Shown piece by piece: positions 1 through 64,000 of a stretch of 64,000 nucleotides of DNA. A program made the position numbers and the translations under genes. Source of the DNA: Actinomycetota bacterium (GTDB lineage: Bacteria > Actinomycetota > Actinomycetes > S36-B12); the NCBI GenBank assembly GCA_030650795.1, contig JAUSDJ010000031.1, forward strand, positions 153,123 to 217,122, read 5' to 3'. Numbering within the stretch: position 1 is the stretch's first letter; every line of letters begins with the position of its first letter. The notes beneath the pieces are model-generated. The model searched no databases and was not told where the DNA came from. It was given only the letters and a program-made list of their open reading frames with translations.

Positions 1-1
1 G

Positions 2-748
2 TCACAGGCACGCGGACCGCTGCTGGCTCTCTCTGACCTCGATCGCGAACGCGGGTTCAACTACTTCGCGGAGCTGGGCATGACTCCAGCCGACTGGTTC
101 GTGACACTCCATGTGCGATCCGATCCGAAGTCAGGGCAGGAGTACGGACGCAATGCGAATGTGCATGACTATGCGCAAGCCATAGACGCGATCACTGCAC
201 AGGGTGGTTGGGTGATTCGTCTGGGATCCGCTGACATGCCTGCGCTCGCCGCTCGGCCGCACCTCATTGATCTGAGCCTTGATCCACACCGACCCAATTG
301 GGTTGATGTCTTCGCCATCGGCGGCTGCAAGTTCTTCATCGGCACCACCTCCGGGCCACATGCGGCCGCATCAAGCTTCGGCAGACCTGTACTTCTCACC
401 AATGCAACGGGAATCGGGTTCTCGCCATACATGCATCACACACGAGTCATCCCGAAGTTGCTTCGCCGCCAAGGTTCCGGGCAGGTGATGTCCATTCCCG
501 AATTTGCTCAGTCGGGCGCGGCCTTGGTCGACGGCCACCTGCCTGCCGATCTGAGTCATGGCTCGGACCCGTGGGTTTGGCGTGACAACTCTCCAGTTGA
601 GTTGCGCGAGGCCACGCAGGAAATGCTGAATGGCGAGTTCGAACACCCTTCCGATGAACAGCAACGTGCCTACCAGCAGTTGATGCTTCAACTCGGAAGC
701 CTCGCAGCTAGCGCACCGAGCCCTTTCTTCCTTCGGCAGCATCAATAG
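2..748 (+). CDS. putative glycosyltransferase, TIGR04372-like (5' end lies outside window)
   Basis: Reading frame is open from nt 2, with no stop before the listed Met at 80. Aligns by eye with the C-terminal half of ORF 1889-3325: WFVTLHVRS/WFVAMHLRE, GGWVIRLGS/GGFVIRIGN, FFIGTTSGP/FMIGTTSGP, PVLLTN/PVLSTN. Family name is from memory, not searched. Confidence 0.6.
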   Translation, partial: SQARGPLLALSDLDRERGFNYFAELGMTPADWFVTLHVRSDPKSGQEYGRNANVHDYAQAIDAITAQGGWVIRLGSADMPALAARPHLIDLSLDPHRPNWVDVFAIGGCKFFIGTTSGPHAAASSFGRPVLLTNATGIGFSPYMHHTRVIPKLLRRQGSGQVMSIPEFAQSGAALVDGHLPADLSHGSDPWVWRDNSPVELREATQEMLNGEFEHPSDEQQRAYQQLMLQLGSLAASAPSPFFLRQHQ

Positions 749-799
749 CACTGTTTGATCTGTCGCTCGCCTTGTCAGAGCAACGGGTAAGTAGGGTTA

Positions 800-1768
800 T
801 TGACGATGACTGCAACGCAAGCACCGACGCCTGCTGTCCTGCTCATGGTCTTCAATCGCCCGGCCCAAACTGAGCAAGCGGTGTACGCGCTTCTGCGCGA
901 AAAGCCCGCTCGCCTCTACGTGAGTGGTGATGGTCCGCGCACAGGGAATCCGACGGACCAATCCTTGATTGCTGAGGTCTGGCGAATCATTCGATCTGTG
1001 CCCTGGGAGTGCGAAGTCTTCGAACGACAGCTCACCGAGAACATCGGTTGCGGCCCGGGCGTGCGCAGCGGTATCGATTGGTTCTTCGCCTCGGAGGAGC
1101 GCGGGCTGATAGTCGAGGATGACGTGGTCCTTGGTCCAGGCGCTCTTGCGCTCGCCGGGCAGTTGTTCGATATCGGTGAATCGAGCCCAGACATTGGCGC
1201 AATTTCGCTGCTCAACTGTGTCCCAGATGCACAGTTGCGCGATCCGCAGGCTTCCTATCGACGTTCGATCTTCTCCTCCTCCCAGGGCTGGGGCACTTGG
1301 GCACCGATCTGGCAGCGCTCTGCTCGATCACTTGATCAGTGGCGGACCTGGCTCCCCCCCGCGCGACTTCGGGCCATTGGCGGTCGGCATTTCCAGCAGC
1401 GTTGGCAAGGGATATTGGACACCGATTACGCCAGTGGAGCGCTGACGTGGGACTACACATGGCAGGCCGCATTGTGGGCGGCTGGTCTGGACACACTCGT
1501 CGCCAATCGCAACCTCATCGCCAACACCGGGTTTACCCCTGATGCCTCGTTCTCGATTGTCCCACCGTCGTGGTGGCCGCATGAAATTCAGGGCTGGGAA
1601 CCGCCAATGATCGCACCGCCCGCGGATATCTTGGATGCGCACGCTGAGAAGTGGGAGGCCAATCATCGCTATCAAGTCTCTGCACTGTTCGGCCTGCGCA
1701 GTTGGACAGCCAACCGAATCCCGCGTGTGACTGCTGCATATCGAAATCGGCGTTACCGAAGTTCCTGA
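800..1768 (+). CDS. GT-A fold glycosyltransferase (GNT-I-like, EDD motif)
   Basis: 322-aa ORF. N-terminal LLMVFNRP beta-strand start and an IVEDDVVLGP (EDD/DxD-type) motif typical of GT-A nucleotide-diphospho-sugar transferases. TTG at 800, alternative ATG at 806. Confidence 0.5.
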   Translation: MTMTATQAPTPAVLLMVFNRPAQTEQAVYALLREKPARLYVSGDGPRTGNPTDQSLIAEVWRIIRSVPWECEVFERQLTENIGCGPGVRSGIDWFFASEERGLIVEDDVVLGPGALALAGQLFDIGESSPDIGAISLLNCVPDAQLRDPQASYRRSIFSSSQGWGTWAPIWQRSARSLDQWRTWLPPARLRAIGGRHFQQRWQGILDTDYASGALTWDYTWQAALWAAGLDTLVANRNLIANTGFTPDASFSIVPPSWWPHEIQGWEPPMIAPPADILDAHAEKWEANHRYQVSALFGLRSWTANRIPRVTAAYRNRRYRSS

Positions 1769-1888
1769 GGAATCCTCGACATTACAGCGAGACCAGGGTT
1801 GCATGAATCTGACGACCTCGCGGCGTGCGATCTGAGGTCTCGACTACTGCAGCTGCAGCAATACGCACCGCGGCCTTGATCGGCACGC

Positions 1889-3325
1889 TCACACCAAACC
1901 GGGATGACGATCAATGAAGGACTGCGCAATCCGCGCGGTGCCATTGCTGCCAGCAGCCTCAACTAGCATGCGCCAACTTCGCTGGCCTTCGGACTCCTCT
2001 GGTGGCCAGTCTTGCAGCATCTCGTCTACCGCCGCTGCCAGCTCTTCGGGAGAATTCTCAACCCACTGATATCCATTACGGCCACGTTGGTCGACGATCT
2101 CGCCGATGTAGGCATCCGTCCAGGCGAAAGGCGAATCGAGCATTTGAGCAAGGCTCATCGGAGCTTCTTCGCCATGTGCAATCAGCTTTGGCAGGCACAG
2201 TGATCTGGGGTAGTAGACGGCTTTGGCAATCTCTGGTGTATTGGTCGAGAGCACCGGCACACCGAAATTGGGCGCGATGTTCAGCGGCCCTGAAGTTGTG
2301 CCGATCATGAAGCGCGCTGCCGCAATAGCATAGATATCCATCCACGGATCCGGATCGGATGCATGTGCATAGTCGACGAGCCCAGCCATCTTTGGCAGCG
2401 GCGTAGCCGTGCGGTTGCCGATGCGGATCACAAATCCGCCAGCGTCGATAACCCTTTGTGCCGCAAGCAGATAGGACTTGACTTCGACATTGCGGCCGTA
2501 GCCAGGCTGGTTCAATCGATTCTCACGCAGATGCATGGCCACGAACCAATCGCCTGGGCCTAGCCCGAATCCTGCAAGCAGCCGTACTCCACGCTGGTGA
2601 TCGGCCGCAGTGAGTTCAAGGAGTGGCCCACGGCCCTGGGCCTCCCAGAGCTTGGAGTAGTGATTGTGGGCCTTGATGTAGTCCATCGATCCCTGCAAAG
2701 TTCGGACCGAATAGAAGGACTCCATCAACGGCCAAAGCGCATTCTCAAGAGAGCGAGTTGCGGAAGCAGTTGTCTGCACAACGGGGAAATATCGGCTCCA
2801 GAAACTGAGGAAGTCGACATTCGCAGCACCCCCAGTCAGAAGGCAATAAGCCTCAACAGGATTTTCTCCCAACTCGATCATTCGGGCCCGGATTGCCAAA
2901 CCCAAAGCCGTGTGCCCAATTGCTCCCGTGATGCTCTGGCCAATTAATCGCTGGTGAAGTGGATCAATCCCGAGAACTCTGGCTTGAGCATCCTCGATGC
3001 CGTCAGCTTGCGCAAAGGCATTGACTTCTAAGGCCCGATCGGCGGTTTTGAATGCCACATTCCACAGCTGATTCCTCTGCTCCAGAGGATTGTCGATCGC
3101 GACTTCTGCTTCACCCCGCGCACGTGCAAGCTCTGCCCTGGTCTCCAACAGGGATTCATGTCGGTCACGCAACAGTTGCGCGAGAACAAAGAACCGACCA
3201 CGAACGGCCAAACTCACAACGATGGCCACGAACGACCAACTGACCGCAATAAGTGCTGCGACAACGGCCACCAGAGTCCGAAGTCGCTGCATGAGACGAT
3301 GCCTACTGATGGCCGACCCCCGCAA
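1889..3325 (-). CDS. membrane-anchored putative glycosyltransferase, TIGR04372-like
   Basis: 478-aa ORF. N-terminal TM helix (LVAVVAALIAVSWSFVAIVVSLAV) and a coiled region. C-terminal half is paralogous to ORF 2-748 and carries a GT-B-like IGTTSGP...GVPVL motif. Confidence 0.6.
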   Translation of the reverse strand: MRGSAISRHRLMQRLRTLVAVVAALIAVSWSFVAIVVSLAVRGRFFVLAQLLRDRHESLLETRAELARARGEAEVAIDNPLEQRNQLWNVAFKTADRALEVNAFAQADGIEDAQARVLGIDPLHQRLIGQSITGAIGHTALGLAIRARMIELGENPVEAYCLLTGGAANVDFLSFWSRYFPVVQTTASATRSLENALWPLMESFYSVRTLQGSMDYIKAHNHYSKLWEAQGRGPLLELTAADHQRGVRLLAGFGLGPGDWFVAMHLRENRLNQPGYGRNVEVKSYLLAAQRVIDAGGFVIRIGNRTATPLPKMAGLVDYAHASDPDPWMDIYAIAAARFMIGTTSGPLNIAPNFGVPVLSTNTPEIAKAVYYPRSLCLPKLIAHGEEAPMSLAQMLDSPFAWTDAYIGEIVDQRGRNGYQWVENSPEELAAAVDEMLQDWPPEESEGQRSWRMLVEAAGSNGTARIAQSFIDRHPGLV

Positions 3326-3365
3326 TTGCGTGGTTGTCCCGAAGCAGCCAGATCACCGAATCATC

Positions 3366-4064
3366 CTAGAACTGCTCGAGTTCACGGGCCTTTACCAAGG
3401 ACTCCAGAGTGCCGATGTCGATCACCTGAGTCGACATCTTGAGCACATTGATGCGCCCGAGAAGCAAGGGAATCAGATCTCGGCTGATATCAGCCGAGTC
3501 AGGCGGGAGCTGTTCAATTGCGTCAACGATCATCGGCGAGAACGCAAAGGTTGCCGCACTTGCCAGCGCCGTTGGCGGGTTCACCACTTTCTCGTGGAAG
3601 CCAATGACGACCCGGCGGTCATCCAGTTCCACGACCCCGAATGCGCTGGGATCATCAGCGATGAACGTAAGCATCGTCATATCGACGCCGCGAGGTCGCT
3701 CCTGGAATGCGAGTCGAAGTTCGGTGAGATCGAAGTCGAAGTAGTTGTCAGCATGCAACACCATGCCGTCTGATCCTTGGAAGAAATCCCAATTTCGTCG
3801 AAGGGTTCCAGCGGTGCCAAGCAGCATTGGTTCGTGCGTGAGTTGAATTGCATCACGCCACTCACTTGAGCCAACCCATTCGCGAACCTGTGACTCAAGA
3901 TGATGGGTATTGATCAAGAACTCAGTTACCCCGGCGGCAGACAGCTGCCGCAAGAGGCGTCCGAGGATGGGCTCTCCCCCTACTTCAACAAGACACTTCG
4001 GCACCGATTTGGTCAGTTCCCCGAGGCGCGTGCCAAGACCAGCGGCCAAGAGCAGTGCCCTCAC
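3366..4064 (-). CDS. sugar-1-phosphate nucleotidyltransferase (HddC/GmhD-like NTP_transferase)
   Basis: N-terminus MRALLLAAGLGTRLGELTKSVPKCL matches the LAAGxGTRL signature of sugar-phosphate nucleotidyltransferases. The GTG start overlaps the upstream stop (GTGA at 4061-4064). Confidence 0.75.
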   Translation of the reverse strand: MRALLLAAGLGTRLGELTKSVPKCLVEVGGEPILGRLLRQLSAAGVTEFLINTHHLESQVREWVGSSEWRDAIQLTHEPMLLGTAGTLRRNWDFFQGSDGMVLHADNYFDFDLTELRLAFQERPRGVDMTMLTFIADDPSAFGVVELDDRRVVIGFHEKVVNPPTALASAATFAFSPMIVDAIEQLPPDSADISRDLIPLLLGRINVLKMSTQVIDIGTLESLVKARELEQF

Positions 4065-5497
4065 TGTTTGAGCACACCTTGGATGTCGGCGATGGCCAAC
4101 GGCGTATTGCCAATGCGCGAGACCTGAATTGCCGATGCCACCGAACCGAGGACAGCTGCCTCCATGCCCGAGGCGCCACAGGCGATCGCCAAGGCGCTGA
4201 CCACCAGCATCGAATCACCCGCGCCGGCCACATCGAAGGGCCGCTGATTCAGCGCAGCAACCTGATCGGTGATCGCCGGCTCATCAGTGTCCTGCCCGCG
4301 AATCAGCACTCCGTCTCCACCAAGAGTCAAGAACACGAGTCGGGCCTGGGCCAGCTCGCGCAGTTCATCAGCGAGCACCACCAGACCATCATCGCTATTG
4401 CGCGTAGCCAACCGCGCCTCGCGCTCAGTGGGAGTGATCAGGTGCATGCCCTTGAAGCGGGCCACGTTGCCGACCTGCGAGGAGGACTGGCTGTCGGCCG
4501 CAAGCACGATGCCATCGGCTTGGGCGTCGCTGCAGATGCGCGCGACTACAGCTTGCGGCAGGCATCCGTAATTGAAATCTGAGAATATCAGGACATCGGC
4601 GTTGGACAGTTGCTTGTGCACTTCATCGCCGAGTTGCTGCTGAAGTTGCTCGGCAATCGGACCCTGTTGCAGATGACTCACTCGCAGCAAGGTCTTGCCC
4701 GCCGCGCGATAACGCTGCTTCAACGTGGTTGGCCTGTTGGCGTCTTCAATGAGCGTGGTCTCAACGCCGCAGTCCTGGAGGGATGCGCGGATGAACTCGG
4801 CAGTGTCGTCAGCGCCGACCACACTGAACAGCGCGGAGCGGCTGCCAAGCCCAGCGGCGTGAGCAGCAACGATTCCGGCACCGCCCAGGAACAACTCACT
4901 GTCGATGGGAGTCACCACGACAGTTGGATCCTCCTGGGACATTCCTAGTGCATGGCAGGAGATGTACTCATCGGCCATCACGTCGCCGACAACGACAACG
5001 CTGCGTTGCTTGAAGTCCTCAAGAATTCCAAGCAATCGATCAGCGGTGATCCCGTGGCGTTCCATGAAGGCCATCGGCAGGCGCACCTGTGCCCGTTCCA
5101 CAATTCCGCCGTCAAGCCCGAGGTAATCCTCACCGTCGACGAACACCTCACCCGAGCCGAATAGCAGGCTGCCGCCGTAACTGTCGACCACATCCTTCTC
5201 AAGATTCCACCCGAGCTCATGCTCGCGACCCTTGACCACCACGTCGGGCTTGAGATCCAGAATGACATCTTCCAAGGGCTCCTCGATGAGAAATGCCTCG
5301 TCAACAAATCGCAGGCTTCGCACGCCTTCAAGCCGATCGCGCTCGCGAACACTGGCGGCTGACCCGGCCAGTTGGTCACTCAGGATTCCCACGACAAGGG
5401 TGCCCCGCAATTCCTTGGCAAATCGCAGCAGTCGCATGTGCCCTGGGTGGACCACATTGAATACCCCGGATACGAAGGCAGTTCCCGACTCAGGCAC
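4061..5497 (-). CDS. bifunctional cytidylyltransferase-like / PfkB sugar kinase (HldE/RfaE-like, domains in reversed order)
   Basis: N-terminus FVSGVFNVVHPGHMRLLRFAKE is the HxGH nucleotidyltransferase motif. C-terminal 310 aa is ribokinase/PfkB-like (VVVVGDVMADEY ... DVAGAGDSML). AAGGAG lies 6 nt upstream of GTG 5497; the ORF track starts at TTG 5503. Confidence 0.75.
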   Translation of the reverse strand: MPESGTAFVSGVFNVVHPGHMRLLRFAKELRGTLVVGILSDQLAGSAASVRERDRLEGVRSLRFVDEAFLIEEPLEDVILDLKPDVVVKGREHELGWNLEKDVVDSYGGSLLFGSGEVFVDGEDYLGLDGGIVERAQVRLPMAFMERHGITADRLLGILEDFKQRSVVVVGDVMADEYISCHALGMSQEDPTVVVTPIDSELFLGGAGIVAAHAAGLGSRSALFSVVGADDTAEFIRASLQDCGVETTLIEDANRPTTLKQRYRAAGKTLLRVSHLQQGPIAEQLQQQLGDEVHKQLSNADVLIFSDFNYGCLPQAVVARICSDAQADGIVLAADSQSSSQVGNVARFKGMHLITPTEREARLATRNSDDGLVVLADELRELAQARLVFLTLGGDGVLIRGQDTDEPAITDQVAALNQRPFDVAGAGDSMLVVSALAIACGASGMEAAVLGSVASAIQVSRIGNTPLAIADIQGVLKQ

Positions 5498-6557
5498 CTG
5501 CAACTCCTTGGGGTCTCAAATCGATGTAAGGCCGCACAACCGTACCGGCCTCAAGATCAGTGAAGGCTTCACTAATCGAGCCTAGTAAGTAAGAGCGCTC
5601 TAGCAGGATTTCCAGATCAATTCCGAGTTCCTGCACGGCGGTGGCTATGCGCGGGATATCGCGTTCGGGCACGCAGGCCCCGCCCCACGAACCTCGAATG
5701 CTCTTGCCCTGGATCAAATCGTGGGGATCCAGAGAGATCAACTCACCCGCAGCCGGATGCGAGGCGAATACCAAAGAGCCGCTTTTGGGACGCAGGCACG
5801 CGAAGCCGAGTTCGATTGTCTGGATAGATCCCGCGGCCTCCAGGCAGAAATCCGCACCGCCACCAGTCAGATCACGAACAGTGGCGAGGAAATCAACGGC
5901 AGTTGGGTCAAGCACATGACGAGCACCCAGCCTGCTTGCCAAAGCTCGCTTGGCAGCTGAAGGATCAGCCGCGATCACCTGCGCCGGGCACCGACTCAGC
6001 GCCCCAATGAGTGCTGCCATCCCGACGCCGCCAAGTCCAAGCACCAACACTGAGTCGTGCGAACCCAGGTCAATCTCATTGATCGCCATTCCGGCTCCAG
6101 TTAGCAACGCACAGCCGTAAAGCACCGCCGATGGTCCAGTAATCACCGATGGTTGCGGATAGACGCGGCTTTCAGCTGCCACCACGTATTCGCTGAACGT
6201 GGTCACTGGCCCGGAATTGACGGGGCCCGCATCAGAACCGTAGATCGCGCCGGGTGCATCAAGCCCCGCACCCTTGATCCAGCCCAGAATGACCTGATCC
6301 CCTGCCGCCACCTTGGTGACACCAGGTCCGGTGTGAATGACCTCGCCGGATCCCTCATGACCAAGAAGATGCGGCAGCCATGCATCTGCCCCGCGGAGAC
6401 CGCGCACTTCCATCAACTGACTTCGGCACACACCGCTGTAGTCCAGGCGAACGAGCACCTGGCCTAGGGCAAGCTCGGGCGCAGCAATCTGTTCAATTGA
6501 CAGTGCGCCACCGAGCTCACGCAGCACTGCTGCCTGAAAGGCGTCGGGCGAACTCAT
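5490..6557 (-). CDS. zinc-dependent alcohol dehydrogenase family oxidoreductase
   Basis: GHEGSGEV zinc-ADH signature and an LGLGGVGMA Rossmann motif. ATG at 6557 overlaps the stop of the upstream GT4 gene (ATGA at 6554-6557). The longer 6605 start adds an implausible MDGHSHSHSQ leader. Confidence 0.75.
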   Translation of the reverse strand: MSSPDAFQAAVLRELGGALSIEQIAAPELALGQVLVRLDYSGVCRSQLMEVRGLRGADAWLPHLLGHEGSGEVIHTGPGVTKVAAGDQVILGWIKGAGLDAPGAIYGSDAGPVNSGPVTTFSEYVVAAESRVYPQPSVITGPSAVLYGCALLTGAGMAINEIDLGSHDSVLVLGLGGVGMAALIGALSRCPAQVIAADPSAAKRALASRLGARHVLDPTAVDFLATVRDLTGGGADFCLEAAGSIQTIELGFACLRPKSGSLVFASHPAAGELISLDPHDLIQGKSIRGSWGGACVPERDIPRIATAVQELGIDLEILLERSYLLGSISEAFTDLEAGTVVRPYIDLRPQGVAGA

Positions 6558-7684
6558 GCGAATGCCAAATATGCATTGGCTGTGGCTGTGGCTGTGGCCA
6601 TCCAAGTGGATTCCTGCGCACGTTCGCGGCCAAGCCCCTGCTTGGCGACTCGATCAACAGAACTGTTGAGCACACTTTCGATCGTGACGGCCAGGCTCTC
6701 GGCATCGCCTGAACTGAAAAACCAGCCAGCATCACCTGCGACCTCATGGAAGATGGGAATGTCCGAGGCGATGAGCGGACAGCCAGCCGCCGCGGCCTCC
6801 AGGAGTGGCAGCCCGAAGCCTTCCATTTCGGACGGGAAGACAAATGCAGTTGCCCGCTGGTACAGCGCAGCGAGCTCGGCATCAGTCGGGGTCAGAGCGC
6901 AAAAGCGATCAGTTCTTGCCGCCGAACCGACCATGGCGAGTTCCTCGTCAGTCACTGGCGCGCCAGCAACAACGAGGCCGATGTCGTGACCCCGATTGCG
7001 CACAAGTTCCAGTGCTGCACACAGCAAGTCAAAACGCTTGTAGAGCGCCCTGGCACCGACGAACAGGAGATACGGAAATGCGATGGGTGCTTGCACCGAT
7101 TCAGTCTGTTCGAAGAACTCCGATCGCACGCCAAGCGGTGTAACCACGACTTTGGCTTCATTGCCTGGCAGCAACTCATTGAAGAGCCCCGCCGTAGTCT
7201 GCGAAATGGCAATAACGAGATCAGCCCGGCTCGCTAGTTCACGTTTGCCGCGATGTGGATCCGCCCAACGCCTCGCTTCTCCCCCAACGGCGAACATGTC
7301 GTATATGGAGACGGCAATGCGGGTGCCGTGCGCAAGATCGGATTTCATCGGGCGGTAGGACGTGGCATGGAGCCAATCGAATTGCTCGGACTTCCCCCGT
7401 GAGCCTGCCCGGTACCGCAGATAACTGTCCTTGATCAGGTCTTCGCTGTTCACCATGCGCGGCACGCCACGCGGCACCAACCGAAGCGTGGGCATCGCCG
7501 CAGTCATCTCGGGCAGGGCAGCAAGCAGGTGCTCATTACTGCAGCGCGAGAACGTCAGGCTCGGCTCAATGCCCAACTCCGGATGATCGGCCAGACATCT
7601 GATCAACTCCGAGAAGTACCGAGTGATACCGCCGCGCTCCTGGCGCACGAACATCTCGCGGTCATATGCCACGCGCATGCTCAT
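6554..7684 (-). CDS. glycosyltransferase family 4 (GT-B, Glycos_transf_1-like)
   Basis: MSMRVAYDREMFVRQERGGITRY start is typical of GT4. C-terminal FVFPSEMEGFGLPLLEAAAAGCPLIASD is the EX7E-type GT4 motif. Start chosen at the Met preceding the conserved N-terminus. Confidence 0.75.
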   Translation of the reverse strand: MSMRVAYDREMFVRQERGGITRYFSELIRCLADHPELGIEPSLTFSRCSNEHLLAALPEMTAAMPTLRLVPRGVPRMVNSEDLIKDSYLRYRAGSRGKSEQFDWLHATSYRPMKSDLAHGTRIAVSIYDMFAVGGEARRWADPHRGKRELASRADLVIAISQTTAGLFNELLPGNEAKVVVTPLGVRSEFFEQTESVQAPIAFPYLLFVGARALYKRFDLLCAALELVRNRGHDIGLVVAGAPVTDEELAMVGSAARTDRFCALTPTDAELAALYQRATAFVFPSEMEGFGLPLLEAAAAGCPLIASDIPIFHEVAGDAGWFFSSGDAESLAVTIESVLNSSVDRVAKQGLGRERAQESTWMATATATANAYLAFA

Positions 7685-7760
7685 CCCCCATCGCTTTGGA
7701 GTCCTCAGTTCCAGACCACTGACCCTGAAGGGCATCATTTCAGTACCCTCGCCATTCCGG

Positions 7761-8576
7761 ATGCAAGCACTAGCCTTCGGCAGGACAACACGTGGGGAGG
7801 TGGTTGTGCAGACGTTCACGCAACGAGCCAAGGACTCCCTTGCTCGACGCACCCAACCCATCCGCGCTCAACTCACCCGGTCCTGGATCTTTCTTGGGCA
7901 CGAATGCCTGGTGGTCATCCGCAATGGCCGCCGAAGCGAGATCGGATCCTTCGTGATCAGCGATGCAATTCTGGCGCAGATCACCCAGGCGTACGAGCTC
8001 TCAACGGTCATCGAGGCCGAGCCAGCAACGGCCGGGCCAAGTTGGAACAGCGCGGATCTGACAGCGCCGGTGTACGCCAAGTTGAATGCCCATCATGTCT
8101 TTCGTGACGGAGTCGAACTGCTTGCTCAGATCGCCCACTTCGCTGAGGTCTACGACCAGCAGATCCGCGGCATCATCAAAAGCCCGTATCGCATTGTGAA
8201 TATTCGGGCCTGGAGCACCCTGCCTGATCGCGAGGATTTTGGTCCAACCGCCTGGCACACGGATGGCTTCGGCCTAGGTCATATGAAGGCGATGATCTAC
8301 CTCCAGCCACTCGACACGGAGCACGGCGGAATTGCAATCCTCGGTCGTGATCTCATCAACGGATCAGCCGGCACCTGCGTCATCTTCGACAATTCAAGCC
8401 TGCGTCATCGCGGGCTGGCGAGCAGCACTACTGATCGACCAGTGATCGAGGTGACATTGCAGCGTTTGATGAAGCCACCTGCAAGCAAGGCCCCACTGGT
8501 GGGCACCAATAACGACCGGCATATGAAGAGACCCACGTATGCTTACAAGGCCGAGGTCCCGGGGATGCGTACGTGA
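7761..8576 (+). CDS. Fe(II)/2-oxoglutarate oxygenase-like protein (PhyH-like)
   Basis: WHTDGFG (HxD) followed downstream by FDNSSLRHRG (distal His, Arg). Start is uncertain: the ORF opens at 7623 but overlaps the divergent GT4 gene, so the first internal ATG at 7761 is used. Confidence 0.45.
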   Translation: MQALAFGRTTRGEVVVQTFTQRAKDSLARRTQPIRAQLTRSWIFLGHECLVVIRNGRRSEIGSFVISDAILAQITQAYELSTVIEAEPATAGPSWNSADLTAPVYAKLNAHHVFRDGVELLAQIAHFAEVYDQQIRGIIKSPYRIVNIRAWSTLPDREDFGPTAWHTDGFGLGHMKAMIYLQPLDTEHGGIAILGRDLINGSAGTCVIFDNSSLRHRGLASSTTDRPVIEVTLQRLMKPPASKAPLVGTNNDRHMKRPTYAYKAEVPGMRT

Positions 8577-9466
8577 ACGATGGTGTCGCACATCAACTTG
8601 GGCGGGCCAGAAATCTGCTTCGAGAGCCAAGCCTGCTATTTGGGCATCCCAAATGGATCAATGGCCCAGCATCACTGCGATTCCGGGTGAAAAGACTGCT
8701 CACGCCTGCGCACAATCTGAATATCGGCAGCGGGCAGCGGCGCTGGCCGGGGTGGATCTGTCTTGATGAGTTCCATGACCTCGGCACGATCTCGATTGTC
8801 TTTGACGAACGATCTAAGTTCCCGGTGGCAAGCAATTCGATGTCCCTTGCCTACTCCTCCCATTTTCTCGAGCACATTGCCGACGAGGTAGTCGACCAAA
8901 TCTTGCGCGAGACCTTCCGTTGCCTTCAAGTTGGTGATGGATTGCTCCTCAAGATTCCAGATTTCGATATGTTCCTGAATGCCTTTTGCGAAGGCAGGCA
9001 TGAGGTGCTCGACTACATCGGATCTGAATCAGTGGCCTGGACTTGGGCCACTCATCAGGTAGAGGACACTCCAGCCAATCGCCTCTCCATGATGTTTTGC
9101 GGCTACATGAATGAGCAGTACGGCACGCACTTCATCGAGATTCAAGGTCCGCGGAGCTCCGGCAGTTATCACGGCCCGGTACCAATGAATCAAGACGAAC
9201 TCAACGACCTGTTGCTGCATGCAACTTCGGCGCACGCCTTGGCGAAGCAACTTCGGGAGCGCTCGCTCGTGCTAGGAGAAGTCTTCCGATTCAATCACCA
9301 GAATGCTTGGGGTCGGGCAGAATTATTCGCGCTGTTGCGCGAGCACGGTTTTGAAGTTGAGGAACTCGATGATCTGGCCTTAGCCGGATTTGCAACGCGA
9401 ATACCTGATCTTGATCAGTACCGGTCATGGAGCATCTACGTGTTTGCGCGCAAGCCAAAGCCCTGA
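8573..9466 (+). CDS. class I SAM-dependent methyltransferase
   Basis: LNIGSGQRRWPGWICLDE (motif I-like) and SMSLAYSSHFLEHI ... LQVGDGLLLKIPD. The GTG start overlaps the upstream stop (GTGA at 8573-8576). Confidence 0.6.
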   Translation: MNDGVAHQLGRARNLLREPSLLFGHPKWINGPASLRFRVKRLLTPAHNLNIGSGQRRWPGWICLDEFHDLGTISIVFDERSKFPVASNSMSLAYSSHFLEHIADEVVDQILRETFRCLQVGDGLLLKIPDFDMFLNAFCEGRHEVLDYIGSESVAWTWATHQVEDTPANRLSMMFCGYMNEQYGTHFIEIQGPRSSGSYHGPVPMNQDELNDLLLHATSAHALAKQLRERSLVLGEVFRFNHQNAWGRAELFALLREHGFEVEELDDLALAGFATRIPDLDQYRSWSIYVFARKPKP

Positions 9467-9473
9467 ATCAGGC

Positions 9474-10760
9474 CTACAGATTCACCCAACCGCGAGCGTT
9501 CTGACTCTGCGTGGAACCAAGCCGACCCTGGGTGTCGAGCAGCCGGGGGCTGGTCGCAAGCGCCTGCGGGATCAGATAGCAATCATGGGCTTGCAGCAGC
9601 ACTGCGCAATCAGCCAAGGCTGCAGCTGCGGGAAGGTCAACAGCCTTCGGCACCATCACCTCGTCAACGATCCACTCCTCTACGTAGGGATCATGAAACG
9701 TCACAAGCGCACCTTGCCTGCGCAGCTCCTGAAGCACGGCGATCGATGGGCTCTCGCGCAAATCGGCAATATTGGCTTTATAGGTGATGCCCAATAGCAG
9801 AACCGATGCCCCAGCGAGTTCGATCGATTCCTGATTCAACAGTTCCTGCAGCCGATGCACGACGTAGTTGGGCATGCTCGCGTTGATCTCTTGAGCCAAC
9901 TCGACAAATCGAAGACTCTGGCCCAGTTCGGTGCGCACCCGGTGGCCAAGGTAATTGGGATCAATGGGGATGCAGTGCCCACCGACGCCTGGGCCGGGCC
10001 GGAAGGCATGAAAGCCATAGGGCTTGGTCTCGGCGGCGGCAATGACATCCCAGAAGTCGATGCCCAGGAGATGGCTGACCTTGGCGAGCTCGTTGACCAA
10101 GGCAATGTTCACGTGGCGGTAGGTGTTCTCCAGCAGCTTGGCCATCTCAGCCTCTTTCAACCCCTTGGTGCGGACCACCTGCTCGGTCAAAGTCAGATAG
10201 AACTGCTCCGCCCGGTCCGCGCACTCAGTGCTGAAGCCACCGACAACCTTCGGTGTATTGCTGAAATTCCAGCGCCGATTGCCCGGATCAATCCGTTCCG
10301 GACTGAAGGCGAGCGAGAAGTCAACGGTTGCCTTAAACCCATTTCGCTCCAAGATCGGCTTCACGACCTCTTCAGTCGTACCGGGGTAGGTGGTGGATTC
10401 CAGCACCACCAATGGACGCTTGGCCGCATCGATATGACCAGCAATCATGGCCGTGGCGGCCTGAACAGCACGAAGATCTGGGCTGCCGTCGGCAGATAGC
10501 GGGGTTGGAACACAGATGATGAAAACATCAATGTCAGTCAGTTCATTGATGTCATTGGTGGGATGAAATCCTTGTCCGAGCCATTTCCCAACGAGGTCTG
10601 ACGCAATGTCATCGACATGGGATTCTCCAGCCGCTAAGCCGACGACAACCGCCTCATTGACATCGAAGCCCACGACCTGGTGCCCAGCCTCAATGCAGGC
10701 GCCAATCAGCGGCAGCCCGACATAGCCAAGACCGAACACGGCAATTCGCTGACCCACCAC
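9474..10760 (-). CDS. nucleotide-sugar dehydrogenase (UDP-glucose/GDP-mannose dehydrogenase family)
   Basis: IAVFGLGYVGLPL NAD-binding start, central GGHCIPIDP catalytic-Cys motif, length 428 aa. Confidence 0.85.
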   Translation of the reverse strand: MVGQRIAVFGLGYVGLPLIGACIEAGHQVVGFDVNEAVVVGLAAGESHVDDIASDLVGKWLGQGFHPTNDINELTDIDVFIICVPTPLSADGSPDLRAVQAATAMIAGHIDAAKRPLVVLESTTYPGTTEEVVKPILERNGFKATVDFSLAFSPERIDPGNRRWNFSNTPKVVGGFSTECADRAEQFYLTLTEQVVRTKGLKEAEMAKLLENTYRHVNIALVNELAKVSHLLGIDFWDVIAAAETKPYGFHAFRPGPGVGGHCIPIDPNYLGHRVRTELGQSLRFVELAQEINASMPNYVVHRLQELLNQESIELAGASVLLLGITYKANIADLRESPSIAVLQELRRQGALVTFHDPYVEEWIVDEVMVPKAVDLPAAAALADCAVLLQAHDCYLIPQALATSPRLLDTQGRLGSTQSQNARGWVNL

Positions 10761-10840
10761 TCGTCCCCCCGTTCCGGCCTTCTCAGGAAGAGCAGACTAG
10801 TGGGCCTCCTCAGCATGAGGTGACAAATCTCCACTTACTC

Positions 10841-12277
10841 TCACTTGATGGCTTCCGCAAAGGTCATGATCGTGCCCAACAGTTTGACATTGGCTTCGTC
10901 AAGCAGTCGCGCGGCGGACTCCAATTGCTTGCATGTGGTTCGCCCACGTCCCACAACGATCACCGCGCCATCGGCAATAGCGCCGATTACAGCAGCATCC
11001 GTACTCGACAGCAGCGGCGGAGCATTGATGATCACCAGATCCACTTGTGTTTTCAGATCAGCGAGCAGGAGCTCCATCTGCTCGGAGGCCAGAAGGGCAG
11101 TGGCATCGGCGAGATGAGGCCCGCGTGGAAGCACGCGCAGCGCGCCACGATGCCAAGTCAACTCGGCTTGACTCAAGGGCATAACTCCCGCGAGCACGTC
11201 GGGCAGCCCCACTTCAGAGTCAACGCCGAGATACGCCCCCAGTTTGGAATTATGCAAACACGCATCAATCAACATCACTGATCGTCCCGACTCAACAAAA
11301 CTCATTGCAAGATTCACTGCTGTGGCAGTTTTACCCGAGCCAGGGTTTGCACTAGTGATCACCACTGCGGCCGGGAAAACCTTTGACTGCTGAAGAGCTG
11401 CCTGACCAAGCGCCCGCTTGAGATGCTGTTCGATCTCGGGGCGAGGGGTCATCAAGATCTGATTGAAGGACCTCGAGGTTGACGCAATATGACCAAGATT
11501 CTCCGTGCGAAGACACTCCTGCAGATCAGCCTGGGTCTGGATCGGCGCTTGACCGCGCAACCGTGCCGGCAATCGGCTCTTGAGGCTGAATCCGGGCGAA
11601 TTGAACGCAGGCTCATTGAGCGCATCGTCCTGAGCGCCTGTCTCCATCGCATTGGCTACGAGTTGGCCTGCTTGAGCTATCGCGATGAAAGCCTCTGCCA
11701 GCGCTGTTGATGCATGGGCCACCTGATCAAGAGTTCCTCGATGATCAATATCCCCGTGACGATCCTCAATGTCGTCGTGCTGCGGATCCCAGGATGCGAG
11801 CATCCCTCGAGCTGCATCCATCTCAACCACAAGCCAACGAAGTCGATCGAGGGTGGAGTCCGGGAAAGGTTGCGCCCCTGGCGGTGTCGAACCGCTTGCA
11901 ACAAATTGAGCGACCCACGTCGCCAATCGAGCGGCCTGGCGAATCGTGAAGGTGTCTTGCCGGCTTGCCGGATCCATCCGAGCAATCCAAGCTCTCTGAG
12001 TTCGATCAGCCGTCAGCAGCAAATCTGCTCGCTTCAGCAATGCCGGGGTGAGTTGCCGCGAATCGCCAATCGCTCCAGCAAGGCCAACGTAACTTGCTGC
12101 TTGCGGGCACATCGCGTCACCGACCGCGGCAAACGTACCAGCCCAACTCACGTGGACCGCAGGACGAAGCGCAACAAGGGCACTGCGCATCACGCTTGCA
12201 GCCAGCGGCGAACGGCAGACGTTCGCCGAACAAGCAACTAGCACCTCGAAGGATTCCTGCACACGCAATCTTCCCAC
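10841..12277 (-). CDS. fusion of LMW phosphotyrosine phosphatase domain and BY-kinase-like P-loop ATPase domain
   Basis: N-terminus VLVACSANVCRSP is the CX5R(S) PTP loop. C-terminal domain has Walker A SANPGSGKTATAVNLA, Walker A'-like VMLIDACLH and Walker B-like DLVIINAPP. Confidence 0.7.
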   Translation of the reverse strand: MGRLRVQESFEVLVACSANVCRSPLAASVMRSALVALRPAVHVSWAGTFAAVGDAMCPQAASYVGLAGAIGDSRQLTPALLKRADLLLTADRTQRAWIARMDPASRQDTFTIRQAARLATWVAQFVASGSTPPGAQPFPDSTLDRLRWLVVEMDAARGMLASWDPQHDDIEDRHGDIDHRGTLDQVAHASTALAEAFIAIAQAGQLVANAMETGAQDDALNEPAFNSPGFSLKSRLPARLRGQAPIQTQADLQECLRTENLGHIASTSRSFNQILMTPRPEIEQHLKRALGQAALQQSKVFPAAVVITSANPGSGKTATAVNLAMSFVESGRSVMLIDACLHNSKLGAYLGVDSEVGLPDVLAGVMPLSQAELTWHRGALRVLPRGPHLADATALLASEQMELLLADLKTQVDLVIINAPPLLSSTDAAVIGAIADGAVIVVGRGRTTCKQLESAARLLDEANVKLLGTIMTFAEAIK

Positions 12278-12339
12278 TTGGCCGCTATGAGGATGCCAAC
12301 CGCCCAGATTCTCCGCAGGTTACGAGGTCGGATATCAAC

Positions 12340-12804
12340 GTGCTCATCCCCGTCCTCAACCCATTGTTCATTGAGAACGCCCGAAGCATCATGGATCCTG
12401 CTTGGCCGATTTCGTTTGAAATTCACGACTTTGTCCAAGCCGCACTTCCTCATCAATACTCCGCGGTCTACGCCTTGGATGTCCTGGAACACATTGAACC
12501 GCGCGATGAGTTCGATTTTCTCTCGAATTTGGTGGCCTCATTGGTGGACGATGGAATAGCGGTCATCGGCATGCCGAGCATTGAAAGCCAACCCCACGCG
12601 AATCCCGCCAGTCGTGACGGCCACGTCAATTGCAAGTCGGGGCCTGATTTGAAGGAATGCCTCCGGACTCACTTCCAGCAAGTCTTCGTTTTTTCTACGA
12701 ACGATGAGGTGATCCACACGGGGTATCCCCCGATGGCCCACTATTTGCTGGCTCTTTGCGTCGGTCCTATTCGCACCTGTTGGCCAGTGCTGCCAGGACT
12801 CTAG
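12340..12804 (+). CDS. truncated class I methyltransferase-like protein (possible gene remnant)
   Basis: Contains only post-motif-I regions (YSAVYALDVLEHIEP, DDGIAVIGMP). No GxGxG motif in any frame upstream. The ORF track start (12094) overlaps the convergent-strand gene, so the internal GTG 12340 is used. Start is very uncertain. Confidence 0.35.
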   Translation: MLIPVLNPLFIENARSIMDPAWPISFEIHDFVQAALPHQYSAVYALDVLEHIEPRDEFDFLSNLVASLVDDGIAVIGMPSIESQPHANPASRDGHVNCKSGPDLKECLRTHFQQVFVFSTNDEVIHTGYPPMAHYLLALCVGPIRTCWPVLPGL

Positions 12805-13188
12805 AGGTTCATTGAGCATTCCTGAATGGAGCCTCTCCTCGATGGAATCCCCCGCATCTCACCTCGCACAGGCCCGAGCAAGCCCGCGTTGCTTGCGATG
12901 GCTGGGCATGTCGTGAGCCGCTTGGGTCTGCCCGCCACTGGGAGGAGCTGTGCGCGAATACATCGATCTACGCCTCCGCGGCTCGTTCGGTACTGCCACT
13001 TACGCGCAAATCTGAATCGTTGATTCGCCGGCACTAGTCCACGTCTGCCGCAAGCGAATTGGATGGTTTTTTCGTCACGTTCATGTCGCAACTACGTACC
13101 AATTCCTTCAAGGATCGGCCTTCCCCGTTAGCCTGCAAATAGAGCTCCCGATGGGCGCTTGGGCAAACATGCGTCGAGGAGAACTCAA

Positions 13189-13485
13189 ATGAAGAGAACA
13201 CAGAAATTAGCCGCAGCGATCACCGTTATGACTGCCATTCCGTTGGTAGGCCTAGCCCTAGCCATGCCAGCGAATGCCGCTCCAGCAGATCTGCTGGAGG
13301 CGGTAGGGGTTCCAGCAACTGGCCTCTGCACTGATGTCGTGGCACCAGCAGCGAACTTGGCCGGCGTGGCCAATGGCAGTTGGAGCAAGTCATGGGGAGT
13401 GTGGATCTCACCGACCCTTGGTGGTCCGGTGTGCGTTCGCACCCTTTGGTACAACAACTCCACACAGTTGTGGGATCGCCGCTAA
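13189..13485 (+). CDS. small secreted protein (signal peptide, two Cys)
   Basis: GAGGAG Shine-Dalgarno 7 nt before ATG 13189. MKRTQKLAAAITVMTAIPLVGLALAMPANA/AP looks like a Sec signal with an AxA site. Followed by a terminator hairpin. Confidence 0.5.
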   Translation: MKRTQKLAAAITVMTAIPLVGLALAMPANAAPADLLEAVGVPATGLCTDVVAPAANLAGVANGSWSKSWGVWISPTLGGPVCVRTLWYNNSTQLWDRR

Positions 13486-13520
13486 ACGTGCGGCTAGTAC
13501 CACCTGCTTGAAAAGAATGC

Positions 13521-13562
13521 GGCCCCCCGAACTCAACTTGAGTTTCGGGGGGCTTTCTTTCT
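13521..13562 (+). terminator. rho-independent terminator
   Basis: CCCCCCGAACTCAA / TTGAGTTTCGGGGGG stem with one bulge, followed by CTTTCTTTCT. Lies 36 nt after the stop of the small secreted protein gene. Confidence 0.6.
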
Positions 13563-13805
13563 CATGGAGTCTTTCCTCCACAGTGACCGCTCCCCTGGCC
13601 TCCCAGCAGGCCTGCGCATGGCGCGCAAGCCGATGCTTCCTCGATGCCTGCGTGACTCCAACTAATGAGTCGGGAGTCCTGAGTCGCGGGGCGACTTAGG
13701 CGTGGGCGCTCAGGTCGAACTCGGTTTCATAGGCGATACTTCGCACATGTCTTGTCTGATTTGCTTCGGCTTGATCTGCAGTAGTAGTGCTCGTACGGAT
13801 CTATC

Positions 13806-15836
13806 GTGATTGCAGACACCAGCAATCCGGTCCTGATTGCGCCCAACACTTACTGGGTCGGCGTCAATGACCATCCGCTGGGGCTTCAGTGCAACCCATA
13901 TCTGATCCTTGACGGTGATGATGCTGTGTTGATCGATCCGGGGTCAGTCCTCGACTTCGAGTATGTGCGCGCCCAGGTGGAGAAGCTGATCCCAATCAGC
14001 AGCATCAGCACGATCGCACTGAGCCATCAGGACCCTGACCTCTGTTCAAGTGTGACGCTGTTCGAGCGCGCTGGGTTCGAGGGGCACATTGCCACGCACT
14101 GGCGGGCATCGGTTCTCCAGCGCTATTACGGCATCACCTCGCCGTTCTACCTGGTCAATGAGCATCAGTACGCGCTGACGCTGCGGTCGGGCAAGGTCAT
14201 CGAATTCATCCCAACCCCTTACTTGCACTTCCCCGGTGCAGTAGCCACGTTCGATCCGCAGACCAGGGTCCTGTTCTCGGGGGATCTCTTCGGCGCCTTC
14301 TCGACCCACTGGTCCTTTCGCGCCGACAAGTCAACCTATATCGAGGGCATGAAAGCGTTCCACGAGCATTACATGCCCAGCAACGACAACATCCGGCCGG
14401 TGATGGAAATGCTGCTGGCGATGGACATCGACGTCATCGCGCCTCAGCATGGATCCATCATTGATGCCGACATCGCGGACTACATCGTTGCCCTCCGGGA
14501 GCTTGAGTGCGGCACGATGCTCAATCCGATACGGCACGAGCTTGCCGCCTCAGGCGGATTCACCAGCATCGTCGAGCAGGTGATCCGCAGGTTGCAAGGG
14601 CTCTACCAGGCGGACGAGGTGCTCGGCGTCGTGCAGCACATGGAGATGACGATTGATCCTGGAACCTTGACGATTGGGGAATTTTCCTACACCGGCGTGG
14701 AACTGTGGAATGCCCTGTTCCAGACCATGGCTGATGCGGGGAAGCAGTCCTGGCTGACGGCGGTTGAGCCATTGGTCCGCAAGCTCGCAGCCGAGTACGA
14801 CATCGAGATGCCCCAGTACTACCTGAACGAGCGATCGACAACCCAGGTTCGCATCGACCAGCTTGCCCAAGAGATCGACAGTCTGCGCGCGCTCAATGTC
14901 CGCCTGGACACCACGCTGCGCGAATCGGAGGACAAGCTCACCAGATGCCCGCTGACAGGCCTTCGGAATGAGCGCTTCTTCACCGAATTCCTGCCGGCGA
15001 GCGTTGCGCAGGCCGAGGCCGCGGGCCAGGACCTCACCTTGGTCTATGTCGGAGCAGACCGCATCGCTGACGTGACCTATGCACGAGGCAAGCAGGCAGG
15101 CGATGAGGTCATCAAGAGCGTGGGTTACCTGCTTGAGCGGGGATTGGAGCGAAATGAGCAGCTGTTCCGCCTCGATGGCCCCAACTTCGTGCAGATGCTC
15201 ATCGAGGTGTCCGGCGAGCGAGCCGTGCTGACCCGAGTCGAGCGCATCCGTCGCGAGGTTGCCATGTCCACGATCTCACTGGATCCCCTGACGGTCTCCA
15301 TCGGGACGGTATCCCTAAGCGAGGCGCGCACCCATCAGCCAGACCCAGCCGAGCATGCATCGCTCATGGCCCGAACTGGACTGCTGCGTCTTCGTGTCGC
15401 GAGCAATCGCGGCGGCGACACCATCTGCTCGACATCGGACATCGAGCATCCGTCCACCTCGGCCGGAACGATTGTGATCGCCGACCCGGATCCGGTGAAT
15501 ATCGACGTGCTCACGACTGCGCTGCAGGCCATGAACTTCGAGACAATCGGTTGCTCAGATGGGCTTCAAGCGCTTCAGGCGATCGAGCATGGGTCCATCA
15601 GTGTCGTCATCGCCGAGGCGGTCTTGCCGAAACTCGATGGTTTCGCGTTGCGCGAGGCGCTGTCGTCGGCGTCTGCCTTCAGGGAGCTGCCGTTCCTCAT
15701 GATGGGATACGAGAAGGACGCCGAGACAGTCGCTCGCGCCCAGAGCCTGGGGATCAACCACTTCTTCAAGAAGCCATACCTGCTGTCCGAACTGGTCGGC
15801 ACTGTGCGTCTTGAGCAGCGACCGCGTCTGAGATGA
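13806..15836 (+). CDS. di-iron (FDP/ODP-like MBL-fold) sensor with degenerate GGDEF domain and pseudo-receiver domain
   Basis: N-terminus: SHQDPD, LHFPGA, LFSGDLFG, APQHGSII (flavodiiron-like lactamase-fold motifs). Coiled-coil linker. GGDEF fold with RLDGPNF in place of RxGGDEF. C-terminal receiver fold with VVIAEAVLPKLDG (Glu at the Asp position), LMMGYE and FFKKPY. Confidence 0.8.
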   Translation: MIADTSNPVLIAPNTYWVGVNDHPLGLQCNPYLILDGDDAVLIDPGSVLDFEYVRAQVEKLIPISSISTIALSHQDPDLCSSVTLFERAGFEGHIATHWRASVLQRYYGITSPFYLVNEHQYALTLRSGKVIEFIPTPYLHFPGAVATFDPQTRVLFSGDLFGAFSTHWSFRADKSTYIEGMKAFHEHYMPSNDNIRPVMEMLLAMDIDVIAPQHGSIIDADIADYIVALRELECGTMLNPIRHELAASGGFTSIVEQVIRRLQGLYQADEVLGVVQHMEMTIDPGTLTIGEFSYTGVELWNALFQTMADAGKQSWLTAVEPLVRKLAAEYDIEMPQYYLNERSTTQVRIDQLAQEIDSLRALNVRLDTTLRESEDKLTRCPLTGLRNERFFTEFLPASVAQAEAAGQDLTLVYVGADRIADVTYARGKQAGDEVIKSVGYLLERGLERNEQLFRLDGPNFVQMLIEVSGERAVLTRVERIRREVAMSTISLDPLTVSIGTVSLSEARTHQPDPAEHASLMARTGLLRLRVASNRGGDTICSTSDIEHPSTSAGTIVIADPDPVNIDVLTTALQAMNFETIGCSDGLQALQAIEHGSISVVIAEAVLPKLDGFALREALSSASAFRELPFLMMGYEKDAETVARAQSLGINHFFKKPYLLSELVGTVRLEQRPRLR

Positions 15837-18715
15837 CAGCCCTAAGTGAGACTGCCGTACTGCTGCTAGCTGTCGCGTCGATGCTGGCGTGCGCGGCGGC
15901 GGTGCTGGCCACGGTGCTGGCCAAGGCATCGCGGACGCGCCGCATGCGCGTGCAGCGGCAGTTGGAGCACGAGATCTCGCGCCTTGAACCCGGGGATGCG
16001 TTCGCCGCTCCAAAGAGCCAAACTCGTGAGGTCCTTGCTGCCTACGTCGATGTGCGTCAGTCCGCGACCCTGTCCCCGCTGACGGTCGAGGGAGTGCGAG
16101 CATGGCTTGTTGACCAGGGCGTGGAGCGGGTACTGATCCGCAAACTCGGTTCGCGGCGTGCCATTCGGCGTGTTGAGGCGGCGACCGCGCTCGGCTACCT
16201 GCCCGGTGACTCGGTGCGGCAGGCTCTTGTCGATGCCCTGGGGCGTGAACAGCGCGACACTGTGCGGCTGCGGATCGCCGTTGCCCTGCATCAGGTGGAC
16301 CCGGATGCGAGCGTGGCGATCCTCTTGGACAGCATCCTGAGCGCGAGCGAGTGGATTGCGGTTCGTGCCAAGGGCTTACTGTTGGAGGCAGGGCGATCGT
16401 TCTACCTCATTGCGCGCACCATGCTCGCGACCACAGAGACGCGTCTCACCGGCATCCTCATCGACTTCGCGGCCGTGTATCCCGCCACGGACCTGCGCGA
16501 TTTCCTCGTTGCCCGCGTATGGTCGAAGGACGCGGACGTCTCCATTCACGCGGCCCAGGCATTGCGGGCTATGTATCCATCGATAATCGCGGACGAGCGT
16601 TACATGGATCACCCGCTCTGGCAGGTGCGGGCCAATGCCTATGGGGCCTTGGCCAGCACACCGAGCCGTCGAACTCTGGAGCGCCTCCTCGCGCGCACAT
16701 CCGATATGGCTCAGGCGAGCTCCTGGGCGCGAGCGACTCCAGATTACGACCTGGAGTTCGCCGAGTTGCAGGTTGCGGCAGCCAATCTCCTGCGCACTCA
16801 GCCGAGCCTTCTGCCGACCGTTGCCGAGGCGTTCGTTTCCACTGACGTCCCCGAGTACCGGAGTGCCCTGGCGTCGCTGCTCTCCTCACGAATCCAGTAC
16901 TACTTCATGCAACTGATTGGCCCCGACGCCGATGCCGCGCGCGCGATCGTGCGCGCGATCGTGGCCTCAGGCAGGAGCAGTGAGCTGATCGGCTTCTTGA
17001 ATCGCAATCGCAATGTGGAGCTCGAGAACGAGGTCCTTGCATGCATCCAGCCCCTGCTTGAAGCAAGTCCGCAACTGGTGCAGGAGCTGGAGTGGTATCT
17101 CGCGCCGAGGATCCTGGACAAGATCGGCCTCGAAGAGCGCAGTCGCGCCACACCGCCAAGAGTGGAGCAACGCGTCAAGTCGAAGATCGTGCGGATGTAC
17201 GCCCTGCTGGTCGTTGCGCTGCTGGCCTTCCCACTTGCGTTCTGGCTGCTCAACCGCTCGGAGTTCGGTGTGCTCTCTCCACTGGACCTGCTGCGCGAGT
17301 ACGTGACCGCGTGGAACTCGGCTCTGCTGGTGTACATCGCTGCGCTGCAGGTGGCGACTCTCGCCATCCTGGTCTTCGCCGTCATCGGCGTGCGTGCGCA
17401 AGCCAGATCCTGGCGGGCCAAGCCGTACTCGCTGCTGTTTCGTCCCAAGGTGCTGCCGTCAGTCTCGATCGTGGCCCCAGCCTTCAATGAGGAGTCGACG
17501 ATCGTTGAGAGCGCGAGTTCCCTGCTGGGCATCCAGTATCCCGATTTTGAGCTAATCATCGTGAATGACGGTTCCCGCGATGCCACCATGGAGCGACTCA
17601 TCGAGCACTTCGAGCTCGAGAAGGTGGATCGCACGATCCCAACGACCCTGGCGACCAAGGCCGTGCGCGGCATCTACGCCAGTCCCGCGGTCCCGCAGCT
17701 GCTCGTGGTTGACAAAGACAATGGAGGCAAGGCCGACTCCCTGAATGCTGGGATCAACATGAGTACCAAGGAGTACTTTTGCGGCATCGATGCAGACTCG
17801 CTGCTCGAGTCCGACTCGATGCTCAAGGTCGCTGCTGGGTGCCTGGATTCGGTCGACGAGATGGTGGCCGCGGGCGGGAACGTGTTCCCGATCAACGGCT
17901 GTACGGTCGAGCGCGGCGCCCTTGTCAAGGTCGGCCTGGCACGCTCGCCATTGGCGCGGTTCCAGACCATCGAGTACATCCGGGCCTTCATGGCAGGTCG
18001 CGTCGGCTGGGCCTATGTGAAGTCGCTCTTGATCATCTCGGGGGCCTTTGGGCTGTTCCGCAAGGAGCGCGTGATCCAGGCGGGCGGGTACTTGACCGAA
18101 TCGGGTCCTTACCGCCAGGACACCGTCGGTGAGGACATGGAATTGGTCGTCCGCCTGCGACGCGAGATGATCGAGTCGGGTATCCCCCACCAGATCAACT
18201 ACGCCTACAACGCAAACTGCTGGACCGAGGTGCCCGAGACCATCTCTACGCTGCATCGTCAGCGCGACCGCTGGCAGCGCGGACTGGTCGACATACAGTT
18301 CCTGCACCGCAGGCTGCTGCTGAACCCGAGATACAAGTCCACCGGTCTTATCGGGATGCCGTACTACTTCGTGTTCGAGCTGTTTGGCCCGTTGATTGAG
18401 GCGCAGGGGTACATCATGCTCATCCTCGCGGCAATCACTGGGCTGCTTGAGCCGGCAATGGCGATTGCGCTGTTCACGACGATCGTGCTCTGGGGAATCC
18501 TCGTCTCGACCCTGTCGCTGTACATCGCGGAACTCCAAACCAGCTATTTCACTCGACGCGAGATCGCCACCATGCTCTGGTACGCAGTCCTGGAGAATTT
18601 TGGCTTCCGGCAGCTCGCGAGCCTGTGGCGCGTCTCGGGGTTCTTCAGTTCACTGCGCCGACCACGAGGGTGGGGTGAGATGCGCCGCAAGGGGTTTGCA
18701 GTTGCCGCCCAGTGA
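15833..18715 (+). CDS. HEAT-repeat domain fused to GT2 processive polysaccharide synthase (PgaC/IcaA/cellulose-synthase-like)
   Basis: ATGA start/stop overlap with the upstream sensor gene. N-terminal TM helix, then about 430 aa of HEAT/PBS-lyase-like repeats (e.g. RRVEAATALGYLPGDSVRQALVDALG). TM pair, then GT2 core (IVNDGSRD, DKDNGGKADSLN, GIDADS, GAFGLFRKE, QRDRWQRG) and C-terminal TM helices. Confidence 0.8.
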   Translation: MTALSETAVLLLAVASMLACAAAVLATVLAKASRTRRMRVQRQLEHEISRLEPGDAFAAPKSQTREVLAAYVDVRQSATLSPLTVEGVRAWLVDQGVERVLIRKLGSRRAIRRVEAATALGYLPGDSVRQALVDALGREQRDTVRLRIAVALHQVDPDASVAILLDSILSASEWIAVRAKGLLLEAGRSFYLIARTMLATTETRLTGILIDFAAVYPATDLRDFLVARVWSKDADVSIHAAQALRAMYPSIIADERYMDHPLWQVRANAYGALASTPSRRTLERLLARTSDMAQASSWARATPDYDLEFAELQVAAANLLRTQPSLLPTVAEAFVSTDVPEYRSALASLLSSRIQYYFMQLIGPDADAARAIVRAIVASGRSSELIGFLNRNRNVELENEVLACIQPLLEASPQLVQELEWYLAPRILDKIGLEERSRATPPRVEQRVKSKIVRMYALLVVALLAFPLAFWLLNRSEFGVLSPLDLLREYVTAWNSALLVYIAALQVATLAILVFAVIGVRAQARSWRAKPYSLLFRPKVLPSVSIVAPAFNEESTIVESASSLLGIQYPDFELIIVNDGSRDATMERLIEHFELEKVDRTIPTTLATKAVRGIYASPAVPQLLVVDKDNGGKADSLNAGINMSTKEYFCGIDADSLLESDSMLKVAAGCLDSVDEMVAAGGNVFPINGCTVERGALVKVGLARSPLARFQTIEYIRAFMAGRVGWAYVKSLLIISGAFGLFRKERVIQAGGYLTESGPYRQDTVGEDMELVVRLRREMIESGIPHQINYAYNANCWTEVPETISTLHRQRDRWQRGLVDIQFLHRRLLLNPRYKSTGLIGMPYYFVFELFGPLIEAQGYIMLILAAITGLLEPAMAIALFTTIVLWGILVSTLSLYIAELQTSYFTRREIATMLWYAVLENFGFRQLASLWRVSGFFSSLRRPRGWGEMRRKGFAVAAQ

Positions 18716-18793
18716 GCGACAGTCGAGCTTTGGTGAGTGCTTCGTGTGCGATGTATGGACAGATCGGAAGTGGCGAGGGTCAGCACCCTGTAA

Positions 18794-20047
18794 TCAACGG
18801 GACATTATTTGCACTAGACGCTCCGCAGTGGTTTCCAGGCCCCACCGCTCAACTGCAGTCTTCCTTGCGGCCTGGGCGACCCGATCATGGATCGGCGAAG
18901 GTAGTGCGACGATTTCTCGCATCTTCGTGGCGAGATCTCGAACGTCGCCAACACGAAAGCGCGTGAGATGGGCTTGCGCTGTTGGATAGTTTTCGGATAG
19001 TCCCATTGCGACCTCAGCCAGTCCGGCATGAAACGCGACCAATGGAGGCGAACCGCACGCTGCCGCTTCCGCGGCAACCAAGCCGAAGGCCTCGGGAAGC
19101 ACCGACGGCACGACGCTGACTGTCGCCAAGGGCCACAGATGCGCAAGATGACGGTGACCCAGGGGTCCAGTGAACAGGACAGATGATCCGCACTCTGCCT
19201 CAAGTTCCTCGCGAAGCGGCCCGAAGCCCGCAATGACAGCCCGCGCTGGAACATCGAGAAGGGCTCGCATCAGCAGGTCAACACCTTTTTCTTTGCTTAG
19301 CTTTCCCACGTACACAACCGTTGGTTGCTGGTCGGAAAGGAACGCAGTGAGACGGTCGGCGTTACCAGGATCGGGTAAGCGGTAGTTGGATCGATTGCTG
19401 TTTGGCGGGTCCAACTGACATTGAGCAATCAACGATGTTAACGCCTCATCCGGGCTCTGCGGATGAAGTCGCTGGGTGTCGACTCCGGGCGCCACCACAT
19501 GCACGTTGTGTTCGTAGTCGCCAGGACCAACGACCTCGCGCAGCCGGTGAACGATATGTAATGATCCCGCAATAACCGCGTGGGCTTGGCGTAGTGACGC
19601 AACGGCCCACTGGATGAGTTCCGGGTTGCCGCTCATGGCGAATTCAAGTTCAGATCCGTGGACCATCACAGCGAAAGGCAACCCAGACGCCGCACCCACG
19701 GGAGCCCCCATTAGCAGATGGTTGGTGATCAGGAAATCGGCCGGACCTTGAAGCCTGATCACCTCCGCAGCTTGTTGGACGAAGTGTTCGCGCTCCTCAG
19801 AGGCGAAATCCTGGAGGAGCCGCGGCGTCATGTCGGAGTACTGATCGAGGACAAACACCGGAAGGTCGCCATCCATCGGTGGGCGCACCGCGCGTGCTCC
19901 GCCGAGGTCGAACCGAGCCGGATCCGCGTCCTGACTCAAAACGGTCACGTCATGACCCTGGCTGCTCAGCTCACGGGCAATCGATTGGGTGAAAATGTTC
20001 GAACCCGTGCCATCCAGCAAATAGCCATGCCAGATCAAAATCCTCAC
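18794..20047 (-). CDS. glycosyltransferase family 4
   Basis: MRILIWHGYLLDGTGSNIFTQSIARELSSQGHDVTVL start and C-terminal VVPSVLPEAFGLVAAEAAACGSPPLV (EX7E-like motif). Confidence 0.8.
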   Translation of the reverse strand: MRILIWHGYLLDGTGSNIFTQSIARELSSQGHDVTVLSQDADPARFDLGGARAVRPPMDGDLPVFVLDQYSDMTPRLLQDFASEEREHFVQQAAEVIRLQGPADFLITNHLLMGAPVGAASGLPFAVMVHGSELEFAMSGNPELIQWAVASLRQAHAVIAGSLHIVHRLREVVGPGDYEHNVHVVAPGVDTQRLHPQSPDEALTSLIAQCQLDPPNSNRSNYRLPDPGNADRLTAFLSDQQPTVVYVGKLSKEKGVDLLMRALLDVPARAVIAGFGPLREELEAECGSSVLFTGPLGHRHLAHLWPLATVSVVPSVLPEAFGLVAAEAAACGSPPLVAFHAGLAEVAMGLSENYPTAQAHLTRFRVGDVRDLATKMREIVALPSPIHDRVAQAARKTAVERWGLETTAERLVQIMSR

Positions 20048-20393
20048 TGAACGAGCCCCCTAACATCACGCCCGAGCGGGTTGGGGCTACCTGCACCGTA
20101 GCCCCCATTTCAAAGTTTTTGACTTTGCTCCGGCTTCCCGGACACCGATGAGCAGGACACGATGGGGTTTCGGAAGGAGAACGTACCCCTGTGAATACTC
20201 CGTTGGAGTTGCGCCGTAGGTCGCGGGTGTAGGCGAAGTACTCGCATTGGTCTCAAGCGCGAGGAACGACTGATGCATACTCGCGCAATCGTGAAAGCCT
20301 ACGCGGATCTGGTCAACCAGAATTTCGGTGGCGTGATCAACAAAGACAACCCGTCCGGAAACCGGGAGATAGTCAGGCTCCTAATTTGAGTGG

Positions 20394-21191
20394 CTAGTTC
20401 TGGCAGACCTTTTCGATGGCTTTTATCCCCTCAATATCGCCGCTTCCGATCTGCCGATCGACCGGCAAATTGGTATCTAGGTACCTGAACATGACATTGC
20501 TGGGATCGTCGCTGTCTGCAAGACCCAGTGCGTGGCCAAGTTCATGCATGAAGAGCAATCGACGGTCGAAACTGTTTGTTCTGACTAGATAGTCCGTGCT
20601 GACTGCGATATAGCCATTGACGATCTCCTTGCTGCCTGCAAACACTCGACTTGGCGATCCATACCCGACGACGTTCTTTGTGATGATCGACGATTTCGAG
20701 TCGGGAACAAAGTACACGGCAATATTGCGACTAATGTCCTTGACGGGCTTGACCGTGGTGGTCGCATCGTTGTAGGAGACCGCTAGTTCTCCACCATCGG
20801 CAAAGGTCAGCCCCGATGCCTTCGCCCAAGCATCGAAGGCCGCCCCAAGGTCGGGGCGCACGACGGCTGCCTGTTTAGGTGTCAGGTTCGACGTGTCCGT
20901 CGTCCACGAGATGGGAGCCGAGCAGGTGGCCCAACCACTGCCAGCGAATGCCGCATCGGTGTAGATGGAGCCCACACGGGTTGTCCCCCACGCAAGCACG
21001 CTCGTGGCTGCGACGGCTGCAATCGTGCACAACACGGTTATCAATGGGCGCCGCCGATAGGTGAGACGGTAGTGGCGTTCGTATTTGAACCATGTCCGCC
21101 GGCGAGTAATACCGTCATCGAAATAGTCACGCGCACGGCGCAATGGGTGACTCGGATTCCTCCGCTCGTGGCCCAGCGGTGACTCAGACAT
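20394..21191 (-). CDS. membrane-anchored zinc metalloprotease (matrixin/snapalysin-like, HEXXHXXGXXD)
   Basis: HELGHALGLADSDDPSNVMF zinc-binding motif with Asp as third ligand and a Met-turn candidate. N-terminal TM helix LITVLCTIAAVAATSVLAWG. Confidence 0.65.
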   Translation of the reverse strand: MSESPLGHERRNPSHPLRRARDYFDDGITRRRTWFKYERHYRLTYRRRPLITVLCTIAAVAATSVLAWGTTRVGSIYTDAAFAGSGWATCSAPISWTTDTSNLTPKQAAVVRPDLGAAFDAWAKASGLTFADGGELAVSYNDATTTVKPVKDISRNIAVYFVPDSKSSIITKNVVGYGSPSRVFAGSKEIVNGYIAVSTDYLVRTNSFDRRLLFMHELGHALGLADSDDPSNVMFRYLDTNLPVDRQIGSGDIEGIKAIEKVCQN

Positions 21192-21728
21192 CTCGCCTCC
21201 TCAAGGTCAGGCTACGCCACTGCATGAGTTCAAATCTGGATCTTTGCCGCAAAGTGGCTCGGACGGTGTTGAGCACCTGCATTTAGGAGATTAGCAATGC
21301 GAGCGGGACGAGGAGTTCTCCGTCTTGCGCGAACTGGGCGTGGCAAGCAGCCCTCATATCGACACGACGAAGTACTTCGGTATCGCCTTACCGAGATTGG
21401 GCTTCCTTGACGAGGGAGAATTGCCGCGTCAATTGTCCAGATCGTGGACGATGCTCAAGATTGCCGTCACATGGCGATGGCTGTAGAAATTCGAAGTCGT
21501 ACGGGGGCAATTGGTCGGCGAATCAGCTGACGCTATTCATGGATTTTGGCAGGCAGTTGAGCGAATACGGCGACCGAAGACTGCGTCCGCATGCTGCGTA
21601 CCACCAGGTGCGTGGACACTCGTGACGCCTAGGTCCATTTCGGACATTGCTCTGTGCCGCAGTCCATTGAGTCATCATTCTGACTAGCATGAGTGGCCTA
21701 CTGATTAGCTTAATTTGGAGGCCACCAT

Positions 21729-23438
21729 GTGCGTCATGTTCCACGCGCTTCTGATGAGTCGCACGTCACGGAGCTGTTGACGATCATGCAACGCGGGAGC
21801 GGAGGCGGGCTCTATGACCCGTCGGAGAAGCCCGTCGAACTTGACGATGGAGTCTGGTGGGTCGGAGTGCGGCTTTTCGACAACACTTTCCAATGTCATG
21901 CGTACCTCATTGAAAACGGCACGGATTCGGTGCTGATCGACCCGGGTTCCAATGTCACGATTGATGGTGTCCTGGCGAAGGTTCGACAAGTCATGCCACT
22001 GGAGAACATCAAATATCTCGTGTGTCATCACGCCGACCCGGACGTGTGCTCATCACTGCACGATCTGACTGGCATTCTCAAGCGTGACGACGTCCAGGTC
22101 ATCACTGAGTGGCGAGCACGGGAATTACTTGACCATTACGGTCACCGGTTTCCGTACTACCTGCTTGAGGACCACGCTTGGCGCCTTCCGCTCGCAGGCG
22201 ATCGCGAACTCCAGTTCCAACTCACCCCGTACCTACATTTTCCCGGAGCTTTCGTAAGTTTCGACACGCACACCCGTACCCTCTTCTCGGCTGATCTGTT
22301 CGGCGGCTTCGTTCCGGATTCCAATATTCTCATCGGGACCGATCTTGAATACATTCTCGAGGCGGCTCGCCCATTCCATCAGCACTACATGCCGAGCCGT
22401 CAACTGCTTGAATTGGGGCTCACTCGCATCCAGCAGCACTGGCCAAACATTGCTCGCATAGCGCCGCAGCATGGGCACGTCATCGAAGGCGAACTCGTGC
22501 AGCCGGCCTTCGAGGGGCTCAAGCAGTTGGAGTGCGGAATCTTTACTCTCTCCGACGCGGATCTTGATCTTCAACACCTCATGCGCCTGAGCGAAAGCAG
22601 GGCGCACATCCTGCAAGCACTGCTCGAAGCACATTCCCCCAGGGATCTCGTTGCACACATCAACCGAATCCTTCATGACATTCAAATTGCTGCTCAAGTC
22701 GTCCTTCGGCTCTTCCTGCCAGACGAACGCCAGTGGGTGGAATGGGGGGTCGAGGGCGCCAAGACAGTGCACAGTGGGACGCATCGAGGTTGGACCACGA
22801 TCCCGCTAGACGGCATGCCTAAGGCGAATCTCCTAGTAAGCGGGCGCGACGGTGACCCGCTCGACAAAGACTTCACATCGATGCTGGATGCGATGGCGGC
22901 AATCATTCGCCCAACGGTCGAGCAGTATCTGGCCGAGCGGCGACTCCACCAAGAGGCTGAGACCGACCAGTTGACGGGGTTGGGAAATCGTCGAGCGCTG
23001 GAACTGGTCATCCCGGCGGATCGCTACTGTGTCGTGGCAATGGACGTGGATCACTTCAAGCGAGTCAACGACGAATTCGGGCATCCGACTGGGGATCGAG
23101 TGCTGCAAAGGGTTTCCGCGGCTGTTCGCAATACGGCCCGATCCGGGGATGGGGTATTTCGCACTGGAGGTGAGGAGTTCCTTGTCTATTTGCCTAGGGC
23201 GACAAAGGAAGCGGCTTTTCGCGCGGCCGAGCGCATTCGCGCTGCTGTGTCATCCCTCGATCTCACAGGTGAGGCTCCTGGAGGCCACGTCACTCTCAGC
23301 GCTGGCATCGCCGAACTTGAGCGCAGTGATGCCGGTCGCCTCGACGACGTCATGTTGCATGCAGACGAGGCGCTCTATCGAGCCAAGCGTGGAGGACGCA
23401 ACCAAATATCGGTCTACCCGACCACGACGCCGAACTGA
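21729..23438 (+). CDS. di-iron (FDP/ODP-like) sensor diguanylate cyclase (intact GGEEF and I-site)
   Basis: GGAGG 7 nt before GTG 21729. CHHADPD, LHFPGA, LFSADLFG and APQHGHVI motifs are paralogous to ORF 13806. C-terminal GGDEF domain has VAMDVDHFKRVNDEFGH and RSGDGVFRTGGEEF. Confidence 0.85.
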   Translation: MRHVPRASDESHVTELLTIMQRGSGGGLYDPSEKPVELDDGVWWVGVRLFDNTFQCHAYLIENGTDSVLIDPGSNVTIDGVLAKVRQVMPLENIKYLVCHHADPDVCSSLHDLTGILKRDDVQVITEWRARELLDHYGHRFPYYLLEDHAWRLPLAGDRELQFQLTPYLHFPGAFVSFDTHTRTLFSADLFGGFVPDSNILIGTDLEYILEAARPFHQHYMPSRQLLELGLTRIQQHWPNIARIAPQHGHVIEGELVQPAFEGLKQLECGIFTLSDADLDLQHLMRLSESRAHILQALLEAHSPRDLVAHINRILHDIQIAAQVVLRLFLPDERQWVEWGVEGAKTVHSGTHRGWTTIPLDGMPKANLLVSGRDGDPLDKDFTSMLDAMAAIIRPTVEQYLAERRLHQEAETDQLTGLGNRRALELVIPADRYCVVAMDVDHFKRVNDEFGHPTGDRVLQRVSAAVRNTARSGDGVFRTGGEEFLVYLPRATKEAAFRAAERIRAAVSSLDLTGEAPGGHVTLSAGIAELERSDAGRLDDVMLHADEALYRAKRGGRNQISVYPTTTPN

Positions 23439-23635
23439 TAGTTGAGACGGCAATGCGCCGCAGAACCTTCCGCTCCGAATCTCATGCCGCACGCGTGAGG
23501 ACCTTGGCCGAAAGCACGGCTTTACCAGCGGGTATTGGCTGATCGCACAGCGAAATTTTGGTGATCGCAATTTCGAGTCCAACTAAGTGGGTTCAGTTCA
23601 GTTTCTGCGCTGGGGCCTTCAATATGCAAGCAGCG

Positions 23636-24490
23636 TCAGCTAGCAGTAAGACGCTCAGCCGAGTCAACAACATTGGCCAGCAGCATGGCTCGCGTCATGG
23701 GGCCGACGCCGCCCGGATTTGGCGCAAAGAAGTCAGCGACTTCCATGACATCAGGATGAATGTCGCCAACAAGACCTGCATCGGTGCGGGTGATGCCAAC
23801 GTCTAACACCGTAGCTCCCGTGCGAACGAGATCGGGAGTGATCATGTGTGGTACGCCAGCTGCCGCAACGATGATGTCGGCCTGACGAAGAAAGGCGCCA
23901 ACTTCACGCGTTCCCGTATGACAAAGGGTCACCGTTGAGTTCTCCGAACGACGAGTCAGCAGCAGGCCAAGCGGACGACCCACCGTGATGCCACGGCCAA
24001 CGACAACAACATGCGCGCCTTCAATTTCGACCGCATACGTGCGAAGCAACTCAACGATGCCGCGTGGAGTGCAGGGCAGCGGTGCGGCAACTCCTAGAAC
24101 GAGGCGGCCAAGGCTCATCGGGTGCAAACCATCGGCATCCTTCAGCGGATCCATCAGCTCAAGCACGCGATTGGCGTCCAGATGCTTGGGCAGCGGCAAC
24201 TGCACGATGTAGCCTGTCACAGCTGGATCCAAGTTCAGCCGAAGGATTTCCGACTCCAGCTCAGCCTGCGTAGTTGAGGCAGGAAGGTCAACGCGGACCG
24301 AGGCGATGCCCACTTCCTGGCAATCTCGGTGCTTGCCGCGCACATATGTCTGACTGCCTGGATCATCACCCACGAGAACAGTGCCTAACCCAGGAGTGAT
24401 CCCACGGGCGCGCAGAGCATCGACCCGTATCTTCAGTTCGCCTTTGATTCGTGCCGAGGTTGCCTTGCCATCCAGTATCTGTGCGGTCAC
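23636..24490 (-). CDS. folD: bifunctional methylenetetrahydrofolate dehydrogenase / methenyltetrahydrofolate cyclohydrolase
   Basis: Full-length match to the FolD pattern: [10 protein letters not shown]..., [37 protein letters not shown]. Confidence 0.95.
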
Positions 24491-24638
24491 GGGGCGATCC
24501 TCTCACTCAGCAATGCCCTACGACGCGGCCCACGTCCACAGCACAGCCACAAGTGCTGTCGCCCGCACTTCGATCTTTCTAGCCTCCACAAATGATCCGG
24601 GAACTCCAAGATTGCCCAATTGCAAGTCCACCAACAAA

Positions 24639-24655
24639 GGTATACTTTCTATACC
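24639..24655 (+). promoter_or_regulatory. palindromic putative BrnA operator in the brnTA promoter region
   Basis: GGTATA-CTTTC-TATACC perfect inverted repeat 20 nt upstream of the brnT ATG. TTGCAA (24620-24625) and TATACT (24641-24646) are candidate -35 and -10 hexamers, though the 15-nt spacing is short. Confidence 0.3.
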
Positions 24656-24674
24656 CCAGAGCCGGGTTTCTGGG

Positions 24675-24956
24675 ATGAATCTGAGATTTGAGTTCGACGC
24701 GGTCAAGAGCAAGCGCAACAAATTCAAGCACGGGATCGATTTCGTCGAAGCGCAAGAGCTATGGGAGGACGACAATCTCATTGCGAGTGTGACGGACTTC
24801 GAAGGCGAGGTCCGATTCACCGTAATCGGAGTCGCGGATAGCCGCCATTGGACGGCGGTCATCACCTACCGCCACGCAGCAGTTCGCATCATCTCGGTGC
24901 GCAGAGCAAGAAGACAGGAGGTAGAAGCATATGAAGCCCAAGCGCATCACGGCTGA
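24675..24956 (+). CDS. brnT: BrnT family ribonuclease toxin
   Basis: MNLRFEFDAVKSKRNKFKHGIDFVEAQELWED ... RIISVRRARRQEVEAYE matches the BrnT pattern (FxWDxxKxxxNxxKHGxxFxEA, RIISARxA). The long upstream extension in the ORF track overlaps folD and is rejected. Confidence 0.8.
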   Translation: MNLRFEFDAVKSKRNKFKHGIDFVEAQELWEDDNLIASVTDFEGEVRFTVIGVADSRHWTAVITYRHAAVRIISVRRARRQEVEAYEAQAHHG

Positions 24957-25227
24957 AGAATTTGATGCCAAATTTGACGCCGGTGAGGACATCAGTGAAT
25001 ACGTTGATTGGTCAAAGGCTACGCATCCCATGCGTGAGATTCACCGAGTCAACGTCGACTTCCCAAAATGGGTGGTCTTCGCCATGGATCGTGAATCAGC
25101 ACGCCTGGGCATCACCCGCCAGTCCCTGATCAAAATGTGGATCGCCGAGCGAGTCGACCAGTTGCCTTCTATTCAAGCGCTCAATCAGAGCGCCATGGAG
25201 CGCCCAGAAAAGCGGACCAAGGACTAA
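24931..25227 (+). CDS. brnA: BrnA family antitoxin (RHH/CopG-like)
   Basis: 98 aa, overlaps brnT by 26 nt. ITAEEFDAKFDAGEDISEYVDWSKA ... [32 protein letters not shown] is the typical BrnA layout. Confidence 0.8.
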   Translation: MKPKRITAEEFDAKFDAGEDISEYVDWSKATHPMREIHRVNVDFPKWVVFAMDRESARLGITRQSLIKMWIAERVDQLPSIQALNQSAMERPEKRTKD

Positions 25228-26262
25228 CACCAACTGATGCGCCCAACTACTGCGCCCCCACGGGCGAGCGCGGTTCGAGGCCGCAACGGCCACCGAGACA
25301 AAGGCCAGCAGCACGCCCAGCACCAACCCAATTGTCACCTCAGCGCCACCAACAGGGGCAAAGATGTCCAGGGTCATTGATCCGATCAGTTGGCCTGAGA
25401 TGCTCAACAGCGCAAAGAGCAGCACGCCGACCAAGGGAACAGTGAAGGCACTGATGGTGATGAAGGCAATACCGATCAGCCCGCCGAGGTAGGCCCACCA
25501 TGGCGCGTTCAAGAAACCGCCCACCCCGTTGCCCAACACCAGCCAGCCGAATCCCAAGGCAGCGCCCAACACCAGCCAGCCGAAGACGAAGTTCAAGAAA
25601 GTCGCGGAGAGCGGCACACCAGTGGAGGTCGACACTCTGCCGTTGTAAGCCGCTTGCACAGAGAACATCAAGCCGCCGATGAAAGCCATCACCACGGGCA
25701 AGACCGGAATCGCCCCATTCCCCATTCGTTGGCCTACTGCCAACGTGACCGCGACAATCGCAATGAAAGCCGAGATCACTCGACGCACGGTGATCGGCTG
25801 AATTCCGGCCGGTCCCAGGCCCAGCCGATCAACGAGCAGCGAGCTTGAACTCTGTCCAGCCACAACCGCGATGGTGAATACCGCGACGCCGACCAGCGGG
25901 ACAGCGCCAGCCTGCACAGCAACGAAGAAGCCACCCAAGATGCCGCCCAAGATCTGCCACCAACGCAGTGCTCCGGCGCGAATGAGTGAGGGAATGCGGG
26001 TAACTCCTGAGCGAACCCGCGTTGAGAAGACCAAGGACATGACAATGAGCCCCGAAGTGAAACTCCACGAGGCAGCACCGAGGCTATTTTCCATGTCGTG
26101 CGAAAGCTCGCCATTCATCCGCGCTTGCAGCGAGGTCAAGGCACCCACAATCACCGAGATCGTCGCCGGAATTGCGATCGGAAACCGCGGATGAATCAGC
26201 CTCGTCAGTGGAAGAAGTGCCGTGTACCCGTGAGATACAAGGTCACGCCGGCAGCGGCGCAT
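25096..26262 (-). CDS. DMT-superfamily membrane transporter (duplicated DUF606/YdcZ-like)
   Basis: About ten hydrophobic helices. Internal duplication visible ([11 protein letters not shown] in the first half, [11 protein letters not shown] in the second). True start is probably downstream of 26262, since that start overlaps the purH 3' end. The 3' tail overlaps brnA on the opposite strand. Confidence 0.6.
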
Positions 26263-27803
26263 ACCGCAATGACCTCTTCATCGCGGATCGAACCGCCCGG
26301 CTGAACGATCGCCGAGACACCGGCCGCAATCAACAACTCAGGACCATCAGCGAAGGGGAAGAAGGCGTCAGAGGCGGCAACCGAGCCAGCCGCACGATCA
26401 CCGGCACGTGAAATTGCAAGAACGCATGAATCCACCCGATTGACCTGACCCATGCCAACGCCGACTGCTGCGCCATCTGATGCCAGCAGGATTGCATTGG
26501 ACTTCACTGAACGAACAGAACGCCAAGCGAAGGCGAGATCGGCAAGAGTCGAAGCAGACGCGGGCGAGCCCGCAGCCAGAGTCCAGGACGCAGGATCATC
26601 GCCATCAGCATCAATGGAATCTGTTACCTGAATAAGTGCGCCCCCCGAGATCGGTCGCAGCTCAGTTGAAGCGCCAGTAACAGGTGCTGGCACAGACAAC
26701 ACGCGCAGGTTCTTTTTTGCGGAAAAGAACTCAAGTGCTTCAGAAGTGAACGAAGGAGCTACGACAACTTCGGTGAAGACATCGCCCATTGCCTCTGCCA
26801 TTTCCAGAGTCACCTCACCGTTCGCAGCAACGACTCCGCCGTAGGCCGAAACCGGATCCGTGGCAAAGGCACGCTTGTATGCAGCCGCAATCGACGAGCC
26901 AATTGCGATGCCGCAGGGATTGGCATGCTTGATGATCGCAACACAAGGCGAGGCATGGTCGAATGCTGCACGTCGAGCAGCATCAGCATCGACGTAGTTG
27001 TTGTAGCTCATCTCCTTGCCCTGGTATTGCACGCCTGAAGCAAGACCGGGAGCACCAAGAGACGACACATAGACAGCAGCCGACTGGTGCGGATTTTCGC
27101 CGTAACGCAGCACTGAGCCCAAGGTCCACGACGCACCAGCCCACACCGGGAAGCCAGAAGCAGAGGGCGAAACCACTGAGCCGAGCCATGAGGCAACGGC
27201 TATGTCATATGAAGCGGTGTGCGAAAAAGCATCGCGAGCCAAGGCCGCACGTGCAGAAAGATCAAAGCCGCCATCAGCAACCGCAGCAAGCACAGATGAA
27301 TAAAACGAAGGCGATGTCACGATCGCAACGTTCGCGTAGTTCTTTGCAGAAGCACGCACCATCGTCGGTCCGCCAATGTCGATCTGCTCAACGCACTCGT
27401 CAACCGAAGCGCCCGAGGCAACGGTCTCGGTGAACGGATACAGATTGACGATCACCAGCTCGAATGGGGCGATGCCCAACTCTGCCAACTGCGAAACGTG
27501 CGACTCCTTGCGCAGATCAGCCAGCAACCCACCGTGCACATGTGGATGCAGAGTCTTCACACGACCATCGAGGCACTCAGGAAAACCAGTGATCGAATCG
27601 ACCGGTGTCACAGGCACGCCCGCTGCAGCGATGACCCCAGCAGTGGAACCCGTTGACACAATCTCGACCCCAGCAGCATGAAGTCCGCGAGCCAGTTCCT
27701 CCAGCCCTGTCTTGTCATAGACCGACACCAATGCCCGACGAACAGGGATCCCCCCAACGATCGTTGGCGACGAGGGTGTGGATGCAGCAGCACTCATGAT
27801 CAA
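26205..27803 (-). CDS. purH: bifunctional AICAR formyltransferase / IMP cyclohydrolase
   Basis: [32 protein letters not shown] and a C-terminal ...GTRHFFH end are characteristic PurH. Confidence 0.95.
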
Positions 27804-28390
27804 GCTCCGTTCGGATGGTTGTGCAGATTGCCAGTGGCCAAGAATCGAAGAAGCACCTCAACCAGCAGCGAGCGCTCCTGGGTCTTTATGCGTTCGTGTA
27901 GAGAGGACTCATCATCGGTGGGAAGAATCGAAACTGCGCGCTGAGCGATGATCTCGCCGGTGTCTACCCCCGCATCAACGAAGTGCACCGTGCAACCGGT
28001 AACCGTGACGCCATAGGCCAGCGCATCGCGCACCCCGTGCGCACCAGGAAAGGACGGCAGCAATGCCGGATGGGTGTTGATGATCTGCCGGGGAAAGCGC
28101 GAAAGAACCGAAGGCCCAATCAGCCGCATGAAACCGGCCGAGACAATCAAGTCAGGCGAAAGGGCGACAAGCTCGGCTTCTAGAGCCTCATTCCACTCAT
28201 CACGCGATGTGAAGTCGGCGGGACTGACACAAAAGGTGGGCACCCGAGATGCACGCGCCCGCACCAAGGCCCCACAGTCAGGCACATCAGAGCCAACGCC
28301 AGCGATATTGGGTCCGACAAAGGAGGAGTCAAGGAGGGCTTGCAGAAGGGTTCCGGATCCGGATGCTAGCACCACAATCCGGGAATCCAC
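27800..28390 (-). CDS. purN: phosphoribosylglycinamide formyltransferase
   Basis: [30 protein letters not shown] and the [17 protein letters not shown] motif. The stop overlaps the purH start. Confidence 0.95.
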
Positions 28391-28443
28391 GACGAAATCC
28401 TAGTGGCACAGACCCAAGCTCAATGCCGTCTGGAACGAGCGAT

Positions 28444-28471
28444 GGGTCACGTCAGCGAACTGATGTGACCC
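28444..28471 (-). terminator. hairpin downstream of secreted-protein gene (terminator-like, no clear U-tract)
   Basis: GGGTCAC-n14-GTGACCC stem-loop about 20 nt after the stop at 28492. Confidence 0.3.
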
Positions 28472-28491
28472 ATCGAAGAAGTGCTCAATCC

Positions 28492-29085
28492 TTAGCGGAC
28501 GAAAACCTTCACGTAGAACGTGTCACCGGTCTTGGGGTTGACCAAGGCCACGATGTACATACCAGGCTTGCCAGCACGGAAGGTCGGCACTTGAACAACG
28601 CCATCAGCTCCGGAGGAGGCAACACCGAGGTCGTAGTACTTGCCGTCGATCTTGAGCTTGATCTGGTAGGTCTCGCCCTTAGGCACGGATATCAGCAACT
28701 TGACGGGTGCTCCCGCACGCACCTTGAACTTGGGGGCACCGCCGATCTTGTTGACAGAGGGATCGTCAACCAAGGTTGGCTTTGTCCTCAGCGCAGTTGC
28801 TGCCGAGACGAGCACAACGCCTGTCCTGGCGCCACCGACTGGCTCCGCTGACGGCGGATTCGTTGCAGAAGCCGAAGGCGTCGGCGTCGGCGTTGCAGAA
28901 GCCGAAGGAGTCGGAGTCGGAGTCGGAGTCGGTGTGGGCGTCGGCGTTGCAGTCGGCGTGGGACATGCCGGCTGTCCGTAGCCGCCACAATCTGCGGCCC
29001 ATGCCTGGGGAGTCACCAGCCCCATACTCAGCACGATCGCACCTGCTGCTGCCACTGTTGAGACCTTGCGCGAGATGGACATCAA
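28492..29085 (-). CDS. secreted Pro/Thr-rich protein with C-terminal Ig-like beta domain
   Basis: Signal peptide MMSISRKVSTVAAAGAIVLSMGLVTPQAWA/AD. PTPTATPTPTPTPTPTPTPSASATPTPTPSASAT linker. Beta-rich C-terminus. Confidence 0.55.
   Translation of the reverse strand: MMSISRKVSTVAAAGAIVLSMGLVTPQAWAADCGGYGQPACPTPTATPTPTPTPTPTPTPSASATPTPTPSASATNPPSAEPVGGARTGVVLVSAATALRTKPTLVDDPSVNKIGGAPKFKVRAGAPVKLLISVPKGETYQIKLKIDGKYYDLGVASSGADGVVQVPTFRAGKPGMYIVALVNPKTGDTFYVKVFVR
28861..28956. repeat. 30-nt tandem duplication followed by GTCGGN hexamer repeats (encodes the PT/SA linker)
   Basis: 28861-28890 gttgcagaagccgaaggcgtcggcgtcggc versus 28891-28920 gttgcagaagccgaaggagtcggagtcgga, then gtcgga/gtcggt units. 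Confidence 0.7.
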
Positions 29086-29205
29086 ACCCCCTGAAGAAAC
29101 GTAGGTTCACGAACTTTTGCGTACTGTACCGCAGAGAAACCTCTGCTTTTCACGATTGAAGCACCCGAATGGTTACGGTCGTGTTTCTTTTCACCACACC
29201 CTAGT

Positions 29206-30978
29206 TCAATTGCAGGCGGCGTCGGAAGCAATTTGCACGACAGGTTGATTGATCATCGGCTGGGTCAGCACTCTTGGCGCAACGCCACCGACGGTGGGCT
29301 CATTGAACGTCACCGACACTGCGCGTTCCTGGCCTCGATCAATCGGCAGATTCAGATACCAGACTTCTCGATCACGCTCGTGCCCGCGATACACCCCATA
29401 TGTCTTGCCATCTAGAGTCGACGAGAGGTAACCCGCGCCCACTGGCGCATAGATGTAGAGCACCATGCTGGTTGACCCCTCCGGCGCCCCCAAGACATCC
29501 GTACGGCCGTAATTGCCCCCCTCTTGCGGGAGGCCAGTTGGAGCGTCATTGCGCACCTTGACAGTCAGTTTCGATTGCTGCTGCTGAGCTGTTGGGCATG
29601 AGCCCACTGAGTAGTCGATGCTCGTCTTGACGAAAGCATCCATCTTGCTTGGAGCTGAGTTGTTCTCCGCGACCGCGACGACAGGACCTGGAGTAGTGGG
29701 CACTGCTCCGCCGAGACTCGTACTCGAAAGCCAGGCTTGTTCCTTCGGGTTCTCACTCCAGATCCTCATGTGGCCCTGCTCAAGGGGTGCCTTCAACGCC
29801 TCCGCCATATCCAGGGGATTCCAGGCCTTGGTCAGGAGCGCAGCGACCACAGCGTTGACGAGAGCCATCGAGACATCGTCGCGCTTCTGCGAATCCGGAT
29901 ACTTGCGGTACACGTCTTGGGTGAAGAACTTCTCGGCATTCTCCGAGGTGATCGTCTCGCCCTTCGCCGAGATCGGACCGATGGCCTTGAGCATGGCCGC
30001 AACGACTGCTGGGTCGATGGCGAGCACGCCGCTGACGGGTACTCCACGCGCCCGCATGTCGGCGACTGCAAGAGCACCGGTCAACGGGAAATGCGCGGAT
30101 CGGCTGAACATGCTCCATTTGGCCAGTTGAGGCCCCCAAAGGTCCTTGGAGTCAGTAGGCACGCCGGTTGTGGGGATGACATTCTTGCGGACGTCCTCGC
30201 TTGTCCCCGACTCAAGAATGCGGACTTTTCCGTTGTCGGAGCGGACATTCACGTAAGCGCCGGGGAAGCCACCTGACCCGCGTGCCTCGGCCGGATTCTG
30301 CAACAGCACCATCCATGTTCGGCTGCTGTCTGATCCCAGCAACGAGGGCAGCCAAGCAGCCGCAGCGACGGAATGGCCAACGAGTTGACCGATGTCCGTT
30401 GCCTGCGCACGCGCAGTTTCGAATCGAGACTTCAGCCCAGGCACCAGGAACGCTGTGGACACGCCATCGAGTCGCGCTTGTGCAGCGTCGACGGAGTCGG
30501 CAAACCGTGCGAGGAAAGGGGCCATACCCGCGATCAAGTCCAGGTCGATGGATCCATCCGCCCGGCGTCCTCGCTCGGTCGCGAGTTTCTGCGCATACGG
30601 CAGCAGCGGCTCGCCGGCCACCGCCAAGTCGTCAGCAGAGCGCCCCAGTGCCGAGACTGCTTTGGCTGACTGGCCCATAAGTGGCACACGGGAGAGGAGT
30701 CGCCATTGCAGGGATCGCGTGGAATCGCCAAGCTCTTGTGCTGAAGCAGCGAGTTCAGGGAACTGCTCAGTGGCCGCATTCCAGTCCTGATCTTTCAGCG
30801 CGGCTTCGAAGCGGTTGGCCTCCTGCTGGAACGAGAGCGCTCGTTGACCAGTCTGGACCCATCCTAATGCGAGCCAGATTGTGATCAAGGCTGCGACAGC
30901 GACGACGAGACCGGAGACCAAACGTCGTTTCGGAGTGCCGATCACCGAATCGACAATCTGCTGGGCTCGAATCCTCAC
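29206..30978 (-). CDS. DUF4012-like membrane-anchored extracytoplasmic protein
   Basis: N-terminal TM (LVSGLVVAVAALITIWLALGWV) and the segment LLQNPAEARGSGGFPGAY, which resembles the conserved DUF4012 core as I remember it. Commonly found in actinobacterial glycan loci. Confidence 0.55.
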   Translation of the reverse strand: MRIRAQQIVDSVIGTPKRRLVSGLVVAVAALITIWLALGWVQTGQRALSFQQEANRFEAALKDQDWNAATEQFPELAASAQELGDSTRSLQWRLLSRVPLMGQSAKAVSALGRSADDLAVAGEPLLPYAQKLATERGRRADGSIDLDLIAGMAPFLARFADSVDAAQARLDGVSTAFLVPGLKSRFETARAQATDIGQLVGHSVAAAAWLPSLLGSDSSRTWMVLLQNPAEARGSGGFPGAYVNVRSDNGKVRILESGTSEDVRKNVIPTTGVPTDSKDLWGPQLAKWSMFSRSAHFPLTGALAVADMRARGVPVSGVLAIDPAVVAAMLKAIGPISAKGETITSENAEKFFTQDVYRKYPDSQKRDDVSMALVNAVVAALLTKAWNPLDMAEALKAPLEQGHMRIWSENPKEQAWLSSTSLGGAVPTTPGPVVAVAENNSAPSKMDAFVKTSIDYSVGSCPTAQQQQSKLTVKVRNDAPTGLPQEGGNYGRTDVLGAPEGSTSMVLYIYAPVGAGYLSSTLDGKTYGVYRGHERDREVWYLNLPIDRGQERAVSVTFNEPTVGGVAPRVLTQPMINQPVVQIASDAACN

Positions 30979-31029
30979 CTGACCTCGTCCCTGGTCTGTG
31001 CAATCACCCGGGCATCGTAAGCCGAGCCC

Positions 31030-31839
31030 TCAGCGTCTCCGCAATCCCCGGACTTCGCGCCCAATCGATGTGTTGCCCATGGACCAGGCGGCATTGCGCA
31101 AGTGCTGTGAGATCGTCGAGATATCCAACTCCGCCGCCAGTTCGGAGCGCAATGAACGCAAGTGCCGACGTACGGGGCCTGGTATTGCATGGGTACTGAG
31201 TTGACCGCCATGCACGCGATGCGTTCCCACGATCTCTGGATCTGTGGCAAGGCTGTAGCCGCGAATTGCCAATCGCAAATAGAGGTCATAGTCGATACAC
31301 CTGGTCAAGGTTTCGTCATAACCGCCCACTGCTTCCAAAGCCGAACGCCTGGCCAGAGTTGCACTGTGAACAAATGGATTGCGTTGCGTCAATCGAAGGC
31401 GCGCTTGCATCGGGTTCAATCGATCCACTTGTCGAATTCCTAAGGAACTTCCATCCGCATTCATCGTTCGAGCAGCCCCACCAACCAGTGCCACCCCTGG
31501 AAGATTTCGGATCAGGTCGGTCTGTCGCGCTAGCCGATCAGCATCCGCGAGGTCATCCCCGTCGAGCGCAGCTACGTACTCTCCATCAGCTTGCTCGAGC
31601 CCAAGGTTGCGGGCCCGAGCTGGCCCGTGACGCTGCGCCAAGCGAACAAAGGTGAGCCCGCTAGGCGCGTCAAAATCGCTTGCATCCATCCCTGAACAAC
31701 CGTCTAACACCACAATGACCTGCGCCGCAACAGCAATCTGTGCAAGTGAGCTGGCAACAGCCTGTCGTAGCCATTCGTCCGTCCGGACAGCCGTGATGAC
31801 AATTGATGCGCCAGAGGATGAGGCGTCGCCATTGGACAT
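31030..31839 (-). CDS. glycosyltransferase family 2
   Basis: SIVITAVRTDEWLRQAVASSLAQ ... VIVVLDG ... VAALDGDDLADADRL (DxD), a GT-A fold pattern. Confidence 0.7.
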   Translation of the reverse strand: MSNGDASSSGASIVITAVRTDEWLRQAVASSLAQIAVAAQVIVVLDGCSGMDASDFDAPSGLTFVRLAQRHGPARARNLGLEQADGEYVAALDGDDLADADRLARQTDLIRNLPGVALVGGAARTMNADGSSLGIRQVDRLNPMQARLRLTQRNPFVHSATLARRSALEAVGGYDETLTRCIDYDLYLRLAIRGYSLATDPEIVGTHRVHGGQLSTHAIPGPVRRHLRSLRSELAAELDISTISQHLRNAAWSMGNTSIGREVRGLRRR

Positions 31840-31993
31840 TGCGTCACCGTATACGCCACGTTCATACGGGCAGGAATTCCAGTTTACGAATCGCCAGCGC
31901 GCCCTTACTCCATTCTCCCGCGGAGTGAGGCAGGCGTAGTCATTCGATGAAGTAAAGTCACGAGCACGGGCACGGTTGATTTAGGGGACGAGC

Positions 31994-34906
31994 ATGGGGG
32001 CCGACACGAGTGGGGCGACTTCGCCACACCTCGTCCTGCTAGTGCGCCACGCGCTCTACTTGCGGAATTACGAGTCGATGGTCCGGCAGTTGGCTGCGCA
32101 GGACTGGCGCATCACTATCGCAACACTCACGGGCTCGAGACTTGTTGACGAGGGACTCGCCAATGCCCTCGTAGCGGAATATCCGGGCATCACGCGTGCC
32201 GAGTTGCCGCGTGCCCGCGGTGTTATCCAAGATGGCCTCGAGGCTGCATATACGACGCTCGACTGGCTCAGATACTTCGATGCTCGATATGAGGGCTCTC
32301 CGGCTCTCGAAGAGCGGGCGAAGCGACGAGTCTGCCGTCCGTTGAAAGCCCTGCTGAAGATGTACAGAGTTCGCACGAACACACGACGGCGGCTCTCTGC
32401 GCAAACGCGCCTCATGCGCCTGACAGGGCCCTCGCGCCCCAGTTCCTTGGCCCTCAAGTCCCTCGCGGCCCTCAAGCCGACAGTCATGGCCGTGACTCCA
32501 TTAGTCGACATTGATGGAGGCCAACAGGCGTACGTCGATGCTGCCGCCAGGCTCGGCATCCCGTCGGCGCTCCTTGTTGCGAGTTGGGACAACCTCACCA
32601 ACAAGGGTCTTATTCACCGGATTCCGGACCGAGTTGTCGTGTGGAACGAACTGCAGGCCGACGAAGCGTTTCGCTTGCATGGGGTCCCTCGCGATCGAAT
32701 CACGACGACAGGCGCCCAGCTCTTCGATTGGCTGAGGACGACAGATCCCATTCCCGAGCGAACGGCATTCCTGCAATCACTCGGTCTCGATCCGAACAAG
32801 CGCACAATCCTCTACGTCGGCAGCAGCAGCGCTGTCGGGGCAAGGGAATCGCGCTTCCTACTTGAGCAATACATCCCATACCTTCGCGGATACTGGGACA
32901 AGACAGTCGCCCAGAGCAACCTGGTAGTCCGATACCACCCCACGAACCCGATCAAAGGCAGCTGGATTCGCGAGGTCTTCACTCAGTACTCAGCGAAGGC
33001 CGACCCGCTCGCTGGGCAACCGGTTGTGGACGACCGGACCCGTAGGCACTACCGCGCTCTACTTACTCATGCCGACGTCGTAGTCGGCATCAACACCAGC
33101 GCATTTCTCGAGGCCGCAGTCGTCGGCACGCCTGCGATTCCCATCGCATCTCGCCGCCTCAGAACCTCACAGCAGTCGGCGCCGCATTTCCGCCTCCTCG
33201 AATCCGCCGGTCTCTTCGATGAGCCCAGGTCGATCTACGGCAACCTGAATGCCATTGGTGATGTCCTCGCTGACGCCACCCACACGCAAGCTCGTCTCGA
33301 TGACTTCGTCCACAACTTCATAGATCCACCTGATGGGTCTGTTTCGGCCACTGATGCACTGACAGAGGCAATCGAGGCGGCCGAAGCCAAATCCGCCTCC
33401 ACCCCTGCACTTTCACGGAGATCATTCTCGCTCGCGCTGATCGTTCTGTTCATTCTCGGGCTGCTTCGTAAGGCCGACCGGACAGCATCCCGACTCGCTC
33501 GCCGCGCCGGGGGCTTGGTCCACCGCGTCAAGACACTGAGCATGCCCAAGGCCGCGCCTATGGTTGCTCCATCGTCGGACTCAGTACCCGCCGAGCGCCC
33601 GAGACTGACTGCCAAACAACGGGCGAAGGCGAAGAAGACCCATCATCGGCGCAAGACGGTGCTCGCGTTCAAGATCGACACCTACCGAGTCATCTGGGGT
33701 CCCAATCGATACGGGTCCGCCCGCCGGATGCTCAGAAGAGTCAACAAGTTGCTGCGCGCACGCATCCGGAGGGTGCCGGGAGTTGCAAGGCCAACAGGCA
33801 CCGCAAGCACTGGCGCTCAACGGTCAGCGTTTGCGAGCGCCTTCTACCAGAACGTCACTCGGCCAGCCCTGGCACGACGGGACACGAGAGCCGCGGACAT
33901 CCGAATGCGGGAGTTGGAAACCAGTCTCGTCAACGCGGCGGCCTTGGGCAAACCAATAGTCTTCGGGCCATGGACATCTGAAGTCGGATTCGAGTTGCTC
34001 TATTGGATTCCGTACGTGAAAACCCTCGTCGAACGCACTGCGATCGATCCCGGCCAGATCACCATCATCTCTCGCGGTGGCACGTCTGGATGGTACGGGT
34101 TGCCCGGGGCGAACTATCGAGATGTCTTCGAGATACTCGGGCCTTCTGAGTTCCACGATCGCATCGGCAACACCAACACTGGAAAGAAGCAGACGCGGTG
34201 GTCTCCGATCGAACACGAACTCGTCGACCAACTTGCGCCACGTGACGCCTTCATCGTTCATCCGCGCGAAATGTACGAGACCCTGATGCCCTTCTTCGTA
34301 GGGCGCGCGAACCTAGCTTGGCTGGACCGCCTCGTCTCAACCCAGACTGCGACCATGACGCATCCAAGCGTTGGCTCCGATGACCGACAGGACGAAGTCA
34401 CGGCTCGCCTACCAAGTCAGTACATCGCTGTCGGCCTCTACCACAGGCCTTCGTTGACCGCCGACATCAGGGATGCCCGGATTCGGGCGATCGTCGATGG
34501 AGCCAAGAGGATGGGTCTGCCCCTTGTGTCGTTGGAGACAGGGCTGATTCTTGACGACCATCGCGCTCTCGACCTTTCGACGGTCTGGATGTCGCGACCG
34601 CTACTTGGTATCGATGCCCAGAACAACCTTGAGATGCAGACACGGGTGCTTGCAGGTGCACAAGGTTTTGTCTGCACGTACGGAGGACTCAGTTACCTCG
34701 GCGCAGCACTGGGCGTGCCCACGGTGAGTCTCTTCGACGATGAGCAACGCATTCTCTGGCATCACCTTGAGGTCGCCCATCGAAGATTCAGTAGGCTCGG
34801 GGTCGTCTACGAAGTCTCCGACATCTCCAACTTGAATCCGACGTTACTCATTGACTCGTTCACCGCAAACAGCAACTCGACATCGGCCAAGGGGGAAGTC
34901 GCATGA
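31994..34906 (+). CDS. giant dual-module putative glycan polymerase A (KpsC/KpsS-like HP-motif module + GPWxSExGFE module)
   Basis: 970 aa, GGGGA SD before the ATG. N-module motifs: LLVASWDNLTNKG (nt 32582), VVRYHPTNP (nt 32936), VVVGINTSAFLEAAVVGTP, APHFRLLESAG. Central TM/basic linker. C-module motifs: GPWTSEVGFELLYWIPYV, TYGGLSYLGAALGVPTV. Paralog of 36970-39627. Confidence 0.65.
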   Translation: MGADTSGATSPHLVLLVRHALYLRNYESMVRQLAAQDWRITIATLTGSRLVDEGLANALVAEYPGITRAELPRARGVIQDGLEAAYTTLDWLRYFDARYEGSPALEERAKRRVCRPLKALLKMYRVRTNTRRRLSAQTRLMRLTGPSRPSSLALKSLAALKPTVMAVTPLVDIDGGQQAYVDAAARLGIPSALLVASWDNLTNKGLIHRIPDRVVVWNELQADEAFRLHGVPRDRITTTGAQLFDWLRTTDPIPERTAFLQSLGLDPNKRTILYVGSSSAVGARESRFLLEQYIPYLRGYWDKTVAQSNLVVRYHPTNPIKGSWIREVFTQYSAKADPLAGQPVVDDRTRRHYRALLTHADVVVGINTSAFLEAAVVGTPAIPIASRRLRTSQQSAPHFRLLESAGLFDEPRSIYGNLNAIGDVLADATHTQARLDDFVHNFIDPPDGSVSATDALTEAIEAAEAKSASTPALSRRSFSLALIVLFILGLLRKADRTASRLARRAGGLVHRVKTLSMPKAAPMVAPSSDSVPAERPRLTAKQRAKAKKTHHRRKTVLAFKIDTYRVIWGPNRYGSARRMLRRVNKLLRARIRRVPGVARPTGTASTGAQRSAFASAFYQNVTRPALARRDTRAADIRMRELETSLVNAAALGKPIVFGPWTSEVGFELLYWIPYVKTLVERTAIDPGQITIISRGGTSGWYGLPGANYRDVFEILGPSEFHDRIGNTNTGKKQTRWSPIEHELVDQLAPRDAFIVHPREMYETLMPFFVGRANLAWLDRLVSTQTATMTHPSVGSDDRQDEVTARLPSQYIAVGLYHRPSLTADIRDARIRAIVDGAKRMGLPLVSLETGLILDDHRALDLSTVWMSRPLLGIDAQNNLEMQTRVLAGAQGFVCTYGGLSYLGAALGVPTVSLFDDEQRILWHHLEVAHRRFSRLGVVYEVSDISNLNPTLLIDSFTANSNSTSAKGEVA

Positions 34907-36015
34907 TTGTCACGACCGAGGAGTTGAAAGGTCTCCGAGGGAAGGTCGCCATGGTCGATGGCTCCTTCGATCCCTTCCACGATGGGCATGTTGCCTACTT
35001 TCGTTCAGCCGCCGAACTGGGTTTCCCAGTGTTCGTCAACATCGCATCCGAGGCCTGGACATCGAGTAAGCACCTCACGCTGCTCCCACTCGATCGGCGC
35101 ATTCGCGTCATCGATGCGATTGAAGGCGTCGACTACGTCCACTCAGCCCCGATGACCACGGCTGAGGTCCTCAGGGAGCTTCAGCCAGCCATTTATGTGA
35201 AGGGTGCCGACTGGCGTGAACGCGGCCTCCCAGAGGATGAGCAGCAGCTGTGCAAGGAACTCGGCATCGAGATTGCCTATACCGAAACCGCGCTCAACTC
35301 GTCCAGCGCACTCCTGCGTTCGGCCCTGTTCGGGCAGTTCGCCTACGACGAGCTCGACAGGTTCGAGGAATTCATGCGCGATCAGAAGTCCCCGGCCGAT
35401 TCCGACTTCGACAACGACTACTTCCTCGCCGAATGGCGAAAGGGAGACAACTCCTACAACCTCGAACAACGCAGAGCGATCGAGGGCAAGCACCCCGCGG
35501 TGCTCATAGAGGCCTTCCAGCCCAAGAACGTCCTTGACGCCGGCTGCGGTCCTGGCGCTTTGATGACGCTTCTCGACGAACTGGGCGTCGAAGCTCATGG
35601 CGTGGATGTCAGCCCCAACATCCACGAGTTCGCCGAGGCTGCTGTCAAGGATAGAATCATCGTCGCCAGCATCGACGACATGCCCTATGAGGACAACACC
35701 TTTGATCTGGTCGTCTCCCGCGAGGTGCTTGAGCACATACCGGTGCGCGACTACCTCAAGGTGGTCCAGGAACTGTGCCGTGTCTCCGGGAAATACGTGT
35801 ACGTCACCACGCGATTCCACCCGAGTCCCGCATCACTCTTTGATGTGACGACGGAGTTCGAGGCCGATCCCACGCACATCTCCTTGACGGCACAGCCGTT
35901 CCTGCGGATGCTGTTCGTCCTCGCCGGCATGCGACGCCGCAAAGACCTCGAATCACAGATGGACTGGATGGACAAACGCCGAGTCCTCGTCTACGAGAAG
36001 CCACGCGATGAGTGA
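34903..36015 (+). CDS. fusion of cytidylyltransferase-like (HxGH) domain and class I SAM methyltransferase domain
   Basis: ATGA overlap with the upstream gene. N-terminus VAMVDGSFDPFHDGHVAYF (TagD/RfaE-domain-II-like). C-terminus VLDAGCGPGALMTLL ... FDLVVSREVLEHIP. Confidence 0.75.
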   Translation: MIVTTEELKGLRGKVAMVDGSFDPFHDGHVAYFRSAAELGFPVFVNIASEAWTSSKHLTLLPLDRRIRVIDAIEGVDYVHSAPMTTAEVLRELQPAIYVKGADWRERGLPEDEQQLCKELGIEIAYTETALNSSSALLRSALFGQFAYDELDRFEEFMRDQKSPADSDFDNDYFLAEWRKGDNSYNLEQRRAIEGKHPAVLIEAFQPKNVLDAGCGPGALMTLLDELGVEAHGVDVSPNIHEFAEAAVKDRIIVASIDDMPYEDNTFDLVVSREVLEHIPVRDYLKVVQELCRVSGKYVYVTTRFHPSPASLFDVTTEFEADPTHISLTAQPFLRMLFVLAGMRRRKDLESQMDWMDKRRVLVYEKPRDE

Positions 36016-36964
36016 ACTCGACACGGTCGTCGGCCCGACCTACGACTGCGTGATGACCTACCACAGCAACCCCTACACCTGCGGCATCGCCCGCTTCAAC
36101 CATCGCCTGGCCGAGACACTCGGCGTCCCGCTCGTCGACTTCAACGAGATCGGAGCTGGCCAAGTCCACGCACCTCTCGTTTCGGTGAATGCGTCAGAGG
36201 TCGGTACTGACATGGAAGGGCTCGGCGACCAACTCAATGGGGCCTTCGACCGCTACGGCCTGTTCCTGCATGACTACTGGGGTACCGAGGCGGAGATCGA
36301 CCTCATTGCCAAAGCACACGGAGTATTCGCCGCCCACAACCGCATCGGCGAAGAAATGCGGGCACACCGATCAGACGTCGTCGATGCGTTCTGCCCGGGC
36401 GCCGAACCACACCAGGAGTTCGCAGAGCCGGACCTGCGACTGCTCACCTTCGGCATGGCGCACAAGATCCGCGCCGAGCGCTACGCGCGGCTTGGTGACC
36501 TCCTCGCACGAGACGAACGAAGCTACCGGCTGGACATCTCAACTGCACTTCACGAGGGAACACGGTTCGACGAGGCCCTCTTCGAGATCTCTGACGGCAT
36601 CCGCCACGTGTTCAAGGGCCAGGTTCGCTTCCTTGGATTCTTGTCGGATGATCTTGTCTCTGAGCACGTCCGCAGGGCCGACCTACTCGTGGCGTTCTTC
36701 CCGCGCGGCGCGCGGGAGAACAACACATCCGTCCTGTCCGCGATGGCGCATGGCACGCCGGTCATCACGAACCTCGACGAGTTCTCCCCGTCGTTCATGC
36801 GCCACGGCGAGAGCGTCCTGGACATCACTCAGGTTGAGGCGATCCCGTCACGGGAGGAGCTCCGCGAAATCGGGGCTCGAGCACGGATCGCGTCCGCGCA
36901 GCACGGCTTCAAGCAACTGGGCGACCTCATCTCGGAGCGGAGCTCCGGCGGGTTCAGGGAATAG
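36008..36964 (+). CDS. GT-B glycosyltransferase (GT4-like)
   Basis: N-terminal NPYTCGIARFN motif (CGIA motif of some GT4 enzymes). C-terminus FLGFLSDDLVSEHVRRADLLVAFF ... SVLSAMAHGTPVITN. Start may be the internal Met at 36053. Confidence 0.5.
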   Translation: MSELDTVVGPTYDCVMTYHSNPYTCGIARFNHRLAETLGVPLVDFNEIGAGQVHAPLVSVNASEVGTDMEGLGDQLNGAFDRYGLFLHDYWGTEAEIDLIAKAHGVFAAHNRIGEEMRAHRSDVVDAFCPGAEPHQEFAEPDLRLLTFGMAHKIRAERYARLGDLLARDERSYRLDISTALHEGTRFDEALFEISDGIRHVFKGQVRFLGFLSDDLVSEHVRRADLLVAFFPRGARENNTSVLSAMAHGTPVITNLDEFSPSFMRHGESVLDITQVEAIPSREELREIGARARIASAQHGFKQLGDLISERSSGGFRE

Positions 36965-36969
36965 CGTCG

Positions 36970-39627
36970 ATGCGGATTCTCTTCGCCATGCTGCATCCCG
37001 GCTACCTACGCAACTACGAGTCAACGATTATTGAACTGTCTCAACGGGGACACCACATCACCGTCGACTTCGCCCAGCGGGAGAAGCAGCGCATCGCGTC
37101 ACCCTTGCAGCGTCTCAAGGAGGAGGTGCCTGGCATCGACATGCGCGATGTCGGGATCCTGTCGCGGGGCAAGGATCAATGGGCTCCGGTCGCCGATGCG
37201 CTGCGCATGGCCGTTGACGTCAACCGGTATGCAGATCCGCGATACTCACGGGCCGTCCTGCTTCGCGATCGAATGGTCGACAAATTCCAACGCCTCCCTC
37301 TTCCGGCATCTGAGGCAATCACGCAACGAATCCTTCACATGCAAAGTGATCGGGCACGGGCTCATTTTCAGCGAGCCGCCATCCGCATGGACATGGCCTT
37401 GCCCTTGAAGGAGCACCTGATAGACACCCTTGAACTCATGCAGCCCGACGTGATCGTCGTTACCCCAATCGTCAACGCAGGCTCCCGCCAGGTCGATGTT
37501 GTTCGTCACGCCCAAGCGCTCGGCATTCCCGTAGCCGTCGCAGTGGCCAGTTGGGACAACCTCTCAAACAAAGGCCTTCTGCGGTGCAACCCTGACCGGG
37601 TGTTCGTATGGAACGAGGCTCAGCGGACAGAAGCTGTGGAGATGCACGGGATCGATCCAAACACGATAGGGGTTACGGGTGCCCAACTGTTCGATCATTG
37701 GTTCACATGGAAGCCGACGCGGTCCAGAGACTCCTTTGTCCATGGATCGGGCCTTGACCCGAGCAAGCCGTACTTCCTTTGGTTGGCCTCGTCACCGTTC
37801 ATCGGTGGTGACCGTGAGGTCGAGTATGTGATGCGTTGGGTAAGCCGCCTGCGGACGCAGCCTGGCGCGATCGCGGACGTGGGCGTGATGATCCGCCCGC
37901 ATCCCCAGTCGACAGCGCCCTGGACGGGAGTGGACCCCTCAACGCTAGGTAATACCGTCATCTTCCCGCGGTTGGGAGCAAATCCGATCGACAGCGATAG
38001 CCGTCAGGACTTCTTCGAGTCGATCTACTACTCGGCCGGAGTAGTAGGGATCAACTCGAGTGCGATGATCGAGTCCGCGATCGTCGGCAAAGCTGTCTTC
38101 ACAGTCACAGCCCCAGAATTCGCCGAAGTACAGGGCGGAACAATCCATTTCTCCCACCTTGAGGATGCTCTTCTTACTCGAGCCGACTCTGACGATGACC
38201 TGTTCCGGCTCCTCAGCGATTCAATGGAGCACCCCGAGGCGATGGCCGACAAGAATCGGCTCTTCCTCGAGTCCTTCATCCGCCCGCACGGCCTGGATGT
38301 ATCGGCTACAGAGCGGCTAGCCTCCGAGATTGAGGACCTTGGGCGTCGGCCAAGGAAAACGCCCTACTACGGGCGTCGCGGGGACTCCATGCGCCGCGTC
38401 GTGCTGCACGGTGTGCGCCTCGCCATCGCCGCCAAGGCGCGCCAGCAGCAAGCGCCCTTCGCCGGCCTTCCCTCGGCTCGGCCGATTCTCCACGTAAGTG
38501 GTCGGTCATCGATTTCAGAGAGCGGGGCCCGCGTGTCCAAAAAGAACCCATCGTGGCAGGAACGCGCTGTCGACACCACACCTCATGCTGTGACTGCTGA
38601 CGATGTGTTCGAGTCGGAAGGGCTCGCGGAGGGCGAAGAAGATCTCTCCTTGGTCCGCATGGTCATCGATCCGTCGAAACTCGATCAGGAGATTGCCAAC
38701 CAGCTGAAACGGATCGCCAAGAGCGACTCACCGATCATTGTCGGACCCTGGACATCCGAACTCGGCTTCGAATTGCTGTACTGGGTGCCGTTCTTGCGCT
38801 GGGCGCTGGGCAACTATGGAATCGATCCGGGGCGCGTGGTCTCAGTGACTCGGGGGGGCGCCGGCCCAGTCTTCTACGCCGGAATCGCCTCCAAACACGT
38901 CGAGATATTCGACCTCATGGGACACGAGCAATTCAGAGACGAACTCACCAAGCGCTGGGCAACCCGGGGCGGGCAGAAACAATCCGAATGGAGCCCGCTG
39001 GACACAGAGCTGATCGCCCGAGTCGAGCAGCATTTAGGGATCGGATCATTCGACATCATCCATCCATCATCGATGTACAGGCTCTTCGCGTACTTCTGGC
39101 GGGATCGAATGCCGCTCCAAATGCTTCGGGAGCGACTGGTCTTCGCCCCCTTCGCAGTACCCGAGCTTCCCGAAGAACTGGCGTCTCGACTGCCGGAAGA
39201 GTTCGATGCCGTCCGCTTCTATTTCCGGCCGTCGTTTCCCGACACGCCAGCCAATCGCGAGTTGATCCAGCGGCTGGTCAGCCGGCGACGCAATGAGCGT
39301 CCAGTTGTCTTGCTGTCGACCGGAATCAGGTTCGATGACCACGAGGAGCACACCTTCGGCCAGGATCAGAACGTCATCCACATTAACGACGCGATGACAC
39401 CCGAGAACAATCTGGCTGTCCAAGCCGCCGTCATCGCGCGCGCTTCTAGCGTGTTCACCACCTACGGTGGACTCGCCTACCTGCCCCCGTACTACCGCGT
39501 GCCGGTCTATTCGTTCCACTCTGAAGCAGAGCATCTGCTAGACAACCATCAGACGGTGGCGAACCTACAAAGCCGTCTACTGAGAACACGCAGCTATACG
39601 CTCTCGGCTGACGCGCAGTTGTGGTGA
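36970..39627 (+). CDS. giant dual-module putative glycan polymerase B (paralog of 31994-34906)
   Basis: 885 aa. MRILFAMLHPGYLRNYES, VAVASWDNLSNKG, VMIRPHPQST, VVGINSSAMIESAIVGK. C-module GPWTSELGFELLYWVPFL, TTYGGLAYLPPYYRVPV. Confidence 0.65.
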   Translation: MRILFAMLHPGYLRNYESTIIELSQRGHHITVDFAQREKQRIASPLQRLKEEVPGIDMRDVGILSRGKDQWAPVADALRMAVDVNRYADPRYSRAVLLRDRMVDKFQRLPLPASEAITQRILHMQSDRARAHFQRAAIRMDMALPLKEHLIDTLELMQPDVIVVTPIVNAGSRQVDVVRHAQALGIPVAVAVASWDNLSNKGLLRCNPDRVFVWNEAQRTEAVEMHGIDPNTIGVTGAQLFDHWFTWKPTRSRDSFVHGSGLDPSKPYFLWLASSPFIGGDREVEYVMRWVSRLRTQPGAIADVGVMIRPHPQSTAPWTGVDPSTLGNTVIFPRLGANPIDSDSRQDFFESIYYSAGVVGINSSAMIESAIVGKAVFTVTAPEFAEVQGGTIHFSHLEDALLTRADSDDDLFRLLSDSMEHPEAMADKNRLFLESFIRPHGLDVSATERLASEIEDLGRRPRKTPYYGRRGDSMRRVVLHGVRLAIAAKARQQQAPFAGLPSARPILHVSGRSSISESGARVSKKNPSWQERAVDTTPHAVTADDVFESEGLAEGEEDLSLVRMVIDPSKLDQEIANQLKRIAKSDSPIIVGPWTSELGFELLYWVPFLRWALGNYGIDPGRVVSVTRGGAGPVFYAGIASKHVEIFDLMGHEQFRDELTKRWATRGGQKQSEWSPLDTELIARVEQHLGIGSFDIIHPSSMYRLFAYFWRDRMPLQMLRERLVFAPFAVPELPEELASRLPEEFDAVRFYFRPSFPDTPANRELIQRLVSRRRNERPVVLLSTGIRFDDHEEHTFGQDQNVIHINDAMTPENNLAVQAAVIARASSVFTTYGGLAYLPPYYRVPVYSFHSEAEHLLDNHQTVANLQSRLLRTRSYTLSADAQLW

Positions 39628-39697
39628 TGCGAATGACGTCGACCCAACGACAGGTCACCGAGAATCCTCTGCCCAGACCCTTCGGACACCGAACAAG

Positions 39698-40816
39698 ATG
39701 AGCGAATTGCACGCGTTAGCGGAAGCGAAGACATCTCGCGCGGTCCCGCTATCAAGTGCGGCCACACCTCTGTGGCCTCGAGTCGGGCGGAAGGCGACCA
39801 CGTGGTTCGCCACCCGCCTGTATGCGCACGAGTGTGGCGTCGAGTCTCCCGGAGCGACGCCGCCAGAGGAACTGCCTCTTTGCTACGCGCCCGTGCAGAC
39901 CAGCAAGGGACGTCCACGCGCTCCGCGGATACCCCCGGAGTTGGCCGGATACCCGATCCAGGCACACTCCGGGCCGTATGCGTTCGAGCGTTCGCCGCAT
40001 CGCCTCGCCGAGACCACGGTGTTGCTCGCGCTGATCGTCCTACGGCGATCGTTGGGGCACACACGGCATCCATGGATCTGGGTGGCCGTCCGCCAGTTGA
40101 TGATCGTCGCACCCCTCGTCGCGGTCGCCGGGGCATCTGGCAACGCGGTGCTGGTCGCACAGGTGATTGTGGTTGCGAGCCTGGCCCGGATCGCGGCGCG
40201 CGCGTATCGTTTCCGACACTGGGCAGCGAGCTATCACAGGCGTGCGTGTCCTGCACCTGAACAGTTCGGCACACTCAGGGTGGTAGATCTCGCCGGGGCA
40301 AACGGCGCAGTTATAGAAGTCACACCGGTCTTGATCCTGGGCGCTGTCGTCTGGGTCATCGTCAGCCCGCGACTGGCATTGCTGCCAGTGTTCGTGTTCA
40401 CAGTCCTTATGGGCGTCCTGGTGACCTACGTCGTTTCTATCTGCCTGTTGCCTGTCCTAGCACGAATCGAGGCCGCCGATCATCCAGATGTGCGACCAGT
40501 ATTCATGCTGTCCATGACGTTCGTATTCGCCCTCGGGATGCTTGTCTTCTCGCCATCCAGCGTTCTGAGTGTGCCCGCACCGCTCCTCGAAGCCCTCCAG
40601 TGCCTGCCTTGGCTCCCGTGGATCTTCCTTCCCCTAAACGTCGGGACGCACACCGCGCCGGTCTGGACTCTCGGGGTGAGCGCGCTCCTTACCGTCGCCA
40701 GCTGCCTGGTCCTGTGGCATTTCGGTGCCATCGGGTCGCTCGACGAAGAAGACGACACTGACGACGAAGACACGCAGGATGACGAAGACGAAGGATCCCG
40801 GGGACGTAGACGATGA
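39698..40816 (+). CDS. polytopic membrane protein with poly-acidic C-terminal tail
   Basis: At least 6 hydrophobic helices from about aa 110. The tail is LDEEDDTDDEDTQDDEDEGSRGRRR. GC-rich third codon positions support this frame over the antisense ORF 39594-40274. Start is uncertain. Confidence 0.5.
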   Translation: MSELHALAEAKTSRAVPLSSAATPLWPRVGRKATTWFATRLYAHECGVESPGATPPEELPLCYAPVQTSKGRPRAPRIPPELAGYPIQAHSGPYAFERSPHRLAETTVLLALIVLRRSLGHTRHPWIWVAVRQLMIVAPLVAVAGASGNAVLVAQVIVVASLARIAARAYRFRHWAASYHRRACPAPEQFGTLRVVDLAGANGAVIEVTPVLILGAVVWVIVSPRLALLPVFVFTVLMGVLVTYVVSICLLPVLARIEAADHPDVRPVFMLSMTFVFALGMLVFSPSSVLSVPAPLLEALQCLPWLPWIFLPLNVGTHTAPVWTLGVSALLTVASCLVLWHFGAIGSLDEEDDTDDEDTQDDEDEGSRGRRR

Positions 40817-41466
40817 CAGCGGGCAACGTTCGGCCAGAGGGCACACGGCCGATCCTTCTTCTGGACCTAGACGAAGTGCTGTTCCCCTTCGCCGACGCGT
40901 ACGATCGATGGCTGGCATGCAGGCGGGGATACGGCCTCGACCCGGTGCTGAAGCGCGCGTACGACGTCGGCGCGGCAGCTGGATCAGGACACCGCGAGCT
41001 CGCCGTTCAGTTTGTGAACGACCCGGCCGTGATCGCCACGGTGCCGCCTCGAAGCAACGCACGCTCTGCGCTGCGCGTGTTGGAACAGACCTACACCCTG
41101 ATGGCCTGCACGAGTCGAAGGGAGGCTCTCGAAGGCGAGGCGACGCGAGCGTGGCTACGCCGCTATTTTCCGGAGGTCAACGAAGCACTGTTCACCTCCC
41201 AGGATCACTCGTCGCCGGTAAGGACGAAGGCGGCATTGGCCGAGGAGGTCGGCGCCGCCGCGCTAGTAGACGACACCATGCAGCACCTCGCGGATCTGCC
41301 TCCGACATGTGTCGGTCTGCTGCTCAAACGGCCGCCCGGCATGCAAAGTGAACCTGGTTCTCGCCACTGGGCAACAACAGTTAGAGTGCTGCTCGAACCG
41401 GGCCACAGGCCAGAACCAGCCTCCGGGGAGGCACGGGTATTGGCCGAGGAGGGAAGGAACCGATGA
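40813..41466 (+). CDS. HAD-superfamily hydrolase (phosphatase-like)
   Basis: ILLLDLDEVLFPF is HAD motif I (DxDx[TV]). ATGA overlap with the upstream gene. Confidence 0.55.
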   Translation: MTAGNVRPEGTRPILLLDLDEVLFPFADAYDRWLACRRGYGLDPVLKRAYDVGAAAGSGHRELAVQFVNDPAVIATVPPRSNARSALRVLEQTYTLMACTSRREALEGEATRAWLRRYFPEVNEALFTSQDHSSPVRTKAALAEEVGAAALVDDTMQHLADLPPTCVGLLLKRPPGMQSEPGSRHWATTVRVLLEPGHRPEPASGEARVLAEEGRNR

Positions 41467-42371
41467 ACGACCTGGACGACCTCAAGCGTGAAAAGCGTCG
41501 GCTCAAGAAGACACCAGCATGTGACTCCTGCGGGCGGCGAGACATGCCCGCCGAGCTTCTAAACCGCAAGGGCACGTGGGATTCAATGGTGGCCATCGGG
41601 CAGAAGTTTGCCGTCACGTCTAGCGATGTTCCACTCATCGTTCGCATCGGTGATCGCGGCACAGGCCGAACAGAATTCGTCAAGGGCGGCGCGGGCAGCG
41701 AGAAACTTGCATTCGCCGCAGGTGTCGCAGGACTGGATCTACCGATTCGGACCCTCATCGATGTCGGGGCCGGCATTGGCAGCGTCAGCATCCACGCGCT
41801 GCGCCAAGGCGTCGCCGAGAGCGCTTTCGCGATCGAGCCCGACGATGACGCGCTCAGGCTCCTGCGGGCGAACATCGCGCTCAACGGCGTCGAGGACCGC
41901 ATGCGCGTCAGCCCCCAAGCCCTCGGAGGGATCAACGATGAATTCGGATTCCTCGTCAGGGGGAAGGACTCCTCCGCCTCCCGGATCTTTCCTTCCTTCT
42001 CCACCTACGCCAGCCGACCGGAAGCAGTAAGGGTGGCCTTGAACTCGCTCGATGAAGTGGTGCCGGATCTTGACCCCGCGCGCGACCTCGTTTGGATCGA
42101 TACGGGCGGCTCCGAAGGGGCCGTACTGCAGGGAGCACTCAAGTGTATTGCGCTCGGAGTGCCAGTGGTCCTGCAATTCACCCCCCGGGCTATCCACCAG
42201 TACGGCAACTACTCTGCTGTCGCTGACGCCGTAGCCGCCTACGGGGCCTGGTTCGATGTCGACGCGGCGGACACCACTCCACATTCGCTCTCGTACCTGA
42301 GCGACCATTATCAGAGTTCCGCCGTCGCCCCCACCGGCGTGACCCGCACCATTCTGCTGGCGAAGCCCTGA
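41463..42371 (+). CDS. FkbM family methyltransferase
   Basis: LIDVGAGIGSVSIHALRQG ... AIEPDDDALRLLRANIALNGVEDRM ... WIDTGGSEGAVLQGA, the typical FkbM layout. ATGA overlap upstream. Confidence 0.7.
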   Translation: MNDLDDLKREKRRLKKTPACDSCGRRDMPAELLNRKGTWDSMVAIGQKFAVTSSDVPLIVRIGDRGTGRTEFVKGGAGSEKLAFAAGVAGLDLPIRTLIDVGAGIGSVSIHALRQGVAESAFAIEPDDDALRLLRANIALNGVEDRMRVSPQALGGINDEFGFLVRGKDSSASRIFPSFSTYASRPEAVRVALNSLDEVVPDLDPARDLVWIDTGGSEGAVLQGALKCIALGVPVVLQFTPRAIHQYGNYSAVADAVAAYGAWFDVDAADTTPHSLSYLSDHYQSSAVAPTGVTRTILLAKP

Positions 42372-42782
42372 GTCGCAGTCCAGAAGCTCGGCGGAGAATA
42401 GAGACGACCGCGCTCGGGCAGCAAGCGTGCCACTGTGAATGAAGAGCTTCCGAAACACCATCGCCCGTCGCTCCTCGACGGTGGTCAGTCTCCGCACGGT
42501 GCGTTGGCCGATACCAGCTCCTGACCATCGATAACTCAACCTACGTTGCCTACCACGACGCGCCCGGTGATCGGCGCAGACCTTCGGCTTGGATAGCGAG
42601 GCGATCAAGTTCCGCACGATCGTCGGCGTCGATCACACGACCAACGTGTCATCGGGCGCTCGCAGTCCCGCGTTCCTGGCAGCGGCTGGTCTCCGTCGTG
42701 TGGAGAGTTCGCGCACGATGACGACGATCTCGTCAGAAGACGTCAAGTCCTACACCGGTTTCGGGCTACCCCGTCTCCGAAC

Positions 42783-44360
42783 TCAAAGTCCGTACTGTCC
42801 TTCCAGCAGATCGTTGCTGTCCCGAACAAAGGCGTCGATCGCAAGCGCCGGACTCGCCGACTGAGGGCTGGCGCCGATCCTTCGCACTGGTCCGGCGACA
42901 AGTTCCGTCGCGAGTTCCGCAATGGCTGCGACCGTACGCTCGCGGGCATCGGGTGGGCCTGCCGGATTTCCCAGGAAGTCCCGAACAAATGCCGCCGAGG
43001 AAGGATCCTCTGTTCGGCTTTCAATGAGGCTGGATACTCGATGCGGCAATTCGGCAATTGAGGCCGTACCCATCCCCGAGTCCAGCAGGTACTGGAAGTG
43101 GGGAGCGTTGCGCTGCCAGACATCGAACTTCCCATCCACAAGGATTATTGTCGACTTGCCCGAGAGCGCAGCCTCAAGTATGGCGCTGGAGTTCACTCCG
43201 ATCACCACATCGGCGGCCATGATGGCGTCCGCCAGGTTCTCGATCTGACCGCGGACGTCGACCGTGACGTCGGGTGCGAGATCCTGGAAACCCTTCGCCA
43301 CCTCCGGAGTCATTGGGGGGTGCTTCGGATGCTTACGCATCACTACCCGAAGACGCACACCCCCATGCTGGGCCGCACCGATGAGCTCCTGGCAGGCCGC
43401 GAGGAGCACCTCCGGCTCGCCTTGGCCCATGCTGCCTGAAGATCCGAGAATCAACACTGTGGCGTCGTACGGGTCAGCGGGCCTCGCATCCCGGACAGCG
43501 TCCAAGTACCGACGATGTGCCTCGCTGAACCGGTAGGCGCCGCCGATTCTGTATGGCACGTCTAGACCGTGCAGTCTGGCCGCTTCCTCAGCCAAGGTGG
43601 CATTCCAATACACCGCACCGTCCGGGGAGACGCTGGTCGTTCCCTTGGTTGTGCCGTTGTCCCAACTGTAAGGAATCATGACCACGGGTGTGCCCCGCCT
43701 TCGGGCCGCTAGTGCAACCCGAACATCCATAACATGGGTCTCTGTCGGGAAGTACAGCTTGGACACCACCACGCAGTCGGCACCGCTGAATTCGAGAACG
43801 TGCTCCAACCCTGGATCCTGCGGAGCGTGCCATTCGGCCAAGCGCCGCAATTGCCGCACTCCCGCTACGTGATCACGGGATGCCTTGTCCCCCAACAAGC
43901 GATTGAGCCTCTCAAACAAGGCGTCCAAGTTCTGCAGGTCAATCTCGGCACTTGACGCCAGAGTCGGGCGAAGCCTCAGCCGAAGCGCCTTCGACAGGCG
44001 CCGCCGGAAGGTCTCGCGGTATGCCCGAGACATGGCGAGGCTGGGATGGACCTTGAACAGGGAGGACGCCGTGAGATGGGTGAGGTAGGAATAGGCGTTG
44101 ATCAGGCCTTCATCGGCGCGAGAAGACTCGTCAAGCGCGTACGAGCCATCGTGTTCGCCGGAGTAAAATTCCCTTCCCGCCGAAACCGCCGCGATTCTTG
44201 CCGCGCTGAGTGTGAGCGGGCTCCCCTCCGGAAGGACCATGCGTATGTGCTCCACGTTCCGGCCATCAACGCTGCTGACGCCATGGAGCCAGCGAAGGTA
44301 GTTCACAGACTTCGACGCACCCGCCGAGTTGGCCCAAAGGATCCTCATGGGCTGTCCCAC
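42783..44360 (-). CDS. stand-alone KpsC/KpsS-like HP-motif module (paralog of the N-modules of the giant proteins)
   Basis: VVMIPYSWDNGTTKG, VVMRKHPKHP, VVIGVNSSAILEAALSGKS and APHFQYLLDSG align with the N-modules of 31994 and 36970. An alternative ATG lies at 44348. Confidence 0.6.
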   Translation of the reverse strand: MGQPMRILWANSAGASKSVNYLRWLHGVSSVDGRNVEHIRMVLPEGSPLTLSAARIAAVSAGREFYSGEHDGSYALDESSRADEGLINAYSYLTHLTASSLFKVHPSLAMSRAYRETFRRRLSKALRLRLRPTLASSAEIDLQNLDALFERLNRLLGDKASRDHVAGVRQLRRLAEWHAPQDPGLEHVLEFSGADCVVVSKLYFPTETHVMDVRVALAARRRGTPVVMIPYSWDNGTTKGTTSVSPDGAVYWNATLAEEAARLHGLDVPYRIGGAYRFSEAHRRYLDAVRDARPADPYDATVLILGSSGSMGQGEPEVLLAACQELIGAAQHGGVRLRVVMRKHPKHPPMTPEVAKGFQDLAPDVTVDVRGQIENLADAIMAADVVIGVNSSAILEAALSGKSTIILVDGKFDVWQRNAPHFQYLLDSGMGTASIAELPHRVSSLIESRTEDPSSAAFVRDFLGNPAGPPDARERTVAAIAELATELVAGPVRRIGASPQSASPALAIDAFVRDSNDLLEGQYGL

Positions 44361-44512
44361 GCCCCCTCCCCTTCAGCAGACGAACACGACTTGATATGTC
44401 CGACTCGAGCTCGACTGCGGCAGCATAACGTCGTCCAAACTCCACCCCGCTGATCGCACCGAATATGATTCCTCGGGCGGATGACACGAAGTCGTAGCGA
44501 AACGGAGGGCAC

Positions 44513-45655
44513 ATGAAAGTCGTGCTCCACCCTGGCATGCCCAAAGCTGGCAGCACGACGATCCAAACCTACTTCCGAGCCCACGAGGACGAGCTCCGCT
44601 CCAGTGGCATTGGGTACATCCAGCCAGAGGGAGTCACTTCTGGGCTCCCAGCACAGGTCATCTCAAAGTTGGACGACCTCCTGGATGTCGATAATCCCAC
44701 TCATGTGGTCGTCTCCCACGAATCCCTTATCGAAATCGGCTCGGACACGCTTTACCCATTTCTCGACGAACTCCGTTCCCGCGACGTGACTATCGAGGTC
44801 GTCATCATCGTACGGCCGCTAGGCGAGTGGGCGGTGAGCAAAGAGAAACAGCGACTGAGGTCCCTGAAGGGGACCGCCTCTCCCAAGCGACCTGCCGTGG
44901 AGAAGTGGTTCAGCACCTGGATGGCGCCAGAGGCCGAGGATCGAATCGGGAGTCCCATCCGATTAGTGGACCTCCACGCGGCAGAAGGTCTGATTCCCGC
45001 ATTCATGAATTCGGCTGGCCTGCCACTGCCAGACAGCTGGCCTCAGGTCACATCGCTTGCCGTCAATCGGTCACCAGTTGAGCGGGATCTTGCCATCTAC
45101 CTCGTTCTCAATGACGCGATTCGCTGGGCTCAAGAGGAGTGGCCCGAGGACGAGCGAACATCGAACGGAAGGCATCTCCGAGAGATTCGTCAATTCATAG
45201 CGGAGATCCTGGCGTCCGGGGACCACCACCGCACGCCCCGCGAGCTCGGTCTCGATGAGGACCTGCGCAGCCGCCTTCTCGTGCACTTCTTCGATGACCT
45301 CGAAGCGACCCTTTCGGACCGACTGCAACAGCAGAAACCCGAAGCCGCCGAGCGAGTCCGCAAGCTCACCCAGGAGGCGCTTACTATCCTGCGCGCAGGA
45401 CCTAGGTCCGAACGCTATGTCAACGCTCGGGTGAAGAGTTTCCTGGCCGGTCTGGCCACACCCATAGCGGAATCCGAGGCCAGGTTCCGCACATGGACGG
45501 TGCAGAATCACGCGACTGAATTAGCCGCACTCATGCTCCCCGAACCGGTCAAGAAGAAGGGCGGAAAGCCAATGGCCCAAGTAGCCAAGGAAGGACCCGC
45601 GGCCGATTTGCGACATCGCCCAGCCTCGCAGAAGACTGGCTCCGCTAGCGCCTGA
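44513..45655 (+). CDS. sulfotransferase-fold-like P-loop protein
   Basis: MKVVLHPGMPKAGSTTIQ (PKxGST 5'-PSB-like loop), VVVSHESL, IIVRPLGEWAVSKEKQ (3'-PB-like RxxxxxxS). Paralog at 55342-56286. Confidence 0.4.
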   Translation: MKVVLHPGMPKAGSTTIQTYFRAHEDELRSSGIGYIQPEGVTSGLPAQVISKLDDLLDVDNPTHVVVSHESLIEIGSDTLYPFLDELRSRDVTIEVVIIVRPLGEWAVSKEKQRLRSLKGTASPKRPAVEKWFSTWMAPEAEDRIGSPIRLVDLHAAEGLIPAFMNSAGLPLPDSWPQVTSLAVNRSPVERDLAIYLVLNDAIRWAQEEWPEDERTSNGRHLREIRQFIAEILASGDHHRTPRELGLDEDLRSRLLVHFFDDLEATLSDRLQQQKPEAAERVRKLTQEALTILRAGPRSERYVNARVKSFLAGLATPIAESEARFRTWTVQNHATELAALMLPEPVKKKGGKPMAQVAKEGPAADLRHRPASQKTGSASA

Positions 45656-46361
45656 CTGTGATGTACTCGGACCGCACGTCGCCCGACGTCTTGCTGATCC
45701 GCTGAGCATCGACCGTCACATCTGTGAAGCCGTGCCGCCCGAGCAATTCACGGATCTCAAGCACGTTGGCGCCCGCAACCTCGATTAGGCAGGACTCGAC
45801 GCCCTTCAGAGTGGCTGAAGCTCCGCGCAGCACCTCGACCTCGTGACCCTCAACGTCGATCTTGAGGTACCGGGGGGCGGGCAGCCCGGACGCCACCATT
45901 TCATCAACCGTCGTGATAGGAACCTCGACGATCTGATCGTTGGCCTTCGTCCGCGCCTTCGTAGACGCGACCCTGGCCTTTCCGTAGTAGCTCTCGTGAC
46001 TGCCCACGAACAACTGTGCGATGCCAGGTTGCGAACCCACCGCTTTCGGCACGACGAGGACCTGATCTTCGAAACCGTTCTGGCGGATATTGGCGACCAA
46101 TGCCTTGCGCACATATGGATTCGGCTCGAAGGCGACAAGCCGGGATGGGTCGCCGCTCGCCTTCGCCGCGAGCAGCGTGAACTCGCCTACGTTGGCCCCG
46201 ATATCCCAGATCGGGCCTGCCTGCGCCGAACAGGCCAGGAACCAGTCGACGGTGAACGACTCCTTGGGTGATCGCAGATACGGTTCGCCGTCAGGGATCG
46301 TGGGTCGAATCATGTAGAACTTGTGATTTCCCACGCTGACGACAGCGAACTTCCTGCTCAT
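45645..46361 (-). CDS. FkbM family methyltransferase
   Basis: IWDIGANVGEFTLLAAK ... AFEPNPYVRKALVANIRQNGFEDQV ... LKIDVEGHEVEVLRGA. Start placed at MSRKF (46361), preceded by GGTGG. The ORF track extension to 46616 overlaps the upstream gene. Confidence 0.7.
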   Translation of the reverse strand: MSRKFAVVSVGNHKFYMIRPTIPDGEPYLRSPKESFTVDWFLACSAQAGPIWDIGANVGEFTLLAAKASGDPSRLVAFEPNPYVRKALVANIRQNGFEDQVLVVPKAVGSQPGIAQLFVGSHESYYGKARVASTKARTKANDQIVEVPITTVDEMVASGLPAPRYLKIDVEGHEVEVLRGASATLKGVESCLIEVAGANVLEIRELLGRHGFTDVTVDAQRISKTSGDVRSEYITVRR

Positions 46362-46456
46362 CGAACCACCCCACCCTGCACGTCCATAGGACGTCGCGAC
46401 GAACCGAACGCTATCCGACCGACCCCGGGTTAACGCGGCCGGAGCGCCACGGTCGG

Positions 46457-47428
46457 TCACGCAATCGACTGTATCGAGAACGGCAGCCCCGGATCTCGCT
46501 TCACGGTCTTGGTGTTTGCCGAGGCCAACGCCTCGGCCAACACCGAGAAGTGGCGGCTGAAAACGATGGCAGGGTTGCGGTAGTACGTCATCACAGGTGT
46601 TCGCGTATATAGGCATAGGTATGAGAACCCCCCATAGGTACCCTTAAAGGCTCGGGCACTTGCCAGCAACTGGATCTGGTCGGCGATGTTCGTACGCTCG
46701 CTCGCCGTGTCAGCAGTAGGCAGGTCGAGATTCGCGCAGATCTGGGAGAATGGTTCATCAACGCCGAGGTTCTTCGACGGTTTCGCGAACGGCCGCGAGT
46801 CTTCGAGTGTGTGCCGATTGACGATCGCCAGGACAGGTCCTGCGTCGCGAGCCTGTTTGCAGATCTCACTCACGCGTCGCATGTTTTCGGTGGTGGCTTT
46901 CATCTGCGCCCCGAACCAGAACTTCAGAATCACGTTATCCGTCCGCTCGACACGGACGACAGCCGCTCGCGGAAAGGTAAGTGCCCGGGATCCAAAGCGC
47001 CGGATCGCAACGTGCATGAGATCGGCGCTTACGACGTGACTGCCAGCCAGACCCGCTGATGAGATTAGTTGCCACTCCCAGTCACTTGTGCCCGTCTTGT
47101 GGTTCTTTGCCCGCAATCCGCCATCAATCAGACGCTGGGTATCTCGCGCGACATATTCTTCCGGGCTCACTACATCAAGGACGTCCACGTATTCGAACGG
47201 GATGCCGATAGCACGGTAGAGATCTGCAGTCCCGCCTCGGCTCATCACCACAACGCGATGGCCGTCGAGTGCTCCTGACGTGGCGAGTGTAGTTATTTGA
47301 GGTATCCAATAGAGGGTCTCGAATCCGACCTCGCCGAGAAAGGGGCCGAACACCACAGTCGCGGCCTTCGCTTGAGGAATTCCGAATAGAGCGGTCAACT
47401 GAGAGGCGACGGACGGGTACTTCATCAT
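46457..47428 (-). CDS. stand-alone GPxxGExGFE module protein (paralog of the C-modules of the giant proteins)
   Basis: VVFGPFLGEVGFETLYWIPQI, VVVMSRGGTADLY and FKGTYGGFSYLCLYTRTPV align with the C-terminal modules of 31994 and 36970. Confidence 0.55.
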   Translation of the reverse strand: MMKYPSVASQLTALFGIPQAKAATVVFGPFLGEVGFETLYWIPQITTLATSGALDGHRVVVMSRGGTADLYRAIGIPFEYVDVLDVVSPEEYVARDTQRLIDGGLRAKNHKTGTSDWEWQLISSAGLAGSHVVSADLMHVAIRRFGSRALTFPRAAVVRVERTDNVILKFWFGAQMKATTENMRRVSEICKQARDAGPVLAIVNRHTLEDSRPFAKPSKNLGVDEPFSQICANLDLPTADTASERTNIADQIQLLASARAFKGTYGGFSYLCLYTRTPVMTYYRNPAIVFSRHFSVLAEALASANTKTVKRDPGLPFSIQSIA

Positions 47429-47714
47429 GCCCCCTCTGGCTCGGCGTCAGCATTCGGGGAACCCGTCCATCTGCAGACTCACTGTCGCTTGGCAACGGAC
47501 TCTATCAAGCAAGGCGTGGCGAAAGGCGAACTATGGAGAGGCCCGACGACGCCTGACCGGGGACGAAGGACCAGCGGCACAGCCCCGCCGCCGTAGCGCG
47601 AATTCACTCCTTACCACTGACCGCGAAACCCGGAAGCAATCTTGTGCGGCTAGGGTGTGCTTGTCGCAATAAGCGAGCTTGCTCGGCACTTGCCGACAGC
47701 CCAAAGGAGGCATC

Positions 47715-48764
47715 GTGGGTTTCATTGAGGACCTGAAGACTGAGGGCGACGGCGCCTTTCATGTGATTGCTGAGATCGGACACAACCATCAGGGCAGTCT
47801 TGAAAAGTGCATGGCGCTCTTTGATGCCGCCAAGCGTGCTGGCGCGCATTCCGTGAAGTTGCAGAAGCGCGACAACAAATCCCTTTACACGCCTTCAGTT
47901 TTCAACGAGACATATAACAGCACCAATGCCTACGCCGATACCTATGGAGCACACCGCGAGGCACTGGAATTCGGCAAAGACGAGTATTACGCGCTCAAGA
48001 AGTACGCCGAATCACTCGACATCATGTTCTGGTCTACCGCCTTCGACATCCCTAGCGTGGACTTCCTCGTCGATGTTGGCATCCCCGCGATCAAGATTGC
48101 TTCTGGCGACATCCGCAGCCACCACCTGCAGGAGTACGCGGCATCCACCGGGCTGCCTGTCGTGTTCAGCACTGGCGGAGCGACGATGCTGCAGGTACAG
48201 GCAGCACACGATGTGGTCTCAGCCCACACAAGCGAGTTCGCGATTCTCCAATGCATCGCTTCATACCCGGCACCATTTGACCAGTTGAATCTGAATGTCA
48301 TTCCGTCCTACATGCAGCATTTTCCCGATGCGGTCATCGGCTATTCCGGGCATGAGAATGGCATCGCCATGTCCAATGTCGCCTACGTCTTGGGCGCGCG
48401 TGTCATCGAGAAGCACTTCACCCTCGATCGCACAATGAAGGGCACCGATCACGCGTTCAGCCTCGAGCCCGAGGGCATGCGCAAGCTCGTTCGCGATCTT
48501 GAGCGCACGCGCCTGGCGATGGGGTCAAGTGTCAAGGAGCCCCTTGACCTCGAACTGCCGGCCGTGACCAAGATGGCGAAGAAAGCCGTGGCCGCACGCG
48601 ATCTCAAGGCAGGCGAGATCCTGCATCTGTCTGACATCGAGTTCCGCTCCCCTGGCAATGGCATTGCGCCGGACGAGGCGCACCGGATGTACGGACGCGT
48701 CTTGGCGCGCGATGTCGTGTGCTACGAGGACCTCAACTTCGTCGATTTCATCTCTGCTGACTGA
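47715..48764 (+). CDS. NeuB-family ulosonic/nonulosonic acid synthase (PEP-condensing) with C-terminal SAF domain
   Basis: AAAGGAGG 5 nt before GTG 47715. VIAEIGHNHQGSLEKCMALFDAAKRAGAHSVKLQKR is the NeuB signature. C-terminal VAARDLKAGEIL is SAF/antifreeze-like. Substrate specificity is not assignable. Confidence 0.85.
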   Translation: MGFIEDLKTEGDGAFHVIAEIGHNHQGSLEKCMALFDAAKRAGAHSVKLQKRDNKSLYTPSVFNETYNSTNAYADTYGAHREALEFGKDEYYALKKYAESLDIMFWSTAFDIPSVDFLVDVGIPAIKIASGDIRSHHLQEYAASTGLPVVFSTGGATMLQVQAAHDVVSAHTSEFAILQCIASYPAPFDQLNLNVIPSYMQHFPDAVIGYSGHENGIAMSNVAYVLGARVIEKHFTLDRTMKGTDHAFSLEPEGMRKLVRDLERTRLAMGSSVKEPLDLELPAVTKMAKKAVAARDLKAGEILHLSDIEFRSPGNGIAPDEAHRMYGRVLARDVVCYEDLNFVDFISAD

Positions 48765-49556
48765 ATGGACAGACTTGATGGAAAATCGGCCGTCGTCATC
48801 GGAGCCGATGGAAAGTTAGGTCCGATCTGGATCGAGGCGTTGTTCGAGGCCGGCGCAACCGTAACGGCGCTCTGTGAGCCAGGTCGGGCACCGAGTGATC
48901 GACTGAAGTCACTGATCGATACCGCTAGCGGTCAGATTCGGCTTGGCTCCTGCGACGTCTCGGACCCTGATTCAGTCCAGTCAGCGCGCGACGCCGTTAT
49001 CGCCGACGTCGGAGCCATCGATGTCCTTGTCGTCAACGCCGGGATCGACACCCCACCCGGTGCCACCGCCACGTGGGCCTTGGGCGAGTTTCCAGTCGCG
49101 TTGATGCGCAGAATCCTCGAAGTGAACGTCATCGGGGCCTTCAATGTCATGCAGGTCTTCAGCACCTCCATGCTCCCTGGGGGCTCGGTGATTGCCGTTG
49201 GCTCCATGTATGGCTCCAGCGCCCCTATGGCCACTTTGTATGACCACATCGAGACCGAGCCTGCCTTTCTCAAGCCGCCTGCCTATGGCGCCTCCAAGTC
49301 CGCGCTCAGCAATCTCGTCAACTGGTTGGCGGTCCATTGGGCGCCAACCGGATTGCGCTTCAACACCCTCAGTCCAGGCGGAGTGGCCGGCGGTCAGGAT
49401 CCCGAGTTCATCCGCAAGTTTAGCGCAACGGTTCCCATGCATCGACTGTGCGAGCCCGAAGAGTTGAAGGGCCCTCTGCTCTTCCTCGCGTCTGATGCCT
49501 CGTCCTACATCACGGGCTCCGAACTCCTGGTGGATGGAGGTCGACACGCATGGTGA
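48765..49556 (+). CDS. short-chain dehydrogenase/reductase (SDR)
   Basis: VVIGADGKLGP cofactor loop, NAGI, YGASK (YxxxK). Confidence 0.8.
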   Translation: MDRLDGKSAVVIGADGKLGPIWIEALFEAGATVTALCEPGRAPSDRLKSLIDTASGQIRLGSCDVSDPDSVQSARDAVIADVGAIDVLVVNAGIDTPPGATATWALGEFPVALMRRILEVNVIGAFNVMQVFSTSMLPGGSVIAVGSMYGSSAPMATLYDHIETEPAFLKPPAYGASKSALSNLVNWLAVHWAPTGLRFNTLSPGGVAGGQDPEFIRKFSATVPMHRLCEPEELKGPLLFLASDASSYITGSELLVDGGRHAW

Positions 49557-51007
49557 CCACGACCCTGATCGGCTGCAACATCATCGACGGCGATGACACT
49601 GTCGCCGCGAACGCCCAACTTGTTGATCGCTTCGGCCCGGCAGATGGCACTCTCGCTGGACAGCGAGTCGAATCCGGTGCTGCAGAAATCGATCAGGCGC
49701 TGGCTGCCGCGCGCGCCGGTCAGGCTGCTTGGGCCGCCACCACACCGGTATTCCGTGGTGAGTTGCTGCGCGCTATCGCGCGCGAGCTCGACGCTCGGAT
49801 CGAGACGCTGGCGCACCTCGTGCATCTGGAGACTGGCAAGAGCTTGGCCATGGCGCGCGGCGAGGTGCGTGGTGCAATTGAGCTCGCCTATTTCACAGCA
49901 GCAGAGGGCCGGCGCTTCTACGGCCGCACCACCACCAGTGCGATACCTGGCAAACAAGTCTCAACGTGGCGAGCACCCATCGGCGTAGGAGCACTCATCG
50001 CCGCGAGCAATACGCCGGTTCCCAACTACGCCTGGAAGGTGTTTCCAGCGCTGCTGGCTGGAAATTCAGTAATCCTCAAGCCCAGCGAGCACACCCCCTT
50101 CTCCGCGGTGGAGTTCGTTCGGATCTGCCTTGACTGCGGAGTCCCGGCCTCGGCCCTGCAACTGATTCAGGGAAGCGGCCCGGGCACCGGCTCGACGTTG
50201 GTTGAGTCCAAAATCGAATTGGTCTCTTTCACTGGGAGTGCGGCTGTTGGGCGCGGCATTCTTGCCAGCGCAGGCGGCCGCCTCATTCGTGCAGCCGTCG
50301 AACTTGGCGGCAAGAACGCGATGATCGTGTGCGACGACGCTGACCTGTCCGCTGCAGCCGACGCTGCTGTGGCCTCGGCGTTCTCCAATGCTGGCCAAAG
50401 GTGCGCCGCCACCAGCCGCATCATCGTTATGGGCAGTGTGTACGAGGAGTTCACCAGACTGCTGCTCGAACGAACCTCGGCCCTGACCTTGCACGGACAA
50501 GACGACTCGGTTGGTCCGGTCATCGGCGAAATCGCCGTCGCGCGCATCACCGCTGCCGTCTCGGGCGCGGCCGAGCGGGGCGCAACGCTTCTCGCTGGTG
50601 GACCAGATTCAGTCCCCGGCTCACTTGCAGGTGGCTGCTTTGTCGCTCCCACCATCCTGGCCGATGTGCCGGCGGACGATCCGATCTCGGTCGAAGAGGT
50701 GTTCGGGCCGGTGGCCAATCTCTACCGAGTTGGCAGTTTTGCCGAGGCGATTGCCCTGGCTGCGCAAACTGAGTACGGACTCACAGGTGCGATCTGGACC
50801 GACTCTGTGGATCGCGCATTTCACTTCACTTCAACCGCACGGGTCGGCATGGCTGTAGTGAATGGGCCGACATTCGGCAGTGAGCCGCACATGCCTTTCG
50901 GCGGCTTCGGCTCGTCTGGCAATGGCACCCGCGAATGCGGCACAGAGGTCTTCGACTTCTATACCGAACTGCGCACAGTGGCAGTGCTCACTCGCGAGCC
51001 GAGATGA
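49550..51007 (+). CDS. NAD(P)-dependent aldehyde dehydrogenase
   Basis: VELGGKNAMIV, FSNAGQRCAATSR (catalytic Cys), EEVFGPV. Overlaps the SDR stop. Confidence 0.85.
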   Translation: MVTTTLIGCNIIDGDDTVAANAQLVDRFGPADGTLAGQRVESGAAEIDQALAAARAGQAAWAATTPVFRGELLRAIARELDARIETLAHLVHLETGKSLAMARGEVRGAIELAYFTAAEGRRFYGRTTTSAIPGKQVSTWRAPIGVGALIAASNTPVPNYAWKVFPALLAGNSVILKPSEHTPFSAVEFVRICLDCGVPASALQLIQGSGPGTGSTLVESKIELVSFTGSAAVGRGILASAGGRLIRAAVELGGKNAMIVCDDADLSAAADAAVASAFSNAGQRCAATSRIIVMGSVYEEFTRLLLERTSALTLHGQDDSVGPVIGEIAVARITAAVSGAAERGATLLAGGPDSVPGSLAGGCFVAPTILADVPADDPISVEEVFGPVANLYRVGSFAEAIALAAQTEYGLTGAIWTDSVDRAFHFTSTARVGMAVVNGPTFGSEPHMPFGGFGSSGNGTRECGTEVFDFYTELRTVAVLTREPR

Positions 51008-51765
51008 CGGCAGTCGCCCTCATTCCCGCTCGCTCTGGCAGCAAGCGCATCCCCGGAAAGAACACGCGACTGCTGGCTGGGCATCCGGTTATCGCGTACA
51101 CGATTGCCAGTGCGATCTCATCAGGAGTGTTCGACCGCGTGATTGTCAGCACCGATGATGCCCCGACCGCCGCTGTGGCGACGTACTACGGAGCCGAGGC
51201 GCCCTTCCTGCGCCCGGCTGAACTGTCCCAGTCTGACTCCGCAGACATCCTCTGGGTACTCCACGCACTCGACTGGCTGGACAACGAGGGTGAACTGCCA
51301 GATGTCTGCGCGCTCTTGCGGCCAACCAGCCCACTTCGGCAGCCTGCGTCCATTCGCCAGGCGATGGATCAATTCACCCAGTCCGATGGCTATGACTCGA
51401 TTCGTGCGGTCACTCGCTGCGAGCAGCACCCGGCGAAAATGTGGGTGCTCGATGAGGATCGCCTCGGCATGAGCCCACTTCTGCCGGTATTGGAGGATGC
51501 CGTTCCGGCGCACAGTCGGCCATACGACACCCTCCCCGAGGTCTATGTACAGGATGCGAGCCTTGAGATCTTCTGGACCCGTACCGCACGCGAGCTCGGT
51601 TCGATTGCCGGTACGCGAATCATGGCTTGGATCACCCCAAGCCCCGAGGGCATGGATCTCAACTTCCCGGCAGACTGGACTCTGCTCGCCGATCTCGTTG
51701 CCCGAGAACCTTCAGTCCTGCCGACAATCCTGCAACCGCCGTATCAAGATCAGGGGATGAACTAG
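51004..51765 (+). CDS. CMP-ulosonic acid synthetase (acylneuraminate cytidylyltransferase family, NeuA/KdsB-like)
   Basis: ALIPARSGSKRIPGKN signature. ATGA overlap with the ALDH stop. The ORF track start at 50935 is rejected. Confidence 0.8.
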   Translation: MTAVALIPARSGSKRIPGKNTRLLAGHPVIAYTIASAISSGVFDRVIVSTDDAPTAAVATYYGAEAPFLRPAELSQSDSADILWVLHALDWLDNEGELPDVCALLRPTSPLRQPASIRQAMDQFTQSDGYDSIRAVTRCEQHPAKMWVLDEDRLGMSPLLPVLEDAVPAHSRPYDTLPEVYVQDASLEIFWTRTARELGSIAGTRIMAWITPSPEGMDLNFPADWTLLADLVAREPSVLPTILQPPYQDQGMN

Positions 51766-53657
51766 TGCCGACCGCCGATGTTTGCTTTGTGCCACAGACC
51801 TTTCTGTCTCAAGTCCTCGCGGCACCTGCCCCACTTACACAACGCGTCACTGCGTTCGCAGAGCTCTCGCGCATCAACACTCTGGGCATGATCATGATGG
51901 CCGGGTCAGGGCACATCGGCTCAAGCTTCAGCTCTGTCGACATCATGTCGTGGGTGCTTGCTGGCGAGCTCGCGCATCACACTGAACAACCAAATCCTGG
52001 GCGCTTCTTCTCGTCGAAAGGACACGATGCGCCAGCCATGTATGCGGTGAACATCGGCCTGGGTCGAATCGATGAAAGCCTCCGCACCAAGTTGCGGCGC
52101 CTCGATGGTCTGCCCGGCCACCCCGACACCTCCATTCCTTCCATGATCACGAACACCGGCTCGCTGGGCATGGGCATCTCCAAGGCCAAGGGCTTCGTCT
52201 TCGCCGACCGCCTCAAGGGCGCAGAACTGCCTACATATGTACTCCTGGGCGATGGTGAGCTGCAAGAAGGGCAGATCTACGAATCCCTCGCAGGCGCAGT
52301 CAATGCCGGCTACTCATCGATCACCGCGATCATCGACTGGAATCGGATTCAGTCGGACACCTGGGTCAGCAAGGTCTCCGACCTTGGCGACATCGAAGCG
52401 AAGTTCGCGTCCTTCGGCTGGAACGTTCGCGCCTGCGATGGCAACGACGTCGAAGCAATCGCCAGTGCCCTCGCTGAACTGCGCGATGCACAAGGACCAG
52501 GCGTGCTCATTGCTCACACAGTGAAGGGCAAGGGTGTCTCATTCATGGAGGATTTCGCTCCGGACGGGGATCTCTACGCCTTCCACTCCGGCGCACCCGC
52601 CATTCCGGTGTACCTGGAGGCATTGGCCGAACTGCAAGCTCGCGCAGGAGTCCTCGTTGGCGAACTGGGCCTGGGTGAAGTGTCCTACGAGACTGTTCTG
52701 CTTGATCGCCCGGTCGCTCCAAAGCCGACCACGCTCGTGGAATCCTGGTCCAACGCCCTCGGTGCCATGGCCGCACGCCGCGCTGATGTCGTGGTGCTGG
52801 ATGGCGACCTGCGCAAGGATCTCGGGCTGGTGCAATTCGCGGCCGAATACCCGGAGCGATTCATCGAGTGCGGCATCGCCGAACAGGACATGGTCTCGCA
52901 GGCCGGCGCGCTGGCGCTGAGCGGGCTTCTTCCGATCTCCTGCTCGTTTGCCTGCTTCCTCACCACCCGACCGCACGAGCAGATCCTGAACAACGCCTCT
53001 GAAGGCACGCACCTGCTCTATGTCGGCGCACTGGCCGGCATCATTCCGGCCGGACCAGGCCACAGCCACCAAGCCGTGACCGACGTTGCCGTGATGAATG
53101 CACTCAACGGCATGCTGATCGCCGAGCCATTCCATCCCTCCCAGATGTCCTCGATCGTCGCGACATTGACTGATGTGCATGACGGACCTGCTTACCTGCG
53201 CATCTGCAGCGTGCCACTGCCATTCGAGGAGATCCCAGAGCCAGACCTTCTCGACATCGGCAAGGGTCAGGTGCTGCGCGAAGGAAGCGATGTGGTCCTG
53301 TTTGCTTCGTCAGCGCCGCTCGTGCTGCAGGCCCTTCGGGCAAGCGATGCGCTCAAGGAGCTTGGGATCTCGGCAACGGTGGCCGCAACTCCTTGGCTGA
53401 ATCGCATGGACCCCGACTGGATGGCCTCTCTAGTGTCGCCTGGCAAGCCACTTGTGGTCATCGAGAACCATGTGCGTTCCGGCGGCTTCGGCTCCACTGT
53501 TGCGGGCGCGCTCGTGCAAGCAGGCATTGCAGTGCCATGGCTTCATGTGTGCGTCGAAGGCAAGCAGGCTTGCGGCACTAACGACGAAGCCTTGGCCTTC
53601 CATCGGCTCGATGCTGCGTCAATCACCAGCCGTGTGCAGGCCTTCGTCAACGCGTAG
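51765..53657 (+). CDS. transketolase-family ThDP enzyme (N- and C-terminal subunits fused)
   Basis: GSGHIGSSFSSVDIMSW and GDGELQEGQIYE (ThDP motif) in the N-half; ECGIAEQDMVS in the pyrimidine-binding half. GTG 51765 overlaps the upstream TAG by 1 nt. Confidence 0.8.
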   Translation: MPTADVCFVPQTFLSQVLAAPAPLTQRVTAFAELSRINTLGMIMMAGSGHIGSSFSSVDIMSWVLAGELAHHTEQPNPGRFFSSKGHDAPAMYAVNIGLGRIDESLRTKLRRLDGLPGHPDTSIPSMITNTGSLGMGISKAKGFVFADRLKGAELPTYVLLGDGELQEGQIYESLAGAVNAGYSSITAIIDWNRIQSDTWVSKVSDLGDIEAKFASFGWNVRACDGNDVEAIASALAELRDAQGPGVLIAHTVKGKGVSFMEDFAPDGDLYAFHSGAPAIPVYLEALAELQARAGVLVGELGLGEVSYETVLLDRPVAPKPTTLVESWSNALGAMAARRADVVVLDGDLRKDLGLVQFAAEYPERFIECGIAEQDMVSQAGALALSGLLPISCSFACFLTTRPHEQILNNASEGTHLLYVGALAGIIPAGPGHSHQAVTDVAVMNALNGMLIAEPFHPSQMSSIVATLTDVHDGPAYLRICSVPLPFEEIPEPDLLDIGKGQVLREGSDVVLFASSAPLVLQALRASDALKELGISATVAATPWLNRMDPDWMASLVSPGKPLVVIENHVRSGGFGSTVAGALVQAGIAVPWLHVCVEGKQACGTNDEALAFHRLDAASITSRVQAFVNA

Positions 53658-53676
53658 GTCAGATACCGTCAAGCAC

Positions 53677-55335
53677 ATGCGAGAACGCGTGCGCGCACTC
53701 CTGCGCCCACTTGCGCGCAGGCACGCGAGTCGCCGCTACCTCCCGAACTGGTCAGCCCTCGGACTGCCAGCGCACGAAAGTCCTAACGGAAGCCGCGTGC
53801 TCCTGGCGACCATGGCAGGAGGAAATCTGCAGGCCATGAATGTCGAACGCCTGCTCGCAGCGGCACTCACCGTGCGAGGCCATCACGTCGATGCAGTGCT
53901 GTGCGACGGAGCTCTTCCGGCCTGCATCGAATGCAGCTACCTCGTGATCGCACCGAGCAGGATGGCATCGGCCGGACCGTCAGAATCAATGTGCAGGCAA
54001 TGCACGGCAACAGGCGTGCGCGCATTGGAGTCCGCCGGGGCCAGCTTGCACTCTCTCTCAAAGTGGATCCTGCCCGAGGATCACGCTGAGGCCGAGCGAC
54101 TCAGCGAGTCAGCGTTGGACGTGGCATCACTGACTCTCGACGACATCGCCATCGGGCAGCATGCCCGAGCGGGAGCCCTTCGGTTCGAGGCGCGGGCAGT
54201 GCTCGCTGATGGGCCCGAGAGTCAACGGATCCTCTTGCGCTATCTGCGCGCTGCGGTGCTGACCTGTCGAGCAACGCAAAGGATGATTGAAGACCTCGCC
54301 CCAGATGTCATCGTGCTGCAGCACGGCATCTATGTGCCTCAGGGCGTCGTCGTCGAGACCGCCAAAACGCAAGGAGTTCGGGTTGTCACCTGGACTTCCG
54401 GCTACCCGGAATCATCGATGCTCTTCGCCCATGGTGATACCTACCACCGAACAATGCTGGCCGAGACTCCTGCCGACTGGGCAGACGTTGAGTGGACTCC
54501 GCAGCGTGCGCAGGCAACGCGCGAATACCTGGACTCACGTCGCACAGGATCACGCGATTGGATTCGGTTCGGCTCGGCGCAAGCCTCTGCCTTGGCAGAG
54601 TCATTGCCCCAAGTCGTGCTGGATCCAAGACCATTGGTGCTGGTGCTGCCCAATGTCTCGTGGGATGCCCAGATCCATTTTGAGGGGCGCGCCTTCGCAT
54701 CGCAGACCGACTGGCTTCTGCACACCATCGAGTGGGCACGCACCAGGCCAGATCTCCAAATCGTCATTCGTGCGCATCCGGGCGAGGTGACCGGATTCCT
54801 GCCAGCGCAGGATCCACTTCGCGAAATCCTGCCGATCGCTCACCTCCCAGAGAACGTGAGCTTCGTGGATTCCACTTCTCCAACATCCACCTATGAACTT
54901 GTCGATCTGGCAAACGTCGTCATTGTGTATGGCACAAAAGTTGGAGTCGAGGCCTTGGCTCAAGGTCGGCCGGTGATCACCGTGGGTGAAGCGTGGATCC
55001 GAGGCAAGGAACTCTCTATCGACGTGGAGACATCAACTGAGTACCAAAGGGTCCTTGATCAACTTCCCTTCGCTGACGGGATTGCCCCCGAGCACACTGA
55101 TCGTGCGCTTCGATACGCGCATCACCTGTTCCTGCGGCGCATGATTCCGGTGCGCGCACTCCAACGGGTTACCCATCCCGGACCAGGCCGCCCGCTGTAC
55201 TGGGCGGTCGTGCCCGCGCGCCAATCGCTTGCTCCAGAGCAGGATACTGGTCTGGATGCCGTCTGCAAAGGCATCGTCGAAGGTACCTCGTTCGTTCTTG
55301 ACTCGGCTTCTCCTCCACAGCCCCCAGCGGCATGA
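53677..55335 (+). CDS. KpsC/KpsS-like (Capsule_synth-like) putative ulosonic-acid transferase
   Basis: LVLVLPNVSWDAQIHF, IVIRAHPGEV and VVIVYGTKVGVEALAQGRPVI resemble the LQVxxDxQ / HP / NSxxGxEAL pattern of KpsC/KpsS as I recall it. Start is at MRERV, just after the transketolase stop. Confidence 0.5.
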   Translation: MRERVRALLRPLARRHASRRYLPNWSALGLPAHESPNGSRVLLATMAGGNLQAMNVERLLAAALTVRGHHVDAVLCDGALPACIECSYLVIAPSRMASAGPSESMCRQCTATGVRALESAGASLHSLSKWILPEDHAEAERLSESALDVASLTLDDIAIGQHARAGALRFEARAVLADGPESQRILLRYLRAAVLTCRATQRMIEDLAPDVIVLQHGIYVPQGVVVETAKTQGVRVVTWTSGYPESSMLFAHGDTYHRTMLAETPADWADVEWTPQRAQATREYLDSRRTGSRDWIRFGSAQASALAESLPQVVLDPRPLVLVLPNVSWDAQIHFEGRAFASQTDWLLHTIEWARTRPDLQIVIRAHPGEVTGFLPAQDPLREILPIAHLPENVSFVDSTSPTSTYELVDLANVVIVYGTKVGVEALAQGRPVITVGEAWIRGKELSIDVETSTEYQRVLDQLPFADGIAPEHTDRALRYAHHLFLRRMIPVRALQRVTHPGPGRPLYWAVVPARQSLAPEQDTGLDAVCKGIVEGTSFVLDSASPPQPPAA

Positions 55336-55341
55336 ACCTGG

Positions 55342-56286
55342 TCAGTCAGTGGCTGCGACTTCAGCGGCCTTGATTTTTCGCGCCCTTCGGGATGCGGCAC
55401 GGGTGCCAACAAGTGCTAGCACCTCACTCCGCAGCGGTTCTTCCAATGTCTCTTCCAATGCCAACCGAAGCCTGCCCGCAGCCTTGTTCGCTTCGCGCAC
55501 TGCCTTGGGGCTGGGCCGCTCGTCAACTGGCCGATCCCATTGTTTGGCGAGAGCGATGATCCGCTTGATGTAGTCGTAGGACTCGGCGTCGCTCCGAATC
55601 GAATCAAGGCCTTGTCTGGCACTCAGTAAGTCGCCCAATTTTCTCGTGATTTCGATGAGATCGAGCGCCCGAGTGGAGACGCTCCGATTTGACCACATCC
55701 CAAGCGCCTGCGGATCAAACTCCACGTGCGCCAGGCCCAATGCCGCGAGGAATCGCTGAGCGAGCGGCTCCTCGCCGACCAGCGGAAGCAGAACAATGTC
55801 ACGCTCTGCGCTTTGCTCGTAGGCCCACGTGGACCACACATTGAGCCAGACATCGAGATCCCCAACATCGAGCTGGACATCGAGCTGCTCCGATTTCTGC
55901 TGGGAAGGCCGCGCGGGCAAAGCCTGCGCGCGTTGATTCATCCGCGAGAGGGTCCAATCCTCGAGTAGTCGCAGGACGAATACGACAGTGATCGAATCGA
56001 AGTGATGCGCGATTCCGTTCATGAGTCCATCGATACCTGCGGGATCCAAAGTGCAGAGGAACTCTGATGAGAGGATCACAACTTCAGCCGGATCTTCGCC
56101 GATGATGTCCGGCCAGAGTCGCGGGCGTTGCCCACTCGCCAGAGTCTGCACAAGTTTGGTGGGACGAAGTCGCACGAAGCTCACATCATGCGCTGCCAGG
56201 ATTTCAGTTGAGCGTGCGAATCCGTCCTGCAATGACGTCGATCCACACTTCGGCAGACCCACATGCAGGATGAGTCGCTTAGGCAC
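55342..56286 (-). CDS. sulfotransferase-fold-like P-loop protein (paralog of 44513-45655)
   Basis: MPKRLILHVGLPKCGSTSLQ, VVILSSEFL, VFVLRLLEDWTLSRMNQ. Confidence 0.4.
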   Translation of the reverse strand: MPKRLILHVGLPKCGSTSLQDGFARSTEILAAHDVSFVRLRPTKLVQTLASGQRPRLWPDIIGEDPAEVVILSSEFLCTLDPAGIDGLMNGIAHHFDSITVVFVLRLLEDWTLSRMNQRAQALPARPSQQKSEQLDVQLDVGDLDVWLNVWSTWAYEQSAERDIVLLPLVGEEPLAQRFLAALGLAHVEFDPQALGMWSNRSVSTRALDLIEITRKLGDLLSARQGLDSIRSDAESYDYIKRIIALAKQWDRPVDERPSPKAVREANKAAGRLRLALEETLEEPLRSEVLALVGTRAASRRARKIKAAEVAATD

Positions 56287-56303
56287 AGTTCAGCGATCCG
56301 AAC

Positions 56304-56930
56304 TCAAGGCGCGATCTGTTCGTGATTGAACTGTCGGTACATGTGCGCAGTGAACAGGGCCGTGAACGGCAAGGTCAGCAGTGTCAGCACACCGAAGAAC
56401 AAGGTGCCCGACAGGCTCACGATGACGTTCAGGATGGTCATGATCGCCGCTGGGCCGATGTTCATGCGAATGGCTTCGAAACTCGATCTGATGGCTTGTC
56501 CGACATTTGATCCCCTGTCGAGCACAAAGAAGGGGCCAAGTTGGAGAAAGAAGATCACGAAGAAGGCCGGAAGGATGCACAAGAGCAGGCCAACAATGGT
56601 GAGTGCGATGTAGGCGAGCACGAACAGGATGTAGCGGCCAAGGTTCTGCATGGTGAGCATGTCCGCAAAACTCGGCTCGTGGCCTTGGGTGGTGCGCAGG
56701 GCTGCGCGATCAACGCCGATGGCGGCGAACGCTGAAAGCAGAAGAAAGACGAAGGTAAGGATCAGCAGGGCGAAGGCGCCCGCGCCTGCTTCGCTGAACA
56801 GGCGCTGAGCGACCTGCGCAATGAACTGGGTGACCATGACCACGGCGGCCAGAGCCAGCAGTGGCACCGCATTCGCGCGAAAGGTGTCAAAGGCCCAGAT
56901 CAGAGCCTTTCGAACGTCGGGCTTATCCAT
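56304..56930 (-). CDS. integral membrane protein (conserved backbone, unknown function)
   Basis: Start at MDKPDVRKALIWAFDTF. Four to five TM helices. The ORF track extension to 57260 overlaps the upstream gene. Confidence 0.5.
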   Translation of the reverse strand: MDKPDVRKALIWAFDTFRANAVPLLALAAVVMVTQFIAQVAQRLFSEAGAGAFALLILTFVFLLLSAFAAIGVDRAALRTTQGHEPSFADMLTMQNLGRYILFVLAYIALTIVGLLLCILPAFFVIFFLQLGPFFVLDRGSNVGQAIRSSFEAIRMNIGPAAIMTILNVIVSLSGTLFFGVLTLLTLPFTALFTAHMYRQFNHEQIAP

Positions 56931-58275
56931 TGATCTGCTCGCTCTCGTGGTCTGGAGCGGCTGATGCTTCCACATCTTGGACGCTCTTCGCCCCAGCTGT
57001 CTCTGCCGATGGGCTTTTGGCCTGTGGCTGCGCATCGGGCATAGCGTCATCGCCTGTTGGAGTCGGCTCGGCGTTGTAGTACTTGTCTCGCGGCTGTTCA
57101 ACCTCTGGCGGTGGCACCGTGCGCAGCGCGAGGGCTGTTGGCACGGCTCCGATCGCGGTGAGGCCAAAGGCAAGCAGACCAACGAATACGGGGTCCGGTC
57201 CGATGCTGAGCAGGCGGACGTCCCCGAGTGATCCGGCGCTGAGCGAAGTGAGTAGACCAATCACCACACCGACCACTACGCAGGCAGCTGTGGCACTTGC
57301 GAGGCGCATGAGTGCTGGCAGCGGTCCGCCTCGCACGCAAGTGATACCAACGCCAACACCGATGATCACAGCGATGATCGGCAGACCCCAGGCGAGCGGC
57401 CCGACTCGCTCTGGCAGCGCGGCCAGCAGCGGGAAGGCAGGAAGCTCGGTCGGTGGTGGCGTGGGCATGAACGGCGACAGGCCAATGCCCGGTCCGATAG
57501 CGATGCCTGGCCCAAGCAGGTAGGCGGTGGACCAGAGGACGAGCACTGGGAGGTAGCCGATGCAGGCAATCACGATGAGCAGGCCGCCGAAGACTCCAGC
57601 ATCGAGGAACTCCAGAATCTCGCGGGCCTGCCAGAAGTGCCAGATCAGCGAGATCAGTGCCAGTACGGCGCCAGCACCGAGCAGGCCGAGCATTCCCGCT
57701 GCTCCCGCTCGCAGGACAGTCCAGATGTCCTTGGGGATCAGCTTGAGCAAGGCCCTGCCCTGATCAGTTGTCCTGCCGAGGGCAACCGCGAAGGTCACAG
57801 CGGCGATCACAGCCCCTGTGAGCGCCGCTTGGCCTGTGGGGGCTTGCAGCCCCGGGGTGGCTGTGATCGCTGCGACCGCGGCCATCACGACCGCGTAGGT
57901 CAGCGTTGCAACGGCGAGAAGGATGCCAAGTTCGAGCCTGCCAGAGCGCTTGGTGGCGCGGCCGAGCATGAGGCCAGCACGGTAGAGGGCGAAGATCACG
58001 ATGATCACCAGGCCCCATGGCAGGATCGAGTACTTCACGCTGCCGTTGTTCAGCGGCACATTCTGGATGCCGAGCCAAGCCCCGCCGATGAGATCAAAGA
58101 GCTCACGCGGTCCATTTGAACCGTGCTCTGTGGTGAGCCAGGCCGCCCAGATGGGAATGCCGATGAGGACGAAGCTGCTTGCCGCGGCAAAGAGGACTCC
58201 GATAGGAGCGATGAACCACCGCGGATGGAGTCGGGAAGTCAGCGCTTTCAGGTCGTTCATCACCGGCGCGCTCAC
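56923..58275 (-). CDS. polytopic membrane protein (PerM/DUF6350-like?) with acidic/Pro-rich C-terminal tail
   Basis: 450 aa, more than 10 TM helices. Its position between sucCD and purNH recalls the mycobacterial membrane proteins in that interval. Homology not verified. Confidence 0.5.
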   Translation of the reverse strand: MSAPVMNDLKALTSRLHPRWFIAPIGVLFAAASSFVLIGIPIWAAWLTTEHGSNGPRELFDLIGGAWLGIQNVPLNNGSVKYSILPWGLVIIVIFALYRAGLMLGRATKRSGRLELGILLAVATLTYAVVMAAVAAITATPGLQAPTGQAALTGAVIAAVTFAVALGRTTDQGRALLKLIPKDIWTVLRAGAAGMLGLLGAGAVLALISLIWHFWQAREILEFLDAGVFGGLLIVIACIGYLPVLVLWSTAYLLGPGIAIGPGIGLSPFMPTPPPTELPAFPLLAALPERVGPLAWGLPIIAVIIGVGVGITCVRGGPLPALMRLASATAACVVVGVVIGLLTSLSAGSLGDVRLLSIGPDPVFVGLLAFGLTAIGAVPTALALRTVPPPEVEQPRDKYYNAEPTPTGDDAMPDAQPQAKSPSAETAGAKSVQDVEASAAPDHESEQING

Positions 58276-58298
58276 TGGTCCACCATTTCAGACTTTGG

Positions 58299-58331
58299 TG
58301 CACTGATCGTGGACCTGCCGTGGGTGTTCGA
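58299..58331. repeat. left copy of 33-bp direct repeat flanking the AbiE cassette
   Basis: tgcactgatcgtggacctgccgtgggtgttcga versus 59899-59931 tgcgctgatcgtggacctgccgcctgtgttcga. 29 of 33 positions identical, with an 18-nt perfect core, exactly 1600 bp apart. Confidence 0.75.
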
Positions 58332-58450
58332 GAGCTCACCCCACTCTGTAGGGGTGAATAGGACAACACCGACCTTGAAGTGTGTATAAAAAAAAGTCTG
58401 AAACATTTCTGATATGCTTTCACGCAGGTTCTTTACACAGGAGATGCCCG

Positions 58451-59278
58451 ATGCGTACGCTTTCCGCAGTACCGATAGCGCGCCTTCGCGATGACATTGT
58501 CGGACGTGGCATCAGCGCACTCACGCTCAATGAGGTCGTTGCACTGACGGGACTCACGCGCGGTTCGGCTCGTGAGGCAATGAGGCGGACTCGCGCTGCG
58601 GGCCACTTCTTCGCTCCCACTCCCGGCCTCTACATCCCCATACCATCGGAGTATTCAAGCTGGGGCGTCGTGCCCGCCATGGACTTCATCGATCAGATGA
58701 TGGGCTTTCTCGGAAGGTCGTATTGCGTCGGACTGCTGTCGGCTGCAGAACTGCATGGCGCCGCACACCAGCGCCCGCAGGTGTTCCAGGTGATGGTCGA
58801 TCGCCCCCTCGCAAATCGTGACATCGAGCGTGTCCGGCTTCGCTTCTACGAGCGCGTCGATGTCGGTCACACGCCGGTCGTTCTCAAGAACTCACGCACT
58901 TCACAAGTGCGTGTTTCCTCTCCTGAGACGACGGTGTTGGACCTTGTCGATCGGCCACGCGACTCAGGTGCGCTATTCAATGTTGCCACTGTCATCGGTG
59001 AATTCGTGCAAGAAGAACTACTCGACGCTGAGACGCTGGTGGCCCTCGCTTCGTCCTACCCACTCGCCACGGCCCGCAGGCTCGGTTGGCTGCTCGACCG
59101 CGACGCCGAGTTCGTTGAGACGACCACGCTGTCAGCGCCCCTCCAGGAGTTCGTCAACAGTCGAACGACCGAGGGGAAAAGGTCAGTTGACATGCTCGAT
59201 GCCAGCGGGCCACGACGCGGCAAGGCGAACAAGAAATGGGGAATCATCGAGAATGTCGAAGTGGAGCCTGACCTGTGA
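58451..59278 (+). CDS. abiEi: AbiEi family type IV TA antitoxin / transcriptional regulator
   Basis: LTLNEVVALTGLTRGSAREAMRR wHTH N-terminus. GVVPAMDFIDQMMGFLGRSYCVGLLSAAELHGAAHQRPQVFQVM is the conserved AbiEi core. An AT-rich promoter region lies upstream. Confidence 0.8.
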   Translation: MRTLSAVPIARLRDDIVGRGISALTLNEVVALTGLTRGSAREAMRRTRAAGHFFAPTPGLYIPIPSEYSSWGVVPAMDFIDQMMGFLGRSYCVGLLSAAELHGAAHQRPQVFQVMVDRPLANRDIERVRLRFYERVDVGHTPVVLKNSRTSQVRVSSPETTVLDLVDRPRDSGALFNVATVIGEFVQEELLDAETLVALASSYPLATARRLGWLLDRDAEFVETTTLSAPLQEFVNSRTTEGKRSVDMLDASGPRRGKANKKWGIIENVEVEPDL

Positions 59279-59890
59279 TTCCTCAAGCAGTGATTCAAGC
59301 CTGGGCAGTGGATCGACCCTGGCCGACTTTGGTGGCCGTGGAGCAGGATCTTGTGCTGGCCAGACTCATTGTCGAGCTTGCAGCCCATCCGATGCTCAGC
59401 AACGAACTCGTCTCTCGCGGTGGCACATGCCTTCATCAACTCGTGCTGAATCGACCGCGCCGCGAGCCTGCGCATCAAAGTCGAGATCAACACTCACGAG
59501 ACATCGCCAGCATTGCCCACCATCAGAATGCCCTTCGCCGTCAAGAGTGAGTGGTTCACTGGGAACGCGGAAGTGCACACCTTCGCGGTGGCCGAGTTGT
59601 TCGCTACCAAGATCCGGGCTCTGTATCAACGAAGGAAGGGTCGCGACCTCTTTGACATGTGGCTCGGCCTCACCGAACTTCAGATGCCGGGGTCACAAAT
59701 TGTCGGAGCATTCGGGCCCTACCGCCCCGCTGGCCTCACAGCGACCCTCGCGGAGGAAAACCTGCGGGAGAAGCTCAACAATGCACAGTTCCGATCAGAC
59801 CTGGATGCACTCGTCTCAGTGTGGCCGCCTGCGTTCGACATTGACGATGCTGCCGAGCTCGTCATCGCCGAAGTGTTGCGATTGTTGTAG
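59275..59890 (+). pseudogene. abiEii: AbiEii nucleotidyltransferase toxin, disrupted (frame change plus internal deletion)
   Basis: Frame 1 (59275-59550) gives the N-terminus up to LVSRGGTCLHQLVLNRPRR, then nonsense. Frame 2 resumes at about 59444 with LRIKVEINTHETS...ELFATKIRALYQRRKGRDLFDMW. The expected RxSxDxD catalytic segment between GGT and KVEIN is absent. Confidence 0.65.
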
Positions 59891-59898
59891 CTCACGAA

Positions 59899-59931
59899 TG
59901 CGCTGATCGTGGACCTGCCGCCTGTGTTCGA
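59899..59931. repeat. right copy of 33-bp direct repeat flanking the AbiE cassette
   Basis: See the left copy. Lies immediately 3' of the GGDEF-EAL gene stop codon (59932-59934, minus strand). Confidence 0.75.
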
Positions 59932-61221
59932 TCAAGAATGCAGATAGACGTTCTTGAAGAGCTCACTGATCTGGCTTGGCGGCACAGCTTCGGAGTAGAG
60001 GAAACCTTGTGCGCTCGGGCAGCCAACTGATCTGAGGTATGCCGCCTGATCTGCGTTCTCGACTCCCTCGGCAGTGACATGAAGGCCGAATTCTCGGGCC
60101 AAGGCCACAATCCCAGCAATCAGGCGTCGGTCAATATCACTGGTCAATACGTTGGCCACAAAACTCCTGTCAATCTTCACAACATCTACAGGGTATTCGC
60201 GTAAGTAGGCCAATGACGCAAAGCCGGTACCGAAGTCATCAATGGCAATCCGTATTCCACGGTCGCGAATGCCAAAGACATTTGCTCGCACCGTGGGGGT
60301 TGGACGCAGCAGAGCAGTCTCAGTGATTTCAAAGCACAACAGTTCGGGGCGAACCGAACTGGAAATCAGCGCTCGATCCATGGTGTCCAGCAATGTCGGC
60401 ATCGACAGTTGCAATGCCGAAACATTGACGCGCACGAGCAGTGCCCGTTCTGGATGCTCAATCGCCCAATTGGCAGCCTGATGGAAGGACTGCTCGATAA
60501 CCCAACTGCCAATCTCCAGAATCAGACCAGTGTCCTCAGCAGTGCGAATGAACTCTTCAGCAAGTCGCATGTTGCAACCCGGACGAAGCCACCGAATCAG
60601 TGCTTCAACTGCCCTGATTTCTCCAGATTCGAGATCGATCTCGGGTTGGTACCAAACGTGTAATTCTTCTCGCTCGAGTGCAGCGCTCAGTTGATTTTCA
60701 GCTGTGACGCGTGCAAGCACCGCAGCTTGAATATCCGAGTTGAAAAAGGCCATTTGGTCGCGACCCTCTGATTTGGCAGTGGCCATCGCTGTTTCGGCTT
60801 CGTGTATCACAATCTCGGGTTCGCTCTGATCACTCGCAATTGCCACGCCAACGCTGACAGTGGTGAATAGTGAATTGCCAAAGACTTCAAGCGCATCATG
60901 GAATTCATTGATGATGCGCATGGCCGCACGAACAGGCTCGGTGGGGTTGCTCAGTTCGCGAATGACAACCAAGAACTCATCGCTGCCTGCACGAGCAACG
61001 AGATCACTGCCTCGAACGGTCGCCTTGATTCGCTCGGCGGCCGCGCGAAGAAGTTCATCACCAACACGGCGACCAAGCGCTTCATTGACTTCGGTGAATC
61101 GATCCAGTCCAATCATCAGGACTGCAGTTGCTCGACCTGAACGGCGACTGGAACTCAGCGCGCGGCCCAACTCAGCCAGCAGGGCGTCGCGGCTGGCGAG
61201 ACCGGTCAACTGGTCTTGCAT
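59932..61221 (-). CDS. GGDEF(GSDEF)-EAL protein, probable c-di-GMP phosphodiesterase, no N-terminal sensor domain
   Basis: Begins directly with MQDQLTGLASRD. The A-site reads RAGSDEF and RGSD is at I-site spacing. The EAL domain has EALIRW, NVSALQL, EITE, DDFGTGFASL, KIDRSF, AEGVEN and QG, so all catalytic positions are present. Confidence 0.85.
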   Translation of the reverse strand: MQDQLTGLASRDALLAELGRALSSSRRSGRATAVLMIGLDRFTEVNEALGRRVGDELLRAAAERIKATVRGSDLVARAGSDEFLVVIRELSNPTEPVRAAMRIINEFHDALEVFGNSLFTTVSVGVAIASDQSEPEIVIHEAETAMATAKSEGRDQMAFFNSDIQAAVLARVTAENQLSAALEREELHVWYQPEIDLESGEIRAVEALIRWLRPGCNMRLAEEFIRTAEDTGLILEIGSWVIEQSFHQAANWAIEHPERALLVRVNVSALQLSMPTLLDTMDRALISSSVRPELLCFEITETALLRPTPTVRANVFGIRDRGIRIAIDDFGTGFASLAYLREYPVDVVKIDRSFVANVLTSDIDRRLIAGIVALAREFGLHVTAEGVENADQAAYLRSVGCPSAQGFLYSEAVPPSQISELFKNVYLHS

Positions 61222-61374
61222 CGCTACTTCACCAACTCAACCACCGGGAGCCTCCGCTTACTATCCAGATTCGGCCCAAGGCTACCGTGGAGAAGCCCCT
61301 CAAAAGTCGTCATATCTATGTATTCTTTCCCCATCCACTATTGACTTGTTTATTGATACATAGGACCATGCCAT

Positions 61375-61974
61375 ATGGCCTCGAAATCCGGACGGCGTCC
61401 CACTCCTCCATTGGCCCAACTCTTTGCCAGCGCAACACTGCCACGCCTTCTGGCTGCGCTCTTCCTGCACGATCGGATCAATGTCACTCAACTCGTCCAG
61501 AATGTGGGTGTGAGTCGAGCTGTTGTCAGTCGAGAGCTTGCCCGGCTTGATGAGCTGGGTCTGCTTGAAAGCAAACGTGAGGGCAACATCCGCTGGGTGT
61601 CGATCATTGAACATTCCGAAGTGGCTGCTGCTTTGCGCACACTCGCACTCGCCTCCTATGGCCCGCCCGCAGTTGTAGCTGGCGAGTTTGCATCAATTGC
61701 TGGTGTTGAGCGGTGCTTCATATATGGCTCCTGGGCATCACGCAATGCCGGAGTGCGCGGCGCGCTTCCGCGCGATGTCGACGTACTGCTCATCGGCAAT
61801 CCCGATCGCGACAAGGTTTTCCAGGCCGAAGCGCGTGCCGAATCTCGACTCGGGCGCGAAGTGAACACAAGAACTCTCAGCGAACGAGAGTGGACCAGCG
61901 ATGCTGATCCGTTCTTTGCGGCATTGAAGGAACGCCCACTATTCGAAGTGAAGCCTGATGACAACAGAAAATGA
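61375..61974 (+). CDS. winged-HTH fused to minimal nucleotidyltransferase (MNT-like antitoxin candidate)
   Basis: LPRLLAALFLHDRINVTQLVQNVGVSRAVVSRELARLDELGLL (ArsR-like wHTH), then FIYGSWASRNAGVRGALPRDVDVLLIG (GS...DxD NTase motif). Confidence 0.6.
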   Translation: MASKSGRRPTPPLAQLFASATLPRLLAALFLHDRINVTQLVQNVGVSRAVVSRELARLDELGLLESKREGNIRWVSIIEHSEVAAALRTLALASYGPPAVVAGEFASIAGVERCFIYGSWASRNAGVRGALPRDVDVLLIGNPDRDKVFQAEARAESRLGREVNTRTLSEREWTSDADPFFAALKERPLFEVKPDDNRK

Positions 61975-62461
61975 TCTGCCGCGCAACGCAGAAATCATTG
62001 CGTCGATGTTGCGAGCCAATCAGCTCGAGAGCGTTCCAGTCTCGATCCAGCTCGCAACCGAGCTGATCGACAAGGCCAATGGTCGCTTGCGATCTGTTGT
62101 GCGCTCACTGGATGCCGATGACCTTGGTGAATGCGCGTCGCCGCTGTGGGATGCCATCCGGCTTTCACTTTCAAGCGTTCTTCAAGCCCAAGGATTGCGC
62201 GCTGGCGGTGCAAAGGGTCACCACTTAAATGTCCTTGAGGCGATCGAGGCTCAATACGGGCACCATCCTGAGATTGGTCCGCAGATGGCTCGCGTTCGTC
62301 GGATTCGCAGCGATCGAAACAAGGATGAGTACCCAGCCCGGCTCGGTGAGGACACCGCCGACAAAGCAGACCTCACCGAAAGCCTTCGAGTGGCCCATGA
62401 ACTTCTCGCTACAAGTGAGCGCATTGCCATGAAGATTGCGCCATTCGACCGAAGTGTCTGA
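61958..62461 (+). CDS. HEPN-like helical protein (toxin candidate)
   Basis: Overlaps the upstream gene by 17 nt. All-helical composition. GLRAGGAKGHH fits Rx4-6H spacing, and the later RRIRSDRNKDEY resembles RN..EY HEPN variants. Assignment is tentative. Confidence 0.4.
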   Translation: MTTENDLPRNAEIIASMLRANQLESVPVSIQLATELIDKANGRLRSVVRSLDADDLGECASPLWDAIRLSLSSVLQAQGLRAGGAKGHHLNVLEAIEAQYGHHPEIGPQMARVRRIRSDRNKDEYPARLGEDTADKADLTESLRVAHELLATSERIAMKIAPFDRSV

Positions 62462-62491
62462 ATGCTTCGGCATGTTTGCTACTTTTGTTGA

Positions 62492-63364
62492 TTAGCCCCT
62501 GATCATGATTTCGCGCATCAGGCGGGCAGTCGCACTCGGCGTCTTGCCTACCTTCACACCAACAGCCTCGAGCGCTTCCTGCTTGGCTGCCGCGGTGCCG
62601 GCCGAGCCCGAGACGATGGCGCCAGCGTGACCCATCGTCTTGCCCTCAGGAGCAGTGAAGCCAGCCACGTAGCCGACAACCGGCTTGGTGATATGCAGAC
62701 CGATGTACGCAGCCGCGCGCTCTTCAGCATCGCCACCGATCTCACCGATCATCACGATGGCGTCAGTGTCGGGGTCATCCTGGAATGCCTGGAGGGCATC
62801 GATGTGGGTGGTGCCGATGATTGGGTCGCCACCGATGCCAACGCAGGTGCTGAAGCCGATGTCGCGCAACTCGTACATCATCTGGTAGGTCAGGGTGCCC
62901 GACTTCGAGACGAGACCGACGCGGCCTGGCTTGGTGATGTCGGCCGGGATGATGCCGGCATTGGACACACCGGGTGAAATGACGCCCGGGCAGTTCGGGC
63001 CGATGACGCGCGTCTTGCCCGAGTTCTGCGAGAGCTGGAAGAACTTCGCGGTGTCGTGAACGGGGATGCCTTCGGTGATGAGGATCAGCAAAGGGATCTC
63101 AGCGTTGATGGCTTCTTCAACCGCACCGATGGCGAACTTCGGTGGCACAAATGCCACGCTGACGTTTGCACCGGTTGCGGCGATTGCATCGCCAACGGTG
63201 TTGTAGATCGGGATGCCGTCAAGATCCTGACCGGCCTTGCCCGGGGTCACACCGGCCACCACATTGGAGCCTGAGGCAACCATGCGACGGGTGTGCTTGC
63301 TGCCCTCTGAACCAGTCATGCCCTGGACCAGGATCTTGCTTTCGCTGTTCAGCCAAATAGCCAT
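62492..63364 (-). CDS. sucD: succinyl-CoA ligase subunit alpha
   Basis: [46 protein letters not shown] phosphohistidine loop. Confidence 0.95.
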
Positions 63365-63376
63365 GTTCGTATGCCT

Positions 63377-64000
63377 TTACTTTCCGGCCTTGCGTGCTGC
63401 TGCCAATTCGGCAGCGCGACGCGCAGCATCGTCCATGGTCTCGACCATTTCGATTAGTGGGTGATTCGCCTTGGTGAGGATCGCGCGACCTTCGATCGCG
63501 TTGTTGCCATCGATGCGAGCAACGATTGGCTTGGTCAGCGTTGCGCCCTTGGCTTCGAGCATCTCAAGTGCCTGCAGGATGCCGTTGGCCACAGCGTCAC
63601 ACGAGGTGATGCCGCCGAAGACGTTGACGAACACCGACTCGACCTCAGGGTCGTTCAGGATGATGTCCAGCCCATTGGCCATTACCTCTGCGCTGGCGCC
63701 ACCACCAATGTCGAGGAAGTTCGCGGGCAGGATGCCACCGAACTCCTCACCGGCGTATGCAACGACGTCAAGGGTGCTCATCACGAGCCCGGCACCGTTG
63801 CCGATGATGCCGACCTCGCCCTGCAGCTTCACGTAGTTGAGATCGAACTCCGCTGCGCGCAGCTCGATCGGGTCGGTCGCCTCGCGGTCGATGAGATCTT
63901 CGTGCGAGAGGTGACGGAAGTTGGCGTTGTCGTCGAGGGTGACCTTGCCGTCCAGTGCGAGCACCTTGCCGTCGGGGGTGAGCACGAGTGGGTTGACCTC
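63377..64000 (-). CDS. sucC: succinyl-CoA ligase subunit beta (C-terminal part; 5' end outside window)
   Basis: [42 protein letters not shown]. The frame stays open to the window end. Confidence 0.95.

Follow-up and report, generated by a model that had tools for sequence, protein, structure and literature searches.

What inserted an AbiE module between two conserved genes of an uncultured member of the Actinomycetota, and why is the module bracketed by two near-identical copies of a 33-nt sequence? We addressed this question in a 64-kb stretch of a metagenome-assembled genome, hereafter called the window, and compared the locus with those of relatives (designated by L numbers). The features under study are listed in Table 1.

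Table 1. Features of the AbiE locus in the window.
Feature	Position	Strand	Evidence and remarks
perM-like membrane protein gene (DUF6350/PerM), conserved left flank	56923..58275	-	Pfam DUF6350 2.3e-55; homologs found
Conserved perM leader CCAAAGTCTGAAATGGTGGACCA	58276..58298	-	19-23/23 identical, five lineages
perM-proximal repeat copy	58299..58331	-	perM-sense TCGAACACCCACGGCAGGTCCACGATCAGTGCA; runs into the conserved perM leader
Putative abiEi promoter/operator region	58381..58450	+	Inverted hexamers TGTGTA (58381-58386) and TACACA (58434-58439)
abiEi, intact antitoxin/repressor gene, 275 aa	58451..59278	+	Pfam AbiEi_1 6.1e-32; PADLOC AbiEi 2.4e-63, residues 15-275
abiEii pseudogene	59275..59890	+	167-nt deletion at 59460/59461; aligned to the intact 260-aa L009 gene
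8-nt joint CTCACGAA between abiEii stop and EAL-proximal copy	59891..59898	+	Sequence; candidate illegitimate junction
EAL-proximal repeat copy	59899..59931	-	perM-sense TCGAACACAGGCGGCAGGTCCACGATCAGCGCA; nhmmer profile includes the same copy
GGDEF-EAL gene, conserved right flank	59932..61221	-	Pfam EAL 8e-67, GGDEF 1e-35

The two copies belong to a single family of direct repeats, are identical at 29 of 33 positions (88%) and start 1600 nt apart. Even with three mismatches tolerated, the window contains their perfect 18-nt core, CTGATCGTGGACCTGCCG, exactly twice, and none of 100 dinucleotide shuffles yielded two or more core matches. The right copy ends at 59931 and adjoins the stop codon of the GGDEF-EAL gene (59932-59934, minus strand), as in the empty sites described below; the distance from the GTG at 58275 of the membrane-protein gene to the start of the left copy is 24 nt. 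These observations bear out the initial annotation of this DNA, which had noted the pair with its identity, core and spacing and had placed both copies correctly relative to the flanking genes. A spacer profile for nhmmer returned the perM-proximal copy with E=2.7e-08, a match that arises partly by construction, as this copy is one of the five from which the profile was built.

Both junction sequences recur in an independent assembly, that of run SRR13727527 in Logan, and the two-copy structure is therefore not an artefact of a single assembler. The de Bruijn graph of this run branches at the right repeat, which could reflect a structural variant outside the predictions of the insertion model that we favour below. 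Direct repeats around an insert are also the classic footprint of a transposon, so we considered a target-site duplication made by a transposase together with chance and assembly error. Chance is excluded by the shuffling, and an artefact by the independent assembly with both junctions. At 33 nt the repeat greatly exceeds the length of known target-site duplications, the copies are imperfect, and neither terminal inverted repeats nor a transposase were found at the module. We regard these origins as extremely unlikely and effectively refuted already.

Within the module, abiEi and its putative promoter are intact and the gene is 81% identical to the L009/L013 ortholog, but abiEii is a pseudogene. 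Its deletion takes out the region coding for YSEDLDF (nucleotidyltransferase motif II with the catalytic DLD) and shifts the frame; the gene is split into frames of 91 and 125 aa, and Pfam and PADLOC match the C-terminal 125 aa only (profile positions 135-258 of 260). AbiEii proteins are DUF1814 nucleotidyltransferases with motifs I-IV (hG[G/S]x15DhD etc.), and mutation of D67/D69 abolishes the toxicity of Streptococcus agalactiae AbiEii (PMC3985639). The deletion covers the corresponding aspartates. Because the toxin gene lacks motif II, toxin-antitoxin or Abi activity is not expected. The GTGA start/stop overlap of abiEi and abiEii (4 nt, 59275-59278) is preserved; the S. agalactiae abiE genes likewise overlap by 4 nt (PMC3985639).

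AbiEi operators are inverted repeats (PMC3985639, PMC7319586). In the window, the inverted hexamers upstream of abiEi flank CTGATATGCTT (58409-58419), and a GGAG ribosome-binding site lies at 58440-58443. The architecture TGTGTA...CTGATATGCTT...TACACA recurs in L009 and in the island copy of L014 despite about 30% DNA divergence. The module is now decaying, and a self-repressed AbiEi regulator is probably what survives of it. The initial annotation had recognised abiEi, abiEii and an AT-rich stretch; abiEi and the AT-rich stretch (58332-58450, 45% GC) stand, but the loss of abiEii had been missed. Where the module ends on the perM side, a terminal hairpin occurs in the window and in L009 alike but is out of register between them, and it was dropped.

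What, then, is the repeat itself? The GGDEF-EAL gene lies directly upstream of perM in L001, L011 and L017. In the insert-free relatives (two species, loci L011 and L017), the EAL TGA is followed by exactly one copy of the 33-nt sequence, the leader and the perM GTG. The 33-nt sequence is the native spacer that separates the GGDEF-EAL gene from the perM-like (DUF6350) gene in this uncultured group of Actinomycetota. In the more distant outgroup L001 the gene order likewise places EAL directly upstream of perM with no insert; homology of its spacer to the 33-mer was not demonstrable (267/2000 shuffles), and we used L001 for gene order alone. The gene layout of P0003, the closest PerM relative (83%), is compatible with an empty site (layout only). 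One recognisable spacer copy each is present in L004, which carries other cargo, and in L009, which carries the same cargo, and the nhmmer profile detected no additional copy in any locus compared. The proposal of the initial annotation that a single ancestral intergenic site was duplicated therefore holds: the empty site exists, with one copy between the EAL and perM genes in L011 and L017, and relatives without AbiE (L011, L017, L004) have a single copy rather than both.

Neither nhmmer nor shuffled local alignment revealed remnants of a second copy in L009 or L004. Degenerate copies picked out by eye at the orf65 end of L009, at the 3' end of the Fic gene of L004 and on both sides of L005 were not significant in shuffled alignments; the exception, the EAL side of L005, gave a weak signal (p of about 0.004 with one copy and 0.08-0.4 with the remaining ones) and was not used. 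The words AGCTCAC/GAGCTCAC, which lie beside both repeats and within the EAL 3' end and had been read as a longer duplication with a 27-nt deletion, were also dropped, the 8-nt match being equalled by 17% of shuffles.

The spacer is under selective constraint: between species it is identical at 24-30 of 33 positions, with the leader conserved as listed in Table 1, compared with 0.51-0.69 for third codon positions. This constraint accounts for the cargo boundaries lying directly after the EAL stop codon. The module occupies the spacer's only permissive gap, right after the EAL stop, which in relatives is either vacant or taken up by other genes of the defence type. L004 has a Fic gene (SoFic-like) there and L005-L008 a 2OG oxygenase, and each of these matches defence profiles; the neighbouring sucD-EAL gap contains PDC-M05-like and HigBA pairs.

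Conservation of the spacer raises the possibility that both copies are retained for function: one would form the EAL transcript's 3' end, the other would contribute to the perM promoter or 5' leader, and selection would have maintained each of them once the two genes had been moved apart, whatever the origin of the duplication. The spacer is conserved far above synonymous sites, and GGTCCAC of the repeat core is predicted to pair with the leader GTGGACC at the perM ribosome-binding region. RNAalifold maintains the leader helix via G-U changes, one compensatory pair involves the left copy, and the mismatches between left and right copy sit where species vary too. However, the fold z-scores are not significant, the repeat has no Rfam match, consensus promoter or terminator, the right copy is without a downstream pairing partner, and L004 and L009 manage without an EAL-side copy. 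We consider retention for function very unlikely.

Comparison of the copies bears on where the second one came from. The left copy has 4 differences to the right copy and 7-9 to other lineages, and a G at position 13 is common to both window copies and absent from 4 of 4 relatives. Together, the closest match between left and right and the shared G13 point to a source within the same lineage. The window copies differ at the triplet that also varies most between species, as expected of two alleles. The 4/33 difference does not date the duplication, because the spacer is under selection.

We give about an even chance to the following reading: the duplication is the recombination scar of a homology-anchored insertion into the permissive gap and not the footprint of a transposase. 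A donor fragment with the module, derived from an allele of the same lineage that was already occupied, would have entered a chromosome with an empty site. Its perM side would have been anchored by homology across spacer, leader and perM, and its other end joined illegitimately, 8 nt past the abiEii stop codon and directly after the recipient's copy of the spacer. The outcome would be the recipient's spacer beside EAL and the donor's spacer beside perM. Crossing over once with a circular intermediate that bore one spacer copy would yield an identical product, and either route would need no element-encoded recombinase. Once in place, the flanking repeats could permit rare precise loss, restoring a single-copy empty site.

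Homology-facilitated illegitimate recombination is an established entry route for foreign DNA with one homologous anchor (PMC3240628; PMC5361080), and the same route has been proposed for effector-immunity modules that displace one another at a conserved locus (PMC5361080). The junction layout of the window is compatible with this process. The 8-nt joint after abiEii passes straight into the host spacer; in place of the joint, L009 contains a segment of 295 nt that is unrelated and bears orf65. Similarity between the joint, as the putative donor end, and the L009 sequence downstream of abiEii was not significant, and the microhomology at the joint (GCGC) is weak. Since the two-copy state was seen in one genome only among the loci compared, the insertion event is reconstructed from a single product, and we infer both its route and its timing.

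The orthologs of the module speak for this homology-anchored insertion. In another species, L009, L010, L012 and L013 carry orthologous abiEi together with intact abiEii and one spacer copy only. They join the spacer at the same perM-side point, within about 2 nt of GAACAC, and it is on their EAL side that the segment with orf65 is found. At third codon positions the module is 0.64 identical to its L009 ortholog, a value spanned by those of the flanking core genes (0.49-0.73). Its GC content is 58.7%; the window as a whole has 59.7%, perM 64% and EAL 54%. In age the module matches the lineage split, and its composition is native. A foreign composition is thereby ruled out, and the cassette in its entirety shows no GC contrast with the surroundings, a comparison that the initial annotation had proposed. 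The supposition that the duplication accompanied the insertion of a 1.6-kb mobile cassette is not supported in that form: L009, L010, L012 and L013 share the junction without having a second copy.

These data could also be explained by an ancient duplication coupled to insertion, in which AbiE entered the ancestor of the group together with the 33-nt duplication and the lineage of the window retained both copies. The L009 lineage would then have lost the EAL-side copy on arrival of the orf65 segment, and the empty sites would be precise excisions in which the repeats recombined with each other. The module has diverged as much as its flanks, the window and L009 have the same perM-side junction, and the empty sites contain exactly the one copy that a deletion mediated by repeats would leave behind. 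The copy-to-copy identity of 29/33 falls inside the between-species range, and the right copy is as close to the single L011 copy (29/33) as to the left copy, which an ancient duplication fits equally well. The window also looks basal by sucD and EAL, which would make a module held in common with L009 ancestral. On the other hand, an ancient duplication left no second-copy remnant in L009 or L004, the more distant L001 is empty, and the G13 in both window copies and nowhere else would require gene conversion. It also demands several independent precise losses or replacements, and a mechanism that duplicates 33 nt would still be needed. On balance we find this history unlikely.

Repeats that equal the single site of empty genomes, with a perfect 18-bp core and flanking mismatches, resemble attL and attR. 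The module could accordingly be either a satellite without a recombinase or what is left of a larger island, placed by an external tyrosine or serine recombinase at a 33-bp attB between EAL and perM. The three kinds of cargo in the same gap would agree with this, as would the AbiEi of L014, which is 72% identical and lies inside a tyrosine-integrase island. Against it, no recombinase domain was found in the ORFs between 44.5 kb, about 14 kb left of the module, and the right end of the window, and no tRNA target in the window or in the compared loci. The Fic insert and the L009 AbiE insert are without a second copy; in L014 no repeats bracket the module, and nothing in its island matches the site. 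Dyad symmetry is absent from the 33-mer, as are dif-like arms around a 6-bp centre, and the module is old and decaying. A degenerate 30-nt pattern that fits all six known copies matched one contig in JGI metagenomes, from the same locus as L009, and none of 2.9 million viral contigs. Placement by an external recombinase is improbable in our view. Still more so, slightly, is a dedicated attachment site at which AbiE, SoFic-like Fic and 2OG oxygenase cassettes are swapped in trans by a recombinase encoded elsewhere; the window would then be the only intact attL/attR pair, and the branch in SRR13727527 a trace of the excised or rearranged form.

Other mobile origins were discarded. The core search of the window, the metagenome and viral pattern searches and the nhmmer profile rule out a dispersed repeat, which the initial annotation had named as a finding that would count against its reading: the core was confined to the pair in the window, and the pattern to one metagenome contig and no viral contigs. 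Plasmid, phage and viral origins of the module were likewise rejected: searches of PLSDB and INPHARED gave no DNA match, and AbiEi had no relative among viral proteins. As for an integron gene cassette, there is no attC-like imperfect palindrome after abiEii and no integrase, and the module has its own promoter. The initial annotation had called the module a small mobile cassette with no recombinase of its own; no recombinase is nearby, but with its native GC content and core-like divergence the module is better described as an old resident of a variable spot.

We conclude that the locus is a real scar at a small spot of defence-gene turnover and gives no evidence for a new kind of mobile element. 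It lets the turnover of one- or two-gene defence modules between two core genes of uncultured Actinomycetota be followed at base-pair resolution, with no visible mobile machinery. Different lineages filled the tiny gap with different defence genes, and in one of them a duplicated spacer would be the scar left by entry. The locus further illustrates a usual fate of such modules, in which the toxin gene is lost first and the regulator or antitoxin survives. It opens no new question; it is useful as a worked example and because it provides a search image, namely a duplicated native spacer around small cargo.

With the AbiE type IV toxin-antitoxin/Abi systems (PMC3985639), the module has in common the AbiEi-family gene in first place, the 4-nt GTGA overlap with a DUF1814 nucleotidyltransferase gene, a promoter flanked by inverted repeats and strong Pfam and PADLOC matches. 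It differs in that the toxin gene is a pseudogene without motif II and the module is chromosomal, in an uncultured Actinomycetota genome, and surrounded by a duplicated host spacer. Type VI secretion effector-immunity arrays of Vibrio cholerae (PMC5361080) and homology-facilitated illegitimate recombination during Escherichia coli conjugation (PMC3240628) combine one homologous anchor with an illegitimate joint and involve no element-encoded recombinase; displacement arrays have also been hypothesised for Rhs loci (PMC5361080). The parallel with these arrays concerns the proposed mechanism only: here a 33-nt spacer is duplicated around a single module, with no array of orphan genes, and in this lineage, for which neither natural transformation nor another route of DNA uptake is known, the route is inferred.

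Integrase islands with attL and attR share with the window the flanking repeats that equal a single empty site and the 18-bp perfect core, whereas the window has no integrase, no tRNA target, no duplicating reuse of the site and no viral match. Xer-dependent modules, such as IMEX elements and the pdif modules of Acinetobacter plasmids, are small, recombinase-less, often toxin-antitoxin pairs and bracketed by short sites. Unlike theirs, the 33-mer is without dif-like dyad arms, and the site is a local gene spacer not found elsewhere. Defence-gene hotspots between conserved core genes are a concept of the defence-island literature. The EAL-perM spot is like them a gap between syntenic core genes with defence-type cargo that varies among relatives, but its cargo is one or two genes, it has no mobile-element genes, and the spot itself is a gap of ~2 nt after a stop codon.

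The initial annotation had described two 33-nt direct repeats around an AbiE gene pair (abiEi and abiEii) and interpreted them as one intergenic site duplicated by insertion of a mobile 1.6-kb cassette. Both repeats were confirmed where they had been placed, with 29/33 matching positions and a start-to-start distance of 1600 nt. The 18-nt core, CTGATCGTGGACCTGCCG, occurred twice in the 64-kb window, both times within the 33-nt copies; tolerating up to three mismatches revealed no third site, and two core matches were found in 0 of 100 dinucleotide shuffles. The right copy runs up to the base before a GGDEF-EAL stop codon. On the other side, 23 nt separate the left copy from the downstream GTG of perM, which encodes a DUF6350/PerM-like membrane protein. 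The separate Logan assembly of run SRR13727527 shows both junctions as well; an artefact, or the footprint of a transposase, is an extremely improbable source of the second copy.

Coordinates of features in the window and in related loci
Locus	Feature	Coordinates	Strand	Remarks
Window	Left (perM-side) 33-nt copy	58299-58331		
Window	Right (EAL-side) 33-nt copy	59899-59931		
Window	perM	56923-58275	minus	left flank
Window	GGDEF-EAL gene	59932-61221	minus	right flank
Window	abiEi	58451-59278	plus	intact; Pfam AbiEi_1 6e-32; PADLOC AbiEi 2e-63
Window	AAAGTCTGAAA, perM leader	58287-58297	minus	
Window	AAAGTCTGAAA, abiEi promoter region	58393-58403	plus	inverted
Window	EAL-perM spacer region	58255-58335	minus	candidate GGTCCAC/GTGGACC helix
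Window	Candidate defence gene pair	61375-62461	plus	PDC-M05A 7.6e-40; PDC-M05B 8e-07
Window	Polysaccharide/nonulosonic-acid type cluster	44513-55335		left of perM
L004	Fic-domain protein	6738-7751	minus	PADLOC SoFic/PDC-S04 match
L005	2OG-Fe(II) oxygenase	7312-7947	minus	match to CRISPR-associated '2OG' model
L009	65-codon ORF (orf65)	3747-3944	plus	also in L010, L012
L014	Related AbiE module	7001-8579		also in L015, L016

The annotated gene pair held for abiEi, which by its profile matches is a strong member of the AbiEi family, and failed for abiEii, which retains the GTGA overlap with abiEi yet is a pseudogene. Alignment with the intact 260-aa ortholog of the related locus L009 revealed that 167 nt are missing at 59460/59461, so that the coding stretch for YSEDLDF... 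(NTase motif II) is gone and the frame is shifted. In Streptococcus agalactiae AbiEii, substitution of D67 or of D69 eliminates toxicity as well as GTP binding (PMC3985639); the corresponding aspartates fall in the deleted motif. In the abiEi promoter region, inverted hexamers TGTGTA/TACACA stand on either side of CTGATATGCTT, an architecture common to the window, L009 and the L014 module, which is approximately 70% identical and lies in a different setting. AbiEi is known to autoregulate abiE at inverted repeats (PMC3985639, PMC7319586), with which a putative AbiEi operator at the hexamers is consistent. The reported GC contrast applies to the 119-nt promoter stretch, the only AT-rich part; the module as a whole has 58.7% GC vs 59.7% for the window, which rules out a foreign composition. 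Two sites of the 11-mer AAAGTCTGAAA, about 100 nt apart, bracket the left repeat, and the promoter position reads GTCAAAAAC in L009; the 11-mer could be a regulatory word used at both sites, or a coincidence.

NCBI annotates the PerM protein as that of an Actinomycetota MAG. Only one GTDB species representative had a relative (a Nanopelagicales MAG, 63% identity; L001). Through PerM homologs of 76-83% identity we reached contigs of five lineages, all with the gene order sucC, sucD, (variable), GGDEF-EAL, (variable), perM. As the initial annotation had anticipated, relatives with an empty site exist: L011 and L017 read EAL-TGA, one 33-mer, 23-nt leader, perM GTG, and these two relatives without AbiE carry a single copy. 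In L001, EAL is immediately upstream of perM. The gap holds a Fic gene in L004, a 2OG-Fe(II) oxygenase gene in L005-L008, and orf65 with intact abiEii and abiEi in L009, L010, L012 and L013 (one species). All cargo genes run in the opposite direction to EAL and perM, and each has a defence-related PADLOC profile match. The L004 and L005 genes are single-gene cargo, each with its own upstream region turned toward perM. A degenerate pattern fitting 6/6 known copies of the 33-mer matched one JGI metagenome contig, at the L009 locus, and no viral contig, and a profile search found no additional copy in the window or the fetched loci, which rules out a dispersed element. Together with the single-copy empty sites, this bears out the claim that one ancestral intergenic site is now present twice.

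The sucD-EAL gap is a second variable spot. It holds in the window, L004 and L011, and lacks in L005 and L009, a PDC-M05-like candidate defence system of two genes with a 17-nt overlap, whose products in the window are 199 aa long with a winged-helix N-terminus and 167 aa long and HEPN-like; L004 has a HigB/HigA pair in addition. Left of perM, the window carries a cluster with NeuB, cytidylyltransferase, aldehyde dehydrogenase, short-chain dehydrogenase, transketolase-like and capsule-synthesis domain genes and no mobile-element genes, part of which is also found downstream of perM in L011.

The L009 module is orthologous to that of the window, its AbiEi being the closest database homolog (81%), and the module/spacer junction is identical in both, immediately 5' of GAACAC. 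L009 has the perM-side copy only. Its EAL side is an unrelated 295-nt segment with orf65, in which no second 33-mer remnant was significant. This ORF has a good ribosome-binding site and no Pfam family, and is convergent with abiEii, stop to stop, where the window has its second spacer copy. Third-position identity at conserved residues between window and L009 was 0.64 for abiEi, among the flank values (sucD 0.73, perM 0.56, EAL 0.49), indicating that the module is as old as the lineage split. With an old module and a single copy in its ortholog, a mobile cassette that duplicated its site on insertion is not established; the annotated lack of a recombinase stands, no recombinase domain being encoded from 44.5 kb to the window end. 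If the duplication dated from the first insertion, L009 would have lost one copy and the empty sites would stem from repeat-mediated precise excision, which we regard as somewhat unlikely.

The L014-L016 module, whose AbiEi is 72% identical, lies inside a tyrosine-integrase island, beside Gp49/HTH, SWIM and HipA-type genes in L014, and no repeats bracket it. The promoter-abiEi-abiEii unit thus changes context over long times. In L014 abiEi is intact and abiEii was called only as a 140-aa fragment, so toxin decay with antitoxin retention happened independently.

Four positions distinguish the two window copies, and three of these make up the triplet most variable between species (AGG/CCA in the window; TGG, TCA, TGC and TGC in other lineages). 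The left copy has four differences to the right copy and seven to nine to those of other lineages, the right copy is equally close to the L011 copy and to the left copy, and a G at position 13 is common to both window copies and occurs in no relative. The most economical reading is that an empty-site chromosome acquired the module from a same-lineage allele that already carried it. Homology on the perM side (spacer, leader and perM) would have anchored the incoming DNA, and an illegitimate joint would have formed 8 nt beyond the stop of abiEii, immediately behind the recipient's spacer. The same outcome would follow from a single crossover with a circular intermediate. Such entry would explain four features: why the repeat spans exactly the interval between the EAL stop, as the point of original insertion, and the new joint; why window and L009 have a junction in common; why the window lacks an orf65 segment; and why the differences between the copies look allelic. 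Homology-facilitated illegitimate recombination is documented (PMC3240628) and has been proposed for displacement of effector-immunity modules at T6SS clusters (PMC5361080). We give this family of explanations, circular-intermediate crossover included, an about even chance of being the origin of the second copy.

In the SRR13727527 assembly, contigs covering 58121-59920 and 59891-62905 (L002 and L003) overlap by exactly 30 nt (k-1), a stretch made up of the module end and the initial 22 nt of the right repeat. This indicates that the sample contains a second sequence with the same 30-mer that departs from the window at 59890 or 59921. Because of its difference at 58302, the left repeat is not the cause of the branch; the first contig also runs unbroken through it, an observation that speaks against a simple circle junction.

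Between lineages, the 33-mer is identical at 24-30 of 33 positions and the leader at 19-23 of 23, whereas perM third codon positions reach only 0.51-0.69. Judged by this conservation, the EAL-perM spacer is under constraint. Its core GGTCCAC is complementary to GTGGACC at the perM ribosome-binding region, and RNAalifold retains the helix through G-U changes and one compensatory pair; fold z-scores were not significant, and the spacer matched no Rfam family, promoter or terminator. Our best guess is that it serves perM as a leader, and it may act on perM translation. That selection keeps two functional copies is highly unlikely. The inserts of L004 (Fic), L009 (AbiE) and the window (AbiE) all begin no more than a couple of bases from the EAL stop, since only this insertion point breaks neither EAL nor the constrained spacer. 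Constraint accounts for the recurrence, and a site-specific enzyme is not needed. A site-specific recombinase acting in trans is quite unlikely, and it is very unlikely that the spacer is an attachment site dedicated to recombinase-less defence cassettes that are acted on in trans. There is no tRNA in the window or the related loci, and the module resembles no plasmid or phage.

By sequence family, operon layout and promoter architecture the genes are AbiE members. The toxin gene is the exception, which makes this a degenerate AbiE locus in which the AbiEi repressor alone is probably retained. In form the bracketing repeats are like att sites; they fail the remaining tests for an integrase island, transposon, integron cassette or Xer module. 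The locus is a clean, instructive example of kinds already known and no surprise to the specialist: the closest parallel to the repeats is the scar left when a module enters a conserved locus by a homologous anchor, and the parallel to the whole locus is a defence-gene hotspot between core genes.
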